From NCBI GenBank assembly GCA_963707955.1, contig OY970176.1:160001-224000 (forward strand): 64,000 nt of DNA. The letters run 5' to 3'. This DNA comes from Candidatus Bathyarchaeota archaeon (GTDB lineage: Archaea > Thermoproteota > Bathyarchaeia > Bathyarchaeales > Bathycorpusculaceae). The notes under the pieces are model-generated. The model was not told the origin of the DNA and made no database searches. It was given only the letters and a program-made list of their open reading frames with translations. The position numbers and the translations under genes were made by a program. Positions 1 through 64,000 of the stretch are shown here, piece after piece (position 1 is the stretch's first letter; each line of letters starts with the position of its first letter).

Positions 1-1593
1 CAGCGTTATTATTTCTCTCGAAGTCCGCCGTTAGGATGGATTTTTAATCTTCCGAACAGAGACGCCGTTGACAGTTGGGTCTACGGACAGAAGACAAGTC
101 TGAACTTAACGGACTTGTGGAAACTGAATCGAGTGTTTCTCCAGACGTTCATCGACCTTCCGAAAGTCTACGAGTACGACACCGCATTGTTATTCATCAG
201 TGAGTCATGGTTGATAGACTTGCTCAACGTAGTTTTCTATGCTGATTGTGAAGGCGCGTTCGGAGGCGGTAAAACCGTCTTAGCAGAAGCACTATCGCAT
301 GTCTGCAAACACGGATATTTAACAGGAAACTTGAGTCCATCGTTTATCGCGCGTGCGACTGAAGAACAGAAAATCACACTGATGGTCGATGAGCTTGACA
401 GTGTAGCTGGAACGAAAGACTCAGACTTGAACAGCATTTTCCGTCAGGGTTACAGACGCGGCACAAAGTACAGTCGAGTGAACCCTGACAGTTTAATGAT
501 TGAGACGTTTGAAATCTTCGGCTGTAAATTCTTCACTGTTCACGACGAGGCAGAACAAGCACTTCAAACTAGAACGGTTCCTCATCACACTAGAGAAACG
601 ATTGATGCGGCTTATCCGATTATAGGCTCTGACAAACTCTCTTTCGCGAGAGATGTCTACACTGAAAACTTTCTCTGGTACATGGATAACATTCTACTCT
701 TACGCGACAGCGCCACAAACATGTTCAGCGGTTCAAACGGTCTATTTGACACACTTGACCAACTTAACCTAAAAATAGGCGACCCTGATATCTCTGAACA
801 TCCCAAGAAAATTCGGGCATGGTTATTTTCTGAACGTAAGAGGGCCTTGAAAAACAATCAAGTCGAACAAGTGTGTCAAGTCAGTGGTCGAAACACGGAA
901 CTGATGTATCTCTGCTTTGCTCTTGCAGACACTATCGGGGTAAACTGCGACGACTCTATTGTTCAAGCGTTCGCGCAGAAACAAATCGAAGAAGGCGAAA
1001 GAACTGAACTCGGCTATCTCGGTATCTTGAAAGATGTGCTCGCGACAAAGTACAGCGAGAAGAAAGCCTTCAACGCGAAACTACGCATGAGTTACACAAC
1101 GTCAGACGGACTGATCAAGATCAGCAATAAAGAACTCTACGACACGCTCAACGAGAAATTGAAACAAGAAGTCGGTCAAGGTGTGTCGCCTGCGACGTTC
1201 AAAGGATACATGACTGAGTTCGGTTTCACTGACGGTCTGAACAGAATTAAACTGGAAGTGCCGATACCGAGCGATAAACCCGACGACGACCCAACGTCGA
1301 GACTGTGCAACATCTTCACAGGTCACGTCTTGCGGAAACTCGGAATAGAAGAGAAGGAACAACATCACGGTAATAATGACGGAAGCTACAAGGCCGAGGG
1401 TTCTGCGGAAGAACCCTGCAAACTCAATGATTTGACGTCGGTCTACTTCACACAAGACCGCGCTAAGAAACTATGCGGTGTCTGCGGATACGAGAAAGAA
1501 ACTTCTTGGGAAACTATCACGGTTAAGTCGCAGACAATCGCGATTTGCGAGGACTGCGCTCAGCAGTTCGCGAAGGAGAGAGATAAAGCATGA
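1..1593 (+). CDS. Putative replication helicase/AAA+ ATPase (DUF3631-like) with C-terminal Zn finger; 5'-partial
   Basis: Frame is open from base 1 (QRYYFSRSPPLGW...). Walker A GAFGGGKT, Walker B LMVDELD, C-terminal CGVC...CEDC. Confidence 0.65.
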   Translation, partial: QRYYFSRSPPLGWIFNLPNRDAVDSWVYGQKTSLNLTDLWKLNRVFLQTFIDLPKVYEYDTALLFISESWLIDLLNVVFYADCEGAFGGGKTVLAEALSHVCKHGYLTGNLSPSFIARATEEQKITLMVDELDSVAGTKDSDLNSIFRQGYRRGTKYSRVNPDSLMIETFEIFGCKFFTVHDEAEQALQTRTVPHHTRETIDAAYPIIGSDKLSFARDVYTENFLWYMDNILLLRDSATNMFSGSNGLFDTLDQLNLKIGDPDISEHPKKIRAWLFSERKRALKNNQVEQVCQVSGRNTELMYLCFALADTIGVNCDDSIVQAFAQKQIEEGERTELGYLGILKDVLATKYSEKKAFNAKLRMSYTTSDGLIKISNKELYDTLNEKLKQEVGQGVSPATFKGYMTEFGFTDGLNRIKLEVPIPSDKPDDDPTSRLCNIFTGHVLRKLGIEEKEQHHGNNDGSYKAEGSAEEPCKLNDLTSVYFTQDRAKKLCGVCGYEKETSWETITVKSQTIAICEDCAQQFAKERDKA

Positions 1594-1997
1594 TTGAGAC
1601 TTCGCCGCTACCGAATGTTGAACCATGCTGTTGGGAAATTGACCGTGCGCATGGAACTCTGTTCTATGTAGACGAAGGCGTCGAATATAGAGTTATCAAG
1701 TCCACGATCATCGCGAACGGAACGCACGACTTATGTGTCGCAGTCAAAGACGACGGTTCTCCAACGATTCGGAAACTCTGCGAAACGCCGAAAAACAAAG
1801 TCATGATGACAAGCAAGTACGATTTTCTCTGGGTTAAATTTGAGAAACCTGTACGAGGCACACAGTGGTGCCTCATCACTGAAATAACCCCTGACGTGAA
1901 AAGGATGCTTGACTTAGTGATGCCGTTCATGAAGACAGAGATGAAAGGTGATTTGTTTGACATGTACGCGCGAGACGTGTACGCGGTGAAAACATGA
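1590..1997 (+). CDS. Hypothetical protein of the element
   Basis: ATGA overlaps with both neighbours. Confidence 0.7.
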   Translation: MIETSPLPNVEPCCWEIDRAHGTLFYVDEGVEYRVIKSTIIANGTHDLCVAVKDDGSPTIRKLCETPKNKVMMTSKYDFLWVKFEKPVRGTQWCLITEITPDVKRMLDLVMPFMKTEMKGDLFDMYARDVYAVKT

Positions 1998-2401
1998 GTA
2001 GAGGTCTCGGAGAACTGCAAAGAAGAATAATTGAACGACTGAAGGTTAGAAAACCTGAGGATGGAATGTTCTATCATTTTGAAACTTCACTAAGCCTTGA
2101 AAGAACTGTTGATAACGGATGGCACAGTCTTGGAAATCTGATAGGAGAAGTTCAAGATGATTCGGCGACACACAACATAGAAGGCAAAGATTATGATTGG
2201 AGTAAACTAACGGTATCGGACAGACAGTCTTTTTGGCGCGCGATTCGCAACTTGGAGAAAAAGCATCTGATTGAATCGCAGTTCTTTGAGAGAATGTCGC
2301 TTCATCGCGTGTGTTCGGACGAACATAGGAGGGGCGGGGTAAGCAGAGTGAAGGCTATACGTTTAGTTCATATCCGTCACACATATGAACTAAACTCTTA
2401 G
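1994..2401 (+). CDS. Hypothetical protein, probable winged-helix DNA-binding
   Basis: ATGA overlap; wHTH-like segment SFWRAIRNLEKKHLIES. Confidence 0.6.
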   Translation: MSRGLGELQRRIIERLKVRKPEDGMFYHFETSLSLERTVDNGWHSLGNLIGEVQDDSATHNIEGKDYDWSKLTVSDRQSFWRAIRNLEKKHLIESQFFERMSLHRVCSDEHRRGGVSRVKAIRLVHIRHTYELNS

Positions 2402-2440
2402 GAGATAAAGAGAAAATGACGCTTAGAGGCAACCGAAAAC

Positions 2441-2737
2441 TTGAAATTGAAACAAAACCTCAATAGTCTACCGTTGACGGTGAACACTACGCCACATCGT
2501 TACCGAATCAGCACGCGAATAATGACAAAATTGTGTCACCGACTCGGACACTCTTTAACATGTTTCAGTTGCGCGCAACCGATTTTAGTCGGCGACGACG
2601 TTGTGACAAAGCGCGCTGGAAGAATACAAAGCGCACGCGTTTATCATCAAACTTGTTTTGACAAATTGTTCATAGACATTCCCGACTCAGAAGTCGAGGC
2701 GGAAGTTGAGGCGATGGAACTTGAGATCACAGCGTAG
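2441..2737 (+). CDS. Small Zn-finger protein (start uncertain)
   Basis: CFSC...YHQTC treble-clef-like pattern, acidic tail. Confidence 0.6.
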   Translation: MKLKQNLNSLPLTVNTTPHRYRISTRIMTKLCHRLGHSLTCFSCAQPILVGDDVVTKRAGRIQSARVYHQTCFDKLFIDIPDSEVEAEVEAMELEITA

Positions 2738-2815
2738 ACTTGACTACTCTGAAAAGGTGTTCGGATTTCTCGGAAGAGAGACACCGAATTATCGGCGGAA
2801 GCGGAGGCGTTACTC

Positions 2816-3187
2816 TTGAAGAAACCGATCAGAGTCACAAGTCTAGAACTCGGAATCAACGACCGACTTTTGAACGTTCCGAATCTTGAACTCATCAACA
2901 AACTTGCGCGCGACAACGATACACTATTAGAGACAGATGCCGCGTTTTGGTTGTTCAAAGATAATCTTGCTTTTCGGTGCTTGAAAGAATCGGCGAAACC
3001 TCTGACGTTCCACTGTACTGATCTTCAGATTAATCCTGATTCATGCAGAGTTCGCGCGACGATCAGTGTTGAGGAAATGTTTGCTCACAGTCTCAAAAAT
3101 GAGATTCCATTGCTTGAAACTGCTTCGGAATATTACATCTGCGGTGACGTGACTCTTGTCGCGAAGAAACCGAAAGGAGGCGAGTGA
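2816..3187 (+). CDS. Hypothetical protein (may start at ATT 2765)
   Basis: Co-oriented ORF; frame open upstream to an AGGTG SD-like site at 2755. Confidence 0.6.
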   Translation: MKKPIRVTSLELGINDRLLNVPNLELINKLARDNDTLLETDAAFWLFKDNLAFRCLKESAKPLTFHCTDLQINPDSCRVRATISVEEMFAHSLKNEIPLLETASEYYICGDVTLVAKKPKGGE

Positions 3188-3189
3188 TC

Positions 3190-3270
3190 ATGGGCAGAAA
3201 CAGAGGCCTAAGAAGTTCGGGAAGACATAGTTCAAACATGTCAAAACGGAAGAACCGAGTCAGCAAGTAA
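3190..3270 (+). CDS. 26-aa highly basic peptide MGRNRGLRSSGRHSSNMSKRKNRVSK
   Basis: GGAGG at 3176-3180 upstream; fills the gap between two genes; below the ORF-track length cutoff. Confidence 0.55.
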   Translation: MGRNRGLRSSGRHSSNMSKRKNRVSK

Positions 3271-3283
3271 GAGGTGAGAAAAC

Positions 3284-3712
3284 ATGGCTGAAGAATCTGA
3301 TAAAATCGGCTGGACTACACCGACTTATACGTCTATTATCTGTTTTCAACTGAGGCAAGTTCTCGAAACGCGCGCAGACGGCGATCCGATTCAAAGTTTC
3401 GTCGTCATGCGAGACCTGATTCTACTTTTACCGCCTGAGATCAGTTTGAAACTTGTTGAGAATGACATCACACACATCAACCAAAGACTCGGCACGATCG
3501 ACGATGCCGCCGCAGATATAATTCTCAAAAAAGCGTTCAACTCAACACAAACAAGAAAAATCTTAGCGGAAGAAAATCTCGCATTGTTTCAGAAAGTTAT
3601 GCTTGAACTGCATAAGAGTGGACTGTTGATCGAACACATCTCGCCGCGTTACAAAGCGCCGAAAGAATCCGTCGGTCAACATCAAGAGAACACCGCGCCG
3701 AAACAAGAGTGA
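3284..3712 (+). CDS. Hypothetical helical protein
   Basis: GAGGTGA SD at 3271; GTGA overlap with the ATPase. Confidence 0.75.
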   Translation: MAEESDKIGWTTPTYTSIICFQLRQVLETRADGDPIQSFVVMRDLILLLPPEISLKLVENDITHINQRLGTIDDAAADIILKKAFNSTQTRKILAEENLALFQKVMLELHKSGLLIEHISPRYKAPKESVGQHQENTAPKQE

Positions 3713-4686
3713 CCCTCATGGTTCTTGAACAACAGAAGTATGATCCCACAAAACGATTCGTTATTCCAGAAGACTGCATCTTGTTCAAAGACGTGTTCGA
3801 CACGGTTCTCGAAGACAAGTGGGCGTTCATGGTGATCTGGGGGCCTCAGAGAACAGGAAAGAGTACGTGTGCGTTGTGGATTCCGTACTTCTTTTGGCGA
3901 ATGAAAGAACCTGACTTGAGTGAGAACGAGATTTGGGAACGCGTGTACGACGCGATCGTGTTCAACCTTGAGCAACTCATCTATAAGATTCAGGACAAGA
4001 CTATGCAGAGAGTTTGGGACTGGAAGGCGAGACATCGGCGAATACCGATCATCGTTTGGGATGACTTTGGAGTCTCTTCAAACAAAGCTGTCACTCAGCA
4101 TCTTGAAGCATGGGATCATTTTAAAGGTTCTTTCGACGCGCTAGGCACAGAGTTCGGCGTTATCGTCGCGACTATGGCGAGTCCTGAAGAACCCACTCTT
4201 CAGCTTGAGAACAAAATTACAGCGGAGATCATGGTTGAAAATCGCGGAACATACAAATATGATAAAGTTGTTTGGCAACAAGACTTCAAAGGTTGGAGTC
4301 CGAGACATTCAAAGAATTGGATGCAGACACATAGTTTCGCTGAGATTCCTATTGAACGGTTCAAGCCGTATGACGATCTCAGATTGTCTCTCGCGGCCGA
4401 GGCGATTGAGCGTATTCAAAATTCAATGACTCAGCAAACCCCGAACATTCTGAAACGACTCAACGCTGACGATATTGTGACTCTTCAGGAACTTGTTGAT
4501 CGTGGAGAGATGACTGAGTGGAAACGTCGAGACTGGTTCAAGGGGGAACGGAAAAACATTGAAGTGAAACTGAAGGCTCATCAGCTTGTCACGATTGTTC
4601 CACGCGGAACGGTGCATCATCTTGACATAACCGCGTACGGACTTGACGTTCTCAACGAATGGAAACGAAAGCAAGAAACCACGTAA
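3709..4686 (+). CDS. P-loop ATPase (possible genome packaging/extrusion ATPase) with C-terminal wHTH-like domain
   Basis: Walker A GPQRTGKST, Walker B IIVWDD; C-terminal KLKAHQLV...ITAYGLDVL. Confidence 0.7.
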   Translation: MTLMVLEQQKYDPTKRFVIPEDCILFKDVFDTVLEDKWAFMVIWGPQRTGKSTCALWIPYFFWRMKEPDLSENEIWERVYDAIVFNLEQLIYKIQDKTMQRVWDWKARHRRIPIIVWDDFGVSSNKAVTQHLEAWDHFKGSFDALGTEFGVIVATMASPEEPTLQLENKITAEIMVENRGTYKYDKVVWQQDFKGWSPRHSKNWMQTHSFAEIPIERFKPYDDLRLSLAAEAIERIQNSMTQQTPNILKRLNADDIVTLQELVDRGEMTEWKRRDWFKGERKNIEVKLKAHQLVTIVPRGTVHHLDITAYGLDVLNEWKRKQETT

Positions 4687-4693
4687 TCAAGAC

Positions 4694-4963
4694 TCAAGTT
4701 TCCGTTTTCTCTTCAGCTCTCAGTCGAAACTCTTTCGTCTTGAAATCATAGACGTATTGTGAATCATCAGGAACGTCTAGGATCAGTCTTAGATAAGTGT
4801 CATGAATCCACTCTTTCTGACATTTCAGACAAGCATATCGATACTCATGATAGACTGGCGCGACGTTTGGTTCACGAATGTCTTTCGGATAGAACGGCTT
4901 TCCGACTTCTATACAGACAGAATCACAGTCAGGACACTTGAAAGGCTTCTTCATTCGCGTCAT
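4694..4963 (-). CDS. Zn-ribbon protein
   Basis: CPDC...CLKC; directly downstream of the integrase. Confidence 0.65.
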   Translation of the reverse strand: MTRMKKPFKCPDCDSVCIEVGKPFYPKDIREPNVAPVYHEYRYACLKCQKEWIHDTYLRLILDVPDDSQYVYDFKTKEFRLRAEEKTET

Positions 4964-4970
4964 TCTTAGC

Positions 4971-5618
4971 TCACCGTTTTCTCAACAGCTTCGGAAAGTA
5001 GTCCAGATAATCCGCGCTCAGGTCTTGATACCGTTGCATCACACTTGTTATTCGCGGATCAGCCGTCCTCATAGTCCAGCCGCAGTACGCGGCGAGTTCA
5101 TCCGCATGAAAGTGATAGAACCGTCGAAGTTCCGTCGCGCGCAGATGTCGGAGACTGTGAAGAGTGAACGGTCTGACATGTCTTTCAACCTTAGCATGAC
5201 CAGTTATCTTGTACGGTTCAATCGGACACTTGAAACCTTCAAACGTCGGTTGAGCATCCTTCCATACTTTCTGACGCGTGAACGGAAACACAAACTCGGT
5301 CTTAACGTCTTTGAAATAGTTGTACAGCGGCAACGCCCATGGTTCACACTCAGTCGGCAACGCGATGATTCGTTCTAGCCCTTTCCGTTTAGCTGTGCGA
5401 ACTTTGAAAAGTACCGCGTCATGTCCCTCTATCTGATCGAGACTCGCATCCGTTCCGCGTGGGCCTCGCGCAACGGTCATGTCGCTCGGGCTTACTTTAC
5501 CGACAACTTCACTGATTCTTCCCGCGTATAGAAACGCGGTTCTCAAAACCATGCTTGTCGGTACGTCATTTATTCCGTCTATTCTCTTGCGAACTTCACG
5601 GACAGTTGGGAGACTCAT
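4971..5618 (-). CDS. Tyrosine recombinase/integrase (catalytic domain only)
   Basis: AGRISE (R), TAKRK (K), HSLRH (HxxR), CGW, MQRY (catalytic Y). Confidence 0.9.
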   Translation of the reverse strand: MSLPTVREVRKRIDGINDVPTSMVLRTAFLYAGRISEVVGKVSPSDMTVARGPRGTDASLDQIEGHDAVLFKVRTAKRKGLERIIALPTECEPWALPLYNYFKDVKTEFVFPFTRQKVWKDAQPTFEGFKCPIEPYKITGHAKVERHVRPFTLHSLRHLRATELRRFYHFHADELAAYCGWTMRTADPRITSVMQRYQDLSADYLDYFPKLLRKR

Positions 5619-5644
5619 ATCCGCAGAGTAGTACGGTTCTCACA

Positions 5645-5676
5645 TTTAAAGTTTACAGTTTATTACAAACTGTAAA
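5645..5676 (-). promoter_or_regulatory. Integrase TATA box with an adjacent perfect 10-bp inverted repeat
   Basis: TTTAAA at 5645-5650, about 27 nt upstream of the ATG; TTTACAGTTT-ATTAC-AAACTGTAAA at 5652-5676. Confidence 0.6.
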
Positions 5677-5786
5677 AGACCGTGTTCAAGAACAAATCGA
5701 ACGGAGATTCTAACTCTATTAGGATCATCTATGAATCTATTTTATGAGTAGTGCTTGAATCGGACAGTTTCAAAAGAACTTGAGAC

Positions 5787-6068
5787 TCAGAGACATTCGA
5801 TTTTGCCGTGAACGAACTCGACGACGCGTTCAAGTTCTTCTAGGGCTGACGGCGTTTGCTCTTTCCAGTAGTGTCTCGCGGCGGCCTTCAATACGACATC
5901 TTGATAGAGCATGATTTCGCGGAAGTTTGTCATCACCATGAGTTCTCTAGTCTCAGGATCGTCGGCGAGTAGAACATCAGTCAACTGGTCACAATCTTGA
6001 GGCGAACATGTCTCCGCGCGTTTTCTGTCAGAATAGAAGCATTGATAACACGGTAGTTCTGTTTTCAT
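5787..6068 (-). CDS. Hypothetical Cys-cluster protein
   Basis: CYQC...CSPQDC; own TTTAAA box near 6106. Confidence 0.6.
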   Translation of the reverse strand: MKTELPCYQCFYSDRKRAETCSPQDCDQLTDVLLADDPETRELMVMTNFREIMLYQDVVLKAAARHYWKEQTPSALEELERVVEFVHGKIECL

Positions 6069-6307
6069 GCAGAACGCCCTTGCGTACTGTTTTGTGAGTT
6101 CTGGATTTAAAGTTTCGCGATTGATTCAAAGCGCAAAGTTTAAGAATCTTCCAAAGCAGTTTCCGTTTACACGTCAAGAATGGAAACTGCTCAAAGCGTA
6201 CGGTGACAAGTCCAAACGGCGACCTATACTAGACAATAGTTTGTCTAATTAGGTAGTCTATGCTTATAGCTTGTCATAAACGGTTAAGTTGCAGAAACAA
6301 CGTCAAC

Positions 6308-6385
6308 GGGCGGGTAGATCAGCCTGGTACGATCGCCACGTTGGCATCGTGGAGGCCCCGGGTTCAAATCCCGGCCCGTCCACCA
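6308..6385 (+). tRNA. tRNA-Ala(GGC), CCA encoded, no intron
   Basis: Acceptor GGGCGGG/CCCGTCC with G3:U70; anticodon arm CCACG-TTGGCAT-CGTGG; T arm GGTTCAAATCC. Confidence 0.97.
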
Positions 6386-6493
6386 GAAACTTGCCGTTGT
6401 CTCTTATGAGTCCCATCTGTCATGGAATAAGGTTCCGAAGAGTCAGAAATTGACGACAAAGTTAAGAGTATAACACAATTTAATTTTTAACGT

Positions 6494-6563
6494 GGAGGAT
6501 GGTAGAAAGCCAGTTTTTTGATTTTCTCCTTTCCCCGCTCAAAAAGCTGTTCTACCATTCTCC
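6494..6563 (+). other. Long intergenic hairpin (candidate ncRNA or terminator)
   Basis: GGAGGATGGTAGAA(AGC)CAGTTTTTTGA pairs with TCAAAAAGCTGTTCTACCATTCTCC; both non-Watson-Crick pairs are G:U on the + strand. Confidence 0.45.
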
Positions 6564-6589
6564 TCAGTGAACCCAAAACAACAAGGGTT

Positions 6590-8203
6590 TTAGCATTCTC
6601 GTCCTAGCGCCCAACTGAACTTCTTTCTCAAGGTCTTCGGGTAAAACTTCTCCAAAGGAAAGTCTACCTGTTCAGCCCATTTCACGTAAGTCATGGGATC
6701 AATGTAGGATCTAAGAGAAGTTCCAAGGTTGTACTCTTTTGTTTCCTCCGAAAGTTTCACATCAAGTTTGCTCTTTTCCAATCTTCTAACAAGAGTGTCT
6801 GTCTTCTTGCCTTGTTCTGTTTTCTCTTTTAGGTTCATTTCGAGTTCTTTGACTCTGTCACGCTTCTTGGCGAGTCTCTCCTCGAAATTTGGAGGGATCT
6901 TCCGCTTGTGGTTGGCTATTTTGGCCGCTTCCAGATTGGCCTTCTTTGCACAATATTGCTTCGCATATTCTGGATCGTCTTTCTTTGTTTTGCAGTTTTG
7001 CAGGTTTTCACAGACAGTGGTTGTACATCTCCAAGTTCTAAACACCTTGGCTGTTAAGCCCTCCATTTTTTCGGAGAGGAATCTGGACACTTTTCTTGAG
7101 TTTATTCCTTCGAAAAGATACTCTTTGCATTCTTTTGAGAATCTCTCGATGTTCTTGATGACGACAGGCGGAGCTTCAACTTTCTTGGTCCATCTGACGC
7201 AGTCTTTGCCCAAAAAATCGAAGTTCAAAGTGTTTCCTTCAATCTTGACGTGTTCCGGCCTTAGGGTTATTGCTCCGACAGTGTCTGCTTCTCCAGGATC
7301 TTTCTCGTCGCCTACCCTCATGTTCACTTCAAGAATCAGCCAACTCACAGTGGCCAGTTTTCGCCTATCCAAATCCTCAGATTCCAAGTTTTTCATTATG
7401 TGAGTTTTAATCTTTGGAATCTCTTTGCTCAGCTTCTCAGCCTTTCTGAACTTCTCTTCCTCAGCCTTCTGTTTTAAGAAGGCGGAATCGGAAAACCAGA
7501 CGTATTTCACCTTTCCAGTAAGTTTGTCCTCCCACTTGGCAAGGTACATCTTTTCGGGTTCCCAGACTCTGCCCTTCCAGTTCCCTGAAGGCATGGGGCT
7601 GTCATGATGCAGGTTGAGAATTATGTCCTCTTGCCTTGGCCCCTCTTTCCACTTCCCCCGTTTCGGATGTTCTCCCCTGCCTGCGAATATGCATGATGGC
7701 TCTGCAGTCCAGTTCGCTATCTCAAGCCTGTTTCCATCGACCAGAGCGTAACCATACTTTTCTCTCAAAACTTCTCTTGCGGCTTTCCTCTGGGCTGCAA
7801 GTCTCTTCTTTTCCTCTTTAGGCATATTGAGCCTTTTTTGTTGTTCCTGTAGCAGATAAGCCGCCACTTCGGAGAAGTCGACCCCGGCGTTTCCGTCGTT
7901 CAGCCATTCGTTATAATCTCTGTCCAGGCAGCTCAAATGCTTGGTTTCGAAGCTTTCAAGAAACTGCAGCGAGGCGTTTTCTGACCTCAAAGTTGTCAAG
8001 AAATTCTGAATGAAATTCCTGTAGAAAACCTTGTCGGGAGGAGAAGTTGGTGACTGCCTCTTTCTTATCCAGAAGACTGCCATTTGCTCTGTCTTCAGAC
8101 CCAACTTTACAGGTTGTCCCTGAATCTTGACGGAAAACCCTTTGTATTCATACTGGGGAACATAGATTCCGTTATGAGCCAGACTTTTCATGCAGTATTT
8201 CAT
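6590..8203 (-). CDS. top1: DNA topoisomerase IB (eukaryote-like)
   Basis: GRGEHPKRG, MRVGDEK, FLGKD, TAKVFRTW, NHKR, GTSLRSYIDP (catalytic Tyr). Confidence 0.95.
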   Translation of the reverse strand: MKYCMKSLAHNGIYVPQYEYKGFSVKIQGQPVKLGLKTEQMAVFWIRKRQSPTSPPDKVFYRNFIQNFLTTLRSENASLQFLESFETKHLSCLDRDYNEWLNDGNAGVDFSEVAAYLLQEQQKRLNMPKEEKKRLAAQRKAAREVLREKYGYALVDGNRLEIANWTAEPSCIFAGRGEHPKRGKWKEGPRQEDIILNLHHDSPMPSGNWKGRVWEPEKMYLAKWEDKLTGKVKYVWFSDSAFLKQKAEEEKFRKAEKLSKEIPKIKTHIMKNLESEDLDRRKLATVSWLILEVNMRVGDEKDPGEADTVGAITLRPEHVKIEGNTLNFDFLGKDCVRWTKKVEAPPVVIKNIERFSKECKEYLFEGINSRKVSRFLSEKMEGLTAKVFRTWRCTTTVCENLQNCKTKKDDPEYAKQYCAKKANLEAAKIANHKRKIPPNFEERLAKKRDRVKELEMNLKEKTEQGKKTDTLVRRLEKSKLDVKLSEETKEYNLGTSLRSYIDPMTYVKWAEQVDFPLEKFYPKTLRKKFSWALGREC

Positions 8204-8254
8204 TTCTTGTCTCTCATGATGCTGCGTGAACCGTGATACTGAGGTTCTTTTCTC

Positions 8255-8683
8255 TCATTCTTCGTGCGCCTTAAAAAGTTGTCCTCTGGAACGTCTCTCT
8301 TTCTGAAAAGTTCTGTGCAGATGTTCCACGATTTGGTTGTCGATGTACCCTTTGTGGGGTCGGAATCCGCCTGCAAACGCTTTTGGGATGTGCAGGAGCT
8401 CATGGATTATGGTTTTCTCCTTATCTTCCTCGGTCATTTTGTCGTATTTTTCAGAGATCACTTCGATCACGTATGAGGCTGGAAGGTTGAGAGTTTCCTG
8501 CCAGACTTTGCCAAGGCCGTGAATCCGAGCGATCGTGCGTCTAGATGCGGACCCTCTGCTTCTGACGCAGAACACGTACTGTGGAACAACGTGGAACAAC
8601 CCGAGACTTTCTGCAATCTCATCGGTCAGTTTCTTCACGTCTGGAGCTTCGGAATACACTATCGGTATGGTTGTCACCGCCAT
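8255..8683 (-). CDS. Putative Zn metallopeptidase
   Basis: IIHELLHIP HExxH motif. Confidence 0.8.
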   Translation of the reverse strand: MAVTTIPIVYSEAPDVKKLTDEIAESLGLFHVVPQYVFCVRSRGSASRRTIARIHGLGKVWQETLNLPASYVIEVISEKYDKMTEEDKEKTIIHELLHIPKAFAGGFRPHKGYIDNQIVEHLHRTFQKERRSRGQLFKAHEE

Positions 8684-8716
8684 CTTTGTCTGTTGGTCTG
8701 ACCTTCTGTTCCTGTC

Positions 8717-9262
8717 TTATGCGTATTCTCTTCTGTAAGCAGCCAGGCAGATTGCTCTAACAATCAGAGATGCCCCTATTAGCACTATTATCATGGACCA
8801 GAACTCAAACCATGGTTGAGCGTTTGTTGGGTAGGGTAAGCTGTTCGTGGGGTCTATAAGCCACGTCTGGATCAGATAGATCGCTCCGAACCAGAAGACA
8901 ATGTTTGAGATGTTCTGTGCCTTTCTGCGCCATGTTGAATCAAATGCAAACCTCATAACTAGTAGTGCTATGAGGAAGATTCCCCAAGCCACGCTGAATT
9001 GCTGTGCTGCTGAGTAAACGGCCAAATTCGCCTCGTGCACAGTAGAGTTAGTTGCTGAACGCTGAGCGTCGGGAGCAGGAAGCTGTATTTGCGTGTTGGG
9101 AACAGCTGATGTGGCGTTGAAGTTGTTGAAGAATGTGACCGTGTCAGCGTAGAGATTGGGTTTGATCACAAAAAGGACACCGATCAACAGCAAAAAGAAA
9201 CCTGCTGAGACGGCACTCAAAAGTCCTTCTCTGCGTCTTCGTGAAATACCTCCGAAATTCAT
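8717..9262 (-). CDS. Membrane protein
   Basis: About four hydrophobic helices. Confidence 0.75.
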   Translation of the reverse strand: MNFGGISRRRREGLLSAVSAGFFLLLIGVLFVIKPNLYADTVTFFNNFNATSAVPNTQIQLPAPDAQRSATNSTVHEANLAVYSAAQQFSVAWGIFLIALLVMRFAFDSTWRRKAQNISNIVFWFGAIYLIQTWLIDPTNSLPYPTNAQPWFEFWSMIIVLIGASLIVRAICLAAYRREYA

Positions 9263-9378
9263 TCAATTTTCTCCTTTTGGACTATTCTCAACACGTGAAT
9301 ATATAACATTTCTCGGGATGGACATGTTTTAAATATAAGTGTTTAAAATAGAAAGGCAGAAAACAGGAGTGAAGAATT

Positions 9379-9765
9379 ATGTCATACTGTCCAAAATGTG
9401 GTGCCGTGGTCACAGAAGAGATGAGTTTTTGCCCCAAATGCGGTGCCCCATTGAAAGCGGCACAAGCTCCTGCTGAGCCGAGATTCAGAGAGTATCGAAG
9501 AGGCGAAAAATCCGAGAAAAGCGAAAAGGCCGAGAAACGCGAGAAAGGCGAAAAAGGGGAGAAGCACGAGCTTGGGTTTTTCGGTCCACTGATCGGGGGT
9601 TTAATCCTCATATTTCTGGGTGTAGCAGCTTTCGTTGGAGTTTCTTATCCGCGCTACGATTTGAGAACGTTCTGGGCTTTCTTCCTTCTCTTGATTGGAG
9701 TGATAGTGATCGTCGTGGCAATTTATTACGCTTTCGTGCTGCGCAAGAGGCACCCGAGGCCTTAG
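9379..9765 (+). CDS. Zinc-ribbon membrane protein
   Basis: CPKCG...CPKCG, EKx repeats, two C-terminal TM helices. Confidence 0.85.
   Translation: MSYCPKCGAVVTEEMSFCPKCGAPLKAAQAPAEPRFREYRRGEKSEKSEKAEKREKGEKGEKHELGFFGPLIGGLILIFLGVAAFVGVSYPRYDLRTFWAFFLLLIGVIVIVVAIYYAFVLRKRHPRP
9505..9567 (+). repeat. Degenerate 9-bp coding tandem repeat, (EKx)7
   Basis: GARAARNNN x7 encoding EKSEKSEKAEKREKGEKGEKH. Confidence 0.8.
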
Positions 9766-10907
9766 AGTAGCCATCCGAGAAAGAACCTGTGAAGCCTATG
9801 CTCGAGAAGCGTTTGAGCATTGCGTCTGCCAAACACTCGAAAATAATTCTTCCCCGCAGACTCGATCATATCTCCGATGGCGTACCTCGGGAACAGGCAT
9901 GAGGACACTATCAACTCACCCCATTCTCCGCGGTCAAGTTCATGCAGCATCTTTATCCCTCGGCCCGTTTTTACCTCGAAGAAATAGGTGTCATAGTTCG
10001 GAGTAACGTATGGCAACTCGTCGAGTTGCTGACCGAAAACTCCCTCCGTTGCGCTGTATATCTCCACCACTGGGACATCTCCGAAGTATTCTCTGAGCCT
10101 TGGTGCATACCTGAACTGGATCTTTCGAACACTCGTGCAGAATAGTGCGCGCAATTTCCAAAGTCCTTTCGGTCTTTCACCGTGTTTTCGCATAACGTAC
10201 TTAGCAAAAGACAGGATCACAGGAGTCACGCCCATCGCGCCAGTCACGTTTTCGTGAAGCGCACGTTGGTAAACCAGCTCAAACCTTTTTTCCCAATCCC
10301 GCGTGGTGATTCCTGATCCCAGCTCATCTATTTCCTCTTGCCTTGGTAGAAGTCCGACCCTGTCAAGTGCAGGGATCAATTTTGCGTAGGTTCCTGAACT
10401 GTAGCCGTAAGTCATCGTTTGCCCGTTCATCACGATTGTGTGGACATTGGACGGAAAGTTTAGGTTCAGAATTTTGCCATCAAGAAGCTCATAGTCCTTG
10501 TTTCTTAGCGCATGGTTTATCAAAGCTCTGGATCCGCATGTCAGGATCTGCTCAATGTGTGTCTTTGTGGCGGGCAACACTTTTGCGGGGCCAGTGGAAC
10601 CCCGTGTCATCACCCAACACACCATTGGTTCTGGGAGAATTGAGCTGTAATCGCCTTTCATTATGTCTGACAAGTAGGAGCTAAGTCCATCGTAGTTGAT
10701 TATTGGGAAGTTTCTCCTGAAGTCTTCGATGTCTTCTGTCTGGGACGCGTGGTGCCCTTCTCCGTAACGCGTCTTTGCGCATTCTTTCATTAAGCCAGAA
10801 AGCACTTGCCTCTGGGTCTCTTGAGGGGTCTTCAGGGACTCGTACCAAGGCCCTATCAACGGCCAGAAAACTGTGCCACTTCTTTCTTCAGGTAACATCT
10901 CGTTCAA
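9762..10907 (-). CDS. GH3-family adenylate-forming (acyl-amido synthetase-like) protein
   Basis: TRGSTGPAKVLP, YSATEG, RYAIGD, FGR motifs. Confidence 0.8.
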   Translation of the reverse strand: MNEMLPEERSGTVFWPLIGPWYESLKTPQETQRQVLSGLMKECAKTRYGEGHHASQTEDIEDFRRNFPIINYDGLSSYLSDIMKGDYSSILPEPMVCWVMTRGSTGPAKVLPATKTHIEQILTCGSRALINHALRNKDYELLDGKILNLNFPSNVHTIVMNGQTMTYGYSSGTYAKLIPALDRVGLLPRQEEIDELGSGITTRDWEKRFELVYQRALHENVTGAMGVTPVILSFAKYVMRKHGERPKGLWKLRALFCTSVRKIQFRYAPRLREYFGDVPVVEIYSATEGVFGQQLDELPYVTPNYDTYFFEVKTGRGIKMLHELDRGEWGELIVSSCLFPRYAIGDMIESAGKNYFRVFGRRNAQTLLEHRLHRFFLGWLL

Positions 10908-11012
10908 AGACCATTCTGGCCTAGTTGCTTTATATGTTTCCTCGTTGAGGAGCGGAATATGAAATCTCCTCTGTCTTTGAGTTGAGAGAAAAATGGAGGA
11001 TGGAAGAAGCGC

Positions 11013-11588
11013 CTACGCGTACTTCTGTTCCTTGTCGCAGTACCATCTCTGGTATTGCTGAATGTATCTTAGTGGACTGCTGCAGCTCGCACAGGTCATC
11101 GCGGTGCTTGGTGGTGGCGGGGGTGGTGGTGGAGGTGGATGTTGTCCTCCAAACACTTGCTTGACCGAGACTACAGTGGTTCCTGCAATGCGATCAGTGT
11201 ATTTCTGACGTGGATCTGGTCCCGGGGTGATTATAGCCACTAGCCAATCCAAGATTAGGAATATGCCGAACAGCTTGCTGATATTGCGGATGAATGATTT
11301 GTCAAAAGTGACCTTGCTTCCGTTGGTCATCTGAACTTCGAGTCCAAGGATTTTCTTCCCTACTGTAGCGCCGATTGTCACTTCCATGATTATAAAGTAC
11401 AGCAATGCAAATATCCCGTAGAGAAGTGGAAAGAGCAGAATCCATGCCCACCACAGTGGAGCTATAGCAAACCAGAAAATAACGTAAGCTATGATCGTGA
11501 GAGGTATGCTGTCAATGAGTAACGCGATGAATCGTAGTAGCCAGTGACCGAAGTCGACTTGTGTACTGCTTCTATTTTCGACTGACAT
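11013..11588 (-). CDS. RDD family membrane protein with poly-Pro linker and C-terminal Zn ribbon
   Basis: RFIALLID, GATVGKKILGL, RQKYTDRIAGT. Confidence 0.88.
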   Translation of the reverse strand: MSVENRSSTQVDFGHWLLRFIALLIDSIPLTIIAYVIFWFAIAPLWWAWILLFPLLYGIFALLYFIIMEVTIGATVGKKILGLEVQMTNGSKVTFDKSFIRNISKLFGIFLILDWLVAIITPGPDPRQKYTDRIAGTTVVSVKQVFGGQHPPPPPPPPPPSTAMTCASCSSPLRYIQQYQRWYCDKEQKYA

Positions 11589-11982
11589 TTTAATCGTGCT
11601 AGTATTTTCGACTCCACATGTTATTATCATTTTCTGTTAATGTTGCGCGCGCATGGAAATCATCTAGCTAGTGATGCAATCTTAAACTACGACTAGCGCG
11701 CGCTGATGCATGATGGCCTATCCTAAACCTTAGTGCGTATGGCTGTTCCTACATTCCGTTTAGATGCGATTTGTGTCGCTGGTCTTGCTTCCTGAGCATA
11801 TTTGGATCGTATGGAGACGCGGCGCAGGTTGTGCGCGCACACATTAGTTCAGCCAAGCACCTCACAAGAACCATCAGAAAAGCGCGTGGCTACCGCATCT
11901 GAATCGTGCTGAATTCAGGAATGCGCATGCGCGGTCGTTGACATTGCAAAAAGTGTAGAGTGTTATTTAGGATTGTGTTCTC

Positions 11983-12369
11983 CTAAACGTATTTTTTGTC
12001 TTTGTAGCAGTACCATCTTTGGTATTGCGCAATGTAGGTGAGTGGTCCTCCGCACGTGGGACATACTGGCGTCTGTGACTGCTGGGGCTGCTGAGTTGTT
12101 GGTTGTGGTCCGAAGGTTTGTGGTTGAACAGTCTGTGGTTGAGTGGCTCGAGGCTTGAGGAGGATGTAGTCTCCTGCAGCCTGAATTTCCTCCCAGGGGA
12201 CTTCTCTCGTTTCGCCTTTCTTCGTTTCTACGATCATGGTCATGCCCATTTTTCCCACAGTGAATGCGATATCCTGCACGGTCCCCGCGTCATTACCGTC
12301 GCTGTCAATCACCTGCATACCGATAAGTCGATCCTTTGTCATCGCTTTCTTCTCTTTCTCTTTAGACAT
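11983..12369 (-). CDS. PRC-barrel protein with Q/P linker and C-terminal Zn ribbon
   Basis: LIGMQVIDSDG...GTVQDI, VPWEEI...GDYILL. Confidence 0.85.
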   Translation of the reverse strand: MSKEKEKKAMTKDRLIGMQVIDSDGNDAGTVQDIAFTVGKMGMTMIVETKKGETREVPWEEIQAAGDYILLKPRATQPQTVQPQTFGPQPTTQQPQQSQTPVCPTCGGPLTYIAQYQRWYCYKDKKYV

Positions 12370-12595
12370 TTCAATCGCTTCGAATCGTTGGAACTATAAT
12401 CAGCGGCATATCTTATATATTTTAGGACTTCTGAATCGGTTTTCTCTAGCAATACTCTTCTCAAGTAAGGTTGTGTTCTGCGGTTGTGGTGTTTGCCGAT
12501 TACACAGACAGAAAACGATGTAAACGATCAACCTGAAATGGGCCGTGCATTTCGGGTAATGCTATAATGCTTAAATATGTTCCATCGCTAGTTCT

Positions 12596-14035
12596 ATGGG
12601 AAAACTCATGAAAACATCAGAGGCTGAAAACCTGCGCTTTTTCAACACTTTAACGCGCACAAAGGAGAAGTTCGTCCCGATTGAAGGAGGAAAAGTCAAG
12701 ATATACACCTGCGGGCCAACAGTCTATGACGACAGTCACATAGGAAACTTCAGAGCCTTCCTCTTCGAAGACCTCCTGAGGAGGTGGCTCGAATACCGCG
12801 GGTTCAAGGTCACCCAAGTGATGAACCTGACAGATGTGGACGACAAAACGATTAAGGGTTCAAGAGAAGAGGGCATACCACTTAACGAGTACACGGAACG
12901 CTACATAAAGGCCTTCTTTGAAGATGTGACAAGACTGAACATTCAAAAAGCAGAGTACTACCCAAGAGCCACGGAAAACATTCCTGAAATGGTCTCCCTG
13001 ATCAAGAAACTGTTCGAGAAGGGTTACGCCTACCGAGGCAAGGATGGCTCAGTCTATTATGACATTTCAAAATTTAAGGACTACGGCAAGCTTGCAAGAA
13101 TCAAGGTTGAAGAGCTCAAGGTCGGCGCCAGAGTGAAGGCTGACGAGTACGCGAAAGAGGAAGCTCGCGATTTTGCCCTATGGAAAGCTTGGGACGAACA
13201 GGACGGCCCCGTTTTCTGGGAGACAGAGGTTGGCAAGGGCAGACCCGGATGGCACATCGAGTGCTCGGCAATGTCGATGAAATACTTGGGCGAAACCTTA
13301 GACATTCACTGCGGCGGCGTGGACAACCTGTTTCCGCACCACGAAAACGAGATTGCCCAGAGCGAAGCGGTCACGGGCAAGAAGTTCGTGAATTATTGGC
13401 TTCACAACGAGTGGTTGCTATCTGAAGGAAAGCGAATGGCCAAAAGCTTCCACAACTATTACACGCTGAGCGACTTAATGAAGAAGGGTTATGACGCGAA
13501 AGCCGTTCGTTATCTGCTGTTAGCAACTCACTACAGACAACAATTCAATTTCACTCTTGAAGGGCTCGAGGCTGCGAAGGGAGCCGTTGAACGTCTGACC
13601 AATTTCATGCACCGACTTAGAGATTCGGATGGAGAGGGTTCTGGAGAGAGAGCAAAGCTGCTCATGGAACACGTGGAAAAAGACTTCGCCGAAGCAATGG
13701 ATGACGACCTAGGCATAAGTGAGGCCCTGGCGGCACTTTTTGATTTCGTAAGGGAAGTCAACGTCCTTCTGGACAGCAATTTGCTCAGCAAGGAAGAGGC
13801 ACAGCAAGTCCAGAGTCTGATGAATAGTTTCGACGGGGTTCTCGGCGTAATCGGCGAAGTCAAGAAGGAAGCGAAGCTTTCGAAAGAGGCTGAAGAACTT
13901 GTCCAGAAGAGAGAGCAGGCCAGAAAGGCCAAAGACTGGAAGACAGCTGACCAGATTAGAATGCAGCTTAAGGCTATGGGCGTGATAATAGAGGACACTT
14001 CTCAAGGTGTTAAATGGAGACTTGAGAAGCGCTAG
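12596..14035 (+). CDS. cysS: Cysteine--tRNA ligase
   Basis: CGPTVY, HIGN, GRPGWHIECSAM, FPHHENE, RMAKS. Confidence 0.97.
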   Translation: MGKLMKTSEAENLRFFNTLTRTKEKFVPIEGGKVKIYTCGPTVYDDSHIGNFRAFLFEDLLRRWLEYRGFKVTQVMNLTDVDDKTIKGSREEGIPLNEYTERYIKAFFEDVTRLNIQKAEYYPRATENIPEMVSLIKKLFEKGYAYRGKDGSVYYDISKFKDYGKLARIKVEELKVGARVKADEYAKEEARDFALWKAWDEQDGPVFWETEVGKGRPGWHIECSAMSMKYLGETLDIHCGGVDNLFPHHENEIAQSEAVTGKKFVNYWLHNEWLLSEGKRMAKSFHNYYTLSDLMKKGYDAKAVRYLLLATHYRQQFNFTLEGLEAAKGAVERLTNFMHRLRDSDGEGSGERAKLLMEHVEKDFAEAMDDDLGISEALAALFDFVREVNVLLDSNLLSKEEAQQVQSLMNSFDGVLGVIGEVKKEAKLSKEAEELVQKREQARKAKDWKTADQIRMQLKAMGVIIEDTSQGVKWRLEKR

Positions 14036-14092
14036 CTGAGCAGTTCTTTTATTCAGAGAACTTCCTCAAACAGAGAAAGGTGTAGAGCAATC

Positions 14093-14638
14093 ATGGATTG
14101 GCGCGAGCAACTGATGCTCAACATGTTTCGCATTCTCAGAGTGCTCCGCATGGATAGAATACTAGCACACGCGCTGCAGTTGAGCACTTCAACGCATAGG
14201 TTCACGGATTACTTCACCGGCATGGAGAGAGTAGAGGCTGTCAGGGAGATCTTTGGAGAAAGGACAAATGAGGTTTTGCGCAATCTCAAGGTTGACTTAA
14301 CCTGGGCAGGCGGCTACATGTGGGTCAACGGGGCAGACGGTCGCCTCATGATAAGCTCCAAATACCTTAACCAAGGCGACAGAGTTGACATATACCTTGA
14401 CCTCATACATGAGCTCGTTCACGTGAAACAGTTCATGGAAGGCAAGGAGCTTTTCGACTCTCATTACAGCTACGCCGCGAGGCCAACTGAGGTTGAAGCC
14501 TACCGCGTTGCGGTCCGAGAGGCAAGAAGAATGGGACTGAGTGATGAGAGAATATGCGAATACCTAAAAACAGAGTGGATGAGCGATGAAGACCTAGGAC
14601 GGCTGGCAAAGACTTTGAACGTCGACTGCAAGCATTAA
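14093..14638 (+). CDS. Hypothetical HExxH metalloprotease-like protein
   Basis: LIHELVHVKQ...EVEAY. Confidence 0.7.
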   Translation: MDWREQLMLNMFRILRVLRMDRILAHALQLSTSTHRFTDYFTGMERVEAVREIFGERTNEVLRNLKVDLTWAGGYMWVNGADGRLMISSKYLNQGDRVDIYLDLIHELVHVKQFMEGKELFDSHYSYAARPTEVEAYRVAVREARRMGLSDERICEYLKTEWMSDEDLGRLAKTLNVDCKH

Positions 14639-14674
14639 TTGCTACGTCGGCAAATGACTTTGTTCTCACCTGTT

Positions 14675-15516
14675 TTAATGCAGCACGCGTCTTGCAAAGT
14701 CTTCTTGCTTCTGATCGTTGGTTATGCCGTGGAAGTTCCAGTCGTCAGTGGCGTATTTTTCCATGCAAAGATGTTTAGAAAGCTCTAGCTCACCCGCGGT
14801 TAACTGTCCGCTCGTGAGTCTGTTGCCTAAGGCTTTTTCGAAACCCTTAACCAGAGCATCGTTGAGTTCCGCTGCTGAAACAGTTTTTCCAAGTTCAGCG
14901 TTTATTGAAGTGATTCTATTCTCTGCAATGCGCACGATTTGCATACGTGTTTTGGCCCAAGGAACGCGGAGGAAAGTAAACATCCTTTTCAGGTTGACTT
15001 CAGAGAGAAGCGTCCCGTGCTGCAGAAAGGCCCCGCTTCTGTGGGCTTGAGCGCTTCCAGAGATTTTCTTTCCGTTGACCGTTAAGTTTGGGCAGGCTTT
15101 GCTGTGCCTTGGTTGAAATCTGCGTGAATACCAAGTATTCGGAGTGATTCAGCTAGGCCAGCGTAGATTCTCGAGTAGACCGCGGCTATTTCTTCAGCTC
15201 CCAAGTCCTCTTTTCTGGCGATCACGCTGTACGTGATCTCGTCTTGAGCGTCATGGTAGACTGTGCCTCCGCCTGTTATCCGTCTTACGACATCAACGTT
15301 GTGTTTTCTACAGTTGTCCAGTTGGACTTCTTTCTCGATTTCTTGGAATCTTCCAACAGAAACGGCGGAGGGTTTCCAGCGATAGAATCTTAGAGTGTTC
15401 GGAACCACGCTTTGAATTCTTGCTCTTAGAATAGCTTCGTCCATAGCCATGTTCATGAACGCGTCATAAATTTCAAGTTCTAGCAGACGCCAAGCAGTCA
15501 AGTTAATATCCGCCAA
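14675..15516 (-). CDS. lplA: Lipoate-protein ligase A family, split by a 1-nt deletion near 15098
   Basis: NMAMDEA, RRITGGGTVYHD; continues in another frame as NLTVNGKKISGSAQ...LQHGTLL. Confidence 0.88.
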
Positions 15517-15914
15517 GACTGAAGCTCATACTGCTCTTAATTACGTTTTGATCTCATCAGATACTATCTTTGCCGTCTCACAGCTATTTTAGGGTCAGAA
15601 AGAAGAAGAACAAGGCTTAGAACCTTGAAGGGCACTCAAGACTTTGCTGAGACCGGAAAGCCGAGGGCAAAAAGGGGCTTTCCGACCGAAACAAGGCGCC
15701 CAAGGTAGACAAATCGCGCTCGCGAACTCTGTTCTGCGGCGCAGGTTCTCAAAAGCGGCTGTGGGTCGACGTGCTTTCGCTTGTGTTTTCTGTTTTCATG
15801 GCAACTCTTATATCTGGCTTTCATGAATGGGAAACGAAGCTGAAAGTCGTCAGCGTCTCTTTGCATGAGAACTGTTGTTGTGTTGGTTTAGCATGCTTGA
15901 AGGAGCATAAAGCG

Positions 15915-16832
15915 ATGGAAGCCGTGAAAACTGTTGACCTAGTTAAGGTTTACAAGGGCAAAGAGACTGTTGAGGCTCTAAAAGGGGTAAGTCTCTCTGT
16001 AAAGAAGGGTGAGCTTTTCACTCTCTTGGGGCCAAACGGTGCGGGAAAGACCACTTTTCTGAGGATAATTGCCACGCAGCTTCTGCTGACCAGAGGGGAG
16101 GCGTATGTTTTTCAGCTTAACGTGACGTCGGAGCCGAAGGATGTGCGTAGGCACATTGCTGTTGTTCCGCAGGACGTTCAGACCTATGGCAGCTTTACGC
16201 CTTGGGAGTACTGCTACTACTTCTCGATGTTGCGTGGCATGTCAAGGAATGAGGTGCAGAGAAACGGCGAGAAGGCTTTGAAGGCTGTTGACTTATGGGG
16301 TCTGAGAAACCGGCAGTGCACGAGCCTTTCCGGCGGGGAGAGGAAACGTGCAGTTATAGCTTCTGTGCTGTGTTCTGATGCTGACCTTCTGATGCTTGAT
16401 GAGCCGACGAGTGGGTTGGATGCAGTTGCAAGAAGAAAGGTCTGGGCGGTTCTTAGGGAAATGGTTGGACAAGGAAGGTCCATCCTGTTGACGACCCACA
16501 TCATGGAGGAAGCCGAAATGCTGTCCGACAGGCTTGCAGTGATCAACAAGGGACTGGTCGTTGCTGAAGGAACTCCTCAGGAGATAAGGGGTTTGGCACA
16601 GGAGAAGTATCGCGTCGTCGTGGAAGGCAAACTGGAGGACATTTCTGCTCTTCAGGCGATTTGTCGTACTGCGAAGTTTGGCAGCAGGCAAATCTTCTAT
16701 TTCAAGGCTGAGGATGAGGCTTTGGGACTTGCGAAGGCGGCTCTGAAGAGGGGGTTGAAGGCCGAGATAGCGCCGACCACGCTTGAAGACGTTTTTGTTG
16801 AGCTTGTCGGTGGAGAACAGTATGAACCTTAA
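15915..16832 (+). CDS. ABC transporter ATP-binding protein
   Basis: GPNGAGKTT, LSGGE, LDEPT; ATG 15915 preferred over the longer ORF. Confidence 0.92.
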   Translation: MEAVKTVDLVKVYKGKETVEALKGVSLSVKKGELFTLLGPNGAGKTTFLRIIATQLLLTRGEAYVFQLNVTSEPKDVRRHIAVVPQDVQTYGSFTPWEYCYYFSMLRGMSRNEVQRNGEKALKAVDLWGLRNRQCTSLSGGERKRAVIASVLCSDADLLMLDEPTSGLDAVARRKVWAVLREMVGQGRSILLTTHIMEEAEMLSDRLAVINKGLVVAEGTPQEIRGLAQEKYRVVVEGKLEDISALQAICRTAKFGSRQIFYFKAEDEALGLAKAALKRGLKAEIAPTTLEDVFVELVGGEQYEP

Positions 16833-17565
16833 ACCCTTGAAAGACGTCTACATTATCGCTACGATGAAGGCCATTCCGGACATTAAGAGACAGCCGTTGT
16901 CGTTGATCATCATAACCTTCTTGAGTTTTATTCCGCTGTTCTTCACCTACTTCTTCGGGGGGCAAAACTACGCCTACGCCCTCGTTGGTGGAATGGTCGG
17001 TTCCATCGGTTTCATCGGTTTGGCCTCAGCAGTGCAGGACATTACTTGGGACAGGTACGTGAAAATAAGAGAGATGATCGTGGCCATGCCTGTTCACCCT
17101 CTTTCCTACTCCTTCGGTGTGGCATTGTCCAAGCTGTTGTACGCGTCTCCTGGTTTCATAATCTTCGTAGTGATTTCCACTGTTTTTCGGATCCTTCCTC
17201 TTTCGTCGCTGGGCTGGGTTGTAGCCGCGGTGTTTCTGTGCTGGGCGGCTTTAAGCAGCATCGGGTTCGTCATGTCGACCTATCTGAGGAACGCGAACAT
17301 AAACACGCTGAACAATGTGTCCAACATCCTTGGAATACTGTTCATTTTCCTGCCACCCGTGTTCTATTCTGAGCAGGTTTGGGGTAGTTTCCATTGGTTA
17401 GCAATCGTTTTTCCAACTTCGAATGCTGCTGGATTAATAAAGTCTTACGCAGGTATTTCGCCCTTGACGTCTGAAATAGTGCTGATTCGCTGGCTCGTTC
17501 TTATCATAACGACCGTAGTCTCGTTGCTGTTGGTGGCTCTTAAGAGTAGGTGGAGAGAAGAATAG
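16822..17565 (+). CDS. ABC-2 type permease
   Basis: Six TM helices, overlaps the ATPase stop. Confidence 0.88.
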   Translation: MNLKPLKDVYIIATMKAIPDIKRQPLSLIIITFLSFIPLFFTYFFGGQNYAYALVGGMVGSIGFIGLASAVQDITWDRYVKIREMIVAMPVHPLSYSFGVALSKLLYASPGFIIFVVISTVFRILPLSSLGWVVAAVFLCWAALSSIGFVMSTYLRNANINTLNNVSNILGILFIFLPPVFYSEQVWGSFHWLAIVFPTSNAAGLIKSYAGISPLTSEIVLIRWLVLIITTVVSLLLVALKSRWREE

Positions 17566-17614
17566 CGATTTGTAAATGCAACATGGATCAAACATTAGAA
17601 AGCTTGTGAAGGTC

Positions 17615-18007
17615 ATGAACGAGGGTTTGACAATTTCTATAAACAAAGAGTTGCTTGAAGCAATTCTTGAGGGTGCAAGGAGGCTATATCCTAAGGAAAC
17701 TATGTTGCTTCTCAGAGGAAAAAAAAGCAAGAAGTCTGTAGAAATAAGTGACCTTCTCATTCCCCCGCTTGCCACGTATGGTCGGGGCTTTTCAAGCCTT
17801 CCGCTTCACATGCTGCCCATGGACTTCTCTCTTGTGGGAACAGCGCATAGTCACCCTTCAGGGAACCTGATGCCCTCGTACACTGACCTGAACCATTTCT
17901 TCGGCGTGGTACTCATGATCACAGCGTTCCCTTTTAGAAACAAGGAAAACGTGGCCGTCTACAATCGCAGCGGAGAGAAGCTGACGCTTCACGTGACCGA
18001 AGCCTAA
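17615..18007 (+). CDS. JAMM/MPN+ metalloprotease
   Basis: YPKE and HSHPSGNLMPSYTD motif. Confidence 0.9.
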   Translation: MNEGLTISINKELLEAILEGARRLYPKETMLLLRGKKSKKSVEISDLLIPPLATYGRGFSSLPLHMLPMDFSLVGTAHSHPSGNLMPSYTDLNHFFGVVLMITAFPFRNKENVAVYNRSGEKLTLHVTEA

Positions 18008-18071
18008 AGAAAAATCAAGAGAGGAAAAACGTAAATCATCTTATTGATTTTTCATCCATCTGTGGCAGCCT

Positions 18072-19175
18072 TTGTTGACAAGAGTCATAATGCTGGTTGA
18101 CTTGGACTACTTCTTTGCGCAATGCGAGGAGCTGCGAAACCCAGCGCTCAGGGACAAACCAGTAGTGGTCTGCGTCTATTCTGGGCGCAGCAAAGACAGC
18201 GGAGCCGTGAGCACTGCAAACTACATCGCTCGAAAATACGGAGTGAAGTCTGGCATACCGATTTTTTTGGCGAAAAAGAAACTCGAAAGCGGTGATGCCG
18301 CATTTCTGGCCGTTGACCATCAGTTCTACGAGGAAGTTTCAGAGAAGGTTATGAACCTGCTCGAAGCCTACGCTGACCAATTCGAGCAGGTGGGCATAGA
18401 TGAAGCGTACCTTGACGTGACCGAACGGGTAGGTGGAAGCTTTCAAGAAGCCAAACTGCTGGCTGAGACGGTAAAGACTGAGATGCGAAATCAGCTGAAA
18501 CTCACCTGTTCAGTCGGGGTTGGGCCCAACAAGCTTGTCGCAAAGATCGCCGCCGACGAGAAAAAACCGGGCGGTCTAACCGTGATAGCCCCCAATCAAG
18601 TCAAGAGCTTCCTGGCACCGCTTCCGGTAGATCGGCTCATCGGTGTTGGAACCAAGACACTGGAAAAGATGCAGACGCTGGGAATAAGCAAGGTCGGCGA
18701 CCTGGCAAACTATGACGTGCAGAAGTTGATTGCAGTTTTCGGCAAGACCCTTGGAACCTATTTCCACAACGCCTCACTCGGCATGGACAACGAGCCTGTC
18801 CAGGAAAGGGGCGAAGCAGAATCCATAAGCAGGATTGCCACTTTGAAACAGGACACTATGGATCTGACTCTAATCTTGGAGCAGACTGATCGCATCTGTA
18901 ACGAGGTGTACGACAGAATTATGGAGGAAAAGCTCACTTTCAAAACAGTAGGCATAGTTGCGATCACGAAAGACATGAAAGTTCACACTAGGTCCAGGAC
19001 GTTCGAAAACTCGTCGAACAGCCTTGAACTGATAAAGAAAACTGTGGTTGAGCTTTTTGAAAAGTTTCAGAGCGACACTCAGCTCGAGACGCGAAGAGTC
19101 GGTGTTAAGGTGTCAAACTTTGCTGGATTGGAGAAAGGTCAGAAGCAGATAACAAGCTTCATTGAACCAGCTTGA
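18072..19175 (+). CDS. dinB: DNA polymerase IV (Y family, Dpo4/Dbh)
   Basis: VDLDYFFAQ, ANYIARKYG, GIDEAYLD, KPGG. Confidence 0.95.
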   Translation: MLTRVIMLVDLDYFFAQCEELRNPALRDKPVVVCVYSGRSKDSGAVSTANYIARKYGVKSGIPIFLAKKKLESGDAAFLAVDHQFYEEVSEKVMNLLEAYADQFEQVGIDEAYLDVTERVGGSFQEAKLLAETVKTEMRNQLKLTCSVGVGPNKLVAKIAADEKKPGGLTVIAPNQVKSFLAPLPVDRLIGVGTKTLEKMQTLGISKVGDLANYDVQKLIAVFGKTLGTYFHNASLGMDNEPVQERGEAESISRIATLKQDTMDLTLILEQTDRICNEVYDRIMEEKLTFKTVGIVAITKDMKVHTRSRTFENSSNSLELIKKTVVELFEKFQSDTQLETRRVGVKVSNFAGLEKGQKQITSFIEPA

Positions 19176-19344
19176 GGCCAACTCTAGCTCAACGGTTCAA
19201 GAAGTTGTCAGCAATCGTCAAGGGGAGTTATGTGACTGTCCACGCGGAGAACTGACACCGTAAGGCGGAGGATAATGTCTTAGGGCTGGAAGAACACGGA
19301 AACCTATTCTACGCAATCGATGCAGGATTAACCGTGCGTTCAGC

Positions 19345-20034
19345 CTATGGGAGGGTTAAGACCTCGACTTTAGCCTTGTGTCCATCCTTGAGCTTGAGGT
19401 GTTTTCTCAGGGGAATTGGAGCGATGATTTCGAGCACGGAAGCATCGTAGTGGCTTCTGAGCGCTAGGATCAGGGCGCCTTTTGCCTTGTTGTCTATTAT
19501 CACAGGGTAACATTTCACCGGTCCGAACGTTCGGTCTTCACTCTTGAAGCCTTCGATCTCCACAGCGGGGTAAGCTTCAAGTTCGCTTCGAGCCTTGATG
19601 TCATAATCAGTTGTGAGCCTCAGGTTGAGGGTTCCTGGGTAAGGGTCAAACCCCAGTTTCTCGATGAACTGCTTTCTGTACCCTTCTTTTGAGATGTAGT
19701 AGGCTCCTTCGCCGAGGCCGGTGAAAACCGTTCCCTCCAAGGTTATCGACGGTGGGTAGGTTGCCTCCATCAGGAAGCGCAGGGTTGAATAGAGCTTGTT
19801 CAACTCTGTGATGCCTGTCTGCGTGATTTTTATGAGGCAGCCCTCAGGCGTTATGGTCCTGTTGATCCACCCCTTACGGTCAAGCTCGATAAGATATCTC
19901 GACGCTGTCTGCTGAGATATGTTCAGCTTCTGAGCCAAGTACTCAGTTGATATTTTGGCGGTCCTTCGATGAGCTCCCATTTCGGCCAGCTTAAGCAGCG
20001 TGAACACGTGCCGAGAAGAATAGTTTTCAATCAT
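19345..20034 (-). CDS. ribK: CTP-dependent riboflavin kinase with N-terminal HTH (RbkR-like)
   Basis: SQQTASRYL HTH; GLGEGAYY, PYPGTLN, LEIIAP. Confidence 0.92.
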   Translation of the reverse strand: MIENYSSRHVFTLLKLAEMGAHRRTAKISTEYLAQKLNISQQTASRYLIELDRKGWINRTITPEGCLIKITQTGITELNKLYSTLRFLMEATYPPSITLEGTVFTGLGEGAYYISKEGYRKQFIEKLGFDPYPGTLNLRLTTDYDIKARSELEAYPAVEIEGFKSEDRTFGPVKCYPVIIDNKAKGALILALRSHYDASVLEIIAPIPLRKHLKLKDGHKAKVEVLTLP

Positions 20035-20512
20035 CTAGGAGCCCCGGTTCGCGTTTAGTACGAAGTAGACGTTTCCATATTTAAGCGGCTCGAAAGCACC
20101 CGATGAGCGAGTGAAACACGTTTCGGCGGCGCACGAAACAAAGATGGGCCTAACCTTGGTTAAACAAACTGCGCAAGATGAAGATATATCCCGTACAATT
20201 CTATTTTTTCTTGTTCGGCCTTGACGATTGCGTGATTCCCGATGATGGCCGCCACCTTTCTGGTCATGTGCGCGTACGGCCTACCCCTCCGGTCTGACAT
20301 ATGATACAAATATGGTCAGCGTTTACTACGACACCAAACGTGGAAATAGAGCGGAGACCATCCCAAGCGATGGAAACGTCCCGACTTTGGCTGCGGATTC
20401 AATGGCCAATCCTAGGAGGGTTCAGTAAAAGCCATGGGAAGTTTATACATGTTTAAACAGTCCATACAGAATTTTTATTTGAAGCTATTTCATTAAACTT
20501 GATCTCTGGGCG

Positions 20513-21430
20513 TTGAGTATGGAAGAAGCTGCGGCGTTTGCACCCTGCCACATCACCGGGATCTTCCAGATATTTGATCAATCAGCAGACCTTTTGAGCG
20601 CTGGCTCCAAAGGTGCTGGCGTTTCATTGAATTTAGGGGCCAAAACAACCGTTAAAGTCGAAAAAGGTCCTAGACACCGTTTGCACGTGAACATTAACCA
20701 TCAAGCCGCAGACTGTGCGTACCTATCAGAGCGTGTTGTCAGCGCTTTTCTTTCGCGTTTGAGCGAGGCATTTCACTTTGAAATCACAGTCGAACATCAG
20801 ATAGAAGCTCCAATAGGCGCAGGTTTCGGGACGAGTGGAGCTGCAGCGCTAAGTCTTGCCCTTGCCTTGAACGAAGCCCTAGGGTTGGGCATGTCAAAAA
20901 TACAGTCTGCACAAATTGCACACGTCGCTGAAATCGAATGTAAGACTGGGCTTGGAACAGTCATAGCCGAAACGTTCGGCGGGCTTGAAATCAGGATCAA
21001 ACCGGGGGCGCCTGGAATCGGGGAGATCAAGTGCCTTCCAATCTCAGAAAACGCTGTGGTTGCCTGCCATGTTTTCGGACCTCTTTCTACGAGAAAGTAC
21101 CTGACCGACGCCGAAACTCGCTCGCGGATAAACAGGTTTGGCGGGGAGCTAGTGAACGAATTGGTCAAAGCACCAACTATCATCAACTTCTTGAGGCTCT
21201 CTCGCCGGTTCGCTGAACATGTTGGACTGATAACTGAAAAAGTCAGAAACATCTTAAACGCAGCGGACGAAGCTGGCGTAGTGTGCAGTATGCCGATGTT
21301 CGGAGAATGCGCGTTCACAATAACCGATGTGGATAGGCTCGGGCGAATTCTTCAGGTCTTCCGTAAAGATGGCTCAGGTGGTCATACAGTCGTAAGCAAG
21401 GTGGATCATGAAGGAGTGCGACTTCAGTGA
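20513..21430 (+). CDS. pok: Pantoate kinase (GHMP family)
   Basis: FAPCHITG, PIGAGFGTSG, AHVAE...TGLGTV; operon context. Confidence 0.9.
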   Translation: MSMEEAAAFAPCHITGIFQIFDQSADLLSAGSKGAGVSLNLGAKTTVKVEKGPRHRLHVNINHQAADCAYLSERVVSAFLSRLSEAFHFEITVEHQIEAPIGAGFGTSGAAALSLALALNEALGLGMSKIQSAQIAHVAEIECKTGLGTVIAETFGGLEIRIKPGAPGIGEIKCLPISENAVVACHVFGPLSTRKYLTDAETRSRINRFGGELVNELVKAPTIINFLRLSRRFAEHVGLITEKVRNILNAADEAGVVCSMPMFGECAFTITDVDRLGRILQVFRKDGSGGHTVVSKVDHEGVRLQ

Positions 21431-22221
21431 CTGATACTAAGATCCCCGATGATCATCCTAGAGCAAAGTCCTTGTACACACGAGAGAAGCTAATCAATAG
21501 TTATCTCGAAGGAATTGTCGCTGCTTCAGGCCTCATTGCGCATGGCCGTGGAGAAGCTTTCGATTACTTGCTGGGCGAAAAAACCAGCAAACCGGCTCTG
21601 GAAGCCATTGAAGCTGCAGCAGCCATGTTTCTGACAGCAAGAAACCCTGTTATCTCTGTCAACGGGAACACTGCGGCTTTAGTTGCTGAAGAAGTTGTGA
21701 AGCTCGCTAACGTTACAGGATCGAAGATTGAAGTCAACCTCTTCTATAGGTCCCGTGCAAGGGAGCTTGCAATAAGGAAGTTGCTTGAAAAAGCAGGTGC
21801 ACATGAAGTTCTTGGAGTGGGAAAAAACGCGTCTGCAAGAATTCCAGAGTTAAGCAGCGAGAGGCGACGCGTTGATCCAAGGGGGATACTTGCGGCTGAT
21901 GTGGTCATGGTGCCATTGGAAGATGGAGATAGGACGGAAACTCTTGTTAAGATCGGGAAAAAGGTGATAGCAATAGACTTGAACCCTCTTTCTCGGACGG
22001 CGGTAAAAGCGACCATCACGATAGTCGACAACATCGTAAGATCAGCGCCGAAGCTCGTTGAAACTGTTGAGAAGCTGAAAAATCAAGGCGTGGGCAAGTG
22101 TAGAGAAATCTTGAGAAACTTTGACAACAGAAAAAACCTTGCCAAATCCATAATTCTGATCAAAGAAAACCTCTCAAAGTTCGTAGCAGAAGGGGTTACT
22201 GAGCGGGGGCGAGCAATGTGA
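21427..22221 (+). CDS. pps: 4-phosphopantoate--beta-alanine ligase
   Basis: GLIAHGRGEAFDYL, ISVNGN, VPLEDGDR, DLNPLSRT. Confidence 0.95.
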   Translation: MTDTKIPDDHPRAKSLYTREKLINSYLEGIVAASGLIAHGRGEAFDYLLGEKTSKPALEAIEAAAAMFLTARNPVISVNGNTAALVAEEVVKLANVTGSKIEVNLFYRSRARELAIRKLLEKAGAHEVLGVGKNASARIPELSSERRRVDPRGILAADVVMVPLEDGDRTETLVKIGKKVIAIDLNPLSRTAVKATITIVDNIVRSAPKLVETVEKLKNQGVGKCREILRNFDNRKNLAKSIILIKENLSKFVAEGVTERGRAM

Positions 22222-23126
22222 CATTCAACAAGATTTTCATCCTAGGCGCTGGTGGCATAGGAAGTGTCATCGGCGCTCTGCTATCAAAAAAGAATGATGC
22301 AACTCTAATTGGAAACAAGGCACACGTAGACGCCGTAAAATCAAAGGGTTTGTTAGTCGCAAGTAACATTAATGAAACTTTTCGCTTAGGGGCTGACACG
22401 CAAATTCGAGAAATACCTCAGGGAACTCTGATTTTCCTGACCACAAAGGCTTATGACTCGAAAAAGGCGGTGGAAGGAATAAGTAGACTTCTCAGGAAAG
22501 ACACGGCCATTCTGGTTCTGCAGAATGGTCTTGAAAACGAAGAGATTGTCAAACGCGCTGTCGGCTACAAAGCCAAGGTTTTAAGAGGAATAACAAACAT
22601 GGCAGCAGAGTTCTTCAAAGCAGGAGAGATAAAGTATTGGACAGGTGAAACAACGATCGAACACGATGGTGTGGCGGAGGAAATCGCAGCCATAATGAAT
22701 AACTCCGGTCTCAAGGCAAGCGTTTCCAACAACATCAAAAACGAAGCATGGAGCAAGGTCGTCCTCAACAGCGTGATAAACCCGCTGACCGCAATCTTTC
22801 GCGTTAAAAATCGCGAAATCTCCACGCAACCTCTGGCAGAAGTTAGGCATCAGATTATCCGAGAATGCGTCCAAGTTGGAAATTCTGAAGGCGTAACCTT
22901 TCCGAAGGATTTAGAAAAAGGAATCGGCAAAGAGATCATCAGCTACACAAATTACTCTTCGATGTGCCAAGACATAATGAGGGGAAAGAGAACAGAAATT
23001 GACTTCCTCAACGGAAAAATAGTTGAGCTCGGTGCAAGACACAGTATTCCAACACCAGTGAACGAAACCCTCGTCCATCTGATAAAATTTCTGGAGGAAA
23101 AAGGTGAACTTCCAAGAAAAAATTAA
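22218..23126 (+). CDS. panE: Ketopantoate reductase
   Basis: GAGGIG, TKAYD, LQNGL, SSMCQD, TEIDFLNG. Confidence 0.93.
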   Translation: MTFNKIFILGAGGIGSVIGALLSKKNDATLIGNKAHVDAVKSKGLLVASNINETFRLGADTQIREIPQGTLIFLTTKAYDSKKAVEGISRLLRKDTAILVLQNGLENEEIVKRAVGYKAKVLRGITNMAAEFFKAGEIKYWTGETTIEHDGVAEEIAAIMNNSGLKASVSNNIKNEAWSKVVLNSVINPLTAIFRVKNREISTQPLAEVRHQIIRECVQVGNSEGVTFPKDLEKGIGKEIISYTNYSSMCQDIMRGKRTEIDFLNGKIVELGARHSIPTPVNETLVHLIKFLEEKGELPRKN

Positions 23127-23874
23127 GCAAAAGAAAGGCAGAGAAAAAATCACAATGTTGACGGCCTACGACTTTCAGATGGGCAGGATACTGGATCACA
23201 CTGACGTCGACTTGATTCTTGTAGGCGACAGTTCAGGCATGGTAGTGCAGGGTTATAGCGACACCAAGAGCGTGACGATGGCAGACATGATTTTTCACGT
23301 GAAGGCAGTGGCAAGAGGAGTCAAATCCAAGCCGATAATCGGAGACATGCCGATCAACAGTTGCAACGCCGTACAAGACTGCCTAAAGAACGCCAGACAA
23401 TTTCTGGAAGCAGGAGCGCACGGAGTCAAAATCGAAGGAAAGAAAACAGATGCCATAAGAGCCTTGATAAGCAGCGGAATTCCCGTGATGGGTCACGTCG
23501 GAATGCTCCCTCAAATGGCAGAAGCCTACCACGTTAAAGGAAAAAATCCTGAAGAAGCCGCACAGATTTTGCAGGACGCTCAGGCTCTGGATAGACTCGG
23601 CGTGTTTTCCATAGTGCTAGAATGCATTCCTCAAAGTCTGGCAAAAACGATAACCGAATCCGTAACTGTTCCCACGATAGGCATCGGAGCCGGAAAACAC
23701 TGTGACGGGCAGGTCTTGGTTGTAAATGATATGCTTGGTTTCGACGAGATCTTCAAACCGAAATATGTAAAGGCGTATGCAAATCTGAATAAGACGATAA
23801 CGAAAGCTGTGGCGAAGTTCATCAAAGAAGTCTCCACGGGCAAATACCCGGACGAGGAACACACCTACCATTAG
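23104..23874 (+). CDS. panB: 3-methyl-2-oxobutanoate hydroxymethyltransferase
   Basis: MLTAYD, LVGDS, VKIEG, PTIGIGAG...DGQVLV. Confidence 0.96.
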   Translation: MNFQEKIKQKKGREKITMLTAYDFQMGRILDHTDVDLILVGDSSGMVVQGYSDTKSVTMADMIFHVKAVARGVKSKPIIGDMPINSCNAVQDCLKNARQFLEAGAHGVKIEGKKTDAIRALISSGIPVMGHVGMLPQMAEAYHVKGKNPEEAAQILQDAQALDRLGVFSIVLECIPQSLAKTITESVTVPTIGIGAGKHCDGQVLVVNDMLGFDEIFKPKYVKAYANLNKTITKAVAKFIKEVSTGKYPDEEHTYH

Positions 23875-23895
23875 GCTACATGGCGGTCGTGAAGA

Positions 23896-25059
23896 ATGAA
23901 TGCCAAAGGCTTGCCTGAAAAAACACTCATGGAAGACCTTGAGTCAAGGCTGCAAGAAGATTTCACGTACAATTCTGGAAGAATCATCGGTTCAATGTGC
24001 ACTAGCCCGCATCCACTAGCCAGAAGAGTATACGCTCGTTTTCTCGAGAAGAACCTGGGAGACTCCGGACTTTTCCCTGCTGTGGCAGAAATAGAAAGAG
24101 AAACAATTAGCATGCTCGGCACTCTTCTATCGAATCCAGAAGCATCAGGGCAAATAGTTACAGGGGGAACAGAAGCAAACGTTCTCGCACTATGGACCGC
24201 CAAGAAGCTTGCGAAGAAAACCAGCTGTGAAGTGGTAGTGCCCGCATCAGCCCACTGCTCCTTCGACAAAGCCGCAGATCTGCTAGGATTGAAACTTGTC
24301 AAGGCAAGGTTGAACAGCAAGTTCCAAGTTGATGTGGGAGCCGTCAAAAAAGCAATAAATCAGAGAACTATAGCGATCGTGGGCATAGCCGGCTCAACGG
24401 GGCTAGGTGCAGTCGATCCGATAGACGAGCTCTCCGAACTCGCCTTGGAAAAGAACCTGTACTTCCACGTGGACGCCGCTTTCGGAGGGTTCGTGCTTCC
24501 GTTTTTGAAAGACTTAGGATATAACGTGCAGAATTTTGACTTTGCAGTCCCCGGAGTCCTTTCCATGACAATTGACCCTCACAAGATGGGGTTAGCTGCA
24601 ATCCCGGCTGGCGGGTTATTGTTCCGTAACGAAAACCTTAGAAAAAAAGTGGCATGGGACATCGCTTATCTATCGGGCGGAGAAACCGAACAAGCGACAC
24701 TTGTCGGAACACGTTCAGGCGCCTCAGCCATCGCTGTCTGGACCGTGATGAAACACTTTGGAAGAGAAGGCTATAAAAAAATCGTTGGAAAGTGCATGCG
24801 GCTAACGCTGCGGCTTGCGAAAGATATTCCGAAGATTAAGGGGTTGAACGTTGCAATGGAGCCGACAATGAACATTGTTGGATTGACATCGGACGTGTTC
24901 GATATCCGTAGTATAGCTGAGGAATTGAGGCTTAGAAAATGGGCCATCTCTCTCTTTCCGCGCCACATTCGAATCGTCATAATGCCTCACGTTCAGGAGC
25001 GGCACGTTGAGGATTTGCTGCAAGATTTAAACAAGATAGTCAAACAATTAAAAGGGTAG
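23896..25059 (+). CDS. mfnA: PLP-dependent tyrosine/aspartate decarboxylase
   Basis: GSMCT, NLGDSGLF, GGTEAN, HVDAAFGG, IDPHK. Confidence 0.92.
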   Translation: MNAKGLPEKTLMEDLESRLQEDFTYNSGRIIGSMCTSPHPLARRVYARFLEKNLGDSGLFPAVAEIERETISMLGTLLSNPEASGQIVTGGTEANVLALWTAKKLAKKTSCEVVVPASAHCSFDKAADLLGLKLVKARLNSKFQVDVGAVKKAINQRTIAIVGIAGSTGLGAVDPIDELSELALEKNLYFHVDAAFGGFVLPFLKDLGYNVQNFDFAVPGVLSMTIDPHKMGLAAIPAGGLLFRNENLRKKVAWDIAYLSGGETEQATLVGTRSGASAIAVWTVMKHFGREGYKKIVGKCMRLTLRLAKDIPKIKGLNVAMEPTMNIVGLTSDVFDIRSIAEELRLRKWAISLFPRHIRIVIMPHVQERHVEDLLQDLNKIVKQLKG

Positions 25060-25060
25060 G

Positions 25061-26329
25061 TTGGAGGGATCAATTACGTCAACGCATCCGTCGAAGCAAA
25101 TTATTGGAACTCAAGGCAGTGAGCTGAGGGCAAAGCGTATAGTTCTATGTGTAACCGGCAGCGTGGCGGCTGTTCAGAGTCCAGAGATTGCACGTGCCAT
25201 CATGCGACACGGCGCCGAAGTGTTCGCTGTGATGTCGCCGATGGCCAAGAAAATTGTTCACCCTTATCTGATGGAATGGGCGACGGGGAACGAGGTGATA
25301 ACAGAGCTGACTGGCAAAATTGAGCACGTGGCCTTGGTCGGAGAGCACTCCTTGAGGGTAGACCTTGTTCTGGTGGCGCCTGCCACAGCAAACACCATAA
25401 GCAAGATCGCCTGCGGAATTGATGACACCACGGTCACATCCGTCGTCTCAACCGCCTTCGGTTCAAACTGTCCAATAATCATTGTTCCAGCGATGCATGA
25501 ATCCATGTACAACCATCCGATATTGACTAAGAACGTTAAAGAACTCAAAGCTCTGGGAGTAGAATTTGCAGGTCCAAGATTCGAGGAGGGGAAGGCAAAA
25601 ATCGCTAAAACCGAAGAAATCGTTGACGTGGTCATCCGTAGACTCACGGTCAGACAGGATTTCTCGGGTCTGAATGTGTTGATCACGGCGGGCGCAACCC
25701 TGGAGCACATAGACCCAGTTCGCGTCATCACGAACAAAAGCTCTGGAAAAATGGGTGTTGCAATAGCAGAGGAAGCCTTGAGCCGGGGAGCAGAGGTGAC
25801 ACTCGTCTACGGTTCAGGTACAGAAGCTCCTCCTTCAAGAGCTCATGTGCTCAGAGTTGAGTCAACACGGCAGATGCATGAGGCGGTCGTTTCTGAACTG
25901 AATTCTAGGAAGTATGATTTGGTTATAGCTGTTGCTGCGGCTGCTGATTGGGCGCTTGAGAAACCGTTTTCGTACAAGGTTTCGTCGCACGAGTTGCGTT
26001 CGCTTGATTTGAAGCTTAAGCCCACAGCGAAGATCATAGACAGCGTGAAAAAGGTAAGTCCCCGAACTTTTCTCGTAGCATTCCGCGCTGAATACAGGCT
26101 GCCCAAGAAGAGGTTGATTGAGAGCGCGTACGAGAGACTACTGAAAGCCAATGCAGATATTATCGTCGTTAACGACGTGGGAAAGAAGGGGGTTGGCTTC
26201 GCAACCGATACGAACGAGGTTTTCATAATTGACAAGGAGAAGAGCATAGTGCATGTGCCGCTGGCCAAGAAGCGAGAAGTTGCAAGGAAGATACTCGATG
26301 TTACGATTGACAGGATGAAACCAAAATAG
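25061..26329 (+). CDS. coaBC: Bifunctional PPC decarboxylase/PPC synthetase
   Basis: TGSVAA, APATANT, PAMHESM, IDPVRVITNKSSGKMG. Confidence 0.96.
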   Translation: MEGSITSTHPSKQIIGTQGSELRAKRIVLCVTGSVAAVQSPEIARAIMRHGAEVFAVMSPMAKKIVHPYLMEWATGNEVITELTGKIEHVALVGEHSLRVDLVLVAPATANTISKIACGIDDTTVTSVVSTAFGSNCPIIIVPAMHESMYNHPILTKNVKELKALGVEFAGPRFEEGKAKIAKTEEIVDVVIRRLTVRQDFSGLNVLITAGATLEHIDPVRVITNKSSGKMGVAIAEEALSRGAEVTLVYGSGTEAPPSRAHVLRVESTRQMHEAVVSELNSRKYDLVIAVAAAADWALEKPFSYKVSSHELRSLDLKLKPTAKIIDSVKKVSPRTFLVAFRAEYRLPKKRLIESAYERLLKANADIIVVNDVGKKGVGFATDTNEVFIIDKEKSIVHVPLAKKREVARKILDVTIDRMKPK

Positions 26330-26357
26330 TCTTAATAACAGTTCAGACGCGTTAAAC

Positions 26358-26855
26358 GTGAAATCGATGCAGAAAAGGTTCAGAACTGTCGGTCTTGGCG
26401 GTACTTTCGACGAGTTTCACAAGGGACACAGAGCATTGCTCATAAAAGCTTTTGAAATAGGCGAAAACGTGATGATCGGCGTCTCTTCAGACGAATTTGT
26501 ACGGAAAATGGACAAGTCTCACCAGACAGCGTCTTACGAGGAGCGCACGAAAGAGCTGAGAGATTTCCTAAGACAGCAGGGAGTACTGCAGAGAGCGGAA
26601 ATAATTCCGATAGATGATGCTTATGGCGGTGTGCTGCTCTCTAAAGATCCTATCGAAGCATTAGTCGTCAGCAGGGAGACGGAGCCCGTCGCTCTTAAAA
26701 TCAACCAAAAGAGAAAAGAAATCGGAATAGGTCCACTTGAAATAATTGTGATTGACATGGTTCCCTCCCAAAATCACGCGGCAATCTCGACAACACGGAT
26801 TCGCACGGGCGAGATTGACCGAGAAGGTCACATTCTGAAGAAGAAAGGAAAATGA
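26358..26855 (+). CDS. coaD: Archaeal phosphopantetheine adenylyltransferase
   Basis: GGTFDEFHKGH, LVVSRET, ISTTRIR. Confidence 0.92.
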   Translation: MKSMQKRFRTVGLGGTFDEFHKGHRALLIKAFEIGENVMIGVSSDEFVRKMDKSHQTASYEERTKELRDFLRQQGVLQRAEIIPIDDAYGGVLLSKDPIEALVVSRETEPVALKINQKRKEIGIGPLEIIVIDMVPSQNHAAISTTRIRTGEIDREGHILKKKGK

Positions 26856-26864
26856 TTAAACCAT

Positions 26865-28022
26865 TTGTTGAGCACTTGTATTAAGAGCGGTGTTCCGGTG
26901 CAGAGAACAGGGATTGCTAAGCTTCCACTTCATTACGGAAAAGCACCGATGTACCTCATCGTTCGAATGAGAAAACTCGCCAAAGAAATGGTCACGATCA
27001 TCGTCGACGAGTATGGTTCAGACGAGTTTTTGAGGCGGATCTCTGACCCTTTCTGGTTTCAGGCCTTAGGCTGTGTTCTAGGATATGACTGGCACTCGTC
27101 AGGAGTGACCACCGTTGTCACGGCGATCCTGAAACAGGTGATTATTCCTGAGGAGCACGGGGTCGCGGTCTGCGGCGGGAAGGGCAAGTTCTCCCGTCTG
27201 GCGCCTGAGGAGATCCAAACTGTTGGAGAGAAGTTTGGCTTTCCAACTGAAAGCATCGAGAGTCTGCGTTATGCAAGCAGGATGAGCGCAAAGGTTGACA
27301 ACACTGCGATCCAAGCGGGCTATCAGCTCTATCATCATGCGTTCTTCGTTGCGGAGAACCGGAAATGGGCAGTTGTCCAACAAGGCATGTGCGCACAAGA
27401 TCGAACCGCAAGACGCTATCACTGGCTCTCCGAGAAACTGGAAGAGTTCGTCGTCGAACCTCACAGCGCAATCGTCGGCGACACGAAACGCCAGTGCGTG
27501 TTGGACATGACCGCTCGAGAAAGTGAAGGAAGCAGGAAAGCTTCCGTAGACGTGGCCAAGGAACCCACCAGGAAGCTCATGCGACTGGTCGTGTCTGTGA
27601 GGCCTTATCTTCAAAAATCGCTGAGTGAATGGTTGCCAGCAACGGCAGATGCCAGATGGAACAAAGACCTGCCGGATGTTCTGTGCATGCCATGGAACAC
27701 AAACTGGAGAACGATGAAGCAAGTCTACGAGTTTCAACCCAGCAACTACGAGGAGCTGCTTGGCTTCAAGGGTGTCGGACCGGCTACGGTTAGAGGACTT
27801 GCGTTGATTGCAGAACTGCTTTATGGCGAAAAGCCAAGCTGGAAAGACCCTGTCAAGTACTCCTTCGCGTACGGAGGAAAGGACGGCGTGCCCTACGCTG
27901 TTAACCGCGGGGCAATGGACGAGTCCATCCAAATCCTGAGACAATCAGTTCAAGAGGCAAGGATTGGCAACGCGGAGAAATTACGGTGTTTGCAGAGGCT
28001 TAGACGATTTGTTTCCGTCTGA
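26865..28022 (+). CDS. DUF763 family protein
   Basis: LPLHYGKAP, DWHSSGVTT, YSFAYGGKDGVP; HhH-like GVGPATV. Confidence 0.88.
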   Translation: MLSTCIKSGVPVQRTGIAKLPLHYGKAPMYLIVRMRKLAKEMVTIIVDEYGSDEFLRRISDPFWFQALGCVLGYDWHSSGVTTVVTAILKQVIIPEEHGVAVCGGKGKFSRLAPEEIQTVGEKFGFPTESIESLRYASRMSAKVDNTAIQAGYQLYHHAFFVAENRKWAVVQQGMCAQDRTARRYHWLSEKLEEFVVEPHSAIVGDTKRQCVLDMTARESEGSRKASVDVAKEPTRKLMRLVVSVRPYLQKSLSEWLPATADARWNKDLPDVLCMPWNTNWRTMKQVYEFQPSNYEELLGFKGVGPATVRGLALIAELLYGEKPSWKDPVKYSFAYGGKDGVPYAVNRGAMDESIQILRQSVQEARIGNAEKLRCLQRLRRFVSV

Positions 28023-28127
28023 TCCGACTGAGACACATAAGCTCATATCTTTCAAAAACAGTCAGTGGCGATAAGATAAACCGAGGAGGACAACGTCACG
28101 AATTCAAAAGGCAGTAATTGGCAGAGA

Positions 28128-28706
28128 ATGTTTGGCTTTTGTGGCATCCTCACGCCGCTAGTTGCGTTCACTTGCACGTTGCTTGCAGTCGCCTTGTCCC
28201 CTCACTTCAGCTGGGCTGACAATGCTCTCAGCGACTTGGGCGTCATTGCAGGTTCCCCGTCGATCCTGTTCAATTCAGGCCTGATGGTCAGCGGAGCACT
28301 GGCACTGTTGTTCGCTCTAGGACTGTTGGTCTTTTTCAAGAAATCCCTGCCAGGCCGTGTTGGCGCTCTCCTCTTCTCCTTCGATTCCGTAGCCCTGATC
28401 GCCATAGGGGTTTTTTCTGAGAATGCGAGGCCAATGCATCTTTATGCCTCCGTGGCTTTCTTTGTGCTCGCGCCTGTTTCCATGTTGTTTCTGACGGCGT
28501 CTTTTCTTCTGGCATCCAAGGTAGCTAAGGGGCTACTTACTCTCGGGGCTGCCATGTTTGCAGCGGCTGTGTGGATCGCAGAGTTCCTGTGGCGGTATGT
28601 TCCTGGTGTTGCTATTCCGGAGGCACTGTCTGCGCTTTCAGCATCACTTTGGGTTGTGATCATTGGTTTCGACATGGTAAGAGGCATTTCGGGTTCCAGT
28701 GACTAA
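28128..28706 (+). CDS. DUF998-like membrane protein
   Basis: NALSDLG, FNSGL, GVFSE...H, AIPE. Confidence 0.8.
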   Translation: MFGFCGILTPLVAFTCTLLAVALSPHFSWADNALSDLGVIAGSPSILFNSGLMVSGALALLFALGLLVFFKKSLPGRVGALLFSFDSVALIAIGVFSENARPMHLYASVAFFVLAPVSMLFLTASFLLASKVAKGLLTLGAAMFAAAVWIAEFLWRYVPGVAIPEALSALSASLWVVIIGFDMVRGISGSSD

Positions 28707-28807
28707 CCAATTGTTCGGTTACCCTGTGACAGAACCCACAGGTCATGCACTTCGAACGTGTTCGAAGCCTATGGTCAGGTTGTGCCAGTTGGCGCGCGCG
28801 CTAAGAG

Positions 28808-29500
28808 CTAGAGTTTCCTGAGAAATCTAACTGCAGAGTTGTTCAAGACTAGCAATCTCAACTTGAAATATCCCAAGATTAATCTTGGAGTGAAGCTCCT
28901 CAGCCTGACTCTTGTTATGGACGACTTGAAGCCTCTTTCAACAATATTTGACATCTTCCCCATGTCAAACAGAACACAGTCGATTCCATCGCTCATGACA
29001 AGATAACCTGAGCCTGTTCCCATGATCAACCCACTGTCAGCCAATTCTCCCAACCTTGAACGACCAATTGCAGTATCAAGTCTCTCTAGAAATCTCATAT
29101 CAACATTCCATCTGATTCCTTTCAGTAATGGAGAGAACAACTCTATTACCGCTTTGGCAGGTATGAAATCGACTTCAAGGTCTGCCCACTTTGGATCGTC
29201 AGTCTTGACAATTTGAAAGATGGATCTCCAATTACGTCTCATTTCCTGAAATACCCTTCCCATGAGAAACTGCCAATCAAACTCTATCTCTATCAATGCG
29301 AGATGCTTGTGCGTATCTTCGAAAGTCTCATGGAAGTCAATCAGTGATCCACGAATGAAGAGTGAATAGTGGACATTCTTGTGGGCAAGATCTTTGAACA
29401 GCATGAGGTTCTTTCTCATAGAAAGAAACAGAACATCAGCTAGTTTGATCTCCATAGGCTTTGGAAATTGAATTGCGTTGTCTTTCTTTGGACTAGACAA
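28808..29500 (-). CDS. Hypothetical protein
   Basis: 230-aa ORF in a co-oriented islet. Confidence 0.65.
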   Translation of the reverse strand: MSSPKKDNAIQFPKPMEIKLADVLFLSMRKNLMLFKDLAHKNVHYSLFIRGSLIDFHETFEDTHKHLALIEIEFDWQFLMGRVFQEMRRNWRSIFQIVKTDDPKWADLEVDFIPAKAVIELFSPLLKGIRWNVDMRFLERLDTAIGRSRLGELADSGLIMGTGSGYLVMSDGIDCVLFDMGKMSNIVERGFKSSITRVRLRSFTPRLILGYFKLRLLVLNNSAVRFLRKL

Positions 29501-29558
29501 TTTTTGAGATCCTCTCCCTGTCAGCTTCCTTCTACAGAGTTGTCTGCCAAGACAATCT

Positions 29559-29945
29559 CTACTTCAGAAGATCGATTGTTCTCTTCATAGCAGCAATAGT
29601 TTCCTTGTATTTTGTTCTGTTAGCGTCAGGCGAATTTGAAGGGAACCGCAATCCATCAATCTTAATGTAAGTCTCCAAAACAGCTCTGAAGGCTTTGGCG
29701 TCAAGCTTTCTGATGAGGTCTTGCTTGAGAGCTATAAATCCTTCTGTAAAGAAGGCTCTGCTTTGAAAGGCTTCTTTCTCCAAATCTTCTGTAGCTTCTT
29801 TGAGGATGATTTCAAGCTCCTCTCTTATCCTGTCCTTCAGCTCCTTCTCCTCTCTATCTTCCTTCCACCTGTCAAAGCCTATTGAGCTGAGAAAACCTAT
29901 GACCGCACCAACAATCACCGAGATCAAAGTGTCAACTGCAGACAT
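29559..29945 (-). CDS. Hypothetical protein, N-terminal TM plus helical domain
   Basis: GAGGT SD upstream of ATG 29945; hydrophobic N-terminus. Confidence 0.7.
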   Translation of the reverse strand: MSAVDTLISVIVGAVIGFLSSIGFDRWKEDREEKELKDRIREELEIILKEATEDLEKEAFQSRAFFTEGFIALKQDLIRKLDAKAFRAVLETYIKIDGLRFPSNSPDANRTKYKETIAAMKRTIDLLK

Positions 29946-29984
29946 GACGGGAACCTCAAGCAAACTGAATGAGCATCCATGAGT

Positions 29985-30206
29985 CTAGCTCACAAAGAAA
30001 ACAGGTTTTGGATGATACCAATACAGAGTTATTGGAGTCTTGCACGTCAAGCAGTTATGCACTATCTTGATGACGCTACTAGCAACTGCATTTGATGGTT
30101 CATTCAGAGACACAGTTGTGTGAATATCGTCAGGTGGATATACTTCATAAGGATCACCACATTTGGAACAAGCAAAGATCCTCTTTCCAGAAGATTTATC
30201 ATTCAT
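29985..30206 (-). CDS. Small Zn-finger protein
   Basis: CSKC...CLTC. Confidence 0.65.
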   Translation of the reverse strand: MNDKSSGKRIFACSKCGDPYEVYPPDDIHTTVSLNEPSNAVASSVIKIVHNCLTCKTPITLYWYHPKPVFFVS

Positions 30207-30241
30207 TTGATCACACTCCAGCGCGCGCTAAAAAAGTGGAT

Positions 30242-31024
30242 TTAGTAGTGGTATGTTATCGTTACGGTTTGAGTTGCTCCGCCACTTAAGTTCCCATTTC
30301 CGACTCCAACTGTTATGCTCGAAGAGGGTAAAACGGGAAAATACGCGGTTCCACCTGTGCCAACATTTATCTCAACGTTATAGTCAACGCCATACGCGGA
30401 GTAGACTACGTGAGTCCATGCTCCCGTTGTTGATGATAGAACGTCAATCGTAACATATCCTGCATAGCTTGCTGAGTACGTCCAATCATTCCAAGCAATC
30501 CCGAGTCCACCTGCAGGTTCACTCACGGTCTGATCATCGACCCAAATCGTAGAATCTGCTAGGTTGACAATATTCAGAAGATTTGTGTATTGTTCGTCAG
30601 TGTAGTGATGATCAGCAACATAGGCGTTATATTGTTCGTTAGTATAGCTATGGTCGGCAACATAGGCGTTATATTGATTCTGAAGAGAATTGTATTCGCC
30701 ATTCGTGTGAGTGTGATTTCCCTCGTAGTCTTGATATATTGAGTTCAATGAATTGTATTCTTCGTCAGTATAGTGATGATCGCTAACGTAGTTGTTATAA
30801 GCAGTGATGTTACCAGCGAGCCACGATTGAAGATTTGTATTATTAGTTGTCAATTGAGAAATCTGAGTGTTTAATGAAGAAATCGTGTTGTTCTTGTCGT
30901 TTATCATTGGCATGATATATGTAACTGCTCCGACTAAACCGACTACCACCAGAATGATGCAGATTGCTCCTAATGCAATAGCGACACTTCTCCTAACCAT
31001 TTTCTTCGGTTTTATTTCACTCAT
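30242..31024 (-). CDS. Membrane-anchored coiled-coil protein with His/Tyr repeats and C-terminal beta domain
   Basis: TM helix, heptads, YVxDHxYTxExYN repeats. Confidence 0.8.
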   Translation of the reverse strand: MSEIKPKKMVRRSVAIALGAICIILVVVGLVGAVTYIMPMINDKNNTISSLNTQISQLTTNNTNLQSWLAGNITAYNNYVSDHHYTDEEYNSLNSIYQDYEGNHTHTNGEYNSLQNQYNAYVADHSYTNEQYNAYVADHHYTDEQYTNLLNIVNLADSTIWVDDQTVSEPAGGLGIAWNDWTYSASYAGYVTIDVLSSTTGAWTHVVYSAYGVDYNVEINVGTGGTAYFPVLPSSSITVGVGNGNLSGGATQTVTITYHY

Positions 31025-31199
31025 TTTTGAACCTCTGGTTTGTCTTCTGTTGCTGTGAGGATTTAAGATTTTTGTAATTTTGATTTTTGTTTTAGTCTCA
31101 CGTTCCGCATTCGTCAATTATAAAATGCTTATAAGTTGATTCTGCGAAGGTCTTTCAAGGTCAATCACAGAAAGGAGAGTTTCAACTGCAGACATTAAG

Positions 31200-31724
31200 T
31201 CACTCCCAAATATCTTCTTTGAGATAGTCGTCAATGTGTTTCTTCAAGCCTTTCTCAGTCTCTATAAGCGTGATTGAGAGCGTGTACCAAAGTAACTCAG
31301 TAAAAGTATAAGGCGATTCAACAACAGTAGTCTTGCCATCCTGCTCGATCTCAACGTCTGCCTTGGGTTTCTCACCTTTGGTAGTCCGTGAAAGAATGCT
31401 TACATCTCTGACCTTCACTGCTTCATAGTTGTGACTCCCTATTGCAAAATAGGTTGCAGCAAACTTGATCTTCACTTCATGAGAGAGCAGACTCAGAAAT
31501 CCTGATGATTTACCACTCTCCCACATATCAGTTGGAAGAAGCTGTCCTGTTCCTGTCAACAATGAGGAAACTGTTTCAAGCTCATGCTTGAGGTCTTTGA
31601 GGAATTTCTTTCTATCCTGGTTTCTATCATATCTTCTGCCAAGCCACTGAAAGAAGAAAGCTGCAAGCACACCAAAGAAAGAGGCAAAGAACGGAATGAA
31701 TGGAACGAGAATTTGCCAATCCAC
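31200..31724 (-). CDS. Hypothetical protein, N-terminal TM plus helical domain
   Basis: Architecture similar to 29559-29945; own TATA-like box near 31765. Confidence 0.7.
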   Translation of the reverse strand: MDWQILVPFIPFFASFFGVLAAFFFQWLGRRYDRNQDRKKFLKDLKHELETVSSLLTGTGQLLPTDMWESGKSSGFLSLLSHEVKIKFAATYFAIGSHNYEAVKVRDVSILSRTTKGEKPKADVEIEQDGKTTVVESPYTFTELLWYTLSITLIETEKGLKKHIDDYLKEDIWE

Positions 31725-31846
31725 AAATCCACACTCCCAAGGAGAGGATCAAGCCCAATGACAGTTTAAGATTTCTCCTCACGTGGATGGAGAATCAAAT
31801 GAACGTATGTTCTGGCAATTGAAGGAATAAGAAGTCCAACTCTGAG

Positions 31847-32218
31847 TCAAAACTGAAGTGAGTGGAACATCTTCACTACTCCTGAATGCCTCACTTCTTC
31901 AATCTCTGATATTCTCTTGACTAGAAAATTCTTCCACTTCTTCTCTTCTTTGTAGAGATGAACAAAGACGACAACGACACCATTCTTTCTGTATATCTGT
32001 TCCCTGTATTCATAGGACTTGGCATTCTCTGCACCACAGACCTCAATATACATCCCCAACTTTGGAAGATAGAAGTCAGGAGTCCATACTCTCGGTCTTT
32101 CCTTCTCATCATACACAAAGACAGGTGACTCATAGAGCCACCAAATGTCAAGCTCCCTCAAGTAATGAGCAACTAGTTTCTCTGACTCTTCCATATCAGC
32201 ATAGACGGAGTCCTTCAT
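31847..32218 (-). CDS. PD-(D/E)xK-like nuclease
   Basis: SE...YE...WTPDFYLP...YIEVCG (Cys at the usual Lys position). Confidence 0.7.
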   Translation of the reverse strand: MKDSVYADMEESEKLVAHYLRELDIWWLYESPVFVYDEKERPRVWTPDFYLPKLGMYIEVCGAENAKSYEYREQIYRKNGVVVVFVHLYKEEKKWKNFLVKRISEIEEVRHSGVVKMFHSLQF

Positions 32219-32350
32219 CTAGCTTACCTTCACAGTTTGGTTTCAAGAGTCGTCTGCTATTCAATTTAATAGTTATGAATTGAAGCTCTAGGTAGTCAGA
32301 ACATTAAACGTGAAAGGTGAAACATACTATAGTGATTGTGTATGAATAGA

Positions 32351-32806
32351 CTAATTAGCTCCTAACGCTTTCAAACACTCAATTGCCTTCTCGATTGTTT
32401 CTTTTGCCTTGTCTTCGTTAATTGCGTCAGGGTGCGACAACTCATGAACTATCTCATTCCTCTCTTTGCATACTTCACCCATGAGGCTATGTGTGCGATG
32501 ATCAATCAAGTCAAAGCCTTCAAGCATTGCCATAATTTTGGATAGATGCATGTTCTGGAGTTTCATAGGTTCAAGACGGATGCCTTTGGACTTGAAATAT
32601 TCTTGAAGTTTACTGGTTCCGAAACGTTCGAAATACATCACAGACACAACCACTCCTTCAAGGAACCTCTTCTGAGCAATTATGTCACCCAGAAAACGAA
32701 GAGGGCTGCGGACAAGGATTACATCGGCGCTTTCGCTAAAGCTCACACTGTCACTGACGACCTTTACATCTTCGGATGTTTTCGTCTTCTCGTTTTTCTC
32801 AGCCAT
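32351..32806 (-). CDS. HEPN-like protein
   Basis: All-helical, upstream Glu (YFER), RNEIVH Rx4H motif. Confidence 0.65.
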   Translation of the reverse strand: MAEKNEKTKTSEDVKVVSDSVSFSESADVILVRSPLRFLGDIIAQKRFLEGVVVSVMYFERFGTSKLQEYFKSKGIRLEPMKLQNMHLSKIMAMLEGFDLIDHRTHSLMGEVCKERNEIVHELSHPDAINEDKAKETIEKAIECLKALGAN

Positions 32807-32988
32807 AGCAACAGATCATAACTTTGGCAATTTAAGGGTAATGAAAGATCGGGATCCACCTCGTGTCTCCATGAGAAACTAACTTAAAAGATCACGCTAG
32901 AGAGTTGTTAAGGTAAATATTTAGGCACCATAACGTATTAAGGCAACGAGTCAAGAAAAACTATGATTCACGCGTTGAAGGGCTGAAC

Positions 32989-33762
32989 ATGGAGACTGTT
33001 GCTGTTAACGTCCAAGACCTTGTTGTCGCTTATGGTTCTTTCGTGGCGGTTGAAAACCTATCGTTCACCGTGAAGAACGGGGAAATCTATGGGCTGCTGG
33101 GTCCTAACGGTGCGGGCAAGACGAGCACGATCAAGGTTCTTGTGGGAGTTCTGGAGCCACGGGCGGGAAAAGTTGAGATCTACGATACGCCGATCTCGGA
33201 TGAAGTCGCTGCGAAGAGTAAAATCGGCTATGTCCCAGAAGAAGTTGTGCTTCTTGATTCGCTCACGCCTAGAGAGTTTTTCGAGTTTGTAGCTTCAATA
33301 AGACGCTTAGACAAGGAAACTGTCAACTCCAAACTTGAAAGGTTCATGTCCGCTTTTGAACTCAAGCAGTACTTTGACACTCCGATCGCGGCTTTGTCTA
33401 TGGGCAACAAGCAGAAGGTTGCTGTTGTCTCAGCCCTACTGCATGATCCGAAACTCCTGATCCTGGACGAACCTCTGATAGGCTTAGACGCTCGCTCTTC
33501 GAAGATTCTCAAAGAACTTGTAACCTTTCACGCCAAGAAAGGCGGAGCCGTCATATTCTCGACCCACATCATGGAAGTCGCGGAAAAACTGTGCACAAGA
33601 GTTGGAATAATAAACAAGGGCAAAATCGTCGGAGAAGGCACGGTTGCCGATCTCCGTAAACTTGTCAGAAGCGCAGAAGGCTCCTTAGAAGACATTTTCT
33701 TGAAAGTGACAGAGCAGGAAACCGGAATGCAGGACATACTAAAAGCCCTAGAAGAGGAGTAA
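32989..33762 (+). CDS. ABC transporter ATP-binding protein
   Basis: GPNGAGKTS, LSMGNKQK, LDEP. Confidence 0.92.
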   Translation: METVAVNVQDLVVAYGSFVAVENLSFTVKNGEIYGLLGPNGAGKTSTIKVLVGVLEPRAGKVEIYDTPISDEVAAKSKIGYVPEEVVLLDSLTPREFFEFVASIRRLDKETVNSKLERFMSAFELKQYFDTPIAALSMGNKQKVAVVSALLHDPKLLILDEPLIGLDARSSKILKELVTFHAKKGGAVIFSTHIMEVAEKLCTRVGIINKGKIVGEGTVADLRKLVRSAEGSLEDIFLKVTEQETGMQDILKALEEE

Positions 33763-33768
33763 AATGCA

Positions 33769-35407
33769 GTGAGATTCTCTGAGCTTTGGCGCTTATCGGG
33801 CAAAGCGTACAAAGAAGTCACGTTCCAATCCATCTTTTCCCTTCGTGCAGGCTCATCCCTGCCTCAAAGCGGCAAAAGAGACGTCAAACAACTCGTCTCT
33901 AGCGCCAGGATGAACGCTCTGATCAGTAAACTGGTCACGACGGTTTTCATCGCTATCTTCGCAGGAGTAGTGTTTCTTCCTCTAACAATCAGCGGCGTCG
34001 GTACAGCTTTGCCGAGAGACATAGCGGTTCAAGGCGGCGTCTCGGCTTTTCTTGCCATTGTACTCTTCTTGATAGTTTTTATGGGACTGCAGATGTCAAC
34101 GTCGTTTGTGTCCTCAAAAATTGTGGATATCCTCAGTCCTCTTCCGCTTTCAAAGAAGGACATCTCAAGAACCATATTTCTCTGTTTCATCAGAATCTTC
34201 GACATACCTCTAATTGCAGCAGCAATCATCTTTCTGTCCGTCTACTTCGTCATCGGCGGTCTCGATCCTAGGCGGCATAGTCTCTGTCGTAGGCATCGGG
34301 GTCACCGAGATCTTCGCCTTGGCTCTCACTACGGTTTCTGCACAATTTTTCTACCAGAGAGTCGCACGGGCAGGTGGCAAGTCGAAATGGAAGACCTTTC
34401 TGAGATTTGGGTTCATGCTCGTGTGGCTTCTGCCAACATTTGCAGCATACTTTATAGTGAACTTCGCGGGACAAATAGTTCAATCGTTTGCGTACCTTGC
34501 GCAGGGTTTCTCTTCGATTTCCAGGATCTTAGTTCTGGTTTACCCATTTTCCTACGGGTTTCTAGTTTCCTATGCAACCTCCCCCCATGGAGTTGACAAC
34601 ATAACTCTAGGTCTTTCGACTATCGCGTCAGTCGCATACGTGGTTGCTGCTTACTACTGTCTAAGGTGGGTGACGCAGACCGTAAGAAAAATCGGAGTCG
34701 GAGGATTTGCTGCAGGTCCAAGAGAAATCGTGAAGGACACGCTTATCAGACCTCAGATTCCATGGCTAGGAATCATTCGGAAGGACTTGAGAGTGGCCTC
34801 CAGAGCACCCTCATTCGCAAGTCTTTTTCTTTTGCCAGTTGTACAGACAGTTGTTGTGGCAATAACTTTCTCTTCATTCAGCGAGGTCGGGCCGAGCACT
34901 GCACTGGGGATTCTGATTGGAATATCAATGATCACGCTTCTGCTTCCACCAACTCTTCTTGCCATTGAGGGTTTAGCATCTTCCTACACAAGGCATCTTC
35001 CTATGAAGAAGAGGACAATGATAACGGCGAAAACCCTGTTGTCAACGGTCACTTACGTGATTTCTATGATAGTTCTTTCAATCGTCGCAGTCTTGTTGGG
35101 GAAAAGCTTCTTATTTGTCCTGACTTTGGGAATGATACACGCGTTCTCTGTTGCAGCGGCGATCATGCTAGAACTGACGATTTTGCTGAGGAAGTTCTGG
35201 AAAGAAGGCTTCGCCGTCGGCAACATCTACTCAAGAATTACTACTTACATCATGATCTTGATTCCCGGGTACATCGTGGCCGCAATACCGATAGTCGGCG
35301 CGTTTGCGGCCTATTTCCTTGCTCCACCCTTCTTTCTGCCAGTCTTTCTCGCTACCGCGGGGTCAGAGTTCGCGATCATGGTAGCGGTTGTCGTACGCGA
35401 AAAGTAG
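33769..35407 (+). CDS. ABC exporter permease, split by a 1-nt insertion near 34260
   Basis: Two overlapping hydrophobic ORFs join as ...VIGGSILGG... Confidence 0.8.
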
Positions 35408-36398
35408 CGGAGGTTCTCATGTCCAAGTAGATCTGCGAGCAGCAAAACGAAGAGAAAGATGTTTTGCATCCTTGGCTCTCAGCGAATTCAACCGCCTCTT
35501 CAGTTGGAAACGCGATAGCGTCTACCCCCGCTTCTATGGCGAGGATCTCTGTTTCAGATCTATGCTTATCTTTAGACCGCATACAGCCAAGGACCAACGG
35601 AGTGTCAGGAAGCATCAACCTTGCAGCCGCAATCACTTTGGCTATGTCGATCGGTCCCGGAGGTTTGACGTTCTCCATCTCTGTTCCGCGTATGGGCATG
35701 AACGCGATTATGACTAGTGCTGAAGGGTTGAGCTCTGACACCATTTTCAAGGCATGCAGCTCGCCTTCTAGTTTTCCATAATGAAGCCCCACGATCACGT
35801 GCGGCACAAACTCGATTCCAGCTTCATGCAAAGCTTTCAAGGAATTTGCGTAATCTTTGACTGACGCCTCTAGATTGAAGATCTCCTTCAGGGTTTCGTT
35901 CGAACCAATAATGTCTAATAGAGCTGCATCAACTCCGACTTTCTTGAGTCCCTCAGCTGTCTTGAGGTCAATGACACCCGTGTGCACAAACACTGTTAAG
36001 CCCAGCTGATGCTTGATCTTTGCGATGGAGTCCACAAACCCTCCAAGAGGCACAGCGCCGTTGGGTAGGCATCCGCCACTTATCAAGCATCCCCTTGCTC
36101 CCTTTTCCTTCAATTGTGCACACAGTTCAAAGAGCGCGTCAGGCGAGGTGGCAGGGTACATCGTGTTCAGCACCGTTCCACCACAGTGTTTACACATCAA
36201 AGCGCACGCTTTACCGGTTATGGAGATCGTCGGAAAATCACTCGACGAAGAAGCATAATGACTTGTTTTATAGTACATGAAGCTCGGCGCGTAAAAGCGG
36301 ATTCTCTTGCGTCTAACGCCGCAAGCGTCCTTTTTCAGAACGTTCAAAAGCTCCGTTTCGTTCATGCGCCAGATGCTTTCAGCCGAGAGTCTGGTCAT
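35376..36398 (-). CDS. lipS1: Radical SAM lipoyl synthase subunit LipS1-like
   Basis: CALMCKHC plus GCMR and C-terminal CC motifs. Confidence 0.75.
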   Translation of the reverse strand: MTRLSAESIWRMNETELLNVLKKDACGVRRKRIRFYAPSFMYYKTSHYASSSSDFPTISITGKACALMCKHCGGTVLNTMYPATSPDALFELCAQLKEKGARGCLISGGCLPNGAVPLGGFVDSIAKIKHQLGLTVFVHTGVIDLKTAEGLKKVGVDAALLDIIGSNETLKEIFNLEASVKDYANSLKALHEAGIEFVPHVIVGLHYGKLEGELHALKMVSELNPSALVIIAFMPIRGTEMENVKPPGPIDIAKVIAAARLMLPDTPLVLGCMRSKDKHRSETEILAIEAGVDAIAFPTEEAVEFAESQGCKTSFSSFCCSQIYLDMRTSATFRVRQPLP

Positions 36399-36444
36399 TG
36401 TTCTCGGTTAGGATTGTCCCATGACTCGCTTAATACTTTTCGTT

Positions 36445-36780
36445 TTACGGTGTTTCTTCTTTTTCCCTATAGTCCTTTGAAATCACCGGTAGGGTCTGCA
36501 TCGCTTCGTCTATTGCAGAAAGTGTGCTTGAGATCTTCTCAAGGTATCTGTTGAAATTCAGGGTCTTGAAAACCGCTACGCCTCTTTCTTTGATGGCGTA
36601 CAGCGTTTTCTTGGGCAAGGGTCGTTCCTCAACTAGCCCGTTTTCCGTCAAGAATTCCAAGCGACGATTGATAATCGTGCAGTCTATGGTGGTTTCGTAT
36701 GCTATCCTGTCGACTGTAAGAGGTTTCTTTATCAAGGCTTCTAGAATTGCCTCGTATGATTCCAGCTTTGATCTGTGCAT
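36445..36780 (-). CDS. Winged-helix transcription regulator
   Basis: RSKLE...IL...IAY...LEFLTENGLV. Confidence 0.8.
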   Translation of the reverse strand: MHRSKLESYEAILEALIKKPLTVDRIAYETTIDCTIINRRLEFLTENGLVEERPLPKKTLYAIKERGVAVFKTLNFNRYLEKISSTLSAIDEAMQTLPVISKDYREKEETP

Positions 36781-36923
36781 GCTTGGGCACCCTTTCTGTG
36801 GGTCTTGTTTCGCTGCAGATAAATCGTTTATGAACCCTCAATCTTTAGCAGAAAGCAGCATGTTATCTTTTCAGTGTTTTCGTACATCCACTTATTGGTT
36901 CCCCAGAGACTTTTAGACGGGTT

Positions 36924-37418
36924 TCATGAAGTTGAGTCTGAGGCAGCAGTGTCAGCTGAGGCCTTGTTTTGTACAAATCTTCTGCCTGTTACCCTTCGTG
37001 GAGTTATCACGCAGATTCTTACGGCCTTCAGCTCGTTTTCCCTGTTCCTTCCTGGTTTGCTCATGTACTCGTCGAAGATCAATGGAACACGGTACTTGTC
37101 AATGAGCTTCTGAAGATAAGGTATCATTTTCTTCTTCTCATTGATGATTTCAGCAGTGCCAAGAATGATCACACTTTTAAACATCGTTACGTCGGACAAA
37201 GCTTCGTCGACCTCAAAGCAAACACTTGGGTTTCTTAGACCGTTCATTTTCAACCCTTTGTCGCACGTGTGAAAAAACACCTTCCCATTGCAATATCCAA
37301 AGCCAACTGGGACTACGTACGGTTCATCATCCACAATCATGCCAATTCTCCCAACTCGCGCGCAAGCGAGAAACTGCTCAATCTCTTCAGAAGTCATCTC
37401 CGCAGACATTTCAAGCAT
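36924..37418 (-). CDS. Pyridoxamine 5'-phosphate oxidase-like flavin-binding protein (NimA-like)
   Basis: VGRIG...PYVVP...GLK...NPSVCFEVD...SVI. Confidence 0.85.
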   Translation of the reverse strand: MLEMSAEMTSEEIEQFLACARVGRIGMIVDDEPYVVPVGFGYCNGKVFFHTCDKGLKMNGLRNPSVCFEVDEALSDVTMFKSVIILGTAEIINEKKKMIPYLQKLIDKYRVPLIFDEYMSKPGRNRENELKAVRICVITPRRVTGRRFVQNKASADTAASDSTS

Positions 37419-37577
37419 GAACTCCTTCAGGGTTTTGAAGTGTACATGAAGACTTCACAGTTTATTTAAGCATGCCCTCGCGCAATTTTCGAATGAGAGG
37501 TTAGAAACTCTTTAATCTGACTCAAAACTTCTGCAAGTCTGTAAAACATCTCTTTCAAACCATTTAATGTCCATGCT

Positions 37578-38594
37578 GTGAGACATGTGAGCAAAAAAAC
37601 TCGCTTGCCAAGACAGATTCGTGTCTCCCTAGGTTCTGCAATAATCCTTGGACTGTTAAACGCGAGACTTGATGCTACCCCAACGACCATCTATCTTATG
37701 ACATACAGACGGGGCAAGTGTAGCGCAAATTGTGGCTTTTGTCCTCAAGCAAGGGAGAGCCGCGGCAGAACGGACATGCTCTCAAGGGTTTCATGGCCAG
37801 TCTACCCAACAAAACCTGTGCTGAACGGAATAGCCCGAGCCTACGAAAAAGCCGACATAAAACGTGTCTGCTTCCAAGCCCTGAACTATCCTGAAGTCTT
37901 CACACATCTAACGGCTTTGGTGAAAACGATCTTCGAACAAACTCACATGCTTATCTCAGTTTCGTGCCAGCCATCCAAGCGAGAAAACATAGCCCAGTTG
38001 GCTGATGCAGGAGCCGAAAGAATAGGCATACCCCTGGACGCGGCAGTCAAAAGTGTCTTCACGAGAATCAAAGGCTCCTCTGCCGGAGGCCCATACACTT
38101 GGGAGGGACAGTTCCAGCTGCTGGATGAAGCCTTGCGCACTTTTGGAAAAGGAAAGGTCAGCACACATCTGATCGTTGGACTTGGAGAAACCCAAAGGCA
38201 GATGATCAAAACGATGCAAGAGTGCGTGGATATGACAGTTCTTCCAGCGCTGTTTGCCTTCACCCCGATTCTTGGAACAAGGCTTGCCAGCCAGAAGAGG
38301 CCTCCGATTGAAGCATACAGGCGAATACAGGTTGCAAGGCACCTGATTTGGCATGGAACCGCCCGGTATGAAGATATGAGTTTTAATGAGCGGGGCGTGG
38401 TGGTTGATTTTGGAGTCGACGGGGAAACACTGATGAAGGTGATTGAAACAGGTGAGCCATTTCTCACGTCTGGATGTCCTGACTGCAACCGTCCATTTTA
38501 CAACGAGAAGCCCAGTGGTCCCATCTACAATTATCCAAGGAAATTGATGGAAGACGAGCTTTCATACATAGCTAAACAATTAGGTTTTTCATGA
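37578..38594 (+). CDS. lipS2: Radical SAM lipoyl synthase subunit LipS2-like
   Basis: CSANCGFC plus TSGCPDCNRP motif. Confidence 0.78.
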   Translation: MRHVSKKTRLPRQIRVSLGSAIILGLLNARLDATPTTIYLMTYRRGKCSANCGFCPQARESRGRTDMLSRVSWPVYPTKPVLNGIARAYEKADIKRVCFQALNYPEVFTHLTALVKTIFEQTHMLISVSCQPSKRENIAQLADAGAERIGIPLDAAVKSVFTRIKGSSAGGPYTWEGQFQLLDEALRTFGKGKVSTHLIVGLGETQRQMIKTMQECVDMTVLPALFAFTPILGTRLASQKRPPIEAYRRIQVARHLIWHGTARYEDMSFNERGVVVDFGVDGETLMKVIETGEPFLTSGCPDCNRPFYNEKPSGPIYNYPRKLMEDELSYIAKQLGFS

Positions 38595-38676
38595 GCGAAT
38601 GGTGATGTTTGCCGTGCTCCTCAAAACTATAGGGTCGAAAAATCTATGTGCAGGGTACACGTTTACGCACATCTGA

Positions 38677-39603
38677 ATGGCTGGTGAAAGTTTGGTTGAG
38701 GCCCCAGTCGAAGACAAGAGGATAACACTGAAAGAGGCGGTGAAGCTTGTTCCAGACGGCTCCCACCTTTTCTGGGGAGGCTTCGGTTTCCAGCGTCCGC
38801 CTATGGCTTTCGCTTATGAGCTTGTCAGGCAGAAAAAGAGGGATTTGACAATCTACACTTGCGGGTCAGAAATGGATATTGACATCCTGTCAGGCGCGCG
38901 GGTTGTCTCGCGCTATGAGCTGGCTTTCTACGCGATTGAAGGCATAGGTCTGGTTCCTAACATTCAGAGGAGAGTCCGTGAAGGTGCCATCGAAATAGAA
39001 GATTATTCAAACCTTGCGATGGTTCTGCGCTTCTTTGGCGGTGCGCTCGGAGTGCCTTTCATGCCGCTCAAAAGCATGCTGGCGACCGACATGCTTGCAA
39101 AAAAGAGGTTCAGGGATAAGAAGGCAGAAGTGATCAATTGTCCATTTACTGGAGAAAAAGTGGTCCTCGTCCCATCAGTTCGTCCAGACTTCAGCATAGT
39201 GCACGCTTCACGCGTTGACCGAGAAGGAAACGTGCAGATAGACGGAATCAGGGGCGAAGACGTGGAAGGGGCAAGGGCTGGAAAGAAGGTCATCGTTACG
39301 GCCGAAGAAATTGTGGACACTGAATTTATTCGATCTCAGCCTGACCAGACGGTTATCCCTAACATCTACGTTACTCATGTCGTTGAGTGCCCATGGGGCT
39401 CGCATCCGATGATGGTTTACAACTATTACGACTATGACATGGAGCATGTTCGCATGTACTATGACCAATGCAAGACAGAGGAAGGGTGGCAAAAATACTG
39501 TGAAGATTACATAACAAGCGTTGACGGTCACTATGAGTTCCTGCAGAAGATAGGCATCGAACGGCTGATGAAGCTCAGAGCGAAAAAGCCGTTCCCGTAC
39601 TAG
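38677..39603 (+). CDS. Family I CoA-transferase subunit A (glutaconate CoA-transferase-like)
   Basis: GGFGFQRPPMA, GALGVPFMP, CPFTGE. Confidence 0.88.
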   Translation: MAGESLVEAPVEDKRITLKEAVKLVPDGSHLFWGGFGFQRPPMAFAYELVRQKKRDLTIYTCGSEMDIDILSGARVVSRYELAFYAIEGIGLVPNIQRRVREGAIEIEDYSNLAMVLRFFGGALGVPFMPLKSMLATDMLAKKRFRDKKAEVINCPFTGEKVVLVPSVRPDFSIVHASRVDREGNVQIDGIRGEDVEGARAGKKVIVTAEEIVDTEFIRSQPDQTVIPNIYVTHVVECPWGSHPMMVYNYYDYDMEHVRMYYDQCKTEEGWQKYCEDYITSVDGHYEFLQKIGIERLMKLRAKKPFPY

Positions 39604-39620
39604 AAGGAGGAAGGAGAAAT

Positions 39621-40409
39621 ATGGCCAAAATCGCAAAACCGGGAGATTTCAACACTTTGGAACTCATGGCGGTCTGCGGCTCCAGACTGATAAAGAACGG
39701 TGAGGTCGTTTTCATAGGAACAGGCTTACCCATGATTGCAGCGTTGCTGGCAAAGAGAACGCACGCGCCCAGTGCAAGAATCGTTTTCGAGGCAGGATTC
39801 ATAGATTCAAACGCAAAGGACATAGCCTTGTCCATAGCTGACTCCAGACTAGGTTGGCGCGCGTCAGGAGCCATCGGTCTGTTCGAGACTCTCGGACTTA
39901 TGCTGCAGGGCGGACACGTTGACTTAGGGTTCGTGGGTGCGGCCCAGATCGACGAGTACGGAAACATAAACACAACCTACATTGGAAGCTTTGAAAAGCC
40001 ATCAGTCAGACTGCCCGGAAGTGGAGGAGGAAATGACATAGCGTCGTCAGCCAAGCGCACAGTGATTATAATGACGCATGAAAAAAGGAAAATGGTGAAA
40101 AAACTGGATTATCTCACGAGCCCAGGTTTCCTTGACGGACCTGGAGCCAGAGAAAAAGCTGGGTTACGCGGAGGTGGGCCATCACTTGTGGTCACAAACC
40201 TTTGTCAAATGGACTTTGACCCTAAAACAAAACGCGTAAGGTTGGCAACGGTGCATCCAGGCGTGACGGTTGAGCAGGTTCTTGACAACACGGGCTTTGA
40301 CCTGATCGTGCCGAAGGATGTGCTCACCACGGACCTGCCCACGTGCGAGGAGCTTGATCTTCTAAGAGCGATAGACCCCACTGGGATCTACATTCCAAGA
40401 ACTAAGTAG
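39621..40409 (+). CDS. Family I CoA-transferase subunit B
   Basis: FIGTGLP, FEAG, AQIDEYGNINTT, RLPGSGGGND. Confidence 0.9.
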   Translation: MAKIAKPGDFNTLELMAVCGSRLIKNGEVVFIGTGLPMIAALLAKRTHAPSARIVFEAGFIDSNAKDIALSIADSRLGWRASGAIGLFETLGLMLQGGHVDLGFVGAAQIDEYGNINTTYIGSFEKPSVRLPGSGGGNDIASSAKRTVIIMTHEKRKMVKKLDYLTSPGFLDGPGAREKAGLRGGGPSLVVTNLCQMDFDPKTKRVRLATVHPGVTVEQVLDNTGFDLIVPKDVLTTDLPTCEELDLLRAIDPTGIYIPRTK

Positions 40410-41727
40410 GTGCAGTTGCCAACGGTTGGACCAGCTTGGGTTTTTGCTTCGTGACCTGCTCAACTATCCGCCAAAACTCTTCTTCAGTCAGACCTTTTCT
40501 GAGTTCCTTCATCAGCTTTTTGACTTGGTAAAAAGTCATCTGCGCTTCGCCCTTGTCCAAGGACTCCTGGCTTGTTCTTATTCTTTTGACGATTTCTTGT
40601 ATCTGCATGGGCGTAGCATTGATCTCTGCCATCCTCAGTCGTTCTTCAACAACGCTCTTTCCAGTCTGTCTGCCCAAGTGGAACGTGGTTTCCCTTCCAA
40701 CTATCTCAGGCGGAAAAGGTTCGTAGATTATAGGGTTCGCAAGCATCGCCCCGAGGTTTTCGTTCATCTCGTAGGAGAAAGCGTTTTCCCCAATTATTGG
40801 CTTGTGAAATTGAATGGGCAAGGCAAAACTTTTCTCGACCAACTGTGATAGCCTGTTCAGCTTTCCCAGATCCACCTTGGTGTCAATGTCATAGAGTAGC
40901 TCTAAGGCTGTACAGACTTCTTCCAAGGGCGCACAGCCAGCTCTTTCGCCAAACCCTGCAACACAGGTGTGTACACAAGCAACGCCCTCTTCCACGGCTG
41001 CCAGGGTGTTTGCAGTTGCGAGGCCAAAATCGTTGTTGCAGTGGATGGAGAGTGGAATCTGCTTCTTGATAAGCTCTGACAGGCCGTCCCTGACGTGTGA
41101 TACTAGGTAATGCATAGACAAGGGTCTAAGGAAACCAACAGTGTCGGCGATCACTAGGCGGTCTGCACCTGCCCTTGCGGCTGCCTGAAAGATCTGCAGA
41201 ATGTCCTGCAGGGGCGTTCGCGAAGCATCCTCGAGGACAAAATCCACCTTTGCGCCGTGCTTCTTAGCGTACTCGATGCATTCAACAGTTTTCTCCAAGA
41301 CCTGCTCTTTGGTCTCCTTGAGTCTGTATTGAAGGTGTAGCCCGTTGAACGGTGTGAACAAGGAGAGTTCTCTTATCCCGCACTCAAGACACGCGTCTAT
41401 GTCGCTTTTAATGATCCGCGCCGAAGCAACAAGGGTTGCCTGCTGAAAACCTTCGTTCGCGATTCTCTTCACCGCATTCTTCTCTTCTTCAGAAAGCCCT
41501 GGAAAACCCACTGAGATAATGGACACGCCCACCTCGTCCATCATCTTGGCCAACTTTACTTTCTCAACGTAGGTCAAGAAAACCGCTAAGGCCTGAACAC
41601 CCTCTCTCAACGTCTCATCCCATATCAAGACGTCCTCAGGAAGTTTTGGCGGCAGATTCTTTCTCAGATGGTTGTAGTTTGTGATTAAGCCCTGAGCGTC
41701 AAGCTTCTTGAATATTGTCTTTCTCAT
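40402..41727 (-). CDS. Homocitrate/isopropylmalate synthase family (DRE-TIM) protein with altered motifs
   Basis: DETLREGVQ, ADTVG, HCNNDFGLA, GFGERAG. Confidence 0.82.
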   Translation of the reverse strand: MRKTIFKKLDAQGLITNYNHLRKNLPPKLPEDVLIWDETLREGVQALAVFLTYVEKVKLAKMMDEVGVSIISVGFPGLSEEEKNAVKRIANEGFQQATLVASARIIKSDIDACLECGIRELSLFTPFNGLHLQYRLKETKEQVLEKTVECIEYAKKHGAKVDFVLEDASRTPLQDILQIFQAAARAGADRLVIADTVGFLRPLSMHYLVSHVRDGLSELIKKQIPLSIHCNNDFGLATANTLAAVEEGVACVHTCVAGFGERAGCAPLEEVCTALELLYDIDTKVDLGKLNRLSQLVEKSFALPIQFHKPIIGENAFSYEMNENLGAMLANPIIYEPFPPEIVGRETTFHLGRQTGKSVVEERLRMAEINATPMQIQEIVKRIRTSQESLDKGEAQMTFYQVKKLMKELRKGLTEEEFWRIVEQVTKQKPKLVQPLATAPT

Positions 41728-41942
41728 TCGCACACAATCCAAACAAGGTTAAACTTGGACTCATCTCCTATTCTGACAGTCGCTCATATAAGATTTGACG
41801 TGGGTAACTGAGGACAAAAGCAGGCCCTTCGCTATTGCGCGCGCAGGACTTGAACCCGTTTACGGTCTAATACTATGAGAGCGCGTTCTCATTCCTAGGA
41901 ACACGGCCCACTTTAATTCGAAGGACCACAAAATTCAAGCGT

Positions 41943-42378
41943 CTAGAAGCTAGGGAAGTAGTGTGCAGGTATAATTGAACCAAACAGGAAGCCTAGAATT
42001 ATGCTCAATATCCAAAACACGATTACAGAGAGCACCGCTATCCCGAGGCCACCGAGCCAGCCTGTCCCTGAAGCTTGCCTTAAAGACCCAGACCCAGGCT
42101 ATGAAAGCAAGAATCAAAGCAAACACGTACGCGATGCCCCCTATTATCGCCCCCAGAAAGAAATCCACCACGAACAGCGTTATAGCATAGACTATGGGCC
42201 CGAACAGCGTCGCAATCATAGCCTCGCCGAAAGTGGACCTCCCGCTCGTCACCACTTTTCCTGCCAAGTACGCGGGTATCGAGACAATTATCCACAGAAT
42301 GACCAAGCCGATGATTAAGACAACCAAGCTAAGCAAATTCGTCTGACTCAAAATCGAATCCAGAATCAAAACCATCAA
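41943..42378 (-). CDS. Membrane protein, 1-nt insertion near 42067
   Basis: Removing one G gives FRTGWLGGLGIAVLSVIVFWIL..., stop at 41943. Confidence 0.7.
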
Positions 42379-42563
42379 AACTCCAACGCAACATCACTAA
42401 CGTACATTATTTTATAAACTTTCGCCGCGAACAGACACGCGCGCGCCAACACCTTTGAAAAATCGGCCAGAATCTCCTAAGTCGAGTCTCTTGATTTCTA
42501 ACACTAGGCGAAAGTTTAAAATTCGAATGGACTCTTAGCCAATACCACTCTCGGGGATGAAGT

Positions 42564-44093
42564 ATGGAACCCTTCTCATGGTGGAACGACAAGCAACGAA
42601 CCCTGATGGAGGAAGCGAAAGCCTTCGCTGATCAGAGTCTGCCAAGGGGCGAAGAGGTTTTTTGGACTAAGGAATTCCCGCATGAACTGTTGAAAGAAGT
42701 TGCTCGGAAGGGATGGTTTGGGGTTGTCATTCCACCGGTGTACGGTGGCATGGGGACGGGAGTCACAGGCGCGAGCATAGTGACTGAAGAGCTTAGCAGA
42801 GTTTGCTCAGCTCTGTCAGAAGCATATGCCGTATCCATGTTCGGCGGCGTCGAACAACTTCTAACCTTTGGAACTGACGAGCAACGAAAAAAGTGGCTTC
42901 CTAGAATAGCCAGAGGCGATGTCATAGGCGCCGTCTGCATCACCGAGCCTTTTGTCGGCTCCGATGCTGCAGGGATAGAGACAACAGCTAAGCGCGAGGG
43001 AGACGGCTACATTTTAAACGGGAAAAAACGTTTCATAACAAACGCGGGACTAGCCGATGTCTACGTTGTCTACGCGAAGACCAGCGAAAAACCCGAAGAC
43101 AAGGCAAAGTACCAACACCTCACGGCCTTTCTTGTAGAAAAGAAAACGCCAGGTTTCTCCGTTGAGAAAATCAATGAACTATCCGGATGGTTTGGCCTTC
43201 CGAACGGGTTCTTAGACTTTAACAACGTCAAGGTTCCGGCTGGAAACTGCTTAGGACCCGAAGGAGCAGGGTGGAAAGTGATGATGGCCGGCTTGAATTT
43301 TGAACGAGTCGTTTTTTCGGCTGGCATGCTTGGTCCCATGAGAGAGTCGATACGCCATGCAGTTGCTTACACGCAGAGACGGATGCAGTTCGACAAACCA
43401 ACTATAGACATTCCATCAAACCAGTCCAAGGTTGCCGAGATGCTCTCTGGACTGTACACTTCGCGGTTGCTCGTCTATCACGCCGCTTACCTTCTGGACC
43501 AGCACAAGGAGGCAATGGTGGAGGCTGCAACCGCTAAAATGTTCACTTCAGACACGTTTGAGAAGCTCATCAGCAACGCTGTTCAGGTAATGGGAGGCGA
43601 CGGCTGGACGCGCTTCTACCCTGTGGAGAGCTATCTTCGAGATGCCAAAGTGAACCAGATCGGCGCTGGAACCAACGAGATCATGAGACTCGTGATCTTC
43701 CGAGGCGGGTTGAAAGCAATGGGCAAAGACCTCAAGATGCCGCGCAGACGTATTCACGGGAAGCTTGGAGTTCCAGTATCGACGGTTGAACCCTTGCCCA
43801 GAATGGAACCAAGCGAAGACGGCGTAATGAGAGTCTTGGCTGAAGACTACATGGTGAACCCCGGACTGTACATGGCGCGAGAAGACCTGAAAGAGAGACT
43901 CACAGAGACAAGCGACGAGAAATTCGACGAAATTCTGAAAAAACTTGAAACCAAGGGACTGGCGAAACTCTACCGTGACCAACGAAAGACGATTGCACTC
44001 GCAAAAGCGACCTACGACGGGTTGCGTGCCGCTGGGCCCTTAGAAAAGTACAAGTGGTTCCCAGACTGGCTTAGCAAAGAGCTAATCTTCTAA
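42564..44093 (+). CDS. Acyl-CoA dehydrogenase with C-terminal winged-helix-like extension
   Basis: ITEPFVGSD, LNGKKRFITN, QVMGGDG, IGAGTNEI; about 125 extra residues. Confidence 0.9.
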   Translation: MEPFSWWNDKQRTLMEEAKAFADQSLPRGEEVFWTKEFPHELLKEVARKGWFGVVIPPVYGGMGTGVTGASIVTEELSRVCSALSEAYAVSMFGGVEQLLTFGTDEQRKKWLPRIARGDVIGAVCITEPFVGSDAAGIETTAKREGDGYILNGKKRFITNAGLADVYVVYAKTSEKPEDKAKYQHLTAFLVEKKTPGFSVEKINELSGWFGLPNGFLDFNNVKVPAGNCLGPEGAGWKVMMAGLNFERVVFSAGMLGPMRESIRHAVAYTQRRMQFDKPTIDIPSNQSKVAEMLSGLYTSRLLVYHAAYLLDQHKEAMVEAATAKMFTSDTFEKLISNAVQVMGGDGWTRFYPVESYLRDAKVNQIGAGTNEIMRLVIFRGGLKAMGKDLKMPRRRIHGKLGVPVSTVEPLPRMEPSEDGVMRVLAEDYMVNPGLYMAREDLKERLTETSDEKFDEILKKLETKGLAKLYRDQRKTIALAKATYDGLRAAGPLEKYKWFPDWLSKELIF

Positions 44094-44206
44094 ACTATGC
44101 CGCCAAAATCGAAAACGCATCACCCTTCGACGCGAAGTAGAATGTTTTCAGGTTTCCAGCCTTTTTGCTAGGGCGGACTTATCGAGAGTGCCGAAAACCA
44201 GAGAAA

Positions 44207-44881
44207 TCACTTTCCAGCTTTTCCGTAAACGCGCGCGCTTGCGGTTTTTGACCTAAGGAGTTCAAGGGCAGCAGACTTTGCCCCGAGTTCCGCTCTTATC
44301 TTGTCATCTCCGCTTCCGATTATTATAACGTCGCCCTCGTTCAAACCCAGTTTTGAGAACGAAGTCAGAATATGCGGATCGCTTTTTGACAAGTCTTCGT
44401 CCGTGCCCGGCATAGCTAATCTGTTCTTGGTGAAGATTAGAGTAGTGGCTCCCTTGGCTCCGGCTACCATGGCAGCGTCTCTCTCCTCAACACCGTATTT
44501 TACGGAGTCTTTCATTCCTCTCACTCGAACTGCAACGTTGAAAGGGCCAACCGTTAAAGGCGTTGAGGGAATCTCTATTTGTTCGCTCACAAGAGTCCTC
44601 AAACGGGAAAGGAGTTTTCTTCCATCCGCAGACAACGAGATCCCTGATTTTGAAACATCAATCAACCCTTCATTCTTGAGATGCTTAACGAGAGTTCTGG
44701 TCTCACCTTCCCCCAAGTGGAGATCTTTTGAAAGCTTCAATCTGCCGACGCTCTTTTCTAGGCTGATCTCTTCCAAAGCCTTCAAAACGTGGGCCTCAGC
44801 AAACGAAGGAAAACGTCCAGGTGCGATTTTCGAGGAAACTCTGCTGACTATTTCAAGTATTTCCAATCGTGTTCTCCTCAC
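44207..44881 (-). CDS. wHTH regulator-like protein (DUF4443-like)
   Basis: GRLKLSKDLHLGEGETRTL; ERDAA...GAKGATT. Confidence 0.78.
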   Translation of the reverse strand: MRRTRLEILEIVSRVSSKIAPGRFPSFAEAHVLKALEEISLEKSVGRLKLSKDLHLGEGETRTLVKHLKNEGLIDVSKSGISLSADGRKLLSRLRTLVSEQIEIPSTPLTVGPFNVAVRVRGMKDSVKYGVEERDAAMVAGAKGATTLIFTKNRLAMPGTDEDLSKSDPHILTSFSKLGLNEGDVIIIGSGDDKIRAELGAKSAALELLRSKTASARVYGKAGK

Positions 44882-44955
44882 GTTCAGGCTGTTATATGTT
44901 GGATATAGGAATTCTTAAGTATAAGCTGGATGGATAATCTAACCAAGACGGAAAC

Positions 44956-45504
44956 ATGAACACCGTCAAGATAGCCATCATTGCGGTATTCTGCGCGATA
45001 TCAATAGGGACGGACTATGCTATGTTCAGTCTGTGGAACATCAAACTTATGGACTTTATCGTCTTCGTCGGCGGTTTCTGCTTTGGACCAGTCGTAGGCG
45101 TTTTAATTGGAGTGATTTCTTGGACAGTTTATGGTACCCTAAACCCGCAGGGATTCGTGCTGCCAGTCTTGCTCGCAACGATGTTTTCGGAAACGATATA
45201 TGGGATTGCAGGTGGCTTATTGCGGAAAGGGTTAACCGGTCTCAAAGGCGAAACGTGGAAAGCAAGCGTGTTCTTTGCTTCTGTGGGTGCACTGCTGACT
45301 CTGATCTATGACGTTATCACCAACGTTGTGTTTGGATTAACCGCTGGCTGGAACGTTGTTTTTGCAGTTGTTGTCGGTTTCATTCCCTTTGGACTCCTGC
45401 ATGAAATTAGCAACTTGGTGTTCTTCGGAGTCGGCTCAGTTCCCGTAATCTCTGCGATTAACAAGGTCGTAGGAGGTGAGAGAAACGTCGGTCCTAAAGA
45501 ATAA
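44956..45504 (+). CDS. ECF transporter S component-like membrane protein
   Basis: Five to six TM helices, FGPVVG, HEISN. Confidence 0.75.
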   Translation: MNTVKIAIIAVFCAISIGTDYAMFSLWNIKLMDFIVFVGGFCFGPVVGVLIGVISWTVYGTLNPQGFVLPVLLATMFSETIYGIAGGLLRKGLTGLKGETWKASVFFASVGALLTLIYDVITNVVFGLTAGWNVVFAVVVGFIPFGLLHEISNLVFFGVGSVPVISAINKVVGGERNVGPKE

Positions 45505-45937
45505 GTGGCAAATAGCCACTGTAGCTGTTCTATGCTGGGCATTGTCAACATCACTATTAGCAGGCTATTACTGGCTTCAGTACACTGATTTTATAAACAG
45601 AGTTGGCGGTGTGCCAATCTCCCTCAACATAGGCATAAATTACGGAAACTCCACAGTCTGGAGCAACAACACGAAAGAATTGACCGGGATGACCCTCTTC
45701 AAAGTCACAGAAGACATAACCAACGTTACGTATGACACGATGGCTGGATATGGCATTTACATAAAATCAATAAACAATGTGGCTGCTGCTGGCGTTTATG
45801 GATGGGTGTGGTGGTTATGGGGGAATAGCACAGGGTGGACGATGGGCCTCATTAGTTCAGGCGCGTATGCTGTCTCGCAAGGCGAGACATTCATGTGGTA
45901 CTATGAAAGTGGTTGGCCGCCAGCATCGCCTCCATAA
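45476..45937 (+). CDS. DUF4430-like membrane-anchored protein
   Basis: GIYIKSINNV...GWVWW...GAYAVSQGETFMWYY. Confidence 0.72.
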   Translation: MRETSVLKNKWQIATVAVLCWALSTSLLAGYYWLQYTDFINRVGGVPISLNIGINYGNSTVWSNNTKELTGMTLFKVTEDITNVTYDTMAGYGIYIKSINNVAAAGVYGWVWWLWGNSTGWTMGLISSGAYAVSQGETFMWYYESGWPPASPP

Positions 45938-46090
45938 ACGATTGAAGAAGGCAATTTGAAAAATATATTGGTGTCCATGCTATGCGCAAACCGCACCCCT
46001 TGCTCCGGGGACATAAACTTCGGTTGCTCACAGAAAACCCACGTTGGCAAAACAGAAAAAGGGGTGTGCGCAGGATATCGCAGGGTGTGT

Positions 46091-46396
46091 CGGTATCTGG
46101 TAGACGACTTGATCATTCAGTTCTGTCAGAGATTGCGGAAACAAGACTTCATTTTGAAGGGTGAAACCTATTCTACTTGCCGGAAGGGTAAGCGTGAATG
46201 CTTGAATGATTCTTTGACTTGTGTTCTAGTCAGAAGTCTTGATCAGCTGTCTCGGAGTAAGGTTTCTCTTCCTTGAATTAGAGCCGGTGAACAGCAAGAA
46301 ATGGAGACTCTGATCGATGAAGAGGCTTTGCTGTTTGCTCAGTAATTGAGGAACGAAAGGAACACGTGGGTTCCTAGAATAGTGCGCCTAACCTGA
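46091..46396 (+). pseudogene. cas1: Decayed C-terminal fragment resembling archaeal stand-alone Cas1
   Basis: RYLVDDLIIQFCQRL...KGKRECLND...LP*IRAGEQQEMETLIDEEALLFAQ*LRNERNTWVPRI; in-frame stops at 46274 and 46343. Family recognised from memory, not by search. Confidence 0.62.
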
Positions 46397-46404
46397 AAGA
46401 AAAT

Positions 46405-46423
46405 AGTGTAGATATCTCCCGAA
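46405..46423 (+). repeat. 19-bp repeat, copy A: AGTGTAGATATCTCCCGAA
   Basis: 18/19 identical to 53006-53024. Confidence 0.75.
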
Positions 46424-46636
46424 GTCCGTCTTCACATGACCGTTTTCTTCTAATAGAAAATGGGGGCAAACTGGCTTAAGAATCATGCTTCTAAACTGTT
46501 CAACGTGAAAGCGGTGAAATCAAAGAGTCAAACTGGTTTTTAAGTGTTGACAGAAGTATCTTCTACCGATTCTTATTCTGCTCGGATACTAACCAATAAC
46601 AGAGATCGATTGCAGGGCACTCTAACACCCGACTTT

Positions 46637-47386
46637 TTATTTCCATTTTGTCAGTATCTCTTCCCTGCGGAAAGTGGCTCTGCTAATGAAGAACAAAACC
46701 ACGTCGACTAGAAATAGGACTGCCGAGATGACTAGAAGGGTGAGAGCGTCGAGCGAGATGGATCCGATTTCCCCCAAGATGTATAGGCCCATGAACGGTA
46801 GCACAATCAGCCCTCCAAACTGCTGTGCTGCCCTGACGTCGGTGACCCTGGCCGAGAAGATGACATTCAGCTCAACACTGAGCAAGCATGCAAGGGGCGT
46901 GGCAAGAAGCAGAAAGACTGCCATCGTCCAGTTAGGATAGAAAAGATAGCCCAGCTGCTGGCGCGAAATTGTATCAATGAAGACCATGAAAACTGTAGCA
47001 CCCAAGAAGGTTGATGCAATCGTAGGCAGGAACGCGGCGAGGGACTTTCCCAGTAAGATCTCGCCGTCAGTCGTTGGCGTAGCCAGAAGGGGTTCCAGAC
47101 TCTTCTCCACCTTCTCGCCGACAATGCTATATGCAGCCATGCCAGTGGCCAGTGAGACCGTGCCTATCATGAAGAAAAAGAAGAACGCATTTACCAGAGG
47201 GGTCAGCTGTGCGTAGGAAACGCTTGTTGGATGCTCTTTCACGACCCACCAAATGATAGCTGGTAGGCCGAGTGAAATGCCAAGCGGAAAAGCGACCAGC
47301 GAGTAGAGGATGCTCTTCTTCTTCCTGAAAATGCTAAGGTCTTTCTTTGCAACCGTCCATACGTTCTCTAAGTCCATCTTTTTCAA
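46637..47386 (-). CDS. ABC-2 permease
   Basis: SIVGEKVEKSLEPLLATP...ILLGK. Confidence 0.9.
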   Translation of the reverse strand: MKKMDLENVWTVAKKDLSIFRKKKSILYSLVAFPLGISLGLPAIIWWVVKEHPTSVSYAQLTPLVNAFFFFFMIGTVSLATGMAAYSIVGEKVEKSLEPLLATPTTDGEILLGKSLAAFLPTIASTFLGATVFMVFIDTISRQQLGYLFYPNWTMAVFLLLATPLACLLSVELNVIFSARVTDVRAAQQFGGLIVLPFMGLYILGEIGSISLDALTLLVISAVLFLVDVVLFFISRATFRREEILTKWK

Positions 47387-48306
47387 CTCCTGACCAATTT
47401 CAAATACACATCCTCTAAAGTTGGGCTGGCCTCAGTAACGAACTGGACACGACCACCCACACCGTAAATAGCGTCCACAATGTCGGGATTCTCCTTTTCA
47501 GGATTGCTCACATTGATGACAAGTTTGTTATCCACTATCTCCATATTTCTCAGTCCAAGTTTCTTCACAGCCGCCACAATTACATCGTTAACACGTTCAA
47601 GCTGAATCACAGTTTTCCTTCCCCACAATGATTCCCTCAGCTCTTCGGGACTGCCCACCGCCAGCAGCTTGGTTTTCAATATTCCTACTCTATCGCAGAT
47701 TTTCTCCGCTTCGTCTAGAAGATGAGTGTTGAGAAAAATAGTTCTTTTTTCTTTTTTAAGCTCAAGAATAAAATCTCTCACCATTTTTGAAGCTTCTGGG
47801 TCTAAGTTTGCCGTCGGCTCGTCCAAGAACAGGACCTTAGGGTCATGAATAAGGGCACGGGCTATTGCAAGTTTTTGCTTCATCCCTTTGGAAAAGGTCC
47901 CTGCCGAGACGTTCCTCTTGTCCCAAAGCCCAAGCATCCTGAGGAAATGCTCGATTCTTTCTCTCCTCTGCTCTTCGGTAAGCTTGTATAGTCGCCCATA
48001 AAAATCGAGATTCTTATAAGCACTCAGCTCCTCATATAGACCGACGTTTTCAGGCAGCAACCCTATAATTCTTCTGACCTTCTGTGAATCAGCACGGTTT
48101 CCGATTTCATAATCACCAATCCTAGCTTTTCCACTGGTTTTGGATATCAGGCAACAAAGCATTCTGATTGTAGTGGTTTTTCCCGCACCGTTTGGTCCAA
48201 GAAAACCGAAAACCTCACCCTCATCAACATGCAAAGTCAAGTCTTCCACCGCAATGAGACTGCCAAATCTCCTAGTCAGATTTTCAGCATCAATCACTAT
48301 GGTCAC
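47383..48306 (-). CDS. ABC transporter ATP-binding protein
   Basis: GPNGAGKTT, FSKGMKQK, LDEPT. Confidence 0.92.
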   Translation of the reverse strand: MTIVIDAENLTRRFGSLIAVEDLTLHVDEGEVFGFLGPNGAGKTTTIRMLCCLISKTSGKARIGDYEIGNRADSQKVRRIIGLLPENVGLYEELSAYKNLDFYGRLYKLTEEQRRERIEHFLRMLGLWDKRNVSAGTFSKGMKQKLAIARALIHDPKVLFLDEPTANLDPEASKMVRDFILELKKEKRTIFLNTHLLDEAEKICDRVGILKTKLLAVGSPEELRESLWGRKTVIQLERVNDVIVAAVKKLGLRNMEIVDNKLVINVSNPEKENPDIVDAIYGVGGRVQFVTEASPTLEDVYLKLVRS

Positions 48307-48416
48307 CAAAATGATTAGGCTGTTGCAATGTAGTCTCAACGAATCTTAAGTGGTTATTGAGCGTTATTTTGTTTTTCGCCATTGGACAAGACCTACCGAA
48401 AAAACTACGATTTCTG

Positions 48417-48441
48417 GTTCAGCTATAACTTTTCTGCAAAG
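48417..48441. repeat. 25-bp site, copy 1: GTTCAGCTATAACTTTTCTGCAAAG
   Basis: 20/25 identical to the copy at 50066. Confidence 0.7.
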
Positions 48442-48509
48442 CCTAGGTCTGTGGGTTTGTACTTAGATTTATATGTAAACCCCCTAACAGCAATAATGAG
48501 GAGTTAAAC

Positions 48510-49055
48510 TTGAAGATACTGGGGATATGTGGTAGTCCGAGGAAGGGGAATACTGAATGGTTGATGAGAGAGTTGATGCGGGCAACCGAGAAACGTGGTG
48601 GCAAAACCGAGTTGTTTACGCTCAGAGATAGGAACATCAAGATGTGTGACGGCTGTTTAGTATGCGAAAAGACAAACACATGCCACATAAAAGATGATAT
48701 GAAGGGAATCTACGACAAGATACTGTCTGCTGACGCTGTTGTGCTTGGCTCTCCAACCTACATGGACGCTCCTACGGCGTTAGCCATGAACTTTATCCAT
48801 CGTATGTATCCTCTCTATGGCAAAATCAAAGGAAAACGATTTGCGAGTATAGTAGTGGGGCAAGTCGGTGGACAAGAAGGTATAACCTCCAGAGGAAAAG
48901 TCGAAGACTACTTTAAAGCGATTGCTGGGTTGTTCGAATTAGACCACGTAGGGTCACTAAGTGTAGCCGCTCGAGACCCTAATGACGCCTCAAAAATCAC
49001 CGACATTGCAGAACAATTCGAAAACCTTGCTACAAAAATCTTGAATCACTCATGA
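48510..49055 (+). CDS. Flavodoxin-fold iron-sulfur flavoprotein / FMN reductase
   Basis: GSPRKGNT, CDGCLVC...C, GSPTY. Confidence 0.88.
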   Translation: MKILGICGSPRKGNTEWLMRELMRATEKRGGKTELFTLRDRNIKMCDGCLVCEKTNTCHIKDDMKGIYDKILSADAVVLGSPTYMDAPTALAMNFIHRMYPLYGKIKGKRFASIVVGQVGGQEGITSRGKVEDYFKAIAGLFELDHVGSLSVAARDPNDASKITDIAEQFENLATKILNHS

Positions 49056-49075
49056 CCAATTGCTAGTCTTTGGCT

Positions 49076-49099
49076 GTTCAACTATAACTATCCGTAAAA
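49076..49099. repeat. 25-bp site, copy 2: GTTCAACTATAACTATCCGTAAAA
   Basis: Aligns with copies 1 and 3 with one gap. Confidence 0.65.
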
Positions 49100-49161
49100 T
49101 CAAGAACTGGCTTAGAAGGACAGATAGAGGATGCTTCTATCGTTTTTTCGATATTTCTAAA

Positions 49162-49486
49162 CTAGCCAACCGTATTCCATATTGACTCCGTAAATGTTGT
49201 GTAGTCTATCAGCTTGTGGAATTCCGTGTGAATCTCCATCATCGCTTTGTATTTCATCATTTTTTGCATTAACCTTATCCAGCTCTTCTAGGCTCCTGCA
49301 TTCCCACATTTCAACATATGAACCAGCTACTCCACCGTATTCTCGCTGGAAGAGCCGCCAAGATTTCAGTCCTTCAAAAGCTTTCGGGTTCTCCTTTTTG
49401 AATTTGAGGAATCTTTTGATCAGTATCTGAAATTCTGTTCGCTCTTCGTATTTGACCACGTATGTCAAGACAAAGACGATATTCAT
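49162..49486 (-). CDS. NIPSNAP/dimeric alpha-beta barrel-like protein, extra A near 49262
   Basis: GSYVEMWECRSLEEL; corrected frame NAKMMKYKAMMEIHTEFHKLID...SIW. Confidence 0.6.
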
Positions 49487-49490
49487 GTTT

Positions 49491-50036
49491 CTATTCGCCT
49501 TCAACGATTTTTGTCAGTATTTTTGGTTCTTTCCATTCTTCCCTGAGAATACTATAGAGATAGGCATCTCTCAGTTCTCCTCTCATGAAGAAGTTCTTAC
49601 GAAGTGTACCTTCCTTCTTGAAGCCAACTTTTTCTAAGACCCTCTGAGAGGCTATATTTCTCGGGTCAGTATGGGCTTGAATACGTGCTATGTCTTTAGA
49701 AAGAAACAAGTAATCTACCATAATCTTGACAGCTTCAGAGCAGTAGCCCTTCCCTCTCTCACTCGGCACCAAACTATAGCCTATTTCCAGTTGCTTACCT
49801 GCAATGTGTAGGACGTAAAAATGGGCTATGAAACCAGTTTTGCTTCCGTTTTTTTTCTCAATGATAAATGGCTCCAGTTCAAGAGGGTTCTCAAGCATCT
49901 TTTCTGCATCTGTTCTGGACATCTGATGCAGGGGATTATATTCACCAAAGACGTCAGGCTTGTTTACCCATTCTGCAAAAAGTGGCAAATCCTCTTTCTC
50001 CATAACCCTCAGATTCACTAGCATACCTTCAAGCAC
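49491..50036 (-). CDS. RimJ/RimL-type GNAT acetyltransferase
   Basis: EIGY...ERGKGY, NIASQRVLEKVGFKKEG. Confidence 0.9.
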   Translation of the reverse strand: MLEGMLVNLRVMEKEDLPLFAEWVNKPDVFGEYNPLHQMSRTDAEKMLENPLELEPFIIEKKNGSKTGFIAHFYVLHIAGKQLEIGYSLVPSERGKGYCSEAVKIMVDYLFLSKDIARIQAHTDPRNIASQRVLEKVGFKKEGTLRKNFFMRGELRDAYLYSILREEWKEPKILTKIVEGE

Positions 50037-50065
50037 TTTGAACACCAATCCACCTGATTGGGTTG

Positions 50066-50090
50066 TTTCGGCTATGACTTTTCCGCAAAA
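50066..50090. repeat. 25-bp site, copy 3: TTTCGGCTATGACTTTTCCGCAAAA
   Basis: 20/25 identical to copy 1. Confidence 0.7.
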
Positions 50091-50244
50091 TCCCTTTTTT
50101 CTTTTTTGCAAAGATAAATTGAGCCAAACAACTGCGCCACAGACATTCCGTGAAGTCTCCTAAAAATGCGCGTGCTCTTATTTTTGAGAACGATAGATTG
50201 AAATCGCACCTTTAATCATTTAGAATTGTTGGACGTGGTGTAAG

Positions 50245-52947
50245 TTGAATTCTAAGCTTCCGGCCGAGCCAATTTTGGTCGGCAGGGACCAAGAAATCAA
50301 ACAGTTTACACAATACTTTGACTCTGCCATGAGGGGAAAAGGAGCCACCATATTCGCTTGTGGTGAGGCGGGAGTCGGAAAGACAAGACTGGTCAACGAA
50401 TTTCTGAACCAAGCAAAGAGAAAAGGAGCGAAAATTCTTCAGGGCTATTGCATGAGCGAGGTGGACATACCCTACTTTCCTTTTACGGAAGCATTTAACA
50501 CCTACATGTCAGCATTGAGCGATGAAAAGGCGAAATCCTCCGTGACAAAGCAGCTCGGAATTACAGGATGGCTGAGAGGGTCTGAAATCACACGTGAAGC
50601 GAAAGCAAGTGAACTCTTTTCAACTCCAGAAATAGAACGCGACAGAACGTTTGAGGCAGTGGCAAGAGTTCTCCTTCAGCTGTCCAATCAAGAACCATTA
50701 ATCCTGTTTCTGGATGACCTGCAGTGGGCAGACCACCTAAGCTTAGCTATACTTCACTACTTGGCAAGAAAGTGTAGAAACTCTCGGCTTCTCATCATCG
50801 GCACCTATAGACCAGAAGACCTTGTTCACACTAAAGAAGAGAAACTCCATCCACTAGAGGAAATCATGTTTTCAATGAGTCGAGAAGACCTGTTGGTTAA
50901 AATGGAGTTGAAATGCTTAAGGCGAAACGATTTCCCAGACTTTTTACGGTCAATCTTTCACTCTTCATTGGATGACGAATTCGTAGAAAAGCTGTATGAG
51001 GAAACTGAAGGCAACCCTTTTTTCGCGCTTGAAACGCTAAACCTCCTCGTAGAAGAAGGTTTCCTCTCAGAAAAAAAGGGTCGCTGGATGCTAATGGCTC
51101 CAACAGAAAAAATCGGAATACCTTCAAAGGTTCACGATGTCATCATTCGGAGAATCGCGAGACTCGAACGCGAAGAAAGAAAACTGTTGGACCTCGCCGC
51201 TGTCTGCGGTCATTCCTTCACTCCAGACACCCTAAGCAGAACCTTAGCCTTAGACATAGCCGATGTTCTGCAAGAACTGATGGAGATTGAACAGAGACAC
51301 CGACTAATACGCTCCACTGACACAACATTTGAATTCACACACCAAAAAATAAGAGAAGTCATATACTCAAACTTACCAGGCGAGTTAAGGAGAGTATACC
51401 ATCTCAAAACGGCAAATTGCCTCGAACAAGTCCTCACCGAAAAAACTTCAGACGGTTACATAGCTGAAATAGCCCTTCACTACGTCGAAGGAGGAGCTCC
51501 AGAGAAAGCGTTCGAATACCTTATCAAACTGGGCGAAAAGGCAGTGAACATCTCTGCCAACGCGCAGGCAATAGAACATCTGGAAAAGGCATTAGAAGCC
51601 ACACAGAAAAATATGAGCCTTGCCACAAACGAAAACCTTGCTAAAATCTACAAACTCAAAGGCAGAGCTTGGCTGAGTCATGGAGAAATGGCAAAAGCTA
51701 GCAACGATTTCAATTGGCTGCTACAAAATGCTACTTCCATCGGTGATGAATCAATGATTGCAGAAGCGCACTATTGGCTAGGTTGTGCTCTAACATGGCT
51801 AGGAAAAATAGATGAGGCTAAGCTACATCTTACAAGAGCATTAGAAATCGCGCGAAAGACGGGCAATAAACACGTAGAAGCCGGAAGTCTCCTTCACCTG
51901 GTCGAATCACTCTTTGTATACGCAGACACCATGGAAGAAGCTCACATGCAAATTGAAGAGTCGCTTAGAATATGTAGAGAGATAACTGACAGAGTCCTCG
52001 AAGCCGGGTGCCTCGCTTACCTCGGATTCTACTATGACTGGAAAGGCGAGTTCAATCGAGCCAAAGAAACCATCAATGAGGCGTTGGCGTTAGCTGAGAA
52101 AATGGACGACAATTACGGAAAAATGTGGGCATTATTGCTTTCGGGCATGGTTCACGCTGGTGAAGGGGAATACAATGATGCCATTTCGACCTTACAAAGA
52201 TGTCTCCAACTCTCCCGAGATTGGGGCATTGTTTTTTTCGTTCCGCGAGCCCTCAATGTCCTCGGTTGGATTTATCATGACTTAGAAAACATCGAATTTG
52301 CAACTAAATACAACAACGAAGGACTAAGAATTACCAGAACGCACCAAGAGAGTATGGGCTTATCCGGAGTGCAGCTAGCTTGTTTAGTAAATCTAGGAAT
52401 GGACTATCTACACAAGAACGATTATGGAAATGCAAAGAAGTACTTCCAAGAAGCAAACAGCGTGATTCATTTACATCCAATGGCTGAGTGGCGTTTCGAA
52501 ACTCGTATACTTCTAGGTCTCGGAGAAATATCACTCGCTGAGGGCGATTATTCACAAGCACTAAAATTCAGTGAAGACTCTTTAGCCATATCTGAAAAGG
52601 CAGGAGCCAAAAAATACATATCCAAAAGTTTGAAGTTAAAAGCTGAAACACTCGCAAAAATCGGCAACTCCGATGAAGCAATCGAACTGATGCAGAAAGC
52701 CTTAAAGGCGGCACAAGAGGTGGGCAACCCGCCCTTGCTTTGGCAAATACACTATAGCCTCGGTCTTTTACTTGAAAAAAGCGGAAGCTCACAGGCCAAT
52801 TACCACTATGCCGAAGCAATAACCCTCATAGAAGCAACAGCATCAAAAGTCAACGACCCATCCCTCAAAAACTCTCTCTTGAATGCCTCACTCACAAGTG
52901 CAATACGTGACGCTTATACCGAAACAAAACCGACTTCAGACACTTGA
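50245..52947 (+). CDS. STAND-like AAA ATPase with C-terminal TPR repeats
   Basis: LVGRDQE, GEAGVGKT, LFLDDLQWAD, GNPFF, FTHQKIRE, many TPRs. Confidence 0.88.
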   Translation: MNSKLPAEPILVGRDQEIKQFTQYFDSAMRGKGATIFACGEAGVGKTRLVNEFLNQAKRKGAKILQGYCMSEVDIPYFPFTEAFNTYMSALSDEKAKSSVTKQLGITGWLRGSEITREAKASELFSTPEIERDRTFEAVARVLLQLSNQEPLILFLDDLQWADHLSLAILHYLARKCRNSRLLIIGTYRPEDLVHTKEEKLHPLEEIMFSMSREDLLVKMELKCLRRNDFPDFLRSIFHSSLDDEFVEKLYEETEGNPFFALETLNLLVEEGFLSEKKGRWMLMAPTEKIGIPSKVHDVIIRRIARLEREERKLLDLAAVCGHSFTPDTLSRTLALDIADVLQELMEIEQRHRLIRSTDTTFEFTHQKIREVIYSNLPGELRRVYHLKTANCLEQVLTEKTSDGYIAEIALHYVEGGAPEKAFEYLIKLGEKAVNISANAQAIEHLEKALEATQKNMSLATNENLAKIYKLKGRAWLSHGEMAKASNDFNWLLQNATSIGDESMIAEAHYWLGCALTWLGKIDEAKLHLTRALEIARKTGNKHVEAGSLLHLVESLFVYADTMEEAHMQIEESLRICREITDRVLEAGCLAYLGFYYDWKGEFNRAKETINEALALAEKMDDNYGKMWALLLSGMVHAGEGEYNDAISTLQRCLQLSRDWGIVFFVPRALNVLGWIYHDLENIEFATKYNNEGLRITRTHQESMGLSGVQLACLVNLGMDYLHKNDYGNAKKYFQEANSVIHLHPMAEWRFETRILLGLGEISLAEGDYSQALKFSEDSLAISEKAGAKKYISKSLKLKAETLAKIGNSDEAIELMQKALKAAQEVGNPPLLWQIHYSLGLLLEKSGSSQANYHYAEAITLIEATASKVNDPSLKNSLLNASLTSAIRDAYTETKPTSDT

Positions 52948-52973
52948 GGAAAAGCGACCCCAAATCTGCAGGG

Positions 52974-53000
52974 TGGTGCGGGGGATGGGATTTGAACCCA
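52974..53000 (-). pseudogene. Orphan tRNA 3' fragment, probably tRNA-Leu (att/target relic)
   Basis: Minus strand TGGGTTCAAATCCCATCCCCCGCACCA = T arm, acceptor 3' strand and ACCA; no 5' half adjacent. Confidence 0.8.
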
Positions 53001-53005
53001 GCACA

Positions 53006-53024
53006 AGTGGAGATATCTCCCGAA
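53006..53024 (+). repeat. 19-bp repeat, copy B: AGTGGAGATATCTCCCGAA
   Basis: Contains the perfect palindrome GGAGATATCTCC; 18/19 identical to 46405-46423. Confidence 0.75.
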
Positions 53025-53136
53025 ATGTCGCTTTTGACTCGACATTTTAGACATCTCCGATATACCATGAGCGACAAGACCAATATAAGGAATATGTCGA
53101 AAGCGTAGAACAATAAAACTGTAGCTAGTCCATGCT

Positions 53137-53682
53137 TCATGTGGTTCTTGTCAGTATCTTTGGTTCTTTCCATTCTTCTCTGAGGATGCTGTAGAGGTAG
53201 CTGTCTCTCCTCACTCCATTTACAGATTTTCTTATCGTTCCTTCCCTCGTAAAGCCAACTTTCTCTAGCACTCTTTGCGAACCTGTATTCTTTATAGAGG
53301 TTGATGCTTGTATTCTGCTTACATCCATGGAAAGGAACAGATAATCCACCATTAGTTGAGCTGCTTCAGTGCCGTAGCCCTTACCTCTTTCGCTTTGAAC
53401 CACCATGTAACCTATTTCCAACAGTTTCGCTCCACCTATATACGAATTGTAGTAGGTTACATTCCCGATTCTAGTTCCATCTTTCTTCTCAACTATGAAC
53501 CCTCTTAATCCATCAGGATTGCTGCGGTTTCTTTCAAACATCTTCTCCATATCTGTTCTTGAATCCTGTGTAGGGAAGGGCAAATACTCCCCTGTGAATT
53601 TTGGATCGTTCCACCATTCCGTAAGCAGTGGCAAGTCCTCTTTCTCCGTGACTCTGAGATTCACTTTCTTGCCTTCAAGCAA
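53137..53682 (-). CDS. RimJ/RimL-type GNAT, paralog of 49491-50036
   Basis: Shared VNLRV.EKEDLPL and YLYSILREEWKEPKILT. Confidence 0.9.
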   Translation of the reverse strand: MLEGKKVNLRVTEKEDLPLLTEWWNDPKFTGEYLPFPTQDSRTDMEKMFERNRSNPDGLRGFIVEKKDGTRIGNVTYYNSYIGGAKLLEIGYMVVQSERGKGYGTEAAQLMVDYLFLSMDVSRIQASTSIKNTGSQRVLEKVGFTREGTIRKSVNGVRRDSYLYSILREEWKEPKILTRTT

Positions 53683-53728
53683 CTTAACTCACCAACCCGC
53701 ACAGTTACTAGGGGTTCACCTATAACTC

Positions 53729-54100
53729 TTAATGTTTGAATAGGTATTCCATCAATATTTCATCGGTGTACGTTCCGTCTGAGAACTTGATGCCTCTTGT
53801 CAGCTTCCCAGCCTGTTTGAAACCACATTTCTCATAGACGTGAAAGGCTCTCTTGTTGCTTGCGTAGACTGAGAGCTGGAGAACTTCAACTCCATGCTGA
53901 TTGGCAATCTCGACAAACTCTTTCGTCAATAGCGTTCCAAGTCCCAGATTACGAAAGTTCTTGCTGATGAATATGCCGTAATGGGCAACGTGCGCATGGT
54001 TAGACCTCTGACCCTCAGGGTGCATTTCAACGTTGGCGCTCCCCACAACTTTGCCGTCAACTCTTGCGATCAGGAAAAAGTCCTGTTTTAGTATTCCTGT
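53729..54100 (-). pseudogene. 5'-truncated GNAT acetyltransferase
   Basis: FLIARVDGKVVG...FRNLGLG...NKRAFHVYEKCGF; upstream frame is closed. Confidence 0.7.
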
Positions 54101-54356
54101 TTTAGCCGTCTGTTCAAACCACGCGAGTTGATCTTTCGAGGTATACGGCTCGCGCGCGCGGATTTTATAGGGTCTTGGGATAAATAAGGATCAATGGGGA
54201 TTTTCTAGGGGAGAAGAATAAAGGGAGAAAGAAGGGATCATTTCTTCTTGTGCTCAAACTCCCAGCCTCAGGCGCGCACACACACACGCACAAGGAGTGA
54301 GTGTGAGAATGAAGAAAGAAAAAGCCAACGCGCTAGCCAATTTTCCGCAAAACCGG

Positions 54357-57300
54357 TCATCTTTCTCCTTTGAGCCAGCCTTTGATTCCCAATTCCTTGA
54401 CCGTTATGCTAACGGGTTCGGGCTCATAAAATCTGTATTTGCCGTTTTCATCGAGATAGGATATTCTCGGTTTTAGCTGGAAAACACCTTGATTCTTCGG
54501 TTTGAGAGTGATCTTTATCTCTTCTGGTTTCAGTGCATCAAGCCGTTTTCCCTTCATGTTCAGGTAGCTGTCTTCTACACGGTAGGTTTCGGGTTTGTCT
54601 ATCAGTTCGAAGCCTTCAGGGATGATTTCTGCGAGTTTGATCAGAACTGCCGGTCTTCTTCCAGCGTTAACGAGTTCTATTTCTATTTTGAGGTCTTCGC
54701 CGATTTTCAGTTCTCTTTGGCGAACTATCAAGTTTGCTTGGATATCGGCACTTTCGAATCTTGCTGACCCAACCGCTGATTCGCCAGTTGGGGCAGGAGC
54801 GGCAAATGATGTGGTTGTCGAAACGATCGATGGTGTGTGCAACACTTCTGCAATGGACATAGCTAATTCTCTTTCTTCTCTCACCTTTTCTAGCAGTCTT
54901 AACACCTGTTCCCTTTTCTCCGGATGTTCCGCCTTCATGAATGAGCCAGCCGATGTTTGCAGAACTTTTTCAGCAATGGCGTATAGTCTGGTCTTGTTCT
55001 CAGGATCCTTCTCTTCTTTGGCGTTATTCATGTGCACGTAAGCGTCAAAGAGCAGTCCTGTAGCTTTAGCATATTCTGAGGCGCTTTGGAAGCCAGCTTT
55101 CACATAGTATTTGGCAGCACTTTCTAGGTGCTGTATGGCAACCTTGTGCAATGGTTCGTCTCCTGTGTCGGCGAATTTTGCTCCCTCCTCCAATGCCTTG
55201 CAGAAGCGACTATGTCCCAACGCCAAGAGGCCCGTTGCTTCCGTGTTACTCTCTTTGCTCACCTGTTCAAAGAGCATGGACGCCTCCAAGTACAGTTCTG
55301 GTGAAGCTTTGGCATCAGCCAACATCATTTTTTGCCAAGCCTTGGAAAGTGCTATGATTAGCTTGAATTCTCTGCGTTCTTGTTCGGAATCTAACGCTTG
55401 ACTTATCTTTTCGAAAGTCTCAGCTGCCACACCGTATTTTTCTGAGCTGGAATAATGGTCGCCTTTCTTGTCGAGGATTTTTGCTTCTTCAATCATGATT
55501 CTGGCCTCGCAGTATTCGCGCCGAATGTCCGTTGCTTTGAGCATGTTTTTTGCCATCTGTTTCTCGTCTTGGTCTTCAATTTTGTTGACCTGTGCTTGAA
55601 GCGATATTTTGCTTTCTTCGAAGAGACTAGCCGCTTGTTCGAAGGCCTTGATAGAATCATCGCCCTGTTCCTTTCGGCTCAGTTCTTCCGCGTTCTCGAC
55701 TTGAGCCCATGCAAAATAGTTGGGCTCAAGATAATTCCACTGTTTCAGTGACTTATGCAGTTCTGCGGCTTTCTCGAAGTGTTCCTTTGCCAAGCCATAT
55801 TCCTGTCTCTCATGGTGATGGCGTGCCTTCTCAATCTCAGGCCAGGCCAACATGTAAGACGCATGATCCTGGTAGAGGCTCTTGAGCTGCGGAATCTTTT
55901 CCACCGCATCCTTGAAATTGTTCGAGGCAAGCCCAAAGGTTTCAGCAGCTTCCAAATGCTCACCCAAAACGTCGAAGGTTGTAGCAGCTTTCCAATAGCA
56001 CTCCGCAACCCGACTTCTTAAATTGATTTTCTCATACGATTCGACCGCTTCACCGAAAGCTTTCACCGCTCTACTCAAACACTCCCTGTCATTCGTAATC
56101 TCGTAAAGACGACCAAGCCACACGCCTACGTCATATTGGCCTAAACCTAAGATAAAGTGCATCGCGGGCGCGTTCGTCAAGGATGCGTCCATGGTCATTA
56201 ACCTCAACGCGTTTTCGTAGTCAAGTACTGCTTCTTGGACTATTTTCTTTTCTTCTGGATTGTCCTTTGCCAACTCTGCAAGTCTATACCTGATCCCAGC
56301 CAGCGTACTTTGCATGATACCGCGACTCCAGTAGCCGAAGGGGTGGATTTGTTCCGTCATTCTGACGGTTTCTTCCCTGTGTTTCATTGCCTCCTGCAGA
56401 CTTGCCTTTTTCTCCTGTGTCCTCTTCTCAAGATCAGCCATGAACGCTAACGCCATGCTGGAATTGTGATGCTCGAGAATTATGGCTTCGATGTATCCTG
56501 AAGACTCTGCTCGTTTCAGTCCCTCTTTATTAGCTGCGATTGCCTTTTCAAGCAAGGCTTGCTTTTTCATCACATCTGTTTCCCAATACGCCAACCAAAG
56601 GAGATGCTCGGCGTCAACGTCCTCGACCCACAACGCACCCGCCCGCGGACTGACGAAGGAGATTGGGAAATAATGTCGCTTCGCATCTTCAGCGTACTGC
56701 AAGGCTTTCTCATTAAGGGCCAGTCTTTCATCAGGGGCTTCGATTGTCCATGTCTTCCAGAGAGTATGGAATGCTAACCAATCTAGCGCACAGCCAATAT
56801 TGAATTTGTCCTTTGTTTTCCTGCCATACTCCAGGGCTTCTCCAAGTTTCTTTAGAGCTTCATCGGTACCCACCCCGCCCAATAAGACATCTTGAGCCCC
56901 AAAAATAGGCCAAGTCACCTCACTCAAGGCCACATTTTCACATGTCTCCTTGGCCCTCGCCCAGTAGTCACGAACTTTCTGATATCCTGTTTCCTTCTCA
57001 TCAGCGTCCAAGAAATTGTCCTCGAACACTCCCAGATAGAAGGCTCTTCTTGCATATGCCCTCCCAAGTTCAATGGGATCTTCAGTTGGAGAAAGAAACT
57101 CTATCGTTTGCTCTCCATGTTCCACCGCTTCTCTAATCAATTTCTCTCGGGCTTGAAAATCCCAATCAAGACAGAAGGCAAAAACAACACTGCCAGAAAG
57201 CTGGTTGTACGTTCTCCCATATTCCCACCCTTCACTGGTTTCCTTGAAAGCGGCTAACGCTTCCTTTGTCAATCTCCAGCACTCGTCAATCATCTTCTTC

Positions 57301-57641
57301 TTTTCTTTTGCCTCCGGGGCAAGCCAATAGCCTATGCAAGCAATCACGGCATTACAACGCGATGTCCTCGCCGTCTTCACGGGCCCATTCAGTTTTCCAT
57401 AGAACTCGCCAGCCTTCTCATAGGCAACAGTAGATTGACGCAGCCTTTCTCTAAACTCGTCCTTACTTTCAGCCTGAAACGCAAAATGGTAGAATGCATA
57501 TCCCACCCTCTCATTAATCTCTCCCTTCTTCGAGAAATCATCTTGGGACAGCAGATTCAGCGCTTTCTCATATAATTCGGCGGCTCCAGACCAATCATAT
57601 TCCTTCTCCAACTGTTCTGCCTGATGCAGAATCTCCTCCAC
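54357..57641 (-). CDS. Large TPR/alpha-solenoid protein with C-terminal Ig-like domain
   Basis: About 950 helical residues, then IELVNAG...IIPEGFEL...YLDENGK. Confidence 0.82.
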   Translation of the reverse strand: MEEILHQAEQLEKEYDWSGAAELYEKALNLLSQDDFSKKGEINERVGYAFYHFAFQAESKDEFRERLRQSTVAYEKAGEFYGKLNGPVKTARTSRCNAVIACIGYWLAPEAKEKKKMIDECWRLTKEALAAFKETSEGWEYGRTYNQLSGSVVFAFCLDWDFQAREKLIREAVEHGEQTIEFLSPTEDPIELGRAYARRAFYLGVFEDNFLDADEKETGYQKVRDYWARAKETCENVALSEVTWPIFGAQDVLLGGVGTDEALKKLGEALEYGRKTKDKFNIGCALDWLAFHTLWKTWTIEAPDERLALNEKALQYAEDAKRHYFPISFVSPRAGALWVEDVDAEHLLWLAYWETDVMKKQALLEKAIAANKEGLKRAESSGYIEAIILEHHNSSMALAFMADLEKRTQEKKASLQEAMKHREETVRMTEQIHPFGYWSRGIMQSTLAGIRYRLAELAKDNPEEKKIVQEAVLDYENALRLMTMDASLTNAPAMHFILGLGQYDVGVWLGRLYEITNDRECLSRAVKAFGEAVESYEKINLRSRVAECYWKAATTFDVLGEHLEAAETFGLASNNFKDAVEKIPQLKSLYQDHASYMLAWPEIEKARHHHERQEYGLAKEHFEKAAELHKSLKQWNYLEPNYFAWAQVENAEELSRKEQGDDSIKAFEQAASLFEESKISLQAQVNKIEDQDEKQMAKNMLKATDIRREYCEARIMIEEAKILDKKGDHYSSSEKYGVAAETFEKISQALDSEQERREFKLIIALSKAWQKMMLADAKASPELYLEASMLFEQVSKESNTEATGLLALGHSRFCKALEEGAKFADTGDEPLHKVAIQHLESAAKYYVKAGFQSASEYAKATGLLFDAYVHMNNAKEEKDPENKTRLYAIAEKVLQTSAGSFMKAEHPEKREQVLRLLEKVREERELAMSIAEVLHTPSIVSTTTSFAAPAPTGESAVGSARFESADIQANLIVRQRELKIGEDLKIEIELVNAGRRPAVLIKLAEIIPEGFELIDKPETYRVEDSYLNMKGKRLDALKPEEIKITLKPKNQGVFQLKPRISYLDENGKYRFYEPEPVSITVKELGIKGWLKGER

Positions 57642-57955
57642 ACTTAACGCCCCTGATAACAGTAAACCATTAGAAGGTTAATAACAAGCATCTGAAAAGT
57701 CTTTTCATGAACGAAGCACTCGATTAATACGGGCTGATTTTCAGTTTTGCGGATGGTTTTGCAACGCAGTTTAAGAGCGGGCGCTGGTTGAAGACTGCGC
57801 AATTTTCAATTTGGTCAATGGACAAATCCAGAGTAGCCTACTAGCAGAATATAGGCTGGAGAACTGCACAGGTTCGGGATACTTTTCGCTTATTGGGCGC
57901 GTGCTACGCTTTGCTGGAAAACCTTTTATCAAAAACCGTTGCATTTGTCTAAGAG

Positions 57956-58831
57956 GTGGAGAACTTGACTGAAATCAAGAAAATCGCAGTTCTTGGTGCG
58001 GGTTTGATGGGGCATGGGATAGCGCAAGTGGCGGCTCAAGTCGGCAAGTATGAAGTGAATCTTCGAGATGTTGAACAGCGTTTCGTCGATAGCGGTGTGG
58101 GCATGATAAGGGAGAGCCTGCAGCGGTTCGTGAAGAAGGGCCAGCTCACTGAAGCGGACATGAGTGCGACGTTGGCAAGGATTCATCCAACGCTCGACTT
58201 GAAAGGGGCTGTTGCCAACGCAGACTTGATAATTGAAGCGGTTCCCGAGAACTTGGAGTTGAAGAAGGCAACGTTTCGCGAAGTGGACAGTTACGCTCCG
58301 AGCCACGCGATAATCGCTTCGAACACCTCCTCTGTCAGCATCACAGAGATGGCCTCAGCGACCAAACGTCCAGAAATGGTCTGTGGGATGCATTTCTTCA
58401 ACCCGCCGCAGCTCATGAAGCTCATTGAGGTGATCAGAGGTGCCAAAACTTCAGACGCGACCATCGAGACGATCTTGGCTGTTGCCCACAAGATGGAGAA
58501 GGAAACGGTGCTCGTGAAGAAGGACAGCCCAGGCTTCATAGTAAACAGGATACTCATCCCTGCGCTGAACGAAGCAGTAGCCCTCTGCTGGGAAGGAGTT
58601 GCGGACAGGGACGACATCGACAAGGCCGTAAAGCTTGGACTAAACTGGCCCATGGGCCCTCTCATGCTGTTGGATTACATAGGTTCAGACACGACGCTTG
58701 CTATTGCCGAGGTGCTCACGAAAGAACTGGATCCGAAGTTCCACCCAACCACGGGACTGAAGCAGATGGCTAAAGCCCAGCTTCTGGGCAGAAAGACGGG
58801 CAAGGGCTTTTACGACTGGACCCAAAAGTAG
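57956..58831 (+). CDS. hbd: 3-hydroxyacyl(butyryl)-CoA dehydrogenase
   Basis: GAGLMGHG, EAVPE, SNTSS, GMHFFNP, PGFIVNR, PMGP. Confidence 0.93.
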   Translation: MENLTEIKKIAVLGAGLMGHGIAQVAAQVGKYEVNLRDVEQRFVDSGVGMIRESLQRFVKKGQLTEADMSATLARIHPTLDLKGAVANADLIIEAVPENLELKKATFREVDSYAPSHAIIASNTSSVSITEMASATKRPEMVCGMHFFNPPQLMKLIEVIRGAKTSDATIETILAVAHKMEKETVLVKKDSPGFIVNRILIPALNEAVALCWEGVADRDDIDKAVKLGLNWPMGPLMLLDYIGSDTTLAIAEVLTKELDPKFHPTTGLKQMAKAQLLGRKTGKGFYDWTQK

Positions 58832-58849
58832 ACGCGGGAGTTATGACGG

Positions 58850-59632
58850 ATGGAATTCAAGTCTATAATCTATGAAAAGAGCGAGGGTGTAGCCACAATC
58901 ACTTTGAATCGGCCTGAGGCGTTGAACGTCTTCAGCAAGGAAGTGGTGGAAGAAATACTTCGGGCACTGGAAGACGTTAAGAATGATGAAAACGTGCGCG
59001 TTGTTGTCCTGACCGGAGCAGGCGAAAAAGCGTTCTCGGCCGGCGCTGACATAAAAGCCATGGCGGGAATGACTGCCTTGAAGGGCAGAGAGCTCTCACT
59101 CATGGGCGAAAACCTGTGCCTAGCCTTGGAAAACCTGGAGAAACCAGTCGTTGCAGCGATCAACGGTTACGCTTTGGGCGGAGGCTTGGAAGTTGCCATG
59201 GCGTGCGACCTCCGCATAGCCTCTGAAAACGCTCGCATGGGACAAACAGAAGTAAACTTCGGCTTAATTCCAGGCTGGGGTGGAACTCAGCGCCTCACAC
59301 GTCTGGTGGGCATGACGAAGGCTAAAGAGCTTGTTTTCACTGGAAAGATGCTTGACGCGAGAACCGCAGAGCAGTTGGGATTAATAAACATGGTAACCCC
59401 TGTAGACAAGTTCAGGGAAACCGTTCGACAGTTTGCCCTCGAGCTAGCATCCAAGCCTCCGGTTGCGCTTAGAGTGGCAAAGGCCTTGATCAACAAGGGC
59501 GCAAACATAAGCCTCGATTCGGCCCTAGCGCTAGAGCGAGAAGGCTTCGGCGTCGTTGCCTCATCGGAAGACTTGAAGGAAGGCGTCTCAGCGTTTGCAG
59601 AGAAAAGAAAGCCTGTCTTCAAGGGCAAATGA
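58850..59632 (+). CDS. crt: Enoyl-CoA hydratase (crotonase)
   Basis: AFSAGADI, ALGGGLE, QTEVNFGLIPGWGGTQRL. Confidence 0.92.
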   Translation: MEFKSIIYEKSEGVATITLNRPEALNVFSKEVVEEILRALEDVKNDENVRVVVLTGAGEKAFSAGADIKAMAGMTALKGRELSLMGENLCLALENLEKPVVAAINGYALGGGLEVAMACDLRIASENARMGQTEVNFGLIPGWGGTQRLTRLVGMTKAKELVFTGKMLDARTAEQLGLINMVTPVDKFRETVRQFALELASKPPVALRVAKALINKGANISLDSALALEREGFGVVASSEDLKEGVSAFAEKRKPVFKGK

Positions 59633-59771
59633 TTTCCCTCTTCAGTTCTTTCCTCCTCGAAAGACCTTTTTTGAAGCCAAGTTCTTGAGATTTTACTCAA
59701 AAATGATATATGAATGTGTACTGAAACCTAGCAAAATGGTTACTTGCTAGTGAACAGTTGAGTGATGACCC

Positions 59772-60426
59772 ATGAAGCTAGTCATCTTTGGTCCTCCAGG
59801 TTCGGGGAAGGGCACGTATGCCTCGCGCTTACAGACAAGGCTAGGCATTGACATCATTGCAACAGGAGACATTCTTCGAGAGATCATGAGAGAGGATACC
59901 CCGTTGGGAAGGAAAGTCAAAGGTTTCGTAGAGAAGGGTCAGCTGGTTCCCGACGACGTAGTTATTCAAGTCCTTAAACAACGCTTGGACAAGTCTTCCG
60001 GCGAGAAAGGTTTCATCTTGGATGGCTTCCCGCGGACTATTGAGCAGGCCAAGGCTTTGGAGAAGTTTGTCAAGATCGATGGTGTCATTCAGCTGACGGT
60101 GCCTGACTGGATAATCATAGAGCGCTTGTCAAGCCGCAGAATATGCAAGAGACTGTGGAGAAGTGTATAACATACGCTTCTTGAAGCCCAAAGTCGAGGG
60201 GATATGTGACAAGTGCAGAGGGCAACTTTACCAGCGTTCTGACGACATGCCGGATGTGATCAAGGGCCGTATAGGCGTCTATGAACGTCAGACTGAACCC
60301 ATATTGCAGTACTATAAAGAGAAAGGGGTTCCGTTTGCAGAGTTTAAGTGTGAGTCCCTTGAACTGCCGCCTGAAGTGGCCGTTGATAGCATCCTTAAGC
60401 AGATAAGACAGTTGAAGCTAGCCTGA
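59772..60426 (+). CDS. adk: Adenylate kinase with Zn LID, split by a 1-nt insertion near 60150
   Basis: GPPGSGKGT, LDGFPRT, RRIC..CGEVYN...CDKC...QRSDD. Confidence 0.92.
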
Positions 60427-60581
60427 CTAGTGTCAAGCCATCCTGAGCACAACGCAGCAGCTGTCGTGTTCTACCCTACGTTTTCGAAATCAAAAACGTG
60501 CGATGGGTTAGCAGTAATGGTGAAGCTTGGCTACACATCTTTCGTTTTCCTCTTTTGCAGAACGTTTTCTTCCTCGGCGAC

Positions 60582-60956
60582 TCAAATATCAGTTGCGCCG
60601 ATTTTCTTCTTGAATTCCTCAATCAGGCGTTCAGCCGTTTGCTTTCTTTCTTCCTCGTGTTTTTTCAAAAGAGTGACATGATCTTTATCATCTATGAAAG
60701 GCGGAATCTCGCTGGCAAAGGGCCATTTGACGGAGGCCTCAGTACCTTTTTCCGTCTCCGTGAATACAAACTCAATCTCCAACGCTTTCCCCACCCATCC
60801 GGGGCTGTATTCGATCAGCAAGTAGCGCGGGGGTACTTCTTTTTTCACGACCACGTTTTTTAGTCCTACTTCACTCAAGGCATTCTTAACCAGAGAAGAG
60901 CACTCTTCAATGGGTGTGCTAAGCAGATACTTGCCCTCAAGAAACTTTAGCCGCAT
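60582..60956 (-). CDS. Hypothetical protein
   Basis: 124-aa ORF with GGAGA upstream. Confidence 0.65.
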   Translation of the reverse strand: MRLKFLEGKYLLSTPIEECSSLVKNALSEVGLKNVVVKKEVPPRYLLIEYSPGWVGKALEIEFVFTETEKGTEASVKWPFASEIPPFIDDKDHVTLLKKHEEERKQTAERLIEEFKKKIGATDI

Positions 60957-61148
60957 TTCTCAAATTCTCCTTGGGCCTATTTGCCGTATTTTTCTGATAA
61001 ACCTTGTTCTGCAGATTCCACTTTATTCTCTAAGAACATTGGTGTTTTTCACAAAGTCACTCTTCACAACGTCGGAACAGGCAAGTGCGTTACCATTACA
61101 ATGCATGGCCTCGTGAATGCTAGGCTAAAATTCAAGAGGGTGACTATG

Positions 61149-61943
61149 CTAAAGCTCAGCGACTTCTTTCTTTCTTATGCCAAGTTTTTCAGCGGCATCT
61201 GCAAATTCCTTTGTTGATTTTGGGCGGAAGATTATTTTGTTTGAGTGGAGCCTCGTTGCAAGTGACGTTATCCAGATTCGTGTTGACAATGGGTCCAGTA
61301 AGGAGATCGTGATCTGATCTTCCTTTTTCGGACGTACTGAAGGTATTGTCCAGAAACCTAGCAGGCGACGTTTGTTTTCCTGATTGATGCTGTACCCAAA
61401 AATCTGGTTCTGTTTATAGTGCTTATGAAAGTTTAGGAATGGGACTTCGACATAGAAGCCTTCGTTTGACAAGCATATTTTGACGTAGGCTAGGGCGAAT
61501 GAGAAGAAGACAGCGGCGACTGTTATTCCTATTACAACTGAGTAGAGCCATGGAAAGCTCTGAAAGTAAAAGGGTGCCTGAGAAATGGTGGCCAGTATGG
61601 GGGCCCAGAAGAGGAAGACCCATCTTCCCCCGACGTTCTGTTCAAATTGAATGGCTTCTAGGTAGGAAAGCTGTTTCCTTCTGTAGTTCGAGTGCAGGAT
61701 TAGCATAGTGCCGAGTAGAATCGGTATCGGTGCGTACATGAGCGCTGGGTGCGCGTATAATGGAGCGGTAACCAGCACATCTCCATACACGAAGTAGTTT
61801 GAGGGTTGTGTGATGTTGACCTTCCAGAGCCCACCTTCTGCGACTGGATAATCCGCGCTCACTGTCTCGTTTTGCATTTGCATGACACATGTTCCGTTCG
61901 GTGCGACAATCGTGACAGTGACTGGTTCAATCGGGCCCGCCAT
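61149..61943 (-). CDS. Membrane protein, possibly 5'-truncated
   Basis: Beta-rich N-part without a signal peptide, three TM helices, PH-like tail. Confidence 0.6.
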   Translation of the reverse strand: MAGPIEPVTVTIVAPNGTCVMQMQNETVSADYPVAEGGLWKVNITQPSNYFVYGDVLVTAPLYAHPALMYAPIPILLGTMLILHSNYRRKQLSYLEAIQFEQNVGGRWVFLFWAPILATISQAPFYFQSFPWLYSVVIGITVAAVFFSFALAYVKICLSNEGFYVEVPFLNFHKHYKQNQIFGYSINQENKRRLLGFWTIPSVRPKKEDQITISLLDPLSTRIWITSLATRLHSNKIIFRPKSTKEFADAAEKLGIRKKEVAEL

Positions 61944-62438
61944 CCACGGATCGCATTAGCGCGCTGTCTTGTCTCAAAATTCGCTGAAAACGCTTTTTCA
62001 AAGCATATACAAAAAGCATATACATTTTCATGTATCGTGTATATACAGTCAACGAGCAATGTTGAAAACGGTGGCACGGTTCATGTTGGATTCGGAGCCG
62101 TGTGGACTGTCCAGGTGGGCGCGTACAATAAAGGGGCAAGACAGCGCCCTACGTAATGCCCCTTTCTTTCTCCATTTTATAGCTTCCTAAGCGTCTTTGA
62201 GCAAACCTTCAATTGGACTTTTCAGAATCAAACGTGCCAAGTCCAACTAGCGCCTCATCTTACTCACAGGTTGGTTCATTGCTGTTGTTTTTATGATTGC
62301 TCTATCCCGAAACCTAAAGCATCTTGTAAGACCCTTCTGCGCGCGCGAGCCAAGTGGTGCGACGCGACATACGTTTTACGTTTGGACACAAAATATTATA
62401 TATTAAGTCAAATGTAAAACAGCCTTGGGGGGGATGCT

Positions 62439-64000
62439 GTGGCTTCCTTCATGCATCAGCGCGGTAAAGTTTTTGGGATCGTGCTGTGCGTCTTGTTGGT
62501 CTTGTCCGTTTATCCTGGAATCGTGGGCGTGGTGAGTGAACTGTTCGGGAGCGGCTTTATCGAATCGATGAAACTGTCCGGTCGGTCTGGCCCGAGCAGT
62601 GAGAATCGGTTTGCGATGGGCGACACGATCAACGTTTCAGCCACGGTCACGCTTGGCAACTTCTACCAGTTGAACGTGTACGACAACAGCGACCGCTTGG
62701 TCTTTGAGGAGGACGGGGTGATGAAAGACTCCCACGTTAACGCCGCCGTGCCTATCCTTCCACCGTCCTTCAACGCGAGCCAAGCCTACAGCCTGGTCCT
62801 CGACGAGGGCGTCGTCAACACCCCTCTTCTCGGCGTGGGCGCCTATGACTCTTCCTCCACGGCCTTCACGGTCGTCCAGAGCCTGACGAACCTGAACCTA
62901 ACGTCAAGCTACAACGCGGTCACCCACGAGCTTCGAGCGGTGGTCCTCCTCACCACCAACGACTCTGTGCCCGTAGTAAACGAAACGGTCAGCCTCTACG
63001 TGCAGCCCGACTTGGACGTAGCCCTAAACAACAGGGGATGGATCTGCCTCGGCCAGTCCATGACGGACGCGAACGGAACAGCCCTGTTTGACGTTGCCGT
63101 CAACGCGAAAGGCGGCGCCTACGGGCTGCAGGCAAGGTTTGCAGGAGACAACAACTTCGAAGCATCCACGTCCCAGAACGCCACTCGGTTCGTTGAAGTC
63201 TCGCCAGCGCCGCTCCTACACATAGTAAACGTCCAGAGGGTTAAAAACGCCGTGACCACGCTTCTACAAGTCACCGACACGTACGGTTTTCCCCTCGGAG
63301 GAAGACTCATCAAGTACGAAGACTTAACCTCGGGTGAAGAACCCGTGTACGCGATCAGCAACGGCACTGGCTACGCCACCATAACCTTCAACGTCAACGC
63401 TTCCCTAAGCCTCGTCAACTCGAGACTCACAGTGCTGACAGACCCCTACACTTCAGAGCTTCAGGCCCTTGCAACGCTGAACCTGACGGGGCTAAACCCG
63501 TCCTTTGAAGCCCCGTCCGGCACGACCGGGGCTGAAGGACTGATATTAGGCGCCGCAGCCAAAGCGCCAGCTGACAACGCTTCTATCATGGACAGTCCGA
63601 CCTCTCCGGCGAGTGCGGGCTTGAACCAGACGGCCGTGAAATCCGCCGTCGTCCACGCAGCAAGCGACCTCCCCAGCATTAGTGTGAGCTTGAACAAGAA
63701 CCCAGCAGAGGCTGATCTGCCCGAAACATTCACAGTTCAGTTCGAATCGTCCACGTATCTCGGCGCGGTTCAGTTTAACTTTTACGAGAATGACTCCAAA
63801 CCACTCGGGTCGGCTGGAGCCACCGAAAAGACCTATCGTTTTCCCAACGACAACGGCGGTTTTACTTTCATATACAACTACTCGGGAAGTCTTGTGTGGG
63901 AACCGGACTATTATGGTGGATGCTGGCTCTTCGTGAACGCCACGAACTCCGGCGGGCTGGTAGCTCAGGGTTCCAGCGCCTCGTTCGTCATAAATCCTGC
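62439..64000 (+). CDS. Large secreted/surface glycoprotein with Ig-like domains; 3'-partial, absent from the ORF track
   Basis: Frame open from GTG 62439/ATG 62451 to the window end; signal-like IVLCVLLVLSV; TDANGTA and ARFAGDNNFEAS Big-like motifs; many NxS/T sequons. Confidence 0.85.
   Translation, partial: MASFMHQRGKVFGIVLCVLLVLSVYPGIVGVVSELFGSGFIESMKLSGRSGPSSENRFAMGDTINVSATVTLGNFYQLNVYDNSDRLVFEEDGVMKDSHVNAAVPILPPSFNASQAYSLVLDEGVVNTPLLGVGAYDSSSTAFTVVQSLTNLNLTSSYNAVTHELRAVVLLTTNDSVPVVNETVSLYVQPDLDVALNNRGWICLGQSMTDANGTALFDVAVNAKGGAYGLQARFAGDNNFEASTSQNATRFVEVSPAPLLHIVNVQRVKNAVTTLLQVTDTYGFPLGGRLIKYEDLTSGEEPVYAISNGTGYATITFNVNASLSLVNSRLTVLTDPYTSELQALATLNLTGLNPSFEAPSGTTGAEGLILGAAAKAPADNASIMDSPTSPASAGLNQTAVKSAVVHAASDLPSISVSLNKNPAEADLPETFTVQFESSTYLGAVQFNFYENDSKPLGSAGATEKTYRFPNDNGGFTFIYNYSGSLVWEPDYYGGCWLFVNATNSGGLVAQGSSASFVINP

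Follow-up and report, generated by a model that had tools for sequence, protein, structure and literature searches.

A 12-kb stretch of a Bathyarchaeia chromosome is a strain-specific part of a variable island composed of self-contained accessory-gene cassettes, and genes seem to have been swapped within it at a short linker, with assembly chimeras at repeats as a caveat. The balance of evidence tips slightly toward an island in which promoter-bearing cassettes are shuffled site by site at a genus-specific linker and in which the Cas1 and tRNA debris comes from a separate module. The segment lies in the window, the whole 64,000-nt stretch of contig OY970176.1 that was analysed. Positions 45966-57961 (11,996 bp) are absent from a relative with ~95% flank identity, represented by a 6-kb peat-metagenome contig in which 45965 is joined to 57962 with 140 other letters in between. 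The core genes on either side (42564-44093 and 57956-58831) are ~148 bp apart in four congeners (G003, G005, G006, and G008). The segment borders coincide with neither the 25-bp site nor the 19-bp repeat described below, and no inverted pair at the segment or relic borders was found among the 25 longest pairs, nor any terminal inverted repeat (TIR) or target-site duplication (TSD).

Table 1. Features of the island and their positions in the window.
Feature	Position	Strand	Basis
Strain-specific segment of variable island, between two core genes	45966..57961	.	metagenome contig, four congeners
Relic of solo Cas1, last ~105 residues, catalytic part missing	46022..46393	+	translation, alignment
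19-bp palindromic repeat copy 1, head of ~75-nt type A element	46406..46479	+	pattern search
Pair of ABC-2 permease and ABC ATPase, transcription directed away from site a	46637..48339	-	Pfam
Site a, BRE/TATA-like linker; 20-mer 48422-48441, 2 mismatches	48415..48445	-	pattern search
FMN reductase (flavoprotein) cassette between sites a and b	48510..49055	+	Pfam
Site b, decayed linker including AACTGGCTT terminator part	~49072..49115	-	alignment to 1-mismatch G003 copy
115-aa gene of no assigned family and RimJ-like GNAT (Acetyltransf_3), site c at head	49157..50111	-	Pfam
Site c, linker; 20-mer 50071-50090, 1 mismatch	50064..50092	-	pattern search
STAND NTPase (AAA_16) with TPR repeats	50245..52947	+	Pfam
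tRNA-Leu 3' pseudo-fragment (T-arm, acceptor 3' strand, CCA), 31 nt	52973..53003	-	comparison with tRNA-Leu genes
19-bp repeat copy 2, head of ~115-nt type B hairpin element	53005..53119	+	pattern search
GNAT cassette	53137..53682	-	Pfam
Site d, TATA half of linker alone left	53711..53726	-	alignment to G008
GNAT fragment, 5'-truncated, ending at CGCGCGCGCG run (54151-54160)	53729..54160	-	Pfam, sequence, GC-run list
Site e, perfect TTTTCCGCAAAAC half and mutated TATA half	54331..54357	-	half-site search, sequence
1094-aa repeat protein, large paralog family of the genus	54357..57641	-	weak matches only

Pfam assignments agreed with an earlier description of the cargo as an ABC pair, a flavoprotein, GNATs, and a STAND-TPR protein, but the 1094-aa protein gave sub-threshold matches only. 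Dozens of DNA matches of ~70% identity to the gene for that protein were among those listed, in 9 of the 10 other genomes of the genus. In the direction expected of a promoter, site a is followed after 82 nt by the start of the ABC-pair ORF, the RimJ-like GNAT ORF starts 22 nt past site c, and the STAND-TPR gene sits between the promoter part and the terminator part of one linker.

The earlier note on this DNA had counted six full or partial copies of a 25-bp site. Two copies, a and c, are solid (two found versus 0.00 expected) and three more are decayed or partial; the sixth, an inverted copy at ~57744-57765, has ~9 nt in common with the site, which is not above chance, and was rejected. Site e retains a perfect 13-nt half-site (54341-54353), but 13-mers of this class number 6 in the window versus 3.3 expected, which does not exceed chance.

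The linker, ~28 to 60 bp long, was present in 9 of the 10 other genomes of the genus at 1 to 15 copies each, versus 0 to 1 for the reversed control. Read on the minus strand, it carries a T-run (CCAGTTTTTGG) and then a BRE/TATA motif (TTTTGCGGAAAAGTTATAGC), and it is similar to the CCGAAAGC-TATA pattern that precedes tRNA genes in the genome under study (G000). Its placement agrees with that expected of an archaeal BRE/TATA promoter, whose motif should precede start codons by 20 to 60 nt and always point the same way. At ~39 of 66 copies (a hand count from the table of copies), an ORF of 100 aa or more began 10 to 60 nt downstream, in one orientation, versus 22% of 3,000 random places. On these sequence grounds the linker is predicted to serve as promoter and terminator. 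The earlier note had named genome-wide promoters among the findings that would undo its proposal, and this objection holds by half: the site is promoter-like, yet its ~12 to 14 copies in G000 fall into four clusters in 2.35 Mb. A plain promoter also leaves unexplained that 10 of the 66 copies, several intact ones included, face no ORF. The cargo behind the linkers comprised 49 ORFs in at least 23 clusters (families), with the RimJ-like GNATs the largest (20 of 49). Short dispersed repeats that supply promoters at gene boundaries are known from the Correia elements of Neisseria; unlike these, the linker has no terminal inverted repeats or target duplication and is found mainly inside tandem arrays.

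Similarity between genomes breaks at the site, as the earlier note had anticipated: 29 of 69 block ends lay within 12 nt of a linker versus 1.1% at random, a count over 18 cross-genome blocks of at least 85% identity that are mostly GNAT paralogs and not independent. For example, the block 48415-49140 matches G003:C202 529-1252 at 90% identity while the flanks are unrelated, and the GGTTCAGC edge of site a is the exact start of the similarity. Alignment A1 starts exactly at a linker and ends ~45 nt beyond the next one. The GNAT cassette at 53137-53682 is 95% identical to its counterpart in G008:C13, where core flanks are at ~74%, and cassette identity stands at 90 to 98% between genomes with core flanks at 72 to 77%. 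In metagenome contigs, 50090 runs straight into 53136 or 49508 via the terminator part, and an X7 contig skips the stretch that holds the STAND NTPase (50091-53135). A junction of 53682 to 48416 recurs in several metagenome contigs with differing 5' untranslated region letters, and contigs of two other studies hold further combinations. The claim of self-contained units between short sites is supported, in that units the size of a gene, with the site at their ends, are combined differently from one genome or metagenome contig to another. Most of the relatives are multi-contig short-read metagenome-assembled genomes, and switching between genomes by the assembler at such repeats would mimic cassette exchange.

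We infer that recombination between linker copies would excise, insert, and swap gene-plus-linker units, because each genome holds 10 to 15 near-identical copies. The likeliest route would be homologous, Campbell-type recombination of a circle with one linker. Such recombination would explain why an ABC exporter, an FMN reductase, an HD hydrolase, a methyltransferase, and other unrelated genes stand behind one predicted promoter. It would account for cassette shuffling but not for the first acquisition of a linker by new genes. The linker itself probably originated as the intergenic region of a tandem RimJ-like GNAT acetyltransferase family. If shuffling at a promoter-terminator linker is real, it would represent a simple, enzyme-light form of modular gene exchange in an uncultured, globally abundant archaeal class, and a natural "plug-and-express" design, since every unit would come with a promoter of its own. 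The motifs offer exact sequences for mining cassette content in peat and sediment metagenomes.

A dedicated recombinase was sought at the site. The integron-like platform with a small tyrosine recombinase proposed previously found no support: there was no tyrosine recombinase in or near the island (the nearest of nine PF00589 matches in the genome, at 156,923, is ~49 kb off), and no recombinase recurred at the 34 site-bearing loci, where no family except GNAT recurs widely. Folding of the linker as single-stranded DNA, for four strands, gave z scores of +1.16 to -0.94 with no attC-like fold, and an Rfam E-value scan of 44000-60000 returned 0 matches.

The Cas1-like relic, the tRNA-Leu fragment, and the 19-bp repeat reported earlier were all borne out. 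The relic contains two in-frame stops and is 41% identical (E 4e-16) to residues 242-307 of an intact 347-aa congener Cas1, and the last 44 aa match as well; the window copy thus corresponds to residues ~242-347 only and falls short of a full-length match with catalytic motifs. Its intact relatives belong to family PF01867/TIGR00287, with the homolog in the closest relative (G001) scoring 149 bits against a cut-off of 71.7. Each of the five Cas1 matches that Pfam gave in G000 is either partial or broken, and the last 44 aa of Cas1 occur there in 12 copies. Neither Cas2 (PF09827; 0 matches) nor a repeat-spacer array was found, as a 20-mer spacing scan gave protein-coding repeats only, and a CRISPR adaptation module was rejected. 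Near Cas1 is a 316-aa gene product with likeness to virus-dominated protein clusters and an Atlas feature score of 0.97 to 0.98, a lead only.

The 19-bp repeat matched at 46406-46423 (1 mismatch) and 53007-53024 (0 mismatches), versus 0.00 copies expected in the window from 100 shuffles. Across the genus, 11 of 28 copies lie within 10 kb of a linker versus an estimated ~7% by chance, and 12 of 12 with a linker within 20 kb on their own contig share its orientation, indicating that this Cas1-linked element is non-randomly placed relative to the arrays. The stretch 52973-53000 agrees at 27 of 28 nt with bona fide tRNA-Leu genes over their T-arm, acceptor 3' strand, and CCA, and neither ARAGORN nor Rfam called a tRNA there. 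No orphan tRNA-Leu 5' half was found in the genome, where the matching 5' acceptor and D-arm occur only in four complete Leu-type genes. A split tRNA gene, which would need its own 5' half carrying a complementary trailer, was therefore rejected.

Explanations other than shuffling at the linker have to be weighed against these observations. It is unlikely, although worth serious consideration, that there is no mobility at all and that the site is the promoter and operator shared by a small regulon for stress or detoxification, combined with a duplicated GNAT family, with the mosaics arising from paralogy and from template switching at repeats during metagenome assembly. The linker contains a 12-nt near-palindrome (TTTTGC/GGAAAA) beside the BRE, typical of the site of a dimeric regulator, GNATs dominate the cargo, most relatives are multi-contig assemblies, and another conserved repeat that looks like a promoter (GGGTAAAGTTTTATCCC, in 30 copies) indicates that such repeats are common in the lineage. 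However, linker identity spans 28 to 60 nt, including positions of no obvious function, and breaks off abruptly at one and the same edge although the surroundings are unrelated. Within G000, which is a single contig, the same linker stands in front of ABC, methyltransferase, HD, and GNAT genes across the four separate clusters. Orphan sites and half sites, and the combinations in contigs from the two other studies, also speak against a purely static arrangement.

Capture by a dedicated enzyme, in which the Cas1 module or another enzyme would insert circles made of a gene and a site, either at the site or at the 19-bp palindrome beside its own gene, and would build arrays by analogy with repeat duplication in CRISPR adaptation, appears improbable. 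The earlier proposal of a solo Cas1 as the inserter found no support, because the G000 copies are all partial or broken and both intact Cas1 genes of G001, the closest relative, are on contigs without sites. No intact Cas1 adjoined a site array in any genome searched, G000 maintains four arrays with zero intact Cas1, Cas1 homologs of other genera have neither motif, the site resembles a promoter in sequence and placement, and the segment borders fall at neither motif. Set against this, the palindrome follows the Cas1 stop codon after 10 to 25 nt in the intact G001 gene and in relics. In addition, the repeat elements are enriched near arrays and co-oriented, two arrays (G000 at 2.03 Mb and G009:C18) are flanked on both sides by inverted Cas1 relics, intact Bathyarchaeia relatives still carry E/H/D/E where they align with solved Cas1, and the FMN-reductase unit lies between two site copies, as site-by-site insertion predicts. 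If this reading were true, Cas1 would insert whole genes rather than spacers or casposons. Its specific form, non-integron capture of promoter-bearing single-gene circles into a ~28-bp site through an activity linked to the Cas1 module, is equally improbable. The argument for a Cas1 role in cassette exchange is co-location alone, and the fragment is probably a mere neighbour of the cassettes. It is very doubtful that a decayed integrative plasmid or virus entered a tRNA-Leu gene and brought the cargo, leaving the 19-bp repeats as att remnants. A T-arm-to-CCA fragment beside a conserved element end is familiar from archaeal tRNA-targeting integrative elements, and here direct repeats 6.6 kb apart, one abutting the tRNA 3' fragment with CCA, a different tRNA 3' end adjoining the repeat in G003:C111, and the virus-like lead near Cas1 fit that pattern. 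Such an element differs from the island in that here there is no integrase, no intact target tRNA-Leu beside the fragment, and no matching second fragment; the segment borders lie away from the repeats, relatives of the cargo units occur independently elsewhere, at other loci, and none of the 10 congeners examined had an empty site with an intact tRNA-Leu at the island position. Under the favored explanation of shuffling at the linker, the Cas1 relic, the palindrome elements, and the tRNA-Leu fragment would be the remnants of a distinct mobile module with a stand-alone Cas1, present in multiple copies, which settles in islands that also hold cassettes.

As far as the account of Ghaly et al. 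(2022; PMC9668308) goes, integrons and CALINs, including archaeal integrons, are alike in their co-oriented single-gene units, short recurring site, unrelated accessory cargo, units of a gene plus one site, and units common to several genomes. Co-oriented ORF-plus-one-site cassettes were indeed found here. In contrast to that account, the Bathyarchaeia system is without IntI and a folded attC, its site is conserved in sequence and not in structure, each unit has its own predicted promoter in place of a single Pc promoter, and it is limited to one genus. An integron was rejected, given no integrase and no attC-like folding of the four linker strands. Casposons, in the part of their description available in Krupovic et al. 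(2014; PMC4046053), are alike in having a stand-alone, multi-copy Cas1 in islands with a tRNA 3' end nearby, but PolB lies beside Cas1 and a 4- to 7-nt overlap with an intact tRNA gene contrasts with the internal 31-nt fragment here. In G000, PF03175 gave nothing above the cut-off, and the three PF00136 (PolB) matches, at 540, 834, and 1172 kb, adjoin no Cas1 fragment and are at least 27 kb from every one. Casposons also have terminal inverted repeats and a 14- to 15-bp target duplication, neither of which was found. A casposon was rejected because there is no adjacent PolB and no TIR or TSD, and the 19-bp copies are direct and off the borders. Cas1-solo group 1 of Methanomicrobiales is similar, within the same description (PMC4046053), in having Cas1 outside CRISPR loci without PolB, but the full catalytic residue set is reported missing there, whereas intact Bathyarchaeia relatives align through the catalytic motifs with solved Cas1 and form a multi-copy, decaying lineage.

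The multi-copy stand-alone Cas1 module, without PolB, Cas2, or an array, widens the range of contexts known for Cas1 and merits separate study. The elements headed by the 19-bp repeat are themselves dispersed: copies of the type A element at 87 to 97% identity occur in G003, G005, and G007 and elsewhere in G000, and the type B element, which on its minus strand forms a hairpin of 10+8 bp (z -2.08), has a 96% identical copy in G009:C20 with both flanks different.

The cassette-like architecture of this region and the linkage of its breakpoints to the approximately 25-bp site are real and unusual. The finding lies within a strain-specific segment of 11,996 bp, because the two core genes that bracket it are separated by about 148 bp in G003, G005, G006, and G008 (other genomes of the genus) and because a 6,045-nt peat-metagenome contig from another study, about 95% identical in the flanks, joins position 45965 to 57962 via 140 other letters. 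The closest relative, G001, has another, different 6.5 kb between the same two core genes. The core flanks are 89 to 94% identical to those of G001 and G007 and 72 to 77% identical to those of G003, G008, and G009. The source genome, G000, is one contig of 2.35 Mb, of which the window covers positions 160001-224000. The borders of the segment, as positioned from the peat contig, do not fall on the site or on the 19-bp repeat.

Pfam matches agreed with the cargo named in the earlier note, an ABC pair, a flavoprotein, GNATs, and a STAND-TPR protein. The 1,094-amino-acid protein is one of a large set of paralogs, with dozens of DNA matches of about 70% among those listed, in nine of the ten other genomes of the genus and elsewhere in G000.

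Features of the segment, site joins in contigs of other studies, and example places of a further motif (window positions unless G000 is stated)
Feature	Position	Strand	Basis or remark
Left core gene	42564-44093		
Cas1 relic	46022-46393		
ABC-2 permease and ATPase	46637-48339	minus	Pfam
FMN reductase	48510-49055		Pfam
115-amino-acid gene without known family, in cargo set			Pfam
Acetyltransf_3 GNATs	49491-50111 and 53137-53682		Pfam
STAND protein, AAA_16-TPR	50245-52947		Pfam
tRNA-Leu piece	52973-53003	minus	
Type B element	53005-53119		
GNAT fragment	53729-54046		Pfam
1,094-amino-acid protein	54357-57641		Pfam, sub-threshold matches only
Right core gene	57956-58831		
Site join	53682>48416		several contigs, differing UTR letters
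Other site joins	53682>50070, 50090>49508, 48440>49101, 50090>53136		
GGGTAAAGTTTTATCCC examples	G000 2258305, 2033877, 864021, 1671046		also in loci L044 and L046

Six full or partial copies of the site had been claimed in the window. Its 20-mer occurs twice at up to 3 mismatches, versus 0.00 copies expected; copies b and d are decayed, yet can be aligned to intact copies of other genomes, and copy e is a perfect half-site. The claim fails for the inverted copy f, which is not above chance; as a border mark it was rejected because it matches over about 9 nt and because the segment really ends at 57961. At up to 2 mismatches GCTATAACTTTTCCGCAAAA was found in nine of the ten other genomes of the genus (1 to 15 copies each) and, outside the genus, in only 4 of 30 genomes with 1 or 2 copies each (reversed control, 0 to 1). 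Four site clusters are present in G000: in the window and at 1.12, 2.03, and 2.24 Mb.

On the opposite strand the site reads TTTTGCGGAAAAGTTATAGC, preceded by CCAGTTTTTGG, an arrangement like the CCGAAAGC-TATA pattern that precedes G000 tRNA genes. The survey took in 66 copies, from G000 and from 31 relatives' loci; 56 of them faced an open reading frame of at least 50 amino acids within 130 nt (random, 62%), and about 39, by hand count of the table, faced one of at least 100 amino acids starting 10 to 60 nt away (random, 22%). The 49 cargo reading frames of at least 80 amino acids fall into 23 clusters, the largest of which is GNAT, with 20. The GNAT copies have not only the linker but also the 5' UTR and first codons in common, which suggests, most simply, that the linker is the intergenic region of the GNAT family; it now heads ABC, methyltransferase, HD, and further genes as well. 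Judged from sequence, the site is most plausibly a portable promoter-terminator that also serves as a recombination substrate. Under the promoter-terminator reading, minus-strand transcripts would start 20 to 30 nt downstream of GTTATAGC and would stop within the T-runs.

The earlier note proposed checking whether gain and loss breakpoints fall in the site. Similarity ends do cluster there, both in a survey of cross-genome blocks and in contig joins. For example, window positions 48415 to 49140 (site a, FMN reductase, site b) are 90% identical to contig G003:C202, with similarity that begins precisely at the site's GGTTCAGC and stops about 45 nt past the second site; the left neighbor of this block is ABC in the window and GNAT in G003:C202. 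G008:C13 matches the GNAT at 53143 to 53694 with 95% identity, up to a point inside the site where the similarity is lost. A set of 18 cross-genome blocks (at least 85% identity and 250 nt) has 69 ends, of which 29 are no more than 12 nt from a site (random, 1.1%) and 40 no more than 50 nt (random, 3.0%). The blocks are for the most part GNAT paralogs, and most of the relatives are short-read MAGs, where repeats could make an assembler jump from one template to another. Contigs from two other studies join sites to different neighbors, with short sides of only 22 to 35 nt. One join, 50090>53136, shows that the STAND gene, tRNA fragment, and type B element were inserted into a linker, separating its promoter part from its terminator part.

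These features belong to neither an integron, a casposon, nor a CRISPR module. An integron-like platform catalyzed by a solo Cas1 or a tyrosine recombinase, as first proposed, would account for genes placed between short sites, but it is unsupported: none of the linkers folds as a single strand, no recombinase recurs at site-bearing loci, and in G001 the contigs with intact Cas1 genes carry no site. A casposon was rejected since PolB adjoins no Cas1 fragment in G000, and a CRISPR module since G000 has neither Cas2 nor a CRISPR array. The association of Cas1 and the 19-bp repeat with the sites is real but loose. Within the genus, 11 of 28 copies of the 19-bp repeat have a site no more than 10 kb away, and all 12 copies with a site within 20 kb on the same contig are co-oriented with it.

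The Cas1-like relic that had been noticed aligns, with two in-frame stops, to residues 242 to 307 of an intact 347-amino-acid Cas1 of the genus. Named relatives of the G000 Cas1 are Candidatus Bathyarchaeia MAGs. All five Pfam Cas1 matches in G000 are partial or broken, and the last 44 residues are encoded at 12 places, the pattern of 5'-truncated copies. G000 holds many degraded remnants of a single stand-alone Cas1 module, most of them reduced to the 3' end, at 77 to 84, 393, 863, 2,026 to 2,035, and 2,258 to 2,296 kb, with another just beyond the window end (G000 227778-228074); this debris is especially dense at 2.23 to 2.30 Mb. The stretch that separates a Cas1 relic from the 2.03-Mb GNAT array contains an IS240-type DDE transposase gene (4368-5273 of locus L006; G000 2028367-2029272).

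G001 has two intact Cas1 genes, whose catalytic motifs align with those of solved Cas1 proteins and, more weakly, with those of a casposase. The Cas1 neighbors (four in G001, three in L046, a locus of another genus) have no family in PADLOC or NCBIfam, and in Pfam the four of G001 gave one sub-threshold RecX_HTH2 match and nothing else. Three neighbor genes of G001 are common to another genus. As a lead only, one neighbor resembles virus-dominated clusters among Atlas look-alikes. Beside the intact module, genes found only in G001 (locus L021, G001:C28, 12207-15598) encode a proteasome-like protein and a ThiF/prokaryotic E2 protein, and this set looks like one for ubiquitin-like conjugation. 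Around intact Cas1 in other genera, the site and the 19-bp repeat are both absent; a different repeat is present.

The 19-bp repeat occurs twice in the window, above the expectation of 0.00, as had been claimed. In this genus the palindrome lies 10 to 25 nt after the Cas1 stop, which is not so in other genera, and it heads elements of 75 to 115 nt in a few classes. The type B element, which forms a long hairpin, is 96% identical in G000 and G009 between flanks that are unlike on both sides. The palindrome's opposite flank is either a Cas1 3' end or a tRNA-3'-like piece, and two of the tRNA-like pieces carry CCA; a true tRNA-like flank accompanies only one of the eight G000 copies.

The tRNA-Leu 3' fragment reported in the window agrees in sequence: 27 of 28 nt are the same as in the T-arm, acceptor, and CCA of tRNA-Leu genes. 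This piece is a pseudo-fragment because no tRNA was called there and G000 has no orphan 5' half. A split or permuted tRNA, in which the palindrome would act as a trans-splicing helix, was likewise rejected for want of orphan 5' halves and because a single one of the eight G000 repeat copies has a true tRNA-like flank. Many G000 tRNA genes bear introns: the number of genes recovered rises from 26 to 43 once introns are allowed for in the search. With intron search, ARAGORN mislabels some of these (e.g., a Leu(TAG)-type called Pro) and misses several expected isoacceptors, among them Met, Phe, and Tyr; the places concerned include 1126018-1126135 and 1526977 (minus) of G000.

Other repeats occur genome-wide. 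The palindrome AGCGCGCGCT is highly iterated, with window copies at 44230-44238, 54151-54160, and seven more places. Its 10-mer is present 114 times in G000, 7 to 92 times in congeners, and 0 to 9 times outside the genus (reversed control, 0 to 4), and GCGCGCGC occurs 464 times versus 28 expected. The palindrome is found at the ends of Cas1 fragments and exactly on island borders in G001 and G010, and it is reminiscent of cyanobacterial HIP1. The motif GGGTAAAGTTTTATCCC, flanked by arms GGGTTTGGG and CCCAAACCC, has 30 copies in G000 at up to 2 mismatches (reversed control, 0). By our count, 8 of about 13 Cas1-fragment loci have it within 2.5 kb, in most cases beyond the 3' end of Cas1 on the downstream side, and 5 to 6 copies are near intact Cas1 genes of other Bathyarchaeia genera. 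One copy of this motif contains a point at which G000 and G001 lose synteny.
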